From contig KZ538210.1 in NCBI GenBank assembly GCA_000934665.2, positions 1 through 64,000 of the forward strand: 64,000 nucleotides of DNA. Reading direction: 5' to 3'. A model generated the notes under the pieces. It worked only from the letters and a program-made list of their open reading frames with translations, was not told the origin of the DNA and did no database searches. How positions within the stretch are numbered: the first letter of the stretch is position 1; each line of letters opens with the position of its first letter. The position numbers and the translations under genes were made by a program. Below are positions 1 to 64,000 of the stretch, one piece after another. This DNA is from Catajapyx aquilonaris (Eukaryota).

Positions 1-149
1 GGATGACCTCGGAGGTCAATTCCAATGTGCCTATGTTATTCCCGGTAAAAAACTACCCCTGGTGATACCCCTGGGGCATATGTGGAGGCCTCCGTATCGA
101 TCTGTTTAGGTGACAAAAGACAGACATAGGTCTTAAAATATGTATTAGA
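1..149 (-). mobile_element. Probable 5' end of a non-autonomous Helitron-like repeat, truncated by the window edge
   Basis: The minus strand begins A|TCTAATACATATTTTAAGACCTATGTCTGTC, a typical insect Helitron 5' end. Internal TTCCCGGTAAAAAACTACCCCTGGT resembles TTCCTCGTAAAAAGTAACCCCCGGT in the 42.6 kb copy. Confidence 0.45.
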
Positions 150-470
150 TGTTCATCTGTAAATGCAGGAAAAATTTATGAACATGTTATGGTTGCTTTG
201 ATCATGACAGTCATCATGTTACCTGATTCAGGCAAAGAAACTTGAATTTCTTGAAACTTGCATCATTGTGTGATACAAGTTACATTTCTCTGCTGCGTGT
301 GTGACATCACGATGCTGCTCCTTCTCAATGTAAAATTTGGTAAAATCTGATTACACCATCTAGGCATACAAAGTTGATCTTCCAATTGGAGCTGCAGTGT
401 TTGTGGTGCAGTTTAAATATTTCTGTGGTGATTATGGTACATGTAATGCACATTTTGTTTTCTGTTTTAG

Positions 471-1021
471 GCATTGAGGGTGATGAAATTGTTCCTCAAG
501 TTGCTGACCTGTGTGCTGGGTTTCAACATGCTGTTGCAGTTCATTTGTGTCGCAGGTTGCAGAGAGCCATGGAATATGCTGAAATTAGGGAACTGATCTT
601 AGAAGAGAACAAAGTCCTGGTAAGTCATTAAACGATTGAAAGTCTGCGGTCTTTACTAGTAACGGCTCTGCAGGTTGTTTCCGGAGGTGTAGCATCTAAC
701 GAGTACTTGCGCTCTTCAATCAATGTAATCTGCCAGCAAAAAGGCTACAGGCTGGTATGCCCACCCCCAAAACTCTGCACAGACAACGGCGTCATGATCG
801 CCTGGAACGGCATGGAAAGGTGGCACGCCGGCATAGGCATCGAGCACGACCTGGACAAAATCGACATCCAAGCAAAGTACCTATCATCCATTCATGTAAT
901 ATGCAATATAAACACACTAATTATCTAAAATTTCAGATGCCCCCTGGGTGAAAGCCACGAAGAGGACATCAGAAGCTTAGGTATTAAATGCAAGTGGATC
1001 CAGCTAAATAAGTACATGTAA
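471..1021 (+). CDS. OSGEPL1: Mitochondrial tRNA N6-adenosine threonylcarbamoyltransferase (Kae1/TsaD/Qri7 family), last three exons; the 5' part lies outside the window
   Basis: Exons 471-619, 674-876 and 937-1021 with GT-AG introns. They give ...ADLCAGFQHAVAVHL...VVSGGVASN...CPPPKLCTDNGVMIAWNG...KCPLG..., the family C-terminal motifs (GGVAxN, CTDNGxMIA). Confidence 0.92.
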
Positions 1022-1104
1022 TACACTGTATTATTCCCTGTAACCTGCAATTGTGAATATATTTTGTTGACTCTGTTGCCCGGGAATGTATGACTCCATA
1101 CCAC

Positions 1105-1203
1105 TCCATTCATCGACGTGAATGGCGGCATCTCCATGGGAACATTGTATATTGTTGAAGGGATTTTTTATAGCGAACGAACAAACTTTGTGAAATATAT
1201 AGA
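1105..1203 (-). mobile_element. Internally deleted fragment of the Helitron-like family also at 42.1-42.7 kb and 61-62 kb
   Basis: CATCGACGTGAATGGCGGCATCTCCATGGGAACATTGTATATTGTTGAAGGGAT aligns with the reverse complement of about 61224-61280. TATAGCGAACGAACAAAC matches TATAGCGAACAAACAAAC near 42667. Confidence 0.6.
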
Positions 1204-1239
1204 CATAGGAGTTTATATCTTTTCAAAATTCCCACTTGG

Positions 1240-1705
1240 TACTAGTGGCGCTCCTAGCGACGTGTGATGGAACGAGCGTGATGAGCTGACGTCACTGAGT
1301 ACGGGGTTTGCAACGCTGGTTGCAGGGGAAGGGAAGGGAAGGGAGGGAGGGAGAGAGGAGGGTAGGAGGGGGGGGAAATAGAACGAGAGAGAGGACCGCG
1401 CCCAAGCAAAGCCTACTACCGCCGCCACTACCGGAACCCCTCCCCACAACCCGGCGGCTGCTGCTGCTCCCCCTTTCTTCCTTCAGGACTTCTAAAAAAA
1501 AAAAGGAAGAAAAAAAAAAGAACTGTGGATATCCCGTCATCAGGGGGAGCACCCGGTGGACAGACTGCAGTGCTGTGCGTGTGTTCCGTGTGTTGTTCCA
1601 TTGCTCCCCCCTCCCTCTTGCCCTGACACACTGGACCGGGAACTGTAGTGTTGTGCATTGGATTTGTCGGTGGCTGTACTACGGGCCAGGAGGACGGTGG
1701 TAAGC
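1240..1705 (+). promoter_or_regulatory. Probable promoter and non-coding first exon of the G-beta gene
   Basis: CpG-rich stretch with a perfect CRE TGACGTCA at 1287-1294, a purine-rich tract and a donor GTG|GTAAGC at 1700. No coding exon follows until the acceptor at 16367. Confidence 0.6.
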
Positions 1706-1995
1706 TATAAGGGCGGACGGACTAGGCCTGGGTCTGCATTATCACGGTTTTGGGTGTGGTTTCTGCTGGGTCGGGATTTGCGGGGGCGGGGTCCGGATAC
1801 GCTACTTTGGAGGGGAATCGGATGGTAAAAAGACGGTTGCGGCACCTTGACACGCATCGGTGCCCAAGGGTGATGCCCGATGTCACGACACACTTGGGCT
1901 TATAGCCTGTAAACACAATCACTACACTCGGTACTGCAAAGCATGAAAAGAGCATCACTACTGACGTGAGTCTTCCATGGATCATCACATATTTT

Positions 1996-2189
1996 AATGC
2001 TCTTGTTTGTTGCAAGAAAAAACCCTACAAGAGCATTAAAATGTGTAATGCTTTTTGTTACGAAAACCATTACTAGAGCATTAAAATGTGTAATGCTTTT
2101 TGTTACGAAAACCATTACTAGAGCATTAAAATGTGCAATGCTTTTTGTTGCAAAAAGCATTACAAGAACATTAAAAATGTGTAATGCTC
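1996..2189. repeat. 45-bp minisatellite, about 4 copies
   Basis: Unit AATGCTTTTTGTTACGAAAACCATTACTAGAGCATTAAAATGTGT. It explains the repetitive ORFs at 1900-2206. Confidence 0.9.
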
Positions 2190-5100
2190 CTTGGGAGACT
2201 CAGTAGTGATCCTTGCGATTTACAGCATAGTTTTGAGCATAATTGAGCCTAATCATGGTGTGCAGCTTTCTCACTGTGAGACGTGTCATAGTATCCTGTG
2301 GTATTTTGTATAAGCTTACAGGTATCTTGCCTGCATGCACTGATATCCTGCAGTAATTTCATAGATTAACGCCTCACTGGCGATGTTAGATAAGTTGTAT
2401 GTTACATTGATTAGTTGTGCACCAACAACATTTTTGTTCTGACATAAGAAACCAAGGGATTTGTTACTAGTAAATTAAATGGTAACAATATTGAAGAAAT
2501 TACCTAGTGTGGGAATGCCACTCAAGTGTGCAATGCATTAACAAGCTATTTATCCCACACTGATATGTACATTGTATCGCATTAATTTTGATGTACTTAG
2601 GGAATGAGAGTCATTATAATGGTTGAGCATAGAAATAGATGCATGGGTGGCATTAAAGGTATTGTGCGATTTGTGGAAATTCCCTTATTGTTGATCAGGG
2701 TAGTAGGCCATGACAGTAGGCAGGGTTTGGATTATGTGTCTCTGACCACCTGTAAATTCTAAAAATATACATTGTAAATCTCTATAACTACAGGATCAGT
2801 TCTCAGACAAATCCTTCCTCAGGCAAGACTGTTGCTGAGATGGTTTCTTTGATTGCCGCTCACAAAGTGCCATGGCATTTGTATTCAGCTTACATCAGTG
2901 TCAATGTTTGTATTGGAACATTGCCTTAATAATGCGTGACATAATCAGATTTTTTTTCATGAAGTACTGGAAAACAATTATTGCTGATGACCAGTTTTCT
3001 CTATACCTAAAATAAATGAACACCTCAGGAATTCAAACTGTTTTGTCTCGAAAGCAATGCCGAATGTATTCTTGGCCCACTTGTTCATTCTTTTGCTGGT
3101 GTCATCTTCTTAGGTCTTCTGGATTTTATTTTGGCCTGAACTATGCCATCACCTTTTATGGCCCACTAAATTTCAATTTTTTGCCTGATCCTAACTTCTA
3201 TGCCATTTGAAGAAAGGTCATACCACACTGAGTGAATATTTGATCGTAGAAGTTCATCAGAACTTATGGCCTTCACTGGATTACCTCAATAAGTCATATG
3301 TAAATTCATCCCTAGATGTGAGTTTCCACAAATTTAGTGGAGCATAAGGTAACGCAACCCTCAAAACAGTTTCTGATCACGGCTGCAAATTTTTTAGATA
3401 GTGATATTCAAAACCTTTGTTTGCTCACAAAATTATATTCCAAGATAGTTTCATTTTTTATGAACTTTGGGAAATTTCAAACGTAGTAATGACATCATAA
3501 TTTTCAGCCAGAATGACTTGTCAACAGTGGTACTATCAATTAAAGGCTGGTAATCTCTCTTGTGGTATTAGGTTGAATCAGAAATATATCTAATTTGTAA
3601 GTAGAAAATAGGTTTACTTATTTTCACTGTCACAATTTGCAAGTGGTTACTGTCTGATTTTTAAATATAATAGATGTTCATATCTAGTTTCCTGAATAAT
3701 TTTATTGATGAACCAGTTGTTAGAAAATAATTGCATCTGAACTTCTCACATGCTTGGCCAATTTTAATTTCATTAGAGTTTACTGTATGAATGAGTTATT
3801 GAGGCAGAGCTTTCACGTAGGAGTCCAAGTACAAAACTGGATTATGCATGTACTGTTAATCAGTATTGAAAATAAGGTGGCCATTTCCAATTTGCCAATG
3901 TGTGCACAGGATGTTTATGGAGCTAAATGATAAAAGCCTAATACTACGTGATGTTCACCACCCGGTGGAAATGTTAGCAGCTGGGCAATGACAGAAGTAT
4001 CCATAGCAATATCAGTAGCTTACAAGATAATCTTAGGTGATAAAGTGTAGTAGTAGCCTCAACCTTGGATGGGCAAGTTTTAATTCGGGCTGGTAGCTAC
4101 AAGTCTTTGTGCTATTAAAATTTTTCCTGTACAATTTGCATACCAGTACTCCTAGGTAGTTTTTAAGTGAGGATGTTTTTTTTTTTTCTATTTCTTTTCT
4201 TTTTATTTTGTAAGGTATGTCCATTGTTGCCAGCCTCCTCTTACTGCATCACCATTGTTTTTCCACCTCCCGTTTCCAGAAATTTGTGAATAAGAACCAA
4301 TCAGGGACTTGTTTGACTCTGTCATCTAGTAATTTTTAATGGAGATGTCCCTCATGACATTAGTTGGTTTCTCCTAGTTTCTTTGGGTTAATATTTTGAT
4401 TTAAATTTTAAAGAATGCCAATTTGCAATGTTTGCTCTGTTGGACACCAACAGGAGGCAGAAACAAAGTTCCATTTTCAATAGAGGCATATTTTTTTGGT
4501 AATAACTCATAACCCCACATCTACAGGGTGTTAATCCTAAGTGTGTCACCAGAAAAGGTGGTGTTAGAGGGTGCAGGTGGGAGCATTTTTTCATAAGGAA
4601 CTAGGGGTCGGAAACGCACCCTCACCGAGCTTGCACACTGCCTGCCGCAAACTTGAAAGGGCCGTAACTCTGTGAATAATCAAAAGTCACCTCACAAAGA
4701 AAGCAATAATGGACATAAATATTATTTGGATCTGAATCAGAAATTGAGACATTTAAGTAACGTGATTTCCACTGATTTTAGGGACCAACATAGCATATGC
4801 CTGCTGGATTTGGTAGTATGGGTATCCAAATCTTACTGCTAAAAAATGTGGCACCATGTTGGTTGTGCATTGTAAAACTCCATTGAAGAGATGTCGCACT
4901 TGACTATGTAACCAGTAGCATGCAATCGTCATTTTCATTAAATAGTTCAGTGAACAATGAAACAAAAAAAAAGGACATTGTTCACCATTGCTTTAAAAGC
5001 TGAAATAAGTCTTCTAAGGCCTTCTGTGACATATTTAAAGAGGAAATATTGCAAAATCACTATCATTTTCACAGCATGTGTAGCAGAGAGGAAAGCTAGG

Positions 5101-5626
5101 TTATTATTCAGTTTATATTATTACAATAAAACTTCCTTTAACAATTACATTATGGCATTGTGTGAACCTATTCGAAAATCCACCAGTATGCCGGCATCAT
5201 ACCATAATTGAAATGTCGTGACTGTGGTGTGGCAAAGCCTGCTACTGGCCCAGACATCAGTCTGTACCACAGCCTCGTATCCATTTTTATACTTTACAGC
5301 AATTAGTGTACTTAGAAGCATATTTCCTTTTTGGGTTATGGGTTGTACCATGAAGCGATCAGGGTAAGAAGGAAATTAAGAACTTTGCCAAGTCCTTGGG
5401 TAGTGGTGGGATTATTTATGACATAAGCACATGCTGTCTACATTCAGTCCTTTAAACCAAAGAGCTACATTGCGTCACACCAGCCGTGTTTTCTGAGAAT
5501 GCACAATAGTCTGCTTGCAAAGCGATTCAGGGACATGATTGGAGGGAAGAGCCAGGTGGAGGCGGACTGAATGTCAGATCATTCTTTGATTTAACTGACT
5601 GTAGTGCATGTGGTAAAAGGGGTTTT

Positions 5627-5844
5627 CAAAGGCCAGTTACACTGCTTATATTAGACACACAAGTCACATTTCGGATGCATCTTGGCCAAGCTTTTTGCCA
5701 TCTGGCAGGTGTACAGGCAACTTTGAGGTGTTGTCTCAGGCTTTAGGTCTAGGCCTAGTTATTCCCACACTTGACTAGGAACTTGTTGCTAAGATGCATC
5801 ATATGTGAGTTGCATGTCTAATCTAAACAATGCAACTGACCTTT
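5627..5844. mobile_element. Old, diverged foldback/MITE
   Basis: The left arm AAAGGCCAGTTACACTGCTTATATTAGACACACAAGTCACAT...GATGCATCTT imperfectly matches the reverse complement of the right arm (AAAGGTCAGTTGCATTGTTTAGATTAGACATGCAACTCACAT...GATGCATCTT). Confidence 0.6.
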
Positions 5845-6851
5845 AGAGGAAATTATATCTTGCATTTGGATATACGTAATTCAAGGGAATAGGTTGGCCA
5901 GCTTTTATTTTCAAATTGAAATTCTTCCAAGCTGGTGGTAGATTCATGCATAACTTGTACATTAATTTCAGAGCCATTCAGTTGCAGAGTTCATTAACCT
6001 TTGTAATGGGGTAGCGCATATGACCAACTTAAATTTAATCAGTACTTTAACTCTTGGTTAAGATTTTGGTACTCTTGGATGATTGCTCAGTTCAAGTATA
6101 AAAGAAGTATAGGGAATTGATTGATATTACTAGATTTAGGAAGGTGAAAACATTATTGTAGTTGCATCTTCATAGAATTTATGGGAAAAAATTGGTGGTT
6201 TGATTGATTGATTAGGAAATAGCCAAAGCAACTGTGGCCACATGGCTGTATTAGAAGACAGGTGGGACAGATGGAGAGAGAAACGAAGAGAAAAAAGAAG
6301 ATAGGAGAAAGACTGGTGCAATTTGTGGCATTTGTTGTTTACTCTGCGGACACGTTATATATATTTCTGTGCTAATTACCCAGGTGGTAAGTCACATCTG
6401 ACGTTCAATCTCAGGCCCTGACTGTAACATGGAAGGAGGTTAGTCTCATTCTCCCACAATTCTGACATTGCTCAGATGCTTACCTGATCTCATTCATCAT
6501 CATCATCATCATCATATTTCTCTAAAAAGGGGTAGCAATTGATGAAACAGAATATGCAAATAAAAATTAAGCAACTCAATAAATGTGATATAACAAGGAG
6601 GTATTAATACTGTTGCCAGTGCTTGGAAATTATAAATGTAACATCTGTGAACAGCCAGCATTAGGATGAAGCGCAACAAAGCCGAGGTGTGGACTTAGAA
6701 GTGTAATAAAATGTAAAAGGTGGAACAGGGATATGTGAGCCACAGTTCGAGTGCTGATTGCCAGTCATAGCACATACCTGGACTGTGCTAGTAGAGATTC
6801 ATGCATGTTCATTGTGAGGCTTCTGACAATCTGAATGTGAAATAGGTTAGC

Positions 6852-6890
6852 AGAGAGAGAGAGAAAGAGAGGGGGGGGGGGGGGGNGGAG
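6852..6890. repeat. (GA)n plus a poly-G run containing an N at 6886 (probable assembly junction)
   Basis: Seen directly: AGAGAGAGAGAGAAAGAGAGGGGGGGGGGGGGGGNGGAG. Confidence 0.85.
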
Positions 6891-7151
6891 TTAAATCAAT
6901 GGAGTAGCAAAACTTCACACTTGTTTATAAAAACAACGGCACTGCATCAGTCTGACAGTTCTCGTTAAGATTTTGGCAGTTTTGCAACTAGCCATTGCAA
7001 AGTCAAGCTGCTTGGGTCAGTACTCATTGTGACAGGAACCTTTAGGAGTTTAGGTGGACAGTCAAGTGTCATGCAATGCCCTTGGGGTCATTGAGCAACA
7101 AACTTGAAAATTCACAGGAGGCAAAAGCATAAGTCGATTATGGTGCATATA

Positions 7152-7556
7152 CAGGGTGGTCCAACTTTTTTGTCCGAACAGCTATTGACAAATTCGACCT
7201 AAGCTGCTTATGTTGTAGTGCGTTACCTGGCAACCCCGGCCGGCCGGCCAATTCAAACATCAGCGCATGGAGACGAGTGCTACTTGTTCTTTCCATTGTC
7301 ATTGGCTTGTTCTTAGTAACATCATTATTTTCCCTGCTTATCCCTTGCTACTGATGTGTAAGCAGGCAGAGACCCGTCGCTGGGTCGTCCGCGTCACTCA
7401 TTCGATTTGTAAACAGTGGCAACAATGGAAGCACTCTCCATGGGCTGATGTTTGAATTGGCCTGCCGGACAGGGTTGCCAGGTAACGCACTACAACATAA
7501 GCAGCTTAGGCCGAATTTGTCAATAGCTGTTCGGACAAAAAAGTTGGACCACCCTG
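7152..7556. mobile_element. Tc1/mariner-type MITE, 405 bp
   Basis: TA|CAGGGTGGTCCAACTTTTTTGTCCGAACAGC...GCTGTTCGGACAAAAAAGTTGGACCACCCTG|TA. Near-perfect terminal inverted repeats of about 120 bp with TA at both ends. Confidence 0.93.
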
Positions 7557-7861
7557 TATAGTCTGCATTAGTGATTGCTTATTTTGTACTGTAGTCAAAA
7601 TGTAGCAAGGCAGTCTAGTGGTGACGTTTTATGACACACATTTTCTCCACCAGAGCAATATGAAACTTGTCCTGAGAAGAATTTCTTCATTCTGACAATT
7701 TTTGGAGTAGAAAGTGTACATTCACTTGTATTGAGCATCGAGGTACCGTCATGTAGAAAAATGTGGAGACTGTCAGTTGCTGAAAGATCAAGCATTCCTT
7801 GGAGATTTCAGTCACAGAATGCTACTGAACAGAATCAAAAGTTGCACCTGAAAAACAGTTA

Positions 7862-8289
7862 CAGTGGAACCCTGATTAACCGTCACCCACCGGACCAGCA
7901 TGGTCGGAACACAATAAATGTCGAATAATCCGAGGAGTAAAGATAACTGTAATGAAACACAACAGAAAATATGAAAACATGAATGTTGTGGTTTTCCAAG
8001 GAATAGTGAAGTACTTATCTTTTACATAAGCAATCTAATGTACTGTAGTACATTACAGTATTTGATGAGAAAAATATCTATATTGCTGGAGCTGGATGGT
8101 TGGATAAACTGAGGAGTCAGTCAGATATAGTGCGGAAAACTAAACGATGATCTGACGTCATTGTCACACAACAGTATGAGTAAATAGTGTCAACAAAAAG
8201 GACATTGTTTACTCCTATTGTTGCATGAGAACAAAATGATGACGTCAGATTGTCGTTTCGTTTTCCTCACTGTAATTGGGGTTCTACTG
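7862..8289. mobile_element. pogo/Tigger-like MITE whose right TIR is interrupted by a second MITE
   Basis: TA|CAGTGGAACCCTGATTAACCG ... CAGATA[insert]ATTGGGGTTCTACTG|TA. Confidence 0.75.
8128..8272. mobile_element. 145-bp nested MITE with a TA duplication
   Basis: TA|TAGTGCGGAAAACTAAACGATGATCTGACGTCA...TGACGTCAGATTGTCGTTTCGTTTTCCTCACTG|TA. Confidence 0.8.
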
Positions 8290-8445
8290 TATTATACTTC
8301 TAGGATTTAGTTGCCTTTGCTTATGTAATTTAAAAAAAAAAAAAAGCTCTAACTAGCTGCCTCCATCTTTTTCTCATGCTAGTATAATACTTGTGCAGTA
8401 TTGCATGTATGTAGAAGCTTAAGCCAACTGCCATGGCACACTTGG

Positions 8446-8529
8446 ATATTGTGGGGTGAGAATTACAAAGTTGTAACTGCAATGAAAAGCCTATGTAGTT
8501 ACAACCTTGTAATTCTCACCCCATGATAT
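8446..8529. repeat. 84-bp palindrome/hairpin
   Basis: 36-nt arms ATATTGTGGGGTGAGAATTACAAAGTTGTAACTGCA and TGTAGTTACAACCTTGTAATTCTCACCCCATGATAT around a 12-nt loop. Confidence 0.85.
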
Positions 8530-9882
8530 GTTTTGTTGTGGACCAGTTCTGTCCATTGCATTTCAGTGCATTGTTATGCTACTTGTTGGCAGAATTTCAA
8601 GGGTTAAACAGACCAGCTGCTTTAACTTGTAATTTTAAAAATGGCCCTTTAAAAGGTGCTGGGCATTGTGGAACATGATGTCTGCTTTGAATATTTACAA
8701 ATGTGTATTTTTCTCATTGCAGGGGTTGTGGGAGCTCTCAACTTTTTAACATCCTGGGTGGTAACCCCACAGTCATGTAAGTATTGCAGAGTTAAAGGAT
8801 TGCTTGCTGAAGGCTTCTAAAATATTCGAAGCAATTTAATTCATGCTGGAGAAAATAAATTCCCGTAACAAGTAAACAATGCTGTACACATAATTGCTCA
8901 AAAAGTGCGCCAGCCTGTTGATGAACAGTATGGGAGAACCGATCAAAACTTACATCTGACTGACTGCACTTCTACTGCCATTTTGTGACAAGACAACATT
9001 ATTTGACCTTCACTGGAGATGGTGATAACTACAGTATCCTCAAGCTTCCTAGCCATTGTAGGCCTTCTCAGTTTTGTGGCTCATAACTCTGGAGGCCAGC
9101 AAGTTGCCTGAACTGCATGGAAGAGAAGGACCTAACATATGAAAGGCTGACATTCTGTCACAATGGAATGATTTGGAGAATGTATAGAGTTTGAATATGC
9201 ATGAACCCTTATGGGATTCCTGTGCTTTAGGAGGAAACTGACATGACCATCAGGTGTGTAATGAGGATTTGCGTTACGCAATTCTGAACTCATAAACAAA
9301 ATGTGACTGACTCTCCTGCATTTCAAGGTTTCATATATTTGTGCTACACTGTGCGTTTTGGAATTTAGGTCACATCCTTATCTGTTGGAATGTCACAGAT
9401 GTTACCACATCAAGATGGTATTCCTGATCTGGGATGCGCCTGGTAGGAAAAAGTGAAGGTGCATCCCCATGTGCAACTCCCCTCCCCCTCTCCGTTAAGC
9501 ATCCTCCCTCGGGATGCATATGATTGTGACACTTCTGCTGATATGGAAATGAGCTAAATTATGAAACATGCAGCATGTCCTGTATCAGAGACTTGAAGCA
9601 TACTGACATTAACCTTGCAGCCACCATGCAGTCCCACCTTGAGCCAGTTAATTCCAAAATTCTCTTGAGCAAAACTAGGTTATAAGTTGTACACTCTACT
9701 CCTGATTATCCTGGCTAATGACGGGTGTCGCCGGATAACGGGGAAATGATCCTAGACATAGTAAAAAATAGGTTTTTAATGTACTACTGTACAGAGAGTA
9801 TGTTGCTTGGTTTAATGAACATAATAAAACTTGATAGATTTCTAGGAAAAGTGTTACATTTCTTCTTTGGCGAGATAATGAC

Positions 9883-10090
9883 AATGGGTCGAATTTTCGG
9901 CCCACTGCTAGTTACTGCTTAGGGCCGGTTTCACCGAGCTCTACATGATAAAACCAGGGTTCTTTCGGAAAATCCCTACATATTTGTATGGATTTTCCTG
10001 AAGAAACCGGGTTTTATCATATACTGCGAGCTCGGTGAAACCAGCCCTAAGTTAGCAGTATCTAGCAGTGACATGTAAATTCGACCCATT
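9883..10090. mobile_element. Nested foldback elements: an inner Harbinger/Tourist-like MITE (about 9922-10047) within an outer palindrome, inside a degenerate Tigger-like remnant (about 9690-10153)
   Basis: Outer arms AATGGGTCGAATTT...CACTGCTAGTTACTGC and GCAGTATCTAGCAGTG...AAATTCGACCCATT. Inner TIRs GGGCCGGTTTCACCGAGCTC and GAGCTCGGTGAAACCAGCCC lie next to TTA/TAA. Confidence 0.8.
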
Positions 10091-11159
10091 TTCGGACTTT
10101 CTATTTTAAATGTTATTTTTTTGGCGAAGCACCAGGATAATCGGGACTACAGTCTCCTAAATTTTTCCCTCTAATTTGCATTCATATGGTTGGCATATGG
10201 CAAAATTTTATAGCAGATTTTATCAATTATTCTGACACATCACCACTGGCAACATCAACTCATTAAAAAAAATATTCCATTGTACAACATGCTGCATGAA
10301 CCTACATGAATAATTAAGTGCGACCCTAGATTGTTTACCGAGGTCGCAGATATATAACATTGTCACACGCTGACATTGAAACGACACCATTGTTTCTGGT
10401 GACAATTTCCTGCCCACTGTAATAACTGCTTGAGCTGATAAAAGTGCCCTGTAGAGGGGGGGTCACCCAGGTGAAGGTTTTGCCCCATTGTGAAACCAGT
10501 CAGTCTAGACATGGTCTTTTGAGAGAGAGCTTGTAAGAGAGGTCGTCATCTTGTTTAATTTGTGCGGTAGGTGTCGTTGGCCTAGTTTTCGGGAGTAAAG
10601 GGTTGCGCATGGTATTGCGGACAGATGGCGTTTGAGGGTATGTGTTGGTGTGGCAGGGTGGGGTGCGGGAGGCTGTAGAGAGGGAAGGGGGTGAGGGGGG
10701 TAGGTGGGGGTACTCTTGGCACAGACGCTTTTCCCGTTGCCAGGGCAACCTCCGGCTGGTTCTTCCTGCATCGGGCAGGGGCGAAAAGGGTAAAGGAGAA
10801 GGGTGTGGCGGCGGTGCCCAGGAGGGAGGCCGGGAAGTGGAAGGGGGGGGGACAAGGGGGGGGCTTTTTTTTAAAAAAAGAGGAGGACCAGACAGTGGAG
10901 TGCGGGGGAGGAAGTTGGTGCCGGGACCAAGAAAAAAAAAGTGACAATGTGCTGAATATTTAGACAGTTCCTCAGGAAAGTGTGTGTGTGTCGGTGTGTG
11001 TGGATGTGTGAAGGGGTTCTTTTTTGGCCAGAGAGGAAGTGATCCGGATTTTATAGAGGAGAAGGCGAGTGATGAATTTTTATGTGTCGTTTGTTGCGTT
11101 TTTGATAAAGTTGTCACAACTTGATTGGAAGGGGGCGTCACCGGTGATTATTTTGGCCG

Positions 11160-14100
11160 GAGGAAAACCAGCAGTGCGACTCGGTTTCCCAAGCTGCTGT
11201 TTGACGTCACGACCGGCCGCAATAACCGGGATTTTTGAAGTTCCCTATCCACCCTTCTTCAACCCCCACCTTGCTCATGTACGAGTGTGCAAGAGAATTT
11301 TATGCAAAATTGCAAATTTCAATGGCTTATTCGGTGCAGCAATTTAACAGCAAGGGAGGTAACCACTCTACTGAAAAGTGTACACTGGAGTACCAATTTC
11401 AAAGGAGTACCAAAGAGTAAGGAGTACCTGGGAGTACCACTCGCAGGTGTACACCTGAGTACCGGAGTGGTTACCCCCTTGAAGAACAGATTTCAATTAT
11501 ATGTGGTATAAATGCATTGAAACAAGGATCAAACAAAAATTCCGTAGTAAACATGTTTCACTAGAGAGTATGACCAGAAGAAATTGCGACATGTCGATAT
11601 GACGTATGTAAATTAAAGGCCTGCAAGGTTTTCTTGGCATAAATTGCGTTAGAGAACTGGGAAGGGATTCACCAGGTGATTTCGCTGTCTTTGTTTTCTT
11701 TTTAAAAGGCCGATTTTTTTTTTTTTCGATGGGGAAAAACCTTGTTACGTCCTCACAATTTCCATTGAAGTTACAGGTTGTTTTTTTAGCGTTTTTTACG
11801 GGTTACGTCAAAAGTGGAAACTAGTATGCGATAGGTAGGTCGTCACTGATATTCTCGTTAAACGATAGCTTGTTACATGGTGCGTGTTAATAATTGTTAA
11901 CAATTTAAAGTTCTGCAGAGTTCTAAGATCAACGATAACGAAGTTTTATAGTGGAAGGTGTTAGTATGGTACGTTAAAGAGGGTAGGCCCTATCACTAAT
12001 AGAACGACAGGGAAACCCCTGAGCATAGCTTATTTTATTATTCGGTATGAGGAAAAGGGAATATCAACTTTATAGGGGACGAAAGCGTAGTATGTTAAAT
12101 TGTCATGTTGCCAAAATACTATTTTTAATGGAAGTTGGAAATGTAAGAAAGCCGGGCTGCTTATAGACGAACTGAACATTGAATAAACAAATATGAATGT
12201 TTCCTAGAATTCTAGGAAACGTAATGTGTACTTCTGATAAAGCGATCAGTTCCAAGGCAAGGTGTTCGCCCGTATGGCGGCCTGGTGGCAAAGTCGAGAC
12301 CGTTAATAAGTCTGTTTGCGAAAAGGTAAACACCTGAGATCCAGGGGAAAATGTCAAAGGGAAATTGCTGTCTTGCGAGGACTACATTCGATTGGATTTT
12401 CTAGCATGATATCATGGCAGCCGCGACTCAGGCATCCGAATTAATTGACTGCCTTCCAAACCGGGCGTGCTGATTGCCAAATTAACCCAATGTATCCTGC
12501 CATAATTCGAATTTAGGTTTTGCTGGTTAGCTGTACAGAGCAATAATTCCAGTGATGTTGGTCGTGGATTCCATTCACTGAGGGTATACGTTACTTCAGT
12601 AAAGAGTGCGAGCAGTTGAAGTGCTCAGTATTGAATGTGCTTCATTCTGAATCCTTGCTCTTCATTACTTGCCAGTCATTTCGGTGTAAGTCACAGACGC
12701 CTTTTATGTAATCCCCGAGTGCTGATTATAATCAACCGTCATTCCGCACATTCTTCGCCCGAGGTAAAATTGGCAATATCCATCCTTTTCCTTATGCCTG
12801 GCGAAGGTGACGTCATAGCAGGACTTGTTGCATACGTGAGGACTGCAGGAGATTTTTGAATTTTTCTCTCTCTCTCCTGTGAGGTAGTGAAAAACAATAT
12901 TGCTCTTGGGGATGGTAGTGAGTGAGTACAAGTCGGGAGGGTAAACGAAAGTTCAAGCCGACAGACGCCCCCATGTAATGGGAATCGGATCAAATTGACG
13001 GCCATCAGTCGAGTTTGTCACTGATACGTGCGAGAACAAAAGCAGATGGGGGAGTGTTGGAAACGGATGTGCGTCATTTAGTCGTAGGAGCCACCAAAAC
13101 GACAGGGACACACACAAACACATGCTGACTATACTTCCGAGAAACTTGTCTCCCCAAGTTTTGCGGATACCTTGTCACGTGACGTCATTGGGCCATTATG
13201 AACGCGCCCGAAGATTCAATCATTTCTGATCACGTCACCCTCCGGGGGGTATTGATTTTCCGATTTCGATATAGTCGATTTAAACGGGAAGCCGCCATTG
13301 CACCCTCTCTCGCTCTTCTTTTTGCAGCCCCCTGTCAAAAAAAAAAGAAGTTTTGCTCGATTGATTGATCATACAGACTTATGAATGGTTTTGTAGCAGC
13401 AGCGCAGCCCATGTGAATTCACCCTTGGGTGACGCCAAGTGAGCCAATTCACTCGCAGGGTGGGATGAAAGGGAGGGTCGCGAACTCGTAGTCCGCGCTT
13501 GGAAGTGGGTCACAGGATATAAAAGTTGGGGAGGAGAGAAGCCGCTGACGTACCACCCTCCATTGGTACAGATGATGAGGCCCTGCACTTTCCCTGTATA
13601 AATCCATACAACGCCACATCCTTGCTTACATCCCGTTTGCGGCTTGTTTACCTGACTTTCCTCGCCGGGTACTGACGCTGTGCAATTATTTTTTCCACGC
13701 CTCTTGAGCTGTTTTCCGCCAGGCCGCACAGGCAATCGGGAATCATTTTCAAGGGGAGAGCTGGGGTAGGGGAGGAGACCTCGCAGACGTTTGATTAATT
13801 TATACGGGGCTATATTTGGGCCGGCGTGTAGCGCCACAAACTGAATGGGAGTTAATATAGCAGAAGGACGAAGCGCCCCAGGAACAGCCTCTCTTGTTGC
13901 TTGGCTTTAGAGGCGTTTGGGGGTTGGGGCGCTTTGTGGAAGTAACGGGTCCCCGTGCGAAAATCGGACTGTGTAAAATAGCTCACTGACAATAGCCGAT
14001 TGTGTGCACAACACAAATGGCTTCATTGCTTGGGAGTTCTCCCATGTCTTTGGCAGGTTGTTTACTGTTAATCTAGTCGCATGAGTGCGGATCGCAGCTT

Positions 14101-15500
14101 CCTTCTTCAGGCATTAAAAGAGTGTGCGATGGGGAGGGTGTTGCCATGACGATCCGTCTTGTATGCTCCAGGATCAGCAGTAAAGCATAACAGTCTGTTG
14201 ATGGTCCCCCCCATCCCAGGGTCTCCACGACAACAACATCCATTCGAGTCCTCTCAACTACCTCTGTGCAAAATGGCGTCTCAGCCAACCCTCCACCATT
14301 TCCAACTACATGAAACGCTGTATTTTGTTACGTAATTTACCCAAGTAGCCCTATTCATTGCGAAGCCGTGTGGGACCGTGAAAGAGAGACAGCCACCCCG
14401 GTGAGGAGTAGAATGCATGAGAGATGACTGATTGAAAGAAAGGCCACCTGCCCTCCCATTGAGAGGTTGTTGGCACTTGTTGAAAGGACTGCTAATTCGG
14501 ATCATCATTTGAGAAAGAAGCCCCCTTTCACCTAATGAGGGATAGCTTGAAAACAAGTCCGATAGGGTGCTTCCGGAGTGACCTTTCTGTCGATTGCCCC
14601 CCCTTGTCTCGGTGATATATGCTATGAAGCTTGGTTTCATGAAGCCAAAAAGACTTTATCTGCAAATAATCTGAAACTTGTTTCCGTCAAGACGTCAACA
14701 CTTGCTATAACTGGCACGCAAGTAAAAAAGCACCGCGGGTGTCACAGGGACGAACCGGGCGTAAATCGTGCCACGCGATTAATTTGCAGCATTGTGGGAA
14801 AGGTCAAAGAGTTGAGGCGATACCCGATTGATTTTGCAATAATGATGTATAGTTCTGGGGCTATGCATTGCTGTCGATATTGCCTGATGGACGGCGCCAA
14901 TTATATCCGCCGACTCGCAAGCGCCCGAGAGAGGGGGGTACCCCTGCAATACGGGCCTTTTGGGTCATTACACCTGCTGAAGGATTGATTACGTAAGTTA
15001 TCGCCATGCAGGCAGGCCAGACTGCTGCTACCTCGGGAGCCATTTTTGGGGGGAGGTGGGCCGAATCGATTGGTCGGGTCTGGTGCAGGTACCGGTGCGT
15101 ACAGGGTCCATTGTGACACTGGTGTATAACTGGCAGCCGGCACACGGAAGTTGCCTGATTCGGAAGGTAATGGACTTTGCACGTCTTGGCAGTGATCAAT
15201 ACTTACAATCAGGAGCTGTCCAGAGTGGAGCCACGCATGTCATGTAGCCAGAAAGCCGGCGCCTGGCGGACTACCGGAGAACCACCGTATTTTTCTCACA
15301 GTAGCTACAAGCCGGTTCATCATGTCTGCACCGAATTATGAAACACTCGGTGCATTGCACTGATTAAAAATTTTCGCATTATAACCTTGCTTCCATTTTT
15401 CAGTACACAGTGTAGCCCGGGGAAATGAGGTCACGAGCCGTACGCGTCAAAATGGGGGCTTGGTTTATTAACGCATATGGCCGCGCGGGTCCACGCGAAG
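11160..15500. promoter_or_regulatory. CpG-rich intronic block with clustered bZIP/bHLH/SRF motifs (candidate enhancer or alternative promoter)
   Basis: TGACGTCA at 11202, 12808 and 13180; GTCACGTGAC at 13174-13183; TTACGTAA at 14328 and 14989; CArG CCATTTTTGG at 15040-15049; TATAAAA at 13518-13524. Confidence 0.45.
11351..11481. mobile_element. Small MITE with internal GGAGTACC repeats
   Basis: TIRs CAAGGGAGGTAACCACTC and GAGTGGTTACCCCCTTG. Confidence 0.7.
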
Positions 15501-16392
15501 GCAATGCTTATGCATAAAATTGTCTCTCAGATTGTAATTGAGATGACGGGGCTACCGACAGTCCCCGAAGCATCGTCGGCGCTGTCGGTGCCACCACTCC
15601 CCAAACGGTTCTGCGCGGGTGTGTCGTAGCCCGTGTGCTCGGGAGCAGGCGCATTTGACGCAACCCCCCTCCCCATCGTCGCTCAACCCCACCTATCTGC
15701 CCCCTCATTCTTAGAACCCCCCGCCCCCTTTACTACTTCCACACCCGGCCCAGCCCCTCGCCTTTTTTTCCCCTGCCCCGGCCCTGCCCCTACGGTGCCC
15801 CCAGCTCCCCCCCACCCCCCACACCATTGACGGAAAAAAAAGTCTCAAAACCCTGTAGAGGCGCCATCTTGTACACTGGCGCCGGTGCCGGCTGTGTAGG
15901 TGGTTCAAAAAAACCTAACCTCCCAACCCCACCTTACACACAGGCATACACACCTTTTAACCTCTCAGCCAGGGCACTACCCCATTCAGAAGGTCTCAAC
16001 CCCACCCTTTTTGGGGGGGGAGGTGTGATGTGTTGACAGGAGGTGACCACTTATAGGGTGGTGCAGAGATATTTTGTGAAGGTGCAGTTTAGTTGGATGG
16101 ACATACTGTTCAGAAAGGTTTTCCAAATTGGACTGTTGCCATGCTGCACGTTGGCTGGCGATGGACTCAGCGAATTGCAGGGCAAATGACACGCATGGGA
16201 GAAAAGGACTGCAGTGCTCGTTGCCCTACCATTTGTTGAGGACCCTGAATCGATGTTGTGCTTAGGTTACATCCAGAAAACAAAGTTGCTGTTGCATGGT
16301 GAATGTCCGACAGGATGTTGTGTTGAGATAATTATGAAGGCTAACAGCTACCGTCCTTTCCTTGCAGATAATTCTTCGTGTACATTGCAAGA

Positions 16393-19717
<3,325 letters not shown>

Positions 19718-22700
19718 CCTCCCAGTCTCCCCTCACCCCCCACCCCCAACATCCCCCAACTTTTGGGGTAGTTTGAATGGCACAACTGACAACGCCGTTG
19801 GAAATTTTACAAGAGCAAGAGAGAAAAAGGAGAGGGAGATTGAAGGGAATGAAAATCATCATCAGGATTTATAATGGAAGCTGAAGAAAGGAGAATACAA
19901 AAATTATGACATTGTTTGGATGACATGCAAATACAAGCAAAAAATCTTATGAGTGCACATGACACAGATTGCTGCACACACATTGTGTAGTCAGTGCCCA
20001 ATTTTTTTGGGAGAAAGCGATGAATATTGTAAGTGTGATTATTTTAAATTTTTCGTTTCAAAAAGGAGGGAACTCGGCACAGTTTCTGTTGGGCGGAATA
20101 TTTCTGAGGCATGTTTCCTATTTTTATTGGATGAGATTTGGGATGTGGTCCCACACCAAATGCAGTTCCTCGTTTTGTTTTGCTCTAATTGGGGGGATGT
20201 GTTTGGAAGAAGTGCTTGCTTCTTCAGCACAGTTCAAATTGTTTCCTGTCGATTTTCTTCTACGAAATTACTCTCGGTAATGCATATTAAGGTGTTTGCT
20301 ATGCTTACTGCACTCTTGTAAAGTATGGTTTAAACAAACTGCTTTGCCATTAGCACTATACAGGTTATCCTCCTCTATGATCATTTCAAATGGTATTTGT
20401 TCTCACTGTCCTGCTGCCTCTATGCTTTAGCCTTTTTTCCAACGCTGAGAAATGAAAAGTTTGTTCTGGATAGCTTGCAAGGTGTTTAATGTGCAAACAA
20501 GCAAACAAAAAAATAATAAACAAATTATAATAGAGAAGGATACGAGCAACAAAGGCGGACAAAGGTCAAGTGTTGCGCATGTCATGATTGTGTGTCACCT
20601 TGTCCTGGGCTGCAACTATTGTGCTTGACAGTGCAATGATGCCCAAAGCCAATGCTATAAAAAAATAGAAAAAAAAACACAAAGACTGTGACATTGTAGT
20701 GTATTTATATCAAGGGATATGTGTTCATAACTTTTGCCTCCAGTGGCATTAGGGGGGTGTAAAGAAAGAGAAGGAATGCCTTACGTGGCAAAACTTTTTT
20801 CGCAAACCTACGAGGGGATGAGAAAAACAAAAAGAAAGGTATCACAGGTGTATGAGAGATTCCCTTTACTTGCTTGTCTGCTTTCCTTGGTATACATGTT
20901 CCCAAACAAGTGACAATGCAGTCTTGAAGAGTGTCATTCTTTTATTGGGACCACAAATGGTAATTAGTAGGGATTGAAACTGATCCTTGTTTTTTTATCG
21001 TCTCTTTTTTTGGGACATTGTTCAGAGAGTAGTGGCGGGAGACCTTTCACATAAAACAGCCTGCCATTTCAACTGGATAATGTTAGGATATTCTTAATGC
21101 TTCTGCAGTTTTTTCTGCCCAATTCCTCTTTAGGTGAAGTTGCTTTTTACATGCGGAAAAAAGAGGTCATAGCTTGCCCTGTAGCTTTTAGCCAGAGAGC
21201 AGTATAAAAATGAAAGAAAAAAAAACGAGCTAGCCGAGTTCTTGTTGCCAATCCAAGTCGTAGTGGTGGTGAAGTTAGGAGGGCTGCTGTTGGTAGGTGT
21301 GTCTTTTTTCATTGCCACTGTGTGACAAACCCCCACTCTGGTAAACTATAACTCTAGCTCCCAAAATTGTCTGCTTCCCACCCCCCATGACCATCCTATC
21401 CTCTCCTTTATGATCCCATATCCAAAAGTTCCCCAAGTCTTTCGCTGCGCCAATATATGAACATGCCCAAGTGAAAGAAACTTGCACATCCTCATTATTT
21501 TTCCCCCCGTTTGTTTTATTTTGTACAAAGTGACAAGAAACATGTTTAACTGTGGTATTTACAATCCTGTGAGTGGATTTTTTTCTCTCGCACCAAATCC
21601 CTGCTCTCTCCTCTCCCATAACCCCCATTTACCCCCCAACCCCCCACACTGCTCTCTGAGAAGTGGGAGCTGAATCTTGTTATGCATTAAACGCAATTAG
21701 TTCCTACGTATGTGGTTGAGGGCATCTTGATAAACCAGTTGTTTTAGACCCACTATTATTGTTTCGCTGGACTGTTGTCAGCTGAAGTAATATCTTTGGA
21801 AAGACAAAAGGGAACACAACCTCAACCTTAAACCTAATCCATCCTGTGACCCAAAGGAACAAACATTTCCAAGAATTTTCATCCTGGGCTCCTGGCATGA
21901 ATTTAGACTTGGGCAACAAATGAAGTGTCAGTATCCCTCCCCAAGACCATGACCAACTAGGAGGAAATGTTGAGATGGATTCAATTTTTTTTGGCATTTT
22001 TTTAAAGAAACAGACAATTATATTCCCCATCCTCTCACTTTCCCATTTGAATGCTTGTGGTTTTTATGCTTGCAAGATGATACCGTGCTGCTTGACAAAA
22101 AAAAAAAGAAAGGAAAAAACACCAAAACCCCAAAAAAAGAAGAAAAAATATTGTGTCTTGTTTGAGTGGAAGAGAACTTTTTAACTGTTGCATTGAACTA
22201 TGCCCTGACAAAAAAAGGAAAACAACAGAATACCGGGTTCTGCATCCTTTAATGAGGAAGTAATTTATTTATAATCACGTACAAGTTTTGGTCCCAGAAT
22301 ATTGTAATTATTTAGTCTTTGTTTTTGGGAAAAATATATATATATTGTAAAGTGCTCACTGGACACTGCCTCCCCTTAGCCCTACGCCACTTTTCAAATG
22401 GTGTAATAAGAAAATCTGATAACTTGTCTTATGACTAAGGTGGCCTTTTGTATCACGCGGAGGTTTGTAGAATTGCCAATACTTTTTTTTTTCAAACCAT
22501 CGCAAAACTGAAAAGGGCTCAGGGTCATTCTACTTACCTCCGCCTGGTGACATTAGGCCTCTCTCTTGTGGGCCCCTGGTCTTTTTTAAATCCCCCACCC
22601 CCTTTTTCTAACCACAATTTTTGCCAGTCAATAGTGATTCATTATCTGCTGCTGCTAGATCTTTGCACATACTTTGCAAAAAAAATAAACTAACAATTTT

Positions 22701-25369
22701 ACATCAAAGGTGCATTAGATGGGGGCTGAGGGGGTGGGGGAAACCAGGTGTGGAGTTGTTTAGGGGAGGATGTGAGGGACGTTGAAACTTTTTTGCTGTA
22801 ACCCGGTGAGGACAAGCAGGGAGCACATGAAAAAAAAAACCAGTGCAGTGGATGGTTGTACGTATGTCCGAGTTTCTTACATGAGTAGTTCTTTTTTCCC
22901 TCCCAACCCATAACCCCTGCCTGGCAAAAACCATGTACATTTGACAAGAAAGCAAAACCTACAGTAATCCTTGTAGGTGGGGCCCTGCCAACCCCCCCCC
23001 CCTCCCCCCCAACAATCATTTTACCCATCCATTCCCTTTAAAAACAAAGTGCAGCGTGTTGTTAGCAATTATGTATTCTTGCTTGGCGATTTCTGGCCCC
23101 ACTCCCCCCACTTCAACCCCACAGTTTGAATCCCCCTGCCCTCCCCATGCTATGAACATTTTTTGTACAGAAACAATTCCCATGCTGTACATATGGCGTA
23201 GTGCCCTGCCCACCCATTGTAAAAAAAAATGAGAGAAAAAGTGTGGGTTTGTTTCCTTTTATTGCTCCTGCCAGTTTGATTCATGAGTGGGCTCCCTCAA
23301 ATGTTTTCGCAAGTAATGAGGATGATTTGTCAAGTAGCGGGGCGCAGTGATTGAAAAATCTATTAAAACGCTTATGCCCACTCGGAAACGAACAAGGCAG
23401 CAAACAAGTGTAGCCGTGTAATTTTAGGGGCATAGGTCCTTTTTTTTAAAACCACCCTACTCCACCCACTTTCTGACAATTCCTGGCCACGACCTTCCTG
23501 CAGTGGGAAACCAAACCACACTTTTTTATTATTTCCGCCACCCTGTTTTTAAATAATGAAGAAAAAAAAAAGAAAACCAGCCTTGGCTCAAAGAGGCAAC
23601 AAACGTGGGGGGCACCAATTTTGCACTGCCTGGTCTGCGAGTGCAGTCCTGGGAGGGTGAGAGAGCGAGAGCATGAGCGTTTGAGCGAGTGTGAGAGAGA
23701 GCAAGAGAGAAAAGTAAAGCATTTTGAAAGATAAAAAACCCCAAAAAAATGTATAAGCTATGGACCACGGCCTCACAACCCCAGGAGCAGAGAAGAAGCA
23801 GCGCCTGCAGCAGGGAGTAGATTTTTTTTGACACTGTCATAAAAATATTGTAGCTTATGAAAAAGTCCTGTTTGTGATTTGTCATGTAAGTAACCATCTC
23901 ACTTGTCCAATAAAGCTATTTGTCTTTAAATACCCAAAGATCTCTTTGTTGGAGGCAGGGGAAGGAAGGGCAGGTCTTTGTGTTCGTCATCGTGGATGTT
24001 GGGAAATGATGTTGCGTGAAATGTGCCTTCAAGACCAGTTGGATCTGGCAGAAGAAACTGACCAATTGCCATGCTGTACATTACCATACAATGTTACTGC
24101 CGTGCGTGCTGCCAGGAAAGAAAGTGCAGTACAGTACACTGTTCCTTCTACGTATTGTTGCCATGCTCCGGTCTCAGGACCATCGTCCATGCCAGTCCGT
24201 CTGAGATTAGAATAATTAATATTAATGACTATTGGAAGAAACTTTTCCATTTTTAATCACATGTAACTATGTAAGCATCACAAACATGTTTTGAAAGGCC
24301 TTGAAAAGAGTACATGGGAAAAAGTGATTAGCCTTTGATAATAATAATTGAGGCCTTTTTTTTTTTTGCATAAACAACTTATGTCAAAAATGGGCGAAAC
24401 TGAATTATGACCACCACATCATAGTTCCAAGCTTTGGGCTCTTCATGGTTAAATATAGGAATGCAAATTCACCTTATGCATGCTCAGCATAAGTCTTTCC
24501 GAGCTGAATATTTATCGAAGTGAACAGCACTATGAACAGCTATGAGGGAGTAGCCAGAAATTTGGATCAGAAAGATGTTTTGTCATTGTTGTTTCATTAC
24601 TTGTCACTGCACCTTCCTGCTGACTGTCAAACCCTTATACCTGCTTATACTTATCAGTGACAGATGAAATCATAAGACTGAAGATGTGTAGGATTCAATG
24701 AACGCATTATAACTTAAAATCATGAATTTGTGTTGAATTATGATGAGAAGTGGAACATTATGCATTATTTATTCCACCTTTTACATAAGCAGAGCATTTA
24801 TGCCAGTATCCGTCAGGATTGTTTTTTTTAATTTATTTATTTTTTAAATAACAATCCTACTGCTGCTTGGAGATATTGGAAATCCATGCCCTATATCACA
24901 TCAGTATGTCCCTGAGACACTATTTTTATTTAAAGTGAAACTCTACTTTTGAAGAGCAGGAAATGTTTCTTGTGTCCTCTGAAAGGTGATTTTTTTTTGA
25001 CATGTTTTTGCAAGAAAAAAAGGCTTCAATTATTGTAGTACCAAGAGTGATTACACCTGTAGTAGTGTATGTTCTGTACTCAACCCTCAAAAACAATGAC
25101 ATCATATTTCTCTTGGAAAAAAGGTAGTCAGAAATGAATGAGAAGCAAGTATCCAAACCTGCTCCCATCAAGTGCTGCTGCAGCATATTGTCAACATGTC
25201 ACACACTCAATTTCTTTACCACCATCACTCTTTGATGTAATGCAATATTTTATTTTTGTATTCTATTTATTAGAACTCTGCAAGATAGGACACAACGTCC
25301 TTGAAATTCCCACCCCACCCCGAGCACACACGATGCAATTGAGCCTGGAGATAAACACACTTCCTCCCA

Positions 25370-25580
25370 ACAAAAGTGATTAGCACTTCCTGCCGCTCTT
25401 CGTATCTCCCTCCATCCACCCAGAGCCAGTTCTTCGTCCCGGTTAAGAGATGGCGGCTAAATCGCCGCACCTCCCCTGCCCATTAGACTGTGCTGCCACC
25501 TTTCATCCGGGACGCCAAGCCTGAGCGAGAGTGTGACGTAATGGTGAATCAAGCAATGGCGGCATTATTGCCACGGATTT
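25370..25580 (+). promoter_or_regulatory. Probable CpG-rich promoter region upstream of the P5B-ATPase
   Basis: Abrupt CpG enrichment with CACTTCCTG (ETS-like), TGACGTAA and AGATGGCGGC (YY1-like) motifs. The transcription start is not determinable. Confidence 0.35.
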
Positions 25581-26207
25581 GTGTACACAGCGATTTCACT
25601 TCAACCAGTGCTCCTCTCTCTCTGTGCACTCTAGAAGAACCCATCGGGAGCAGCAGGGGTCAGGCTGGATCTTCCCCACTTGGCGGGTGCTAATGACCCT
25701 CGCATCTAATCAGATCGGGAGTGGGTGTGCAAGGGGAGCTGACCTTGGCTTTGTGCATGCTTATCGCAGCTGTTCGAAATGGTCAAATGTTTTTATGGAG
25801 GAAAGTATAACGAGTGACGCACTTGACTAACAGGTCTGCTGGCACTGCTGAGCTGAGGCACGCAGTATACTCAGGAGGTATGCTGCCCAGCTGATGAGCC
25901 CTGCAGCTGGTCGTAGCCGTAGTGGGAATGGCGGACCACCAAGACACCCAACGATTGCTGCCAGGTAATCTGTCAACTTCATGGCAGCAGAATTTTAGAT
26001 GTCAACAAGGTGTGGGTAGACCATTTGAAGCACCATGGCGTCAGTATAACCATGGGAAATGGCCAGTCTTGGACTACTCAAGCTGTAACTTGCCTTTGTG
26101 GTTGGCTGGTATGTTACAGTTGGTTAGGATGGAATTCCCCAAGAGAACAAGCCAAAATCCAGCCAGAAAATTATGGAGGTGTAGGGGGGGAATCCCATTT
26201 AAGATTT

Positions 26208-26761
26208 GGTATCCCGACAATTGGCTGCAGGTCAACTGGCTGCGGTAAAAATGGCTGCTGCCTTTTAGTTGCCGATTAACTTGGCTGCGGTCAGAGTTGC
26301 TGGATCAAATGGGTAGAGGCATAAGGTTTTTGCAGAATGAAAATCGGAGTACATAAATGCAACTTGGCCTTTAGGCTATTAACGGAAAAGGCTGTGCTGT
26401 ATGGCTTAGGGGTGACCGCACCAATACTGTCTGTCTCGTGGCCCTGCCAGGAATGGTACGTTGCCCATGTGTGATAATTTTAGTTAATGCGGAGGGAAAG
26501 CGGAGCTGGGCGCTTATTGTGAGTTTTGAATCTGCAACATTTACTGAATTGTGGTGCTGCAGGCCAACGAACATTATTGCGGCTTTGCCAACCTTCAAGC
26601 TGATGCTGATAATATACGTGTCATTAATTGTGCCCCTGTGTTCGATGAATTTTTCATTGCGACAATGTCACGGCAGCCAAATGACCCACGGCCAGTTGAC
26701 CTGCAGCGAATTGTCTGACAGCCAGTTGACATGTTGACCTGCAGCCAAAAGTCGTAGATTC
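26208..26761. mobile_element. Non-autonomous DNA transposon with subterminal tandem motifs and an 8-bp target-site duplication
   Basis: TAAGATTT flanks both ends (26200-26207 and 26762-26769). TGGCTGCAGGTCAACTGGCTG on the left recurs inverted and repeated on the right (CCAGTTGACCTGCAGC). Confidence 0.75.
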
Positions 26762-29333
26762 TAAGATTTAAATGCCTGTACATGTCGGTGTGAAAACTAC
26801 GTCATGATGGCGGAGGACTTTGTCACATGAAGAAGTTATGCTCAATTAGTTTTAAAACGGCAGGTTTTTACTTGCATGCCCACCTTTTTTTTCAAGGCTG
26901 ACTGCAGCCCTTGTTCTGTTAGGCATTCAATAATTGTTGTATAAAATGCCCCAGTGAAGTGATGTTGATGTATTATGGTTAGTGCCTGTGCGAATGCGGT
27001 ACTTTGTGCCAGCTTCGACAATAATAGTTTATAGGTGAATGCGAGATACCACGGAATGACGTGTTGTCACTAACCATGTGACTTTATCTTATTGACTTTA
27101 AATGAGCTCATGCTGTTTTGTCTGCCCAGATAGCCAGGTTTTAAAAATTAAATAGTAAATTACTTTTAAGAAAGACGAAGGTGCAATTGCAATATCCCAT
27201 TATTTGGAGTTTATGTGAATTTTTATGGATGGATCTTGACTGAACGTCACCTTGATCTTTGTGACCATTCGATTTATTTACGTTCACCTCTAGTGCTACC
27301 TTATTATAACTGAAGGGCAACACATCCACATTTGTGGGGTGGTTATTGGCTCAGTCATTTTGTAGAAGCAGAACCTGAAGTGTATTGAAAGTAATAATTG
27401 GTTTCCTGATGTGCCTGTGACCTTTTAGAAAATTTTATCCTCTTTTAAATAACCCATCTTTATTCATTCATTACTCTACTCAATATTCTTTCCACATTCA
27501 AATTATCTGCCCAACCTGGAGACTGAACACTGGACTTCAAATCAAATCCCCCATGCTCCCTACCAGAATAATGTACCCCCGCGAGCATAAAGATGGAGAC
27601 GGCAGGCCCTCTTTTGACCTTTCTTTATCCGACTCAAATTAAATGAACTCTTTTGGGACCGAGTTAGCTGCATCAGGCGTGTGTTCGTGTATTTATGACA
27701 GTATATTTGCTACCGTAATAGCTGCAATTGGCAGAGCAGCCTGCCAAAGGTGAGGGCCTGCCGTCTCTATCTTTATGCTCACGGGTGTACCGTACTTCAT
27801 GTGTGGCCTTTTTGAACACAATCCAATATTTCAGTTTTATTGTCACAGCGGAGCTACATCAGATGCAGGTGCCATTATTATCGTATATGAGAACTGATCC
27901 TGTTCAGGTTATTTGTGTTGAAAGGAGCTTTTCAGCCACACCATTAATTTTGTTGACATTACTGAAATTATTCATTATAATCAGTGTTTCCCAATATTGC
28001 TCTTGAGAAACTCAGATCATTAGTTGAAATATAATGACAAAGCTGCTGGTAGCCAATTTGGCAAGCGATGGTAAGAAGTACTGTGGCAGTATTAACCAAT
28101 ATGAAGTTTGATGTTCCTACATGCGGCATGAGTGCTGCATTTTTTGTAACTGATCAGTGTTGAACAAGCTCGTGGATAGTTTGGTTTTCTTTTAAACCAG
28201 TTACATTCTGGGTTATTAGACACAACATTTTAGCTGCTGTTGCATTTCACATCCATGATAAGTCATCATTTTAATTTTAGTCACAATAACTTGGATGCTT
28301 TCTTCATGTGACAGTCAAGAATAACCTTCAATTTGCTTCACGAACCATGCCTGTTCAGCTAGTGTACTATAGTACCAGCACGTCATGTCCTAGTAGGTCA
28401 TGAGTGTGGCTTATCTGGCTTTCTGCTTATCAGTCCCCAGTCCTGAACTGCCTGCAGGGGTAGATTGGATTATGTGGTACACTATTAGCAATGCCTGCAA
28501 TTTAGAGCAGGAATCTCTTCTCAGGTGACAAGACAACAAATTGTAGTGTAAATCAACAAATTGTTATTTTATTAGGGAAAAGTAAAACTCAGTTCTGAAT
28601 TAGGTGGTTTAAGATATCCCTACAAATTGTAAATGTTGCATTTTGAATTAGTTACAGATAGAAAATCATGTCATCCATCTTTACTTATTATGAGGTTTGT
28701 CTATATTGATGCAAATTAATTACACATATTATGTACTTGCATATGCCAAATTAGGATTTAAGCAAGTACTGGTATTAATTTGTACACAATAATTTTGCAT
28801 TTTGTCCAAAACTTATGGTGTGCATTAGCAAATGTTTTTGTCTGACTGTGAGTCCATGTATAATGTCACCATTCCAAAGTATTACACTGCAGGCCTTTTA
28901 TAGGAGAAATGTACTCACTGACAAACATAATGCAAGTACATTTTACTTATCTGTCTTTGACCTTTGAACTCAATGGTCATCAGAGATGTGATCGCACTGG
29001 TAGAGACTGGAACAATGAGTTCATGCCACAGTACACTGAGATGAGGTGGGTGAAGTAATCACACACAACCAGTTTAAAACAGCAAATAGCAGGCTTGAGC
29101 TAGAAGTTCTTGCTATCAGTAATTTGTGCGTGACTATCTCCGAGTCCTGCCCTCATTCCCCCCTCATGATCCTAGTCCCATCTCTCAAGATATTCAGTGA
29201 GTGACGTGTCTGTCAAGATGGAGTGCGGCTAAGCTGCACGTGCTGGATCTTGAATTTTAGTGTTCCTGGTTTTGTGTGGTTGGGTTTCAGTTGGATTTGT
29301 TGGTGTGCAAGATTTTATGAAAAGCGATCTGGT

Positions 29334-32300
29334 ATGTTGATGAACTCGATTAAGATTCTTGGGTTCATCCAGGATAAAGAGGAAAAAGGTATGGCTCCCT
29401 TTTTCGCAAATACATGATGCAAACACTGCATTAGGAATATGAACCAAAAATAATCTTGTGATAAATTTATACATATTGTACAGTTAATTACAAGTAGGAT
29501 GTTTTAACATGCTGTTTGTGTCCCTCTAGGAAGCACCATTCAGTATAACTACCTGAATGACCAACCCAACAAAACTCAGCTTTTGAATGAAGGCAGTGGG
29601 GATGAGTTGGTGTGTACTGGATACAGAACGAGTTGTGCCAAGGCTGTCCTCTTCCATTCTGTCTCCATTCTCCTCTTGGGCCTTCCATATCTCATCACAT
29701 ACTGGTACAAGACATGGGGACTTTTCCTGCAGTGCCGAAAATGCTACCTGGAAGAGGCACAGTATGTGCTGCTCAAGGTGAGAATAATTTAATTTAATTT
29801 AATAATTTTGTTAGCAAGCGCTAATTTATTTCTTGAACTCATAAACGGGGATTTTGCAGAACGCTCATGGGCAGCATTATGTGGAAAAGGTCATGACCGA
29901 ACCAGTGGGTCCAGCTTTCCCAGCTGAATTCAGCGTCTTGTCATCACATTGGGGGAAAGAACCATCTGATCGGACTCATTTATGCCAACCAAATCCCCGC
30001 CTCTTTTGCTATTTTCAACACCAGCACATCCGATACACTTGGAACACCAACTCTACATTGTTCCAGAGATTGGATGGTTATTGTGACAACATTGACAACA
30101 CATCTGTGCTGGAGAAAATCGCAGGAAATTCCCAGGAAGAACAGGCCAATTTGTGAGTCTCGCCTTGCTTGATTGCAGTCTGGCAGAAATCTAACTAAAC
30201 TGATGCCACAGATTGCGACTCTACGGGTACAACACCATCAACGTGGAGGTTAAGTCATACTTGAGGCTTTTCCTTGAGGAAGGACTGAACCCATTCTACT
30301 TTTTCCAAATCTTCAGTATTATATTCTGGACATTGGATGACTATGTGTATTATGCTGGCTGCATATTATTCATCTCTGTAGTTTCACTTGCTGCTACTGT
30401 TTGGGAAGTTCGGAAGGTATGTATGCTGACAAATCCTATTGCTGTTCTTCTGTTTAAGAGCTAATAATAAATTCCTTACAACAAAAGTAAATATGCTTGT
30501 ATTTTAAATGTATTATTATCAAAAGCTTAACCTGCAACAAAATGTAAATGATGCCATTTTATTTACTTATGCTGAAACCTCAAAAATAGGTGTAAAAGTA
30601 ATGCAATCCCCCAGTGTGGAAAGTCACTGCAATTTTCTTTTTTTACTGACCTGATCTTGAACTCTTGCAGCAAAGCAAAACCCTTCACAACATGGTGACA
30701 TCGTCTGACACCCTTCTCATTAGAGTTTTCTGGAGCACTGGAAGTGAGTATTTTCATCTTTGAATGTCAAGGACATAGTTAACCTATTTTTTCCCCCCAA
30801 ACTCAGCAAGTGAAAATGTTCCTGTGAGCAACCTTGTACCAGGTGATGTGATTGAGATCCCTTCCAATGGATGCACGATGCCCTGTGATGCTGCTCTGAT
30901 ATCTGGCAGCTGCATTGTAAATGAAAGCATGTTGACTGGTGAGAGTGTTCCTGTGACCAAAACTCCACTGCCACCAGGAGATGAAATTTATTCTGCTGAT
31001 AAGCAAAAGAGGCACACATTGTTTGCAGGGACACAAATCTTGCAGACACGATTCTATAAGCAGGACAAGGTATTACTTTTTGTACTGATTACTTTTCTGT
31101 TGTGTATGCCAGACATAGTTTGGCCTGTCAAATTTATGCTTTTGTAAGCCACCAAAGCGGAATTTAAAAAAAATAAATTTATATATCATCTTTACTTAGA
31201 GGGGTGTCTGGAACATGTGCTAATCACTTGTAATTTTTTCCATAATATTGGCTAGAGGAACACCCTTTTCAATAGGTTAAAATGTTATTCAACGAGTGTC
31301 AAAAAATTTGCTTGGCTCCCACCCATACTTTGTTGGCTGAAATAGGCTTAATATTTTTGTTATTTGTGCAGGTGCAAGCTGTTGTGGTGCGGACAGGCTT
31401 TAGCACTTCTAAAGGAGAGCTAGTTCGCTCAATCCTCTTCCCCAAGCCAATGGGATTCAAGTTCTACAAGGACTCGCTCTATTTCATCCTGTTCCTCTTC
31501 TGCATTGCTGCTATGGGAATGGTCTTCTGTGTCTTCTTGTACGTGAAGCGTGAGGCAGAACTCTCTGTGATCATCCTCCGCACCTTGGACATAGTGACCA
31601 TTGTTGTCCCACCGGCCCTTCCAGCAGCCATGACAGTTGGAATTGTATATGCACAAAATCGCCTTAAAAAGAAAGGAATTTTCTGTATCTCACCACCAAG
31701 AATCAATATGTGCGGGAAGGTGAAACTGGTTTGCTTTGACAAGACAGGCACATTGACTGAGGAAGGGTTGGACTTATGGATTGTAGTGCCAGCTGAAGGG
31801 GGCAGTTTTGGACATGAAGAACAGTGTGCTATTGCTCTCCCTATGAAATCAAAGCTTGTGGCTGGAATGGCAGCATGTCACTCACTCACTCACATAGATG
31901 GACGCCTCACTGGTGATCCACTGGATTTGAAGATGTTTGAAGCTACTGGTTGGATTTTGGAAGAGCCAGGGAGCGAGTCGACCAATTTTGATGTTATGGC
32001 TCCCCCCATTGTGAAGCCTGTGTCTAGAATGAATTCTGCAGACTTGCTTGGTTTAGATGGAACAGATCCCGATGCAGTGCCTTATGAGATTGGGCTACTG
32101 AAACAATTCCCATTCACTTCTGCTGCTCAGAGAATGTCTGTAGTGGTGAGATCACTCGGATGTAAAAGGATGGAACTCTACTGCAAAGGAGCACCTGAGA
32201 AAATTCAATCACTCTGCAGAGAAGAAACAGGTTGGTAAATGATTTTTTTTAAATGAGTCATTTTAAATGGTATCCAAAAACATTTGAGTTGCAGGTGGTT

Positions 32301-33095
32301 TAAATTTTTTGATTGGCATTTGTGACAAACTATTCGTTTTTCCACGTTAATTTTTTTATTATTAAAGTGATTTGTAAATCAAGAGATAAAAATTGTGATA
32401 CCACCAGTAAGTAGCTATTAATTTCATTGTTGCAATGTGTGCTTTGTAAACCCTCTGGGTTAGGTACATTTCTGGTGTGTTTTGAATTTTAAGTTGTAAC
32501 AAGACAAAAGGTTCGATTCTCACTGCATTGATCTGCAGTTCCAGCCAACTTCAGCGAAGTACTAGTCAATTACACAAGAGAAGGATTTCGAGTGATTGCC
32601 ATGGCACACAAAGTTCTAGGACCAAAGCTCACCTGGCATCATGTACAAAGAGCCAAACGAGAACAGGTCAGGATCATGAAGCAATATTGTTTCCCAATTT
32701 TACCGGCCTGACTTGTTGGTACTTGTGATGTGATTATAAAATTTTCCTTTACTAGATGGAGTGTGACATGGATTTTGTGGGACTGTTGGTGATGCAGAAC
32801 AAACTGAAGGATGAGACCACACCAGTAATTCAAGAACTCGCTTACGCCAACATTCGTACTGTGATGGTCACTGGTGACAATATCCTGACTGCCGTCAGTG
32901 TTGCCAGGGAGTGTGGAATGATCCCCATATCAGACAGAGTTATTATTGTCACAGCTCATTCTCCAGAGGCATTCAGGCCTGCCCGGGTCAAATATGAGAG
33001 TGCCGAGAATCCAACAGAGTGTAAATGGAATAATGTGAGTACTCGTACCATTCTGTACCATGATAAGTTTTCGGATTTCCACCACCAGCATCTAT

Positions 33096-33134
<39 letters not shown>

Positions 33135-35661
33135 TTACCATGTAGTCCTGGTGGCAGTGTATCTCAAATATTTTTATCACATTAAAGTGACTTTTTACTA
33201 AGGGCAAGTGAAATGTGATTCCTGCTTTTTTTTCTTTTGAATACAGTCAAGTGAAGTCTCGGTGAACATGCCGTCATCTAAATTGGACTACCATTTTGCA
33301 CTGAACGGGAAAACATGGTCAGTTTTACATCGTCACTTCCCAGATCTGCTTCCCAAGATCATCACCCGGGGTACAGTGTTTGCTAGGATGGCACCTGATC
33401 AAAAGGCTCAATTGGTTGAGAGTCTACAGGAACTAGGATACATTGTCGGCATGTGTGGAGATGGAGCCAATGATTGTGGGGTATGCATTACTAATGTTGG
33501 AAGTTTTAGTAAGCGTGGTTTAAGGCAGTTAATTGCGATTAGTTCGTGAAAAATAAAGGAAAGATTAATGCCAAAATATGACAGTCCTTGGAGAGATAAA
33601 ACTATACTTTTCTGAAATTTCTGCTACAATGGATTGAAATTGCTCAAAAAGTTAAGTAGTAATGAAGTTTATGGGGATACTCTAGTGCCACTGCAAAGAG
33701 TTTTTTTTAGTGCCACTGCAAATGCTGTTTAGTGCCACTGCAAATGCTGTTTAGTGCCACTGCAAATAGTTTGGGGTTTAAGGACCTACATGGTCTGGAA
33801 TAACCCCGTTAATATCTGACTAGTGCCACTGCAAATGCTCATTGTCATGATGAGGCAGGAGCATTAAAAATTGTGTATAATTCTTTTACACCTCAGAATT
33901 GCATATCTGCAGAACTTCTGCGTTTATTGAAGGGTTGAAACATATTTAATTTCTTTCCTCAGGCATTAAAAGCAGCCCACGTGGGCATATCACTGTCTGA
34001 AGCAGAGGCTTCTGTTGCTGCTCCATTCACTTCCAAAGTGCCAAATATCAGCTGTGTCCCAGATGCAATTCGTGAAGGACGTTGTGCATTGGTCACCAGC
34101 TTTTCTGTGTTCAAGTATATGGCTCTCTACAGCATGGTTCAGTTTATGTCTGTCCTCATCTTATACACAGTAAGCATTCAAACCATGATATTTGCATGTT
34201 CATAAAGTATGGGTTGGACAAAAAAATTAAAACTTGACTGATGTTTTTTTTAAATGCAACTTTTTCCCCAGAAATATTCCAACTTTGGTGATGGAGAATT
34301 CCTGTACCAAGACTTGTTTGTGATAACAACTCTTGCTGTAGTAATGGGAAAGACCCATGCCTATGACATACTGGTACCAAAAAGGCCAATGGGCAGCCTT
34401 ATCTCTTTTCCCAACATTGTGTCAATATTAGTGCAGATAATCATTGCACTTGGCTTCCAAAGCGGGACGCTCTTCTACCTAATGTCACAGAAATGGTATG
34501 TGTTAATCATGAAGTAAAATAATTTTAATATGAAATGATATAGCCTTGTATTGCTTCCTGAACTAAATTATATGACAAGTTTTTCAAGAAAAGTACAAGA
34601 TCTGTGAAATGCCATTCTTAATACCATTTAAGGAAACATTGTAATTAGACTTACTGAGAAATTAATTTTTCAGGTACCACCGTGTTCCATATGTAGGCCA
34701 GATTGAACCAGATGTTTTCTGCTGGGAAAACACTATCATATTCTCAGTTAGCACATTTCAATATTTGATTCTGGCCTTTGCATTTTCTGCTGGAAAACCT
34801 TACAGGAAGCCATTCTACACAAATGGTGAGTTCCATCGCCTCTTGTGTTAGTTCAGTGAATGAATTTCATGAAATAAATTTACACTGTATATTTTTATAC
34901 TATGAATAATCATGTTTTATTTTCAGTTCTATTCCTGATAACGTTGTTAGTTCTGACTGCCTTCACCGCTCTATTGGCAATTCATCCAGGGGCCTTTTTA
35001 GCAAAAGTGCTTGAAATCAAAGTGTACCCTGCCGAGACTGAGATGTTCGTCCTGACTGTAATGATGCTTGTGGCTATGAATTTTGTATTGTCCACTGCAT
35101 TTGAGGTAAGTCATAAGTTGTTAGAATATTAAAATAATATGCTCTTGCATGTAGTTGTAATGAGCTCCCAAAATTCTTATTCAGAATGTGAATGCTCTAA
35201 CAAAATTTACAATATTTTGAAATAGTTTTAATTTGATACCCCGCACATGGGGTTTTATACAGCTACCTCAAGACATATGGAGTACTTGGTGTTTTGCCTA
35301 ATATTGTGCATACATGGTTCCAGTGTTAAAGTAGCCTATATGCATTTAGTACATCGTGAAAGTTAATTTTAGGCCCAAATGTCAAATTGTTGTGATCTCT
35401 AATCATTCAAATATATTCATTCAATATTAACGTCAGTTATCTTGTGTTGGGGGTTTGACATTCTTCTCTCCCAGGCATTTCAAACACATCTCCATATTGC
35501 AGGACTTTATAGTAAACAGCAAGTGGCTCAAGTCATTGTCACACACGATAATGAGGAAGAGGCAGCCCAAGAACCCATACAAGCAGATGGAGAAATTGCT
35601 GCTGAGCCAAAATTCCTGGCCTCATGTTGAGCCAGTGGAACATGCACCAGGAATTAGCTGA
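29334..35661 (+). CDS. P5B-type ATPase (ATP13A2/ATP13A3-like polyamine transporter), about 1185 aa; first coding exon tentative
   Basis: Exons 29334-29388, 29530-29777, 29860-30152, 30212-30416, 30671-30743, 30807-31069, 31372-32230, 32539-32666, 32756-33034, 33247-33480, 33963-34169, 34272-34495, 34674-34825, 34927-35105 and 35503-35661 (3558 nt, in frame). Motifs TGES, PPALP (P5B-diagnostic), DKTGTLT, KGAPE, TGDN and GDGAND are present. Confidence 0.95.
33092..33135. repeat. (TTTA)n microsatellite in an ATPase intron
   Basis: Seen directly; it produces the spurious LFIYLFIY tail of ORF 32756-33145. Confidence 0.9.
33683..33838. repeat. Repeats of TAGTGCCACTGCAAA (5 copies, partly tandem with 22-25 bp spacing)
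   Basis: Copies start near 33683, 33708, 33730, 33752 and 33821. Confidence 0.85.
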
Positions 35662-36696
35662 CGCCTCCCTAAGCTCCACTCGCGTGTGGTGGGGACATGG
35701 AAATGCAAATTTTCCCATCCTGGAATTTGTGGATTCAAAGACTACATTAGCTTGCTATTTGTGTAGTTGCTCTGCAAATTTCTAGGATGGGAAATGAAAA
35801 TGATTAACTGACCAGCCCTTATGATTTTCTAACGGCGATGTTTTGTAACAAAGACTCCAGAGCGAGTTTATCTGATTCTTTATGTGCAGTATACCAAGTG
35901 CACGGGTTTCCACTATCTACCTGCTAAGCATTGTATAATTTATTGTTAGAACTAGTCTATGATGTGTGAGTAATAGAAGGGTGCCTTTACAAGATCTGCA
36001 ACTGATGTGAAGTGGGGCAAGGTCATAGCACCTTTTGTCTGAATTCAAGGCTGTCTGGAAGAGAAAAAAAAAAGTCACTGTACAGACTTGTGTGCTGGAG
36101 GAAGTTCACAAGATACATTTCTGTGACAGGTATATTTTAATATCTATTAAAAATCCAGACTTTTCCAGCCGTGAACATTGAAAGGTCGTCTATCAAAAAA
36201 GTGTGTGACCCTGCCTAACTTCACCTACCTGTTAGTGTTATATTTGTTGCATGGTATTTAAAGCAAATTATCTGTGCATATAACCTTTTTTATATACTTT
36301 TAAAAGTTCCACTCTACAGGGTACACCAGAAGTACTAATTCATCCCATGTAAACTTTTGAGCAAGTACTTTTTGGGCCGTAATAGAAGTGGACCGCTGTG
36401 TTGTCCAACTTAATTTCGTAATATTTTGCGACACTGATTCAGAAATGACGAGATGACAAGTCTTACCCATCTTGTACTGCAAGCTGTTTGATACCACACA
36501 AATACTGTAATACTGTGCAGCAAGGTTGAAGACTTGTTCACATTTCAAAGGGTTACGTACCGTATATTATGTGTGAAATGTGTGTATACTATGCAGGTGT
36601 ACAGCGAATTAAAGTCGTTCTTAATTAGCTCATGTACTTATTGTACTTTTATCCTATTTCTCCCCTCTGGAAAAACTAGTTCAATCTTAATTTCAA

Positions 36697-36818
36697 GTTC
36701 CCGCCATACTTTTCCATATGGCACGATTCAGCTATTTTAAAATAACGGCTACTTTGTGATCACGCTTAATTTAAAAAAACAGTTATGAGCGTGTGGAAGC
36801 AGCAGCTGTGCTACATCC
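36697..36818 (+). promoter_or_regulatory. Promoter of the THAP/transposase-derived gene; a diverged copy of the gamma-tubulin promoter
   Basis: Four colinear exact blocks shared with 41321-41477: GTTCCCGCCA, AATAACGGCTACTT, AAAAAAACAGTTATGA and GCTGTGCTACATCC. Confidence 0.7.
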
Positions 36819-36897
36819 AGCCCGACACTCTCACAAGATGCAAGAAGTGCGAAGATCTTCGGCGAATCGAACATAATAAGTTGAAGCAAAGGAGACG

Positions 36898-39800
36898 ATG
36901 GGGAAGAACTTTTGTTCGTTGTGCAGGGGGAACGTAGAAGCCTCTTTGTTCAGCTTGCCGAACGATCCAGTGAAACGTCAGCTGTGGCTGGATGTTCTGC
37001 CCAGGAACAACGACATGCTGTTGAAGGCAGGGCGTCGCAGGCTGTGTGCGATACATTTCCGAGAGGAGGACATCCAGAGGGTAAAGATTGTGCGGAATAA
37101 GGCTGGGGCGGTTGTGGCTGAGGTTGGAGGCATCAAGCCTAGGCTTAAAGATGGTGCTCTGCCCCGGCTGTGGCTGGAGGGTCGTAAGCCGAAGGCACAG
37201 CTACGACGGCCCACTGCCTCACCTGCCAAGAAGAAGACGAAGAAGAGGCCACCCAAGAGCAGCCAAGAGCCTGGCGATAATACAGGCTCACCTGCCAAGA
37301 AGAAGCGGAAGCCACGTAACAGCAGCCAAGAGCCTGGCAATAGTACAGGCCCACCCGCGGCCAAGAGGAAGAGGAAGCCACGCAACAGCAGCCAAGAGCC
37401 TGGCACTGGATCACCTGCCAAGAAGAAGAGGAAGCGAAGAAAGGGTGCATCAACAGCAGAAGGCCAGGTCGAGGACCCTAACGATACTGAGGAATTGGCG
37501 TTGCAATATCGTACATCAGACTGTGAAGAACTGTGGGATGACGACTTCGGCCAAGCTGCCAGCCCTTCGCAAGACTATTCCGGCCTGGGAGAGGAAGTGG
37601 CAGATGCGACATCAAAATGGGCATTGGAAGACTTCGAGACATTAAAGGACCTCTACACAAACCCTAAAGCTATTAAACTACCGCCCTTCTGGAACCGCAT
37701 AGTTCCATTGAGAGGACCTGTGATGGTGTGCTTTTCTCTGTTGGAAAGTGAAAGAGACGGGATTAATCAAGTAGTGCCTGTTTTCCATAAGAACTTGTCT
37801 GTTGATGAAAATGGAATAATTACTTGCAGTGTCTTGGGTATGCCACTAGACATAGAAATGTTCCAATTACCCCCCGTTGGGCTTAAAACATTGAAGCACT
37901 TAGAAGACTTAATACTGGAATTCGATAGAGCCAAAGTATGTGAAGGTAGTTTGTTGCGTGCAGATCCTAACCACCAGAATCTTTCTGAAGCAGCAGTTGT
38001 GGACTTTCGTGGGTATGTACGGCATAGAAACTGTGACCTGCTTGTAGATCGTGATGGAAAGTGTAGGAGCTGCAAAATGGTAAGGAGGACACAGCTTGCA
38101 ATGAATTTGCGGCACGAAAGGGCTGCTCAGCCACTTCCTGAAGGATCTCGTATCATACGAAGAAGGAGGAGGAGGAGGAGGCAAATGCCGATACAGTGGC
38201 CATTACAGCCGCTTAAGAAACCTACGTGCACCAAGCTACCAGCACAAATAAAGAAAGGGAGAGGCTTAGGGAAAGGTGTGGTAGGAGACCTGCTGGAAGA
38301 AGTTTGCGAAATGCAACTGCAGATGGCCAGTATGAATGCCAAGTCTGTAGAAGATATGCTTGCCCAGTTGCCATCCCATCAACAAACCATAGTCACAGAA
38401 ATTGTAGCAGCTTCAAAGGTTGGATCTGCTGATGGGAGGAAGTACGCAGAAGACTGGATTCTACTTTGTCTTCTGCTGCGTATCAGATCTCCTGCCTCAT
38501 ACGTCTCCCTGCGAGAGAACCACAGTCTACCCTTGCCTTACCCGGGGACCATTCGCAGATATTTGGATATGATCAATGCTCCTTGCGGTTTCGACCCTTA
38601 TTTTTTCGGCATGTTCATGAGATACCTGAAGCAAAAACCAGACATCGAGAGGCATGGAGTTATCCTTTTTGAAGTAATGTCTGTTCGTAAAAGTCTGTCT
38701 GTGTGGTCCAAATCATTAACATACCAGGCGCTCATAGATTTTGGTGAGGAGAACATTCAGGAACCAATCATGGAGGAAAGGGCCACACATGCCCTTGTGC
38801 TAATGTTTCAGCCCCTTGCAGCGCAATATACACAGGTCATGGGCGTGTTTGCCTCCAAAGGATCAGTGAAATGGATTACCTTGGCCCAAATCATAATCAA
38901 GGCCATATTTTCCCTGGAAAAATGTGGAGCGAAAATTCATGGACTTGTATCTGATGGAGCCCAAAGAAACAGCGAGTTGTGGTCTGTGCTTGGAATCAGC
39001 GGTGAGCTCCGACACCTTGAACTCGATGAATGGAATAACTCATTTCAGCATCCTGTGCATCCAGAGAGACGCATTTTCGTGTTTCATGACACTCCACAAC
39101 TGGTGAAGGCTGTGAGAGACCGTCTTTGTCAGGAACAAGAACTTGTGGTAAGTTATTCCTGAATGCAATGTCCTTTACTGTGGCCCTTGCGCACTGATCT
39201 TATAATTCATAATTGAAATGTAGGTTCATCCCAATGCAACTCCTGCAAAATGGCAGCACTTCGTCACTCTCCATGAACAGGACCTATTGCTTCCTGATGA
39301 GCTGCGAGTGTGTCCCAAAATAACATCGAATCATTTGGTCCTCAGCAGCAGCACAAAAAAGAGAGTTAGTCTTGCCATACAGGTGAGTGAACGGTATGAT
39401 GCGAGTCATGTGGTGGCCCTGGGAATTTCATATGACATGTTATTCTATATTTACTAACTTTCATCGCAGATATTCAGCAAATCCGTTGCTGATGGACTTG
39501 AACATTATGCAGGCCACGGAGTGAGCCGTCTGGATGACTGTCAGGGGACAGTTAGCCTTTGCCGGGTATTGAATGCTGCTTTTGATGCACTTAACCGGAA
39601 AGTACCACACGAAGGAGTTGCTCCAGGCAGCGAGGATTACACGGTTTGTGGTTTTGAATTTTCCCCCCTAATGCAACGTAATCATTGCTGCACTTCATAA
39701 CATACAGTGTAGTACATGTCTGACAATCTATCTTGACTACAGGTATTGCAAACTACTCTACAATGGCTCAATAACTGGGAGAAGGGACTCCAGGAAGGCC

Positions 39801-40831
39801 CGATACTTCTAGGCCAATTCTTGTCTTCGAGTACTGCAGAAGATCTGCGAGTAATGTTGCAATCAACCATAGGAATATGCCAGTACCTGAAAGACAAGTT
39901 TGAGTTTAAGTCTGTTCCAAGTGGCAGGCTCAATCAAGATGCATTTCAGGTAAGATAAGCAATTTAGTGCTGTCCTTAGTCTTGAGCATAATTAACTTTT
40001 CTGTTTCAGAGGTTCTTTGGAACAGTCAGGCTGGCAGCGGGGTCAGACAATCATCCAGCTAGGCCTACATTTCTGCAGCTTTACAAGATTCTCTCTGTTT
40101 ACAGTTTGCTTAAACCCCCGAAGTGTGGCAATTGCAGCATACATGACAACACACCAACAGAAGCTCGCGTGAAATTAAGCGACCTGAAGGAAATCTTCTC
40201 CCAGAGCACTCCTGAACCATCAGCTGTTGAAGCCTTGAAGGAAAAATTGACACAAATTATTGAGACAAAAGAGTGGGAGTTCACTGACATAGTGGAACAT
40301 GACTACACCTGTGCACATGTTGTGGAATGCTTAGCATATTATGTTACAGGATATTTGGCAAAACAGATCTCCAAGTACACTGAATGTGACGAGTGCAGAT
40401 CTGCTTTCGTGTCACCCATGACAGTTTCTCAGCAGGTTGCCTCACAACTTGCCAGCCTCAAGGGTCATGGAAAGTTGATTCATCCTCACACTCAGTTATT
40501 TCATTTCATCAGGTCAGTAGAGACATGCTTTGCAAAGTACTCGGTTGAGGAAGACGCATATGAAAGGACAGTAGAAGAGGTTCTGAATACATGTGACTTC
40601 AGCTTTCCATGCAATACCCATAAAGTGGACACTATGGCTTTTGCTGCTAAGTACTATTTAAACATGAGGATGAATCAGTGGACCAGAGAGGGTAACATGG
40701 AGACCAAGATGGACAATCACGCCAAGAAGTGCAAGAAGGACAATCAGGCAAAGGAGAATGTAGCTGAAGTTTGCACCACCCCGGTTATAGGGAATGAAGC
40801 GGAGGTACAGTCAGACGTGAAGGGAAGTTAA
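36898..40831 (+). CDS. THAP-domain, P-element/THAP9-like transposase-derived protein, 1203 aa, predicted catalytically inactive
   Basis: Exons 36898-39147, 39224-39382, 39470-39643, 39743-39949 and 40010-40831, all with phase-0 GT-AG introns and no stops or frameshifts. N-terminal THAP C2CH finger (CSLC...FSLP...W...LCAIHF...LKDGALP). P-transposase blocks: SPASYVSLR..LPLP, VSDGA..N, DTPQLVKAVRD, KRVSLAIQIFS, FDALN, RLNQD.., YVTGYL..CDEC. Confidence 0.9.
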
Positions 40832-41320
40832 ACAGGCCTGTGTGTGCAAAGTGGCACTTGGACCCAATTTGGGAGTGTCCACCGCAGCTTCATCTTTTGA
40901 ATTTATGTTATCTGAAGAAAACAGTCTCCATTTTAGAGCACGGTTGACCATGATTATCGCCATTATGTTGGTTACTTTTGAACTGATGTAATAATAATAA
41001 TGCCATTTTTTACTGTCAGAGGACAGTTCGGAACAGAAGTGACTGTTCATTATCATAGACAGTAAAAAGTTAATTTTTTATATGCGTAAACATGTTTTGC
41101 AGCCAAACCCTTCAACTGATAAAATGGAAAGGGTATGCACAAGCTGCGAAGGTTATTACACTAATTGCTCTTGTAAATTTGTATAAAATTGTATAGACTC
41201 TGTAATCGCCATGGAATAATTTCCCTAAATACACTTGATCGCCCTGAAGAATTCATTTTTTTTTTTTTTTTCCTTCCCTAGTTCTTGTGCAGATCATTTC
41301 GTTTCTTTTTTGCAAGATAC

Positions 41321-41687
41321 GTTCCCGCCACAATTCCCACCTGGCAACCCTTCGTCACTAGTTACAAAAATAGCCTTATCGCTCATCAGCTATGAATAAC
41401 GGCTACTTGCCCTATGCGTCAGTTGATCAAAAAAACAGTTATGATGTTAATGTGAGAGAAGCGGCTGTGCTACATCCGGTCACTCGACTCCATCTGGCAA
41501 CCCCTGCGCTGCGCAACCTGCGAGGGAAACGATCGTTCCATCGCCCTTGTCGGCCTCCCACATTCGGACCTCCTCCGCATCACCCCCAGTGCTTGCCCCC
41601 GTGCTTGCCCCTGGGCTTCAGGAGAAGGGCTCGAGGCCAACACCGACGGAGCCTTTGGTTTGGGTCCACCCAACACACACAGCCAAC
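41321..41687 (+). promoter_or_regulatory. Gamma-tubulin promoter and 5' UTR with an E2F-like site
   Basis: CpG-rich, with TTCCCGCCA at 41322-41330 and CTGGCAACCC twice (41341, 41495), directly upstream of ATG 41688. Confidence 0.65.
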
Positions 41688-45479
<3,792 letters not shown>

Positions 45480-46240
45480 AGTGCATTGCAGGTGCCTTAT
45501 GAAAGGGACATGAAAGTGCCATTTCATGTGTGTCTTCATTTGAGTAGGATGATCGGTATTGTGTTTTGGCTGGTTTATATTCTTTTGCCAATCAGGATGA
45601 GAAAAATTCGCTTTTGAATGAAAGATCGAGTGCATTTGTTTTGCCCTGTAAGTGATATCATTAAGGCCATATAACATTTAAGTTTCTTCTTTGTAATTTA
45701 ACTCATCATGTATGTTCAGTTGTTGACATTGTTTACAATAATTAGTTGTGGAAAAATAATTTATTTAAAATGCTGCATGGAAAGGTTGTAATAACGATTC
45801 TTTGCAGCTCTTCACCAAAGTTACAGTTTGGTTTAATACGAATGGTGGGTTACTTTTTAACACCATGCATTACCCATTTGGTCATACTGGAACCTTTCAC
45901 AACTTCTGATGTTTGGTGGCATAAATTGCTTTACATCACCGTCACAGGCAACTTTGGTCTTCCTACTTGGTTATTCAAAATCTGTTATGATCCTGTACTG
46001 ACAGTGAACTTCACATAGAGTAATAATAACTACAATAACAGCAATGATAATAATGAAATGCCTTTTTTTCCTTTTGTGTTCCCCAGCCAGACAAGATTTG
46101 ATGAATATTTAAGAGGAAGCACTCAAATGACAGGTTTCTGAAAGCTTAATTTTAATTTTCAAACAAATACATTGCAACATTGGAATCATTGGAGGTTGCA
46201 TCGCACAGTAGTCATCACAGTTTGAAAACTATGTACCACA

Positions 46241-49082
46241 TTAAAACAATAAATTAACAACAACAGCTTCACAGATGCTGGAGTAGGGTTGGTGCAACAC
46301 CAGGGAATTCCCACAATTCTGGCTCACCAACTGACCTGTGGATGGAAGATTCATGAGCGTCGAGTCGAGAGATAATAACGGGTGACTTGTGCTCCTATCC
46401 TTGCCATCCTTTTTCCCTGAACCTCTGCAGACATGACATTACAGAACTTTATGATTGTAATTTTCAATACCAGCTTCCATCTCTTTTTGTGATTGTTATT
46501 GTTAGTATGAAAATAGTCAAATCAGAGGCTTACCCATCATAGTTAGGAGTCTCTTGCCCTGCGGATGTTTCGTGGTCATCACACCAGGAGTCGGGGCTAT
46601 TCCGCCGGCCGAGTTGTTCCATGTCGTCCTTCAACTCAGCTATGGCCCGCCCCACCTCCACAGTCATTTCCGGAAAGTCGGCCACAACTAGGTAAAATGC
46701 CGCACGATTCATCCATATCGTGTGACATGGATCATCTCCTACAACCCTGACCCTAACATAGACAAAGGCAGTTGTTAGGTAACTTTCAAGTTTTCCCACC
46801 TACAATCTCCACTCTGTCATTGAAATACACAAACCAGCGCTGCCATTAGCTTCACCTAACTACGTTGTGGTTACCCCATGATGTCTTTGAAGAAAAGGAA
46901 AATTGTTTCAGATTGGTACGTGCACATTCACCTGTATGTGTTCCTCATGTCCCTTGCCAATCCAAAAAAGATTCCATTGACCACGGTGTTTTCCTCGTGT
47001 CTCTCCAGAATCCTGACAGTAGCCATGCCTCTATGCAGGAAGAAGACATGGTCGGTAGAAGTGCCTGCCTGAAGGATGACATCCCCTGGAAGGTGAAGCC
47101 TTGATTCAAAGAGGGGGAGGAGGCGATCCAGTGCTTCTTCAGGAATCCTCCTGAACAACGGCACTTCCTCTATCACGTCCCAGTACCTGGCCCGATTCAG
47201 CAAACGGAGTAAGTGTTCCGGTATGTAGGCCAGCACTTCATTATCAAACACTGCATCTCCCTTGTGCTTCTCCCAATACCACCTGTTTTTAAAGCGAAAG
47301 AACACTTGTCAATTCATGCCATGAATTGAAGAAATACAGTATAATTGTTTAATGGAAAATAATGACAGCAAGTGATAAATTGTTATCATTAAGAAAGGAT
47401 AATAGTTACTTCATTATTTTCTTCTGCAGATCAGGCTGAATCCCTCTAGTCTTCATGTAGATCTTCAATTCTTCTTTAATGGCATCGTATCTTTTACCAG
47501 GGGTTTGCTTTACAGCGTAGGCCTCAACCAACAATGTTATGAAGATGGCATACTCAACAAGACCAACAATGCTGCTGATCATGGAGGTGCATATGTCTTC
47601 TGGAGTTTTGGGAACAGACGATCCGTAATTTACCCCAGACATGGAAGAAACAGCCATAAAAAATGACTGCAAGTAGAGTCGGCCATTTCCTTTCTCCCAG
47701 CCCCCTGCCTGGGCCAACCATGAATCGGCATCCAATTCATTAGCGTACATCAGTTCGACTGTGATGATCTGCATGCAGGCCAACCAGTGGGCTGTCAGGC
47801 ACCACAAAAATGCAAAGAGGCACAGTTGACTTGCAGTAGAACGTATCTGGTACTCCTGTGTCATGTTTGAGGAAACATTTATGAAATTCCTCACATCATT
47901 GCATGAAGGTGATGACAGCGACAACATAAACTGCAGAACTATAATAATTATTACTTACCTCTATGATCACTTTGGAACACCTCCAGAGGCGTACAAACCT
48001 TAATGACTTGATCAACTGAAGAAGCTTTTCATCTGCGTGTAGTAGAGACTTATTTGACGTTATCGTGAACAGACCAAAGGCAATCCATTGCCAAGGAATG
48101 GCTGCGACCAAGTCCACCAGGAACCATGATTTGGCATACTTCGTCCATACCTCTGCAGGTTCAAGAAGTATCACATTATCTTCCTTTCTTTGGATTCCAG
48201 TGAAGAAGAATAGAACGACATCCACCATGCAGAAGATATCAATGATGAGATCTGCACCATACCAATGGGACCATTCCAGGATGGTCTCCCGGCCCATAAA
48301 GGCCACATCAAGTGGGAGGAAAATCGTGTTCATCAGGAGCAAAACAACTATTGTGTGTTCCCAGTACAACCTGTGAGAAGAGGGAGATGCTGACATCTTT
48401 CTTATATTAAAACAGGCTTAAGTAATGCTTGGAGCAATATTAATGCTCAGTGATTTTTCCACTTTCATAATGAACTAGGTAGCAGACCCATTGCCAAATT
48501 TTGACAATATTGCTTGGCCCACCCTCCAACTTGGACGTAGCATGATAAGCCACTACCAGTTGGCACATATGTACACTCCTGCCACTCAGGGAGAAAGTAG
48601 TACTTCATGCACATTGGTGATGTCACAACACGGACAAAGTTCACCAGGCCTCTAGTATACTACTACAGTCCTCTAATTGTTGAATGGCGAGAGTGGGTAA
48701 TGTGTAATTGAATAGGGAAAGTGAAACATTGGTAACTACTACCTAGGTGATGAGTCAACTTATTTACAGTAGGGTGGAGTCACGGATTCTGTATGTGGTG
48801 ATGAACCTACCTAAAGATGCTGAACGGATGAATCATGTGCGGAAAGGTGAAAGCCTGCTTGATCTGCTCCTGAACAATCCTGGATCTGCTCTTCATGACC
48901 TTCCATGATATTCTTCTCTTGTCAGATATCACCAGTAGGTCTTCAAGATATCGTACAAACAGAGCCCACTGCGACAGTTGTTCGGGAGTGTTCAGGCTTG
49001 GCCACCGACTCGCCACCACATACCGTTGGCGTGGTGCCTTCCTCGCCTTTTGCTCAAACTTCTTAATATCCGTCGCTTTCAT
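46241..49082 (-). CDS. Divergent HCN-like cyclic-nucleotide-binding-domain cation channel, about 627 aa (first and last exons tentative)
   Basis: Exons 49082-48811, 48370-47959, 47855-47410, 47282-46932, 46752-46534 and 46424-46241 (1884 nt, in frame). Features: IHPFSIFRLYW before S1, WFLVDLVAAIP (S3), IKSLRFVRLWR (S4), AHWLACMQ (S5), pore SMSGVNYG..P, C-linker YMKTRGIQPDLQKKI and CNBD PGDVILQAG...VFFLHRG. Confidence 0.85.
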
Positions 49083-51900
49083 CTAGACAATTTGGAAATT
49101 TGCATTGTGACTGTTGGGCACCAAACTTTCATTGTTAATAGGAAGATAGTTGCATGCGAGGTTGCATGTGGCAAGTGTGGGCTGCTGTTCATACCCACAT
49201 GGGTATTGATGTTAATTACTGTCGATATAGGCTAGTGACATGTTGCTTAGCTGCCACTGTGAGTGTAAGTACGTACCATCGGTTGAATTCTGGTGGACTT
49301 CATGGTTCGGCAACGCAACCTTATTGGGAACAACTTTGTCGACAACTCTGTCAAAATTCGAATTTCGAACCTCCAGTGACGTCAGACCCAGCGGTGCCAC
49401 CTGTGGACACAGGTGCCAACCCGTCTGAAACCCGGCGCTCTCTTTGGATCCGACTCCGAACTCCATTCCTCTGGATTATAATATCGACTGGCGCTAACAA
49501 GGCGCCACTCCAACCCACCCACCCACACTGTCCCCCCTGCTTCATGCTGTCCCCCATTTCTGTGAGACCAGCAGTGCTCGCCCAACAGGCGGCAATGGCA
49601 CAGGCACCACTGTGCTGCCATCAACAATAGAACCATCTGCTTGTGTTGACCAAGACATCAGGACACCATGGCTCAGAAGATGCCAGCAGGCGCAACAGAA
49701 AAGAGCTACATCCTCCAGCACAAGAAGGAAGATGTCCCGCAACAGGTGGGAGCTCCTTTTATTTTTCTGTAACTCATCTGCTCCTATCAACAAGTGATCC
49801 GTATGCAAAAACCTCATTGCATTTGCCAGTGACGCGAGGGATGTGGTTTTTAATGATATGCAATCTAATTTGCGCCAGGTGAGTTTTATCGAGTTTGGCT
49901 GAGTTGCGCAAAATGTTACCTGCTGGCTGCTGCTCCACTTTCACTTTCGGTCTCACTTCTTGGTTAGAAGGTCGTAGGAAGTAACCTTGTGACTCATTCA
50001 ATTCTTAATCATTTTGGGTAAACTAAGTCTGGACCAAGTGGTGGGGAAAATGATAGAAAAAGTTACCACCGCGTCGCAAGATCAATTCCTTGAAAAATTC
50101 CTCAGGGAATAAAAAGGCAGTTTCCTGTTTAGCAAATGTGGAACCGGATATCCGGAGCGATATAAAAAATATCTGAATCGATCTTTGGATTCTGCGAACG
50201 GGAGCGCTCTTTGAGATGACAGAAAGGCTTTTTGATACAGTTTTACCTGGCTGGATGATGCCTCTATTATTTATGATCCCGCGGTCCGTGTGTCGGATCG
50301 ATATTGAGGCGCTTCTGCGAAATTGTTGATGGAGGCTTTTACGCCCACAAAGAGACATTAGGGAGAGGAGGACGTTTGTCGTCAATATTTTCTGGGGAGG
50401 TGACACTTTAGAAAATGTCAAATTCTCAGCACAGCACAGTTGCTGGGAAACCGTCATTGTGACGCCACCGATGCATATACAGCCAAGATAAATGGTTTTT
50501 AACTCGCAATGCACCACAGGTCGCGTGCAGATAAAGACAACCACGCAATTTTTGGACTGCTAATTATTATTTTTTTACCGCCAAACCAATCTGTTACACA
50601 TACATGCACTGCCTTTTTGTTGTTAAGTGATTCAATCCGCTGCATGCACTGCCGGACAAGACGTATCGCATAATACTACAGTATGTGTGGTTGCCGTCTC
50701 ATAAGGATGCTTTTCACTCGGCACATTTTCTTTCAGGAAGAATCGCGGTTAACGACAAAAAAAAAAATGAAAACTGCAAATGTGGTGGTAGAAGAAAAAA
50801 AAATGAGAGTTTTTTTTTCGGTCGGGTTTACCGAAGTGTGTCTTTCAGCGGTCGTTGTCCTCAGAACGTGACTCTGATTAGGGCTTTTTCTTTACGAGCG
50901 AACTACCATCAGCTACGGTACGGATTTGAAGAAAAAAAATAGGCATGACGAAATTGATGTGGGTGTGGGTTTGCATCCGTTTGGTGATGGCCCCGTTTCA
51001 TCATCTGACAGATACCGGTACTTTATATAGAGGACGACAGGCGGTAGATAAAAAATATTTGGCGAGCACATTTTCATTATTTATTACTGACGTATTTGCT
51101 CCCATTTTATATGCACTCGTGCATCAGGTGTAACAGCTGTTAATGCCATTTATGATAATAGCACGTGATTCTTGCGTGATTCATTATTAACGTACTGCGT
51201 GTTATGGGTGGTTGTGACAGAATGATCATATACGTCTGTCAGTCACTGCGCATCGATATTAGTTTTCATTGTGTACTATCGTGAAGGTACACACAACAAT
51301 AGCGATCCTGCATTGTCTTCATTTCCGTTCACCTGTGGAGCGGCTGGATTTAGGAGGAAATCTAATCATCCTGCAATTATTAGTCCGTATTTATATGCAT
51401 TGCCAAAGCTGGCAATGGCGGAAACTATGCTTTTATTACCTGTTGGAGCGTTGCGTAATTGCAAAACTAATCACAAGCAATAAAAATTACGTCGTAACAT
51501 GGGAATGCTTGATCACAAGACGCCATCTGAAGACACGATAATGTACAGGAATTGCGCCGCATCCTGGCTGCCAAACAGCTTCATTGTCCGTATGATATCC
51601 GCAGTACTCGAGGCTGAATGAGCACGTCAAATGCAGGGGCATCTCTTTCTCAAAAACTAGGTCTGAAATTCCGACGGCAAGCCTCCGGAGAGGAGCAAGA
51701 TATTGAGTGCGTGATGTGCAGGCAACCAAGGAATGCCGTGCCATTAAAGAGGGCGGGGGAGGCAATAATTGCTTGTATATACAGGGTGGAGCACTATCCA
51801 CGTCCACAGTTCATGAACCAATAATTGCGGGAAGAGGTCAATCTTCGTAGACTTATAGGCAGTGCATCTTCTTCAACAGGAGGCACCTGTTGGTCCACCG

Positions 51901-53982
51901 ATGATGTCGCCTCCAGGAGACCCGGAGGATGACACGAAGGGGCTGGTGCAGATGGAGACTGGAGAGAAGGGTGATGTGGCCAGCAGCAGCCTCCCACACG
52001 CAAGCTTCAACTACATCAACTCCATCATTGGCAGCGGGGTCATTGGGCTGCCTTATGCCCTCAGACAAGCTGGGTTTGGTCTGGGGCTGTTGCTGCTGGT
52101 GGTGGTGGCTGTGGTCACCGACTACTCCTTGGTGCTGATGATCCGGGGAGGACTCATCAGCGGAACATCTTCCTACCAGGGACTGATGGAGGCAGCGTTT
52201 GGAAAGGGAGGCTTCCTGGTTCTGTCCCTCCTGCAGTTTGCATACCCTTTCATAGGTGAAACATCTCATTGTGCTATAAAAAAAATTTTACCAAGATTTC
52301 GCAATAATTATTTTGTCAATGTAGGCTGTAGAGGCACTCATTGCAGATATACTTTTCAGCAATGGTGAGCTACAACGTGATAGTGGGTGACACATTGACC
52401 AAGGTTGTGTCTCGAATCTCTAGCCTGCCTCCGTCTCACTTCTTGTGCCGAAGGGAGTTTGTAGTGGCTGTGTCCACGCTAGTCTTGACCCTTCCTCTCT
52501 CCCTTTACCGTGACATGGCCCGCATGGCCCGCATCTCCTTCCTCTCCCTGGTCTTTGTGGGCTTCATCATGGTGGCCATCTGGATTCGTCTATTTTCATT
52601 GGGCTCCAGCATCCCCGCCACCGTGGATGCCTGGAGCTTTGCCAATGCTGATGTCATGCAGTCAGTGGGCATCATGGCTTTTGCATTCATGTGCCACCAC
52701 AACACCTTTCTGCTCTATGGGTCAATTCAGGATGCCAGTCAACAGAGGTGGGACAAGGTCACACATGCTTCAGTCATCACTTCCCTCATCATCAGCCTGC
52801 TCTTTGCCATTGGCGGATACCTCACATTCACAGGAGACGTCCAAGGTGGATGACACCTTTTTGTTTCTTACAAATGGAAAGCTATAGCAAATAGGCATTT
52901 GACTAACTCATGAGTTCTTACATGACCTGTGACATGACATTTACATTCTTCAGGTGACCTGCTGGAGAACTACTGCTATGAGGATGACCTGATGAATGTT
53001 TCCCGCTGCCTGTTCTGCATAACAATCCTTCTCACCTTCCCTATTGAGTGCTTTGTATCCAGGGAGGTGGTCGAGAACGTGTTCTTCACGAGGCAGCAAC
53101 CAGCACCCCTATGGCGGCATGTGGTCGTAACAATTTTTCTCGTCGTCATGTCATGCTTACTGTCCATGACAACTGACTGCCTGGGTCTTGTGCTGGAGCT
53201 AAATGTAAGTGCGAAACATTTGCTGGACTGCAAAAATGACAATCCTTAACTTTCTTTTTACCAGTGGCATTTCAATTAACTTAATTTAAAATGTTAAATA
53301 CCAGTGACACAAGTCATTTGTAGAGTTGCTTATCTTTGATGTTAGTGTCTACTGCTATCCCAAGTGCATTAGTGTATAAATTACAAGGCTTCAAATTATC
53401 TGTAACTGTTGCCCAATGAGTGATTGTGGATTGAGGAAGTATGCTTGCAGCCTTCAAAATTAACGTGATGCAACAGATAATGCGGTACAAATGATTGAAG
53501 ACCACTAGCTTACTTCCAATAAAATCATTTGTCATTAAGACATGACAATATCCTTAGCCTTCAAAATTATCATGTCAAGACAGCTTATGATTTAGAGACT
53601 TAGTCACACCTGCTTTTTTAGTAGGCTCTCATGTGATAGCACTAATGCTCACAATTTATCTTAAAATGTGTTGCAGGGTGTCCTGGCAGCTGTGCCCCTG
53701 GCCTACATCCTCCCAGCCCTCTGCTACCTCCGCCTGGCAGAAGGAAAATTGTTCAGCAAAGACAAAGCAGCAGCTATAGCCACAGCTGCTTTTGGCATCT
53801 TGGTGGCGGTAGCAGGCTTGCTGGTGATGGTTCTAAGAGGAAGCGTGGGCAGACGGTGCAGTCATGGACATGACATGCCCTACTGCAACATCGAGGGAAA
53901 CTCATCCATGATGATGCTGCCAATGCATCAATTCCTGTCTAGCACCTCTGAATCTCCACTGCTGCCCTCTCCAATGCCATAG
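51901..53982 (+). CDS. SLC38A11: Putative sodium-coupled neutral amino acid transporter 11, about 465 aa (start codon tentative; acceptor at 51879 implies an upstream exon)
   Basis: Exons 51901-52255, 52360-52845, 52954-53204 and 53677-53982 (1398 nt). Motifs FNYINSIIGSGVIGLPYA, AFAFMCHHN, GDLLENYC, TFPIECFVSREV and DCLGLVLELNGVL. Confidence 0.9.
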
Positions 53983-55766
53983 ATCTCTCGTTGGCTGTCA
54001 AGATATGCTATGAACCTCGCTAGTTAGGGAGCCCCCAACCAAAGATGTACATTTGTGCCCATGCTATGCTACTGTCTCTCCTGGTCATTGTAACTCATGG
54101 TGTACACTCAGACATACATGTCAAGCGTCTTATTCCAAGACTGATTCACAGCTCACTCTTGTCCTCCTTCCAACAGCATTATTTATTTTTGTGCTAACTT
54201 ATTCTGAGAACAAGTGTTGAATATGTCCAAAGGACAATAAATTACTGTGTATATAAACAATGAAATGTTGTCACTACTTTTATACTGTCACATGGAAGTC
54301 AAATAAGCAAAATGTGCATAAGTAACCAATGACCATATATGCAAATAAAATACTATGGTGTGGAGAAAGGGAAAGGATATCACAACACACGAGACAAGTG
54401 TCTGGCCGTAAGTCACACTGTATTTACTAACAAACCCATTCAAGAACATAATCAACAACACATGGACAACTTATGCTATGTACATAGCGCCTTTGTTCTT
54501 CCCACCTGCCAGTGATTCAAAAAACATGTTCTCTTTTTGGAAATGCAGGCACAACCCAAAAGCCATTTGTTAAAGGGACTAGCGGTAATGTAGTAACTCT
54601 CTAGTGACTCATTATCCCAACTCCACAGAACTGGAGCTTGTGCAAATAAAGACAACATGTGGTCCGGTTTGCACCTGTTGCACCCCAAAAACAGTAGGAA
54701 AATTTATAGCGCTGGGTCAAAGTTCACTCATGTCGTGCAAGTGGAATTCTCAAAATTCGGTCACAACCTAATAATAAGCCAATTCATCGTGCCATATGCT
54801 TTGAAAACCAATTTTGGCAGCCAACTTGCCTCACGCTACATGCAGAAAAATACATTGCTTTTTTTCCAGTTGCGTCAACACAATTACTGAAAGGATGCCT
54901 AAAGTGTGGTCCGAAATGTTCCTTTAAAAACACAACGTGAGAGGAGGATGGACGAAAAAGTGCTGTTGCTTTTTATTCCTGACTAGAACCTCTAGTGCCA
55001 AACATTGGCATTAACAGGAATATTCTTTCCAACATGAACACTTCCTAGTGACACACAAAAAATCCACTTTTGTCAAACACTGATAACGAGGGGAAAAAAC
55101 AAATGAATAAATCTTGACTCGGTCATAAATACTATATGGGAGGGTCGTACATCATCTTCCAGAGTGATCCTTTTTGGTATAAATTCCCCCCTTTTATTTA
55201 CATACAAAATAAATAATGAGCGTCATTAGTCTGCCCACAGCATAAATTGCGTGCCTTTGTAAAGATGATGTCCTATTTGCAATGGTGATAATACTGATAA
55301 CTACCACTTTGTTTTGATCTAACCAGCGCGTGAAGGCGCAGCCTAAACATCCGGAAACTGGCACGTGGATTGAACCTGGTTCTTTTGTTTAAAAAGTCAC
55401 AACCGATTCAGCGCTCTGACGCTGTATTTAAATCTGAAGCGGAAAAAACTGCCCCAAAAAAGAAAAGATACTCTTTTTTTTAAGGCACATCTCTTCCACT
55501 ACCAAGCCGAGTTCCAGCTTCCATTTAAAACTGTGGCCTAATTGAACGCTCTTCATTACCCTCAACAAGAATATGGAGGAAAATTGTGGGTGTCAGGGGA
55601 GGATACTTTTCCAAATGTTGGAGTCAAAAAAGTGAGCAATTTCTCATATCCTGTGTTGGGGAAAGGGGACTGGAGAAAAAAAAAAAACCATTCAGTCGAC
55701 GGCATTGTGAGTCTGCAGTAAAAGAGTCGCATAGAGAGAAGGAAATCAATCACACGAAGGATGCAT

Positions 55767-58700
55767 CTACTCCGCCTTCTTCCCATTCTTGTGCACATCA
55801 CGAGTCATCCTGAAGAACTTCCTGACCAAGGGTGAATAAAGGGGCCAGCACCCATAAATAAAGAAACCAGAAAAGTAGAGAGTGGAGTAGACATGCCACC
55901 AGCGGGGGAAGGACAGGAGGGCGAAGGGGACTATGCAATAACCAAAGAACACCACAAGGTGAACCTTCAGCACAATCCATCGCACCACTGATCCGATACC
56001 CGACTGGAATGGACGGGTGAAAGGGTGGTCTCTAACAATGGAGTCCAGCTGAAAAGGTGGAAAAATTCATGTTAAAATTGTTGTGTTCAGAGAAAAGCAC
56101 TGTCTACCTACAAGGAGTAGATGACCAAAAAAATTCCAAATGAAATTAATGTAACAGTATTTAAAACTTTTTGGTCAGTAACCCTTCAATGTACTGCACT
56201 AGTTAGGTTCACAAATGCAATTTATTACAGGTGAAGTTAACCTAATTTGAAAAAAAACGTATATAAAGATGTTTCATTGACCTCACAAATATATGCCATT
56301 TTCATAATTATCAGCAATATTTGGCGATTCCGATTTCTGGACTTCATAATTCAGGGACACTGATATCACGTCTTTGGCTGACTCTGAAGGTCAAGTTCAG
56401 AAACTCACATCCGGCCATAACCAGCGACAGTTAATCTAAGGCACATAGAGAAAAGTCCAGTCTAATCAATCCAACAACTTGAGAGTCAGACATCCCTTAT
56501 CAGTAAGCTGCAGTGTACGTAAACACACACAAACACATACTCTCAAGTTAATTGAGTCTAGCCAAAGTATACCAGTACATCCAAGGATGTAAAGGCTATA
56601 TCTATCCTGGCATTTCAACAAAGAATTTATTTCAGTTCCCACAAATCAGTTCCCACAAATCAGATTGGCAACTGCTTTTACGATCACTAAGGTGAGGAGC
56701 TCCGCAGCAGGATAAGGAAAGAATAGCTCTCTTTGAATCTCTTCATAAAAATTTTGGCAATGCAGTGTGCTAGAAAAGGATAAGTCACTGAATCACCAAA
56801 GTGTATTCTCAGTGAGTGTGAGCACTGGGAACAGTTGGGTGTCAAGTACAGTGAAGTCCAAGCACTAGCTTTCCTTCCTCAACTTCTCCTGAGCTTTCCA
56901 CCTTTTGTAATATCAATAGGCAAATACGATAGGGCTCAAAGAACATGACAGGATCTGTTTAGGTCCATCAGCAATCGGCACATTGGCCTTGGTTGTTTAC
57001 TGCTGTCATGAGAGCCGGATCTCAGCTGAGTGAGAGCCAAACCAAAATCCAGTATTTTGCAGTGTCTCACAATTATTCAACCTTAAAAATTATAATCATA
57101 CCATAACAAAGCTGATAACTGTCTCATGAACCCTGCATTTATAGCTGCATGTGCTAAACCATTCAGGTCATTTAAATGTCATGTAAACAATACTGAAAAA
57201 ATTATCGCACGTGTTACAAGATATTAATGTTCCATATTCATTCCAAGATGTCCCATGAGAGAATCTTTCAACTAAAATGCACGGCTACAATATATTCAAC
57301 CTACGATTAGTACTGATTCTGCAATGGGCATCAGTAACTGTCAACAATACTACCAATATGTCTGATAGTTGAATGCTTGCATTGTCAGCACTAATCCAAG
57401 GCTGAACACATTACACTTGAATCACGTGGCACAAAAGTTTCATGATCGGGTCATGTTATTTTCATTGAAATTGTTGAAACCTGCATGAAACTTGTGTGCC
57501 TTCCCTTCATAACATCTTGGACACTTTTACTTACATCTCTCTCAAACTTCATGACGATGAACTCCATAAAGAAGCACATGTAGTACCCTGAGTGCAGTCC
57601 ATGCCATACGGCTAGGAAGAGCAGAGCTGCTGCCTGGGAAACGTAGCGATTTCCCAAGAACTTGAGTCGCTTGTACACATACTGGGCCACCCAGGCATTA
57701 GTATTGGTGTTGAATGATACTATTATGTGGCCAAACTTGGTAGACTTCTCAAATGTGTCCAGTTTCACATTTTCACATCCATTCCATAGCGTCCGTCCTT
57801 CCTTGTCCTTACCGTTGTAGCCAATACCTGGAACACGAAGGAAAGTTTAAATAAGGTGATCATTATGCCAGTTAAAAATAAAATTCACATGTTCATAATT
57901 ATCACTCACGAAAGTACAATTGGCACTCTTCATGTAAATGCCAGGAATGAGACTGTGGTAATGGAACACATGGTTTACTGAGAGTAATTAGTGCTGTTGA
58001 TTATATTTGTACTTCCCTTGCACTATGACTGTTTTAACAGAAATAATTATCGTTGGAGCACAAGTATGAACAAGTACAATTATTATGCAACTCTAATTCT
58101 CTCATACACTGATTCAGCTTGGAACAAAGGTATATTCCCAAGTCTCCTTACCTCTAAGCCAAGGTTACCCTCTAACATGAGAAAAATCACCCTATTATTA
58201 TCATTGTCCTTTCTTTCTCATTTATCTTCAGTGAGAATAATACTACTATACATACCCCTACAAATTGCGCCATTTGGACACTCGAAGTCTTTTTAAAAGC
58301 AGTAACTGTACGATTACACAATGGAATTGTTTCCATTATGTCCATGCAATTTATGCCAAATCTACATAAGAACTGTTGCTTAAAAGATTTCTAATCTCCC
58401 TGAAAGATCAAATAGTAACTAGCTGTGCAACACTTGCCTGAGAATCACTTGCATTACCAGTTAGGTGGCCTCCTCGTGCCAGTGAAAAGAAAAGTAGAGA
58501 ATCCCGACTGGCGGGAAGTGGGCAGAAAAACCTTGTTACATATTAGCCTGCATTTTATGCAAGGGTGTCCTGGTTTACACTCTGGGAATAGAGGAAGTTC
58601 CAGGTTTCACTGCTCTCTGCAGCAAAGGCATGTTAAAAATGATAACTTATTTAATTCCACCGTAATCCGATGCCAGCAGAATTAACAGCAACCCACAAAT

Positions 58701-61700
58701 TATAAATATTAGCAAAGTCCAAGGACAACAGCAGGTAACCAATTATGGTTAAATCAAAAATAATTAGTAGTGTCAGGGACTTTTGATGCACTTTCTGCAA
58801 TCTTCTAACTAGTACAGGGTCAAGGAACCCATGAAATGGAAGAACATGATGATTCACTTGTGTGAGCAATATTGCACAACAGTGACACAACTTGAATGCA
58901 GCAAACAACAGCCTAAATTGTGACAACAGGAAAGCAGCAATACAGAGTGACTGTACTAATCCAATAATAATTAATCATCATGCTTATGATCAGTAAAAAA
59001 CCAAAAATCAACTTACATAATAAGTTCAGCAATAACCATGGCAAGCTTTCAAACCATAAAACAGAAAGGTTTACAAATACATGCAAGGTCATGTCACTTC
59101 AAAAAAAGCAATGAAAGCTATGAAAAATAAGTTCACAGCCTCGCATTACCTGAAATTATGCAAACTCCTTCGGCCAGTAACCAGCAAGAAACGTACTTGT
59201 AGAGCACCACCTTTCCCCAGATGCCAACTAGCAGGAACCGTTTCCAAAATGCAAGTGCCTGGAAATATGTAAATGTGTATTTCTCAAGAGAGCATGCAGG
59301 CCAATTCCAGATCTTAAGAAAATGCTCAAACGTGTTTTATCTCTCCCTTCTAACAAAACTGGATGACTCAACTAGTAACCAACAAAAAAATGCAATTTGT
59401 CATACCATAGTGCAATAACTTGAACAACAGGCAAGATTAATGAATAGAGCTAAATTAACACGTTACAGTTATAAATATTTAGATTTTGGACTTTTATATT
59501 ACAAATATTATGATTATTCATTTACTTCTGGTTACCTAGGCCTATCTTTCATGAGCACCATATACGCAAATTAAATATTTCAAATGGTTCTCAGCCTTCA
59601 ATTGACCTTGAAAATTTTGCTGATTCACATTGCGATCAGGTAAAGGTGGATAAAACTCATCTGCAAAATATATGTGCAAGCGATTATTCCCCTCTGGTTT
59701 CTCAAGGTCATAAGGCCAAGCAAAAATTATACACCTTGGAGTTTCCATTAAAAGTATCATGAATATGCTAGCAACTTCCAAGATATGGAGGCAACAAATC
59801 CACAGTTGGAAATGCCTCATTTTCATTACTATAATGGGAATTTTAAAATATGGGGTGCAACTCAAATACAGGGGTCGAAATATTCAGCTGCAAGAAAGGT
59901 GCAATGTGCACTCCAAAATTATTAGTTGCAATATAAAGTGAGCCATGAAGTGCAAGCTTTTCACTCTAGTTGGTCCTGTTTTTAACATGGCTAAACCCAG
60001 TAATTAAATATTAAGCACTCAAAGTATGCAATTTGACTCCAGATGACAGTCTCGAGTGCAAACTTTGCACATGGACAAAAAATTCAAGATTCAACCCCTG
60101 CAAATACATCAATACAACAACTTCATATTAGTTCCGCACTCTCAGCCTTCATCCTTCACAATTAATCACCTCCGCAACAAACAATGCTCACCTCAAAGCT
60201 TGGTCCCAGTATGTAGGTGTCAGGCAGCACCAAATTTCCAATCTGGTACACAGTCATGTAGAACGCCCCCATCCCACCTCTTCGGAATCCTGCCACTAGA
60301 CACGAGTCCCCAAAGTCTCCTTTTTCTTTCCCTTTGTCTGCCAGAAGCCCCCTGACAAAGTCTTGGTAGCGCCTCATGGGGAACTGCGGACCAACCAGGA
60401 AGCTCCCTGGGAAAAAGCTGTGCCCAGCTAGTTCCAGGAGGGTTGGAGTCTCCGGCAGCGCTGTCTTTTTTTGGTCTTCTGTTAGCTTCGCGGCTGGTTT
60501 CCTGCCATCGTACACATCGTACACGATCCCCACAAGCTTCATGGTCAGGACACAGTGTGGCATGCTCCATTTGATGTCATAACCATCCGTACCAGTGTAG
60601 TAGTAACCTGGGGTGGGGAATTACGGGTTTATGTTGCTGGCACATGCAGACGAGAAATACAGGGCCTGGAACTCGGCCTGGAATAATAGCCTGGAAGTTA
60701 TATAGTGATTTTTGCTGTTCAAGTTAGTTCTGAATGGAATCTCGTAACATTTTTAAGGTACAAAATTAGCTATCAGTAGTAGCCTGTGCCACACCATATA
60801 CAATCATGGATTTCTCAACTTGAATGGCCAATCAGGAGCCAATTATACACGGCTTATCAAATGAAATATCGTGGGTATTTACTCCACTACTCAATGATGT
60901 TGCTGCATGCTGAAGATAGAAGCAGCAACAAGTCACATCCATAGATATTATTATTATTATTATTATCTACATCTATCTACACTCACACATCTACACATAC
61001 TGGTATCTCTGAATGAGGATGTGTGTGTTTGTTTGCTATAGAAACCCAGAGGAATCCCCGTACACCACCGTAAACCAGAACGCCAGGGGTTACTTTTTTC
61101 GAGGAATTTGATTGCGAATGTTTCAGCTCCCGAAAATAAGTCTAACTCTCTCAATAAGCACATTCCCGATTCCCCTCCATACTCTCCTAAAAACAATAAA
61201 CGACTTTCCAATATAAACATAATATCCCTTCAACAATATTTTTCAAGTTCCCATGGAAATGTTATCATTCATATCGATGGCTCATGGCCATTTTCTTACA
61301 CGTCCTTCAATTCAACGCATCCATTAACTACGCTACCCAAGGAACGATGGCCACCTGACATGAGTTCGTAATATATAGTCATGCCAGGAAAAAACTGCAC
61401 GGAATTTCATCTGATTTGTAAGTAGACTTTTCTGACACAAATGAAACCTGATATGCAGCATTCCCCATGTTAAATACCAAATTTTCCACCTGGCATAGGC
61501 ACATTTATTCAGGGCAAACATAGGGGACAAGGTGGAGGGTAAGAGATATTTTGAAAAAAACAAAAATTAAATAAAAAGTGAAAAACCAGTGGCCATTCAG
61601 TACTTTCTTGGGCCAAATCTATCCACGTTCATTTTTTACACATCCTACCAGAATTATTATATGCGATGACTCTGCTAACCGAGGCATGACTGGCCTCCTT

Positions 61701-63788
61701 GACCTGACGACCCCCGCTTCCCCAGTTTTTTCATAAAATGTTTATTACCAAAACGTTCCACCATGTAGCCTACAGTGCTTATGTAGATTTGTGTTGATTA
61801 TTATCCCCCCAAAATTTTCTTTCGTCACCCTATTTTTTCTCCTTTTCTATCTATTTCTGTTTTTATTTTCCTGACCTTCCTAACGCCTTAAGAACATGCA
61901 GACGACCCTATTTTGCAAATTTTACAAACAAACTTCCTAATATGGACATAGGCCCCTACCTTTACAACCAAACACACCTGAGCAACGCCGGATTACCTGC
62001 TAGTTATTATTAAATATTAATGGTCACACCATGCACATCACTGGCTTTATGAACTTGCGAATTACCTTAAGCAAAGTTAATGCTACCAGTTTCAGTCAAT
62101 GTTCACATCATTACGCACCTGCCAGAAGGTATCCCATATGAAAAACGAAGGAGAATATGACTGAGAAGAGAGTCCCTCCGCAGCTGACCAGTGTGAGGTA
62201 CAGAACCAGTACACATGATATGGAATGAATTATTGAGCAGCCTGAAAAATTCAATTGTCACATTTTTAAGGTAAAAACAATCTGTATGATAATAAACTTA
62301 CCATAATTAAAATACCCGAGGCTAAGCCCACAGGAGATAAAGTAGAGGTGCTGCAGAGTTGCAGTGTTGTCATGTAGTTTAGATTTGTGGAACAGCACAA
62401 GTACATAAGCTAGGGATAAAAATAAAATCAGAATCAGATTAATCAGTTTTACTCAACCTTCATTCATGCTGTGCAAGCGCTATTGGGTCACTTATCAGCA
62501 AAGCCAACTTCGCAGTGCCCAGTAAATTGCATAATCTTATCTCTTTTTCTCATGTTGTGTTTGTCTAATATGAACGTGGCTTCTCCCTCCCACCACACCA
62601 CTTTTTTAATCCTCAGTTTCACCAACCATATGGTCCCTCGTACCCAACACACCCGATCAGTTACACAATTTAATCCATTGAACTCTATTACGGAACACTG
62701 TTCTAATTATTTAAATGAAAGGGCAGTGGGGGCACATAATATGCACAGCTTGCGGGTTTGCTCAGAACAACTTTCGCTGCATAATTTTTCTGGTAACTTA
62801 TTGCGCAACAAAAGCATTGGAAATTGAATGCAAAAAGAGCCATTAAATTCTGGTCGATAAAGATATGCAAAGCCACATAATGGAGCATGACATTCACGTT
62901 GGGACATATTAGTGCCTGCTCGTGCGCTCATAAATTACCACAGATAAAAAGGGGCAACAACTCTCACTGTAAACTCGCTCTCACAAACCACTGAGTTGCA
63001 TACAAACCGCAGAAATTTCACATCCAGCTGACCATTGGAATTTGGGCTACGGGAAAGATTGTTTGGCGCAAACAAAGATTACTTGGGCACTGAATCTTCC
63101 TGACTATCAATTGGTCAAAGTACCAACATGCCATGTCATGAAGCGTGCAACAGTTGAGAAAATATACAGTATGTATATATTTATTCCAACGATCAAACCA
63201 TCTGAAATGTAACAAGTGGTCCAAGTCCTGCTTCGCATGCGCTACCCTTTGCCCGCAGCATGACAAGTGATAAGTAGCTTTGATTCAGGTCAATGTAACA
63301 CACGCCGCAAGTACACCCAATTCTTGCAAACATTGCGCCGTTTAAAAAAATTAAAAATAATGCTCATGGCGGTACATGTCTCATGGTGGTGCACGGCTCA
63401 TGGTGGTGCACGGCTCATGGCGGTACATAGTTCATTATGGTACATGGCTTATTACGGTACATGTGCTCACAACATGGTCAACTTATCGTGTGTCTGTGTC
63501 TCGATGAGTTTATGTGTATACAGCGTACAGCAATATGTTAGCGTGTGTTCCATTGGTTTGGAAGCGCACCTGCACAACGCTAGTGTTTTCCCATCATCTG
63601 CGGTGACACCTGGGCACCACCTGTGGCCCAACCTGACCTTTTTTTTTTCTTTTGACCTGCCCATGCTTACCGGTGAGTAACGAGATGAGTAACCTAAGGG
63701 CAGGCTCAGTGGTCCCCAGGTACCCTGCCAACTTTTCGATCGGATAGCTGCTGGTGGCCATGGATGGGTACGACTCGGCCGCCGCCAT
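55767..63788 (-). CDS. LPCAT3: Lysophospholipid acyltransferase 5 (MBOAT5/LPCAT3, nessy-like), 482 aa
   Basis: Exons 63788-63671, 62409-62302, 62241-62119, 60607-60192, 59258-59150, 57827-57535 and 56048-55767 (1449 nt). Motifs YDIKWSMPHCVLT, FLVGPQF, SFNTNTNAWVAQYVYKRLKFLGN, catalytic FLAVWHG and a C-terminal KKAE dilysine ER-retrieval signal. Confidence 0.95.
60966..62003 (+). mobile_element. Non-autonomous Helitron, about 1 kb, in an LPCAT3 intron
   Basis: A|TCTACATC...GGATGTGTGTGTTTGTTTGCTATAGAAA ... CCTGAGCAACGCCGGATTACCTGCTAG|T. The region around 61005-61150 aligns with the reverse complement of 42560-42713. Confidence 0.8.
63363..63468. repeat. 17-bp minisatellite, about 6 diverged copies, in LPCAT3 intron 1
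   Basis: CTCATGGCGGTACATGT / CTCATGGTGGTGCACGG x2 / CTCATGGCGGTACATAG / TTCATTATGGTACATGG / CTTATTACGGTACATGT. Confidence 0.85.
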
Positions 63789-64000
63789 CTTCCGACTTCC
63801 ACTCACTCACTCGAAGGCTGTGGAACTAACTGTGGCCGGGCGTGTTGCTTTCTGCTCTCTCTCTCTCTCCCTGCACCGACGCACACCGACGATGGAATGG
63901 TCCCAGCTCACTCACTCCCGCTCGGCCCCAGCCAGTCAACAAAATGTTTCGTCACACTTCTATTATGCAACTGCCAGCTTGGACTCTTCTCTTCTTTTTT

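Follow-up and report, generated by a model that had tools for sequence, protein, structure and literature searches.

A full-length P-element/THAP9-type gene of Catajapyx aquilonaris with a replaced catalytic triad, possibly maintained by its host as a DNA-binding protein

Does the P-element/THAP9-type transposase frame that lies between two housekeeping genes of Catajapyx aquilonaris belong to a transposon, working or defective, or to a gene that the host has put to its own use? The window, that is the whole stretch of DNA analysed, comprises 64,000 nucleotides. Since the DNA-binding and GTP-binding parts of the protein are kept while two of the three catalytic residues are lost, the likeliest answer is a transposase turned host DNA-binding protein, which is a known kind of event. 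That the gene encodes a stationary, catalytically disabled protein maintained by the host for binding DNA is a reading we somewhat favour.

The gene occupies window positions 36898-40831 (+), and its five exons join into 1203 codons (3609 nt) with no internal stop or frameshift. An in-frame TAA precedes the first in-frame ATG. All four introns are of the GT..AG type and phase 0, and homologues align straight across the four splice junctions without an indel at any of them; the rebuilt model thus agrees with the undamaged five-exon frame of the preliminary description. The placement between housekeeping genes was likewise borne out: an ATP13A3-like P5-ATPase gene (29574 to ~35660, +) lies on the 5′ side, and gamma-tubulin, whose ATG is at 41688 (+), begins ~860 bp downstream. 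The stretch from the stop codon to the gamma-tubulin ATG contains neither AATAAA nor ATTAAA, and tRNA and Rfam scans across the window gave zero matches. Features of the locus are collected in Table 1.

Table 1. Features of the P-element/THAP9-type locus, in window coordinates
Feature	Position	Strand	Details
Direct-repeat copy A	36728-36818	+	80-170 bp upstream of the gene's ATG
Exon 1	36898-39147	+	codons 1-750 (750 codons); THAP finger, basic repeat linker, subfamily domain, basic/coiled stretch, helix-turn-helix region, RNase H N-terminal half
THAP zinc finger	36913-37173	+	C6-x2-C9 ... C50-x2-H53; P21, W30, F54; C-terminal ALPRLW
In-frame tandem repeat	37218-37405	+	63-66 nt unit, ~2.8 copies; PAKKK(R)K...SSQEPG units
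Conserved subfamily domain	37615-38100	+	aa 240-401; Cys348, Cys379, Cys389, Cys392
First catalytic motif	38671-38676	+	E592 (GAA)-V593, FEVM; family has D-E (DmTNP D230-E231)
Second catalytic Asp	38953-38955	+	D686 (GAT), VSDGA; equals DmTNP D303
D(2)H..K..RN block	39088-39120	+	D731-T-P-Q734-L-V-K737-A-V-R740-D741
Intron 1	39148-39223	+	76 nt, GT..AG, phase 0; retention gives an in-frame stop
Exon 2	39224-39382	+	codons 751-803 (53); start of GTP-binding insertion domain; K782, H787, R797, V798
Intron 2	39383-39469	+	87 nt, GT..AG, phase 0
Exon 3	39470-39643	+	codons 804-861 (58); GTP-binding insertion domain; S806, F841, D842, N845
Intron 3	39644-39742	+	99 nt, GT..AG, phase 0
Exon 4	39743-39949	+	codons 862-930 (69); last residues NQDAFQ; D927, Q930
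Third catalytic position	39947	+	Q930 (CAG), NQDAFQ/RFF, final codon of exon 4; equals DmTNP E531
Intron 4	39950-40009	+	60 nt, GT..AG, phase 0
Exon 5	40010-40831	+	codons 931-1203 (273) and TAA; RNase H domain end, C-terminal domain
Direct-repeat copy B	41386-41477	+	211-302 bp upstream of gamma-tubulin ATG (41688)

Three traits of the P-element/THAP9 superfamily are present: a THAP C2CH finger, a split RNase H-like domain and a GTP-binding insertion domain. Pfam finds THAP (PF05485; 28 bits, cut-off 23.9) and TNP-like_RNaseH_N (PF21787; E 1.8e-22) on the protein, and TNP-like_GBD (PF21788; 38.1 bits, cut-off 24.8) on exon 3. For TNP-like RNaseH_C the score (17.7 bits) stays under the cut-off of 24, since intron 4 splits the motif; the joined protein aligns through RNaseH_C. 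When 10 relatives are combined into a profile, it matches the solved Drosophila P transposase (DmTNP, PDB 6p5a) at E 8.1e-58, and 1730 relatives are found at E<=0.001. As described earlier, the finger keeps all its C2CH ligands (C6, C9, C50 and H53).

The order of parts is that of DmTNP (PDB 6p5a/6pe2): THAP, dimerisation region, helix-turn-helix, split RNase H, GTP-binding insertion and C-terminal domain. Between the THAP finger and the coiled region the protein has two additions that DmTNP lacks, a folded domain of ~160 residues and a linker made of basic tandem repeats. The intron positions presumably also differ from those of the fly P element.

Protein databases (collections of ~5.8 to 15 billion sequences), which contain no close relative of the source organism, yielded no protein more than 50% identical to this one. 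The best identities are 37% over exon 1, 47% over residues 625-1050 and 48% over exon 5, and the nearest relatives (37-48%), all uncharacterised, come from ants, ticks and a stick insect. These named arthropod relatives are probably transposon-encoded. They include P0017 (1065 aa; 36% identity over 926 residues), P0113 (47% over 428 residues), P0282 of Dryococelus australis (48% over exon 5), P0006 of Temnothorax nylanderi and P0010 of Dermacentor silvarum; all five share the subfamily architecture, including the Cys-bearing domain, and none is near enough to be taken as an orthologue. Vertebrate THAP9 is absent from the named matches, and orthology with it is not indicated by the sequence comparisons.

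Is the enzyme intact? We anchored the triad on DmTNP, whose D230, D303 and E531 align with the DE, SD and NQDxxE columns of the relatives' profile. The protein has E592, D686 and Q930 there, and the alignment to the solved transposase therefore upholds the earlier claim that the D-D-E triad is broken. The motif readings on which that claim rested (FEVM at 38671, VSDGA at 38953, NQDAFQRFF at 39947, and DTPQLVKAVRD) match the codons and coordinates. The E592 column holds D in 136 of 145 homologues and E in none, nine lacking the first Asp; the V593 column holds E in 133 of 145. D is found in the D686 column in 112 of 120 homologues, and E in the Q930 column in 11 of 16 rows and in 10 of the 10 rows that have the motif. 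In the block after the second Asp, D731, K737 and R740 are kept, and DmTNP H342 and N349 are replaced by Q734 and D741. The Q734 column is H in 95 of 106 homologues, and the protein lacks the [C/D](2)H motif, a signature of the active enzyme as defined in PMC8230255. Taken together, DmTNP D230, E231, H342, N349 and E531 correspond to E, V, Q, D and Q, the first and last being metal-binding catalytic residues, whereas D303 and D339 are matched. The arthropod proteins contrast with this: P0017 and P0113 carry canonical residues at every signature column that they cover, and P0006 and P0010 keep the canonical D-E, H and N.

Mutants of known P-type transposases indicate what such changes cost. According to PMC8230255, DmTNP D230C, D303C and E531Q reduce excision to ~10% of wild-type, and human THAP9 E613Q, the same change as Q930, has low excision; integration by E613Q is put at ~7.5% of wild-type there and in a preprint (10.64898/2026.09.03.748810). 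Alanine at any triad residue dramatically reduces excision by zebrafish THAP9 (Pdre2; PMC10983969). Human THAP9, however, has K282 at the position of D230 and retains integration activity (10.64898/2026.09.03.748810), so losing the first Asp alone does not prove inactivity. The term 'catalytically dead' in the preliminary description is thus borne out as far as two replaced triad residues go, and is too absolute given the residual activity of E531Q and E613Q and the working K282 enzyme. The residues themselves make catalytic inactivity a strong inference.

The damage is selective for signature residues, judging from the columns compared. We took 54 non-signature columns, each at least 80% conserved, and compared the protein with 78 homologues. 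It matches 49 of the 54 (0.907; the homologue median is 0.892, and 46 of the 78 score lower). Among the N-terminal signature residues it keeps only two of four, whereas 68 of the 78 homologues keep all four. Of the five signature columns named a priori, three belong to the eight that mismatch out of 59 (hypergeometric p = 0.015, or 0.0096 after removing the N4 alignment artefact). Two or more of the four signature residues are missing in four of the 78 homologues.

The GTP pocket is predicted to be intact and to bind GTP. The eight contact residues of DmTNP defined in PMC7776569 correspond to K782, R797, V798, S806, F841, D842, N845 and D927 (the last being DmTNP D528), so that all eight positions are matched; seven carry the same residue as DmTNP, and the eighth shows a K-to-R change that is also seen in P0017.

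Transposon ends were sought as inverted repeats between 35100-36897 and 40832-41700, with 9-mer and 8-mer seeds and a threshold of 13 bp or more with 80% identity. No terminal inverted repeats were found in this intergenic space, in agreement with the preliminary description; the sole inverted matches were poly-A/T runs and one 14/17 match with its left arm within the ATPase gene. Target-site duplications of the 8-bp type were not found flanking the gene when the whole intergenic space was scanned, and tblastn turned up no further P-like sequence, whole or fragmentary, in the 64-kb window. The locus thus differs from the element of DmTNP in having neither 31-bp-type inverted ends nor 8-bp duplications. 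Because terminal inverted repeats are missing from the whole intergenic space, the gene appears stationary and not a mobile copy.

Codon usage and CpG, used as a test for foreign DNA, showed no anomaly in the gene: GC3 is 0.49 against 0.505 in the neighbours, and RSCU correlates with theirs at r = 0.67. Such host-like usage is faintly suggestive of long residence. The state of the frame can be set against neutral expectation. Stops are created by 4.5% of point changes, so at 0.05 neutral changes per site the probability of an open frame is 3e-4, and the frame would stay open by chance only to about 2% neutral divergence.

A diverged direct repeat of 91 bp flanks the gene, with one copy upstream of its ATG and the other upstream of gamma-tubulin. 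The local alignment of the copies scores 59, against 20.5 +/- 2.3 (maximum 32) in 300 shuffles. Four perfect blocks (TCAGCTAT, AATAACGGCTACTT, AAAAAAACAGTTATGA and GCTGTGCTACATCC in copy A) make up 52 columns, and the rest of the alignment consists of 21 matches, 11 mismatches and 15 gap columns; the Jukes-Cantor distance is 0.46 outside the perfect blocks and 0.144 overall. Within the window the three long blocks have exact matches only at the two copies, and the first block has one extra match with 2 mismatches (44809-44822, minus strand). What we take to be Myb-type sites (consensus YAACKG) occur in two of the four blocks, and copy A is a candidate promoter module. A diverged repeat around an intact 3.6-kb frame supports a gene that may be both old and maintained, an argument which presumes that repeat and gene arose together; the repeat may instead be older or a dispersed element.

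Could the gene nevertheless be a defective P-like copy that has not yet decayed, one of several, with its ends lost, its missense changes due to chance and no host function? We think this unlikely, though it deserves serious weight. Relatives at 37-48% identity in ants, ticks and a stick insect are typical of transposon-borne genes, and losses like those seen here, of the first Asp or of two or more signature residues, also occur among the homologues, which are presumably transposon-borne; the latter speak against a host-maintained gene as well. P elements prefer promoter regions for insertion, so a site close upstream of gamma-tubulin also fits plain insertion. Such a copy would, however, be hard to reconcile with the lack of inverted repeats and target-site duplications across the intergenic space, with 3609 nt free of stops and frameshifts and four intact splice sites, or with host-like codon usage and an old flanking repeat. 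Neutral decay also predicts something other than changes that cluster on signature residues and spare most other conserved columns and the GTP pocket. As a defective member of a many-copy family, the gene would be ordinary.

An enzyme still active as nuclease or transposase through a non-canonical E-D-Q site, as human THAP9 appears to be without the canonical first Asp, seems improbable to us. Glu592 remains a carboxylate, the GTP pocket, on which synapsis depends, is kept, and the published results on K282, E531Q and E613Q (cited above) leave integration activity to the first and nonzero residual activity to the other two. Against such an enzyme, two of three triad positions have changed together with H342 and N349, E occupies the first position in none of the 145 homologues, and the locus offers no transposon ends as substrate. 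The alternative acid of human THAP9, D304, aligns with DmTNP D252, and this position is T630 here (D in 98 of 141 homologues). We give very little credence to a non-functional frame, either a silent relic intact by chance or one spliced otherwise than modelled; the missing polyadenylation signal would suit it, but the four junctions restore colinearity without indels, retention of intron 1 leads to a stop, and 1203 codons would not stay open by chance beyond the divergence given above.

We return to a host-maintained DNA-binding protein. The earlier proposal of domestication under purifying selection gains support of an indirect kind, from the selective loss of signature residues, the GTP pocket, codon usage and the old repeat. 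The THAP finger, basic linker, subfamily domain, helix-turn-helix region, RNase H scaffold, GTP pocket and C-terminal domain are all kept. The protein would bind specific DNA through the THAP and helix-turn-helix regions, oligomerise and bind GTP, and would neither cleave nor join DNA; it would consequently act by occupancy. Its most plausible roles would be to repress related P-like elements or to serve the host as a regulatory or chromatin factor.

Few P-type transposases are known to have been domesticated, and THAP9 still has no established function. Stationary P-derived genes of the Drosophila montium and obscura groups (66-kDa repressor-like 'P neogenes') were reportedly described by Nouaud and Anxolabehere in 1997. 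They are immobile, are thought to act through DNA binding and not transposition, and are truncated, without the C-terminal catalytic exon. The present protein, in contrast, is full length (1203 residues), keeps the RNase H C part, GTP pocket and C-terminal domain, and would have been inactivated through point substitutions. P-element repressors (66-kDa, KP) contain the THAP and dimerisation regions of P and block transposase by occupying its sites; they derive from mobile elements by alternative splicing or internal deletion, whereas the present gene is full-length and apparently stationary. The introduction of PMC8434751 refers to the stationary P-derived Drosophila genes and cites Nouaud and Anxolabehere. 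Human THAP9 resembles the present case in being a full-length P-transposase-derived protein from a stationary gene without inverted repeats or target-site duplications and without the canonical first Asp (K282); it retains both D374 and E613, however, and assays show it to be active, whereas the third residue of the present protein is Gln. In the full-text literature searched, which includes few of the older Drosophila papers, we found no invertebrate P domestication with lost catalytic residues.

A natural full-length variant that has the GTP pocket and every DNA-binding part, with a Glu-to-Gln change of the kind made in laboratory mutants, would separate DNA binding and GTP-dependent pairing from catalysis in the family. 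The gene's promoter may share the 91-bp module with that of gamma-tubulin and, if the module is functional, would be a concrete case of a captured transposase gene gaining host regulation. More speculatively, and we consider this quite doubtful, a non-cutting full-length P transposase that binds GTP and DNA would have acquired the gamma-tubulin promoter module and with it mitotic co-expression in dividing or germ-line cells, where it would silence related P-like elements or carry out GTP-dependent DNA pairing in a host chromosomal task. Domestication in this form would be a third style for P, the others being THAP9, which is still active, and the truncated neogenes of Drosophila.

Two exon 1 segments are absent from DmTNP. 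The tandem PAKKK(R)K...SSQEPG units of the linker look nuclear-localisation-like. The subfamily domain (residues 240-401) has a confident predicted fold (pLDDT 89.7), for which there is no clear solved relative (best Foldseek E 0.087). The best VIA match is a Mediator subunit (Z 6.8, rmsd 3.1, 83 residues), and E2/UEV/RWD-like rows score Z 4-5.4, all of them values in the commonly seen range. Its cysteines are well conserved in homologues: Cys348 in 62 of 64, Cys379 in 57 of 59, Cys389 in 69 of 72 and Cys392 in 68 of 74.

Two features stand out in the P-transposase-derived gene: a broken catalytic triad beside an intact GTP pocket, and a promoter module that it seems to have in common with gamma-tubulin. 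Catalytic residues were located by aligning a profile of ten long relatives with residues 101-553 of chain A of 6p5a, the P element transposase from Drosophila (DmTNP), at E 8.1e-58. Numbering along that chain puts D230 within AFDEMK, D303 within IVSD and E531 within NQDIVEHFF, the three residues reported as the triad (PMC8230255, PMC7776569). Column counts were taken over the joined protein and 156 relatives (seven word-index matches and 150 listed of 1730, one common to both). The preliminary description had called the gene intact yet catalytically dead; every one of its motif readings and coordinates was borne out on recheck, and the alignment places E592, D686 and Q930 where DmTNP has D-D-E.

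Counterparts of DmTNP catalytic-region residues
DmTNP residue	Residue here	Family column
D230	E592	D 136/145; N 5, H 3, A 1; E 0
E231	V593	E 133/145
D303	D686	D 112/120
D339	D731	D 94/102
H342	Q734	H 95/106
K345	K737	kept here
R348	R740	kept here
N349	D741	N 89/103
E531	Q930	E 11/16

In the alignment display, the last column of the NQD..F motif is E in all 10 rows having the motif, and four of the five non-E rows at the E531 column (relatives P0011, P0066, P0077 and P0159) are tails without it. The position of DmTNP D252, which is human THAP9 D304, holds T630 here and D in 98 of 141 homologues.

Damage to the protein is selective. Conserved columns (at least 25 residues, at least 80% consensus) number 58, and the protein agrees with consensus in 51; the N4 mismatch is an alignment artefact, the spacing being C6-x2-C9 here versus C-x4-C in relatives. 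Without the four N-terminal signature columns consensus is kept at 49/54 (0.907), against a median of 0.892 in the 78 relatives covering these non-signature columns, 46 of which fall below the protein studied here. Of the four signature residues it keeps two; all four are kept in 68/78 relatives, and two or fewer in only 4/78 (P0026, P0035, P0056 and P0154). When the signature is set a priori, after PMC8230255, as the triad together with the Asp and the His in D(2)H, three of five signature columns are mismatched among eight mismatches in 59 columns, a modest test (hypergeometric p 0.015, or 0.0096 once the N4 artefact is dropped). Two further mismatches, V593 and D741, adjoin signature residues. 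The relative P0056 (897 aa) keeps 43/47 other conserved positions and could be a further case of a P-type protein that was inactivated or domesticated.

The GTP pocket is intact. Reported DmTNP contacts D528, K385, K400, V401, S409, F443, D444 and N447 (PMC7776569) correspond to D927, K782, R797, V798, S806, F841, D842 and N845, by the 6p5a profile alignment and the ungapped stretch from H390/H787 to S409/S806. Seven of the eight are identical, and the remaining one is K to R (K400 to R797), as in P0017, the closest full-length relative (1065 aa). Retention of the FD..N motif is not automatic, since three relatives (P0065, P0076 and P0087) have lost it. Consensus residues are likewise kept in the helix-turn-helix region (Y516, W520, C524, L526, S531, Y535 and LPLP 544-547).

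With H342 and N349 changed in addition to two triad positions, catalysis is very probably lost or severely impaired. D230C, D303C and E531Q are reported to leave the fly enzyme about 10% of wild-type excision, and D304C, D374C and E613Q to leave human THAP9 low activity (PMC8230255); a preprint (10.64898/2026.09.03.748810) gives 7.5% of integration for THAP9 E613Q, and alanine at any triad residue is described as dramatically reducing excision by zebrafish THAP9 (PMC10983969). The missing first Asp alone is not decisive, because human THAP9 is reported to remain active although K282 stands where DmTNP has D230 (preprint 10.64898/2026.09.03.748810); it is reported to use D304 instead. That the gene still encodes an active enzyme with a non-canonical site is nevertheless improbable; the D304 position is Thr here, and Q930 replaces the last triad residue. 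Still less credible is a silent relic or a wrong gene model. The five exons and open frame of the preliminary description are right, since the joined exons (3612 nt; 1203 codons plus TAA) have no internal stop, the protein is colinear with relatives across every exon junction with no indel at any, and ATG 36898 is the first ATG downstream of an in-frame TAA. The introns, all of them GT..AG and phase 0, measure 76, 87, 99 and 60 nt, and read-through meets a stop four codons into intron 1. From the stop codon to the gamma-tubulin start (40832-41687) neither AATAAA nor ATTAAA was found.

Features of the window
Feature	Position	Strand	Basis
TsaD/OSGEP-like gene	344-925	+	Pfam
G-beta gene	18029-19014	+	Pfam
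P5-type ATPase, ATP13A3-like	29508 onward; exons end near 35660	+	Pfam and protein matches
Direct-repeat copy A	36728-36818		
Exon 1	36898-39147	+	read and translated
Exon 2	39224-39382	+	read and translated
Exon 3	39470-39643	+	read and translated
Exon 4	39743-39949	+	read and translated
Exon 5	40010-40831	+	read and translated
Direct-repeat copy B	41386-41477		
Gamma-tubulin	ATG 41688; tubulin Pfam frames 42948-45077	+	Pfam
Cyclic-nucleotide-gated-type channel	46931-48417	-	Pfam
Amino-acid transporter	51859-53979	+	Pfam
MBOAT gene	57454-60620	-	Pfam

A defective transposon copy with no host function is a more serious alternative, though an unlikely one. Two scans of the full intergenic space (35100-36897 versus 40832-41700) yielded no usable terminal inverted repeats, as the preliminary description had it, the matches being poly-A/T runs and one 14/17 pair with its left arm inside the ATPase gene; tblastn found no second P-like segment within the 64-kb window. 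Stop-creating changes make up 4.5% of all point substitutions in the frame, and its probability of staying open is 3e-4 at a neutral divergence of 0.05/site and 9e-8 at 0.1/site, indels uncounted. If the direct repeat flanking the gene arose with its arrival, the frame has therefore been held open by selection; the repeat may be older than the gene or part of a dispersed family. Codon composition is host-like (GC3 0.49 versus 0.505 in five neighbouring genes, 2005 codons; RSCU correlation with the neighbours 0.67, each neighbour versus the rest giving 0.33-0.53) and hints at long residence. On balance we favour a P-transposase-derived gene that is stationary and catalytically disabled and that is retained for its DNA binding; other P-type transposases have been domesticated, examples being THAP9 and the stationary P genes of Drosophila. 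The protein encoded here would recognise DNA by its THAP and helix-turn-helix regions, would oligomerise and engage DNA GTP-dependently without cleavage, and may repress related elements or act as a host regulator.

Copy A of the direct repeat lies 80-170 bp upstream of the gene's ATG and copy B 211-302 bp upstream of that of gamma-tubulin. Their local alignment scores 59 (300 shuffles, 20.5 +/- 2.3, maximum 32) and has 99 columns, with four perfect runs of 8, 14, 16 and 14 bases; the spacers hold 21 matches and 11 mismatches, with 15 gap columns from 8 gap events, and the JC distance is 0.46 in spacers and 0.144 overall. Within the window the three long blocks match exactly at copies A and B only, the first having one extra 2-mismatch match. 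Perfect blocks amid worn spacers look like conserved regulatory sites after an old duplication, and we infer that a single promoter module, present in two copies, serves both genes. Two of the perfect blocks, within 36741-36818 and 41395-41477, hold TAACGG and, read from the opposite strand, TAACTG, both of which fit the Myb-type YAACKG consensus; these predicted sites hint at a promoter that the gene has in common with a mitotic one. The interval from the stop codon to gamma-tubulin also contains a run of 16 T at 41256-41271 and a hairpin-like inverted pair of 24 nt (40994-41017 / 41058-41081).

The Pfam scan covered 223 stop-to-stop frames of at least 70 residues outside the gene region (129 + 94), of 239 in the window, and the gene does lie between two housekeeping genes, the ATPase and gamma-tubulin. 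ATPase exon 31276-32235 is 46-64% identical, and no closer, to ATP13A3-named proteins of arthropods, annelids, brachiopods, hemichordates and amphioxus; the window thus comes from a compact animal genome to which the databases offer no close relative. CpG observed/expected is 0.32 in the ATPase (29574-35660), 0.36 in gamma-tubulin (41688-45100) and 0.49 both in the transposase-derived gene and in the window overall, the lower values in the housekeeping neighbours being characteristic of genomes whose gene bodies are methylated. The window contains one single N, at 6886.

In Pfam, exon 1 scores 28 bits for THAP, above the cut-off of 23.9, and E 1.8e-22 for TNP-like RNaseH_N, and exon 3 carries the TNP-like GBD (38.1 bits); at the start of exon 5 RNaseH_C scores 17.7 bits, under its cut-off of 24 because intron 4 divides the motif. 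With exon 1 as query, HMMER searched 1.84 billion representatives exhaustively and retrieved 1730 relatives at E<=0.001 (best 37% identity). Word-indexed searches matched residues 440-750 to seven proteins of ants and ticks at 32-45% and exon 5 to three, including a stick-insect protein at 48% and a tick protein. A local BLASTP put the identity of the joined protein with P0017 at 36% over 926 residues, and with P0113, another database relative, at 47% across residues 625-1050. The sole solved relative is the fly transposase, and neither type of protein-database search turned up an orthologue.

Between THAP and the transposase core an in-frame tandem repeat (37218-37405; unit 63-66 nt, about 2.8 copies, 84% matches) encodes basic PAKKKRK..SSQEPG units, probably nuclear-localisation signals. 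On the minus strand this low-complexity stretch gives rise to a spurious frame of 198 codons (36978-37574). After the repeat comes a domain (residues 240-401; 37615-38100) with four cysteines near-invariant in the subfamily, for which the fly transposase has no counterpart, the profile alignment starting only at the coiled region. Folded with 33 relatives, it gave a confident model (pLDDT 89.7). Foldseek found no clear solved relative (best E 0.087), nor did a wide VIA search (best Z 6.8, rmsd 3.1, 83 residues), in which E2/UEV/RWD-like rows appear at about Z 4-5.4.
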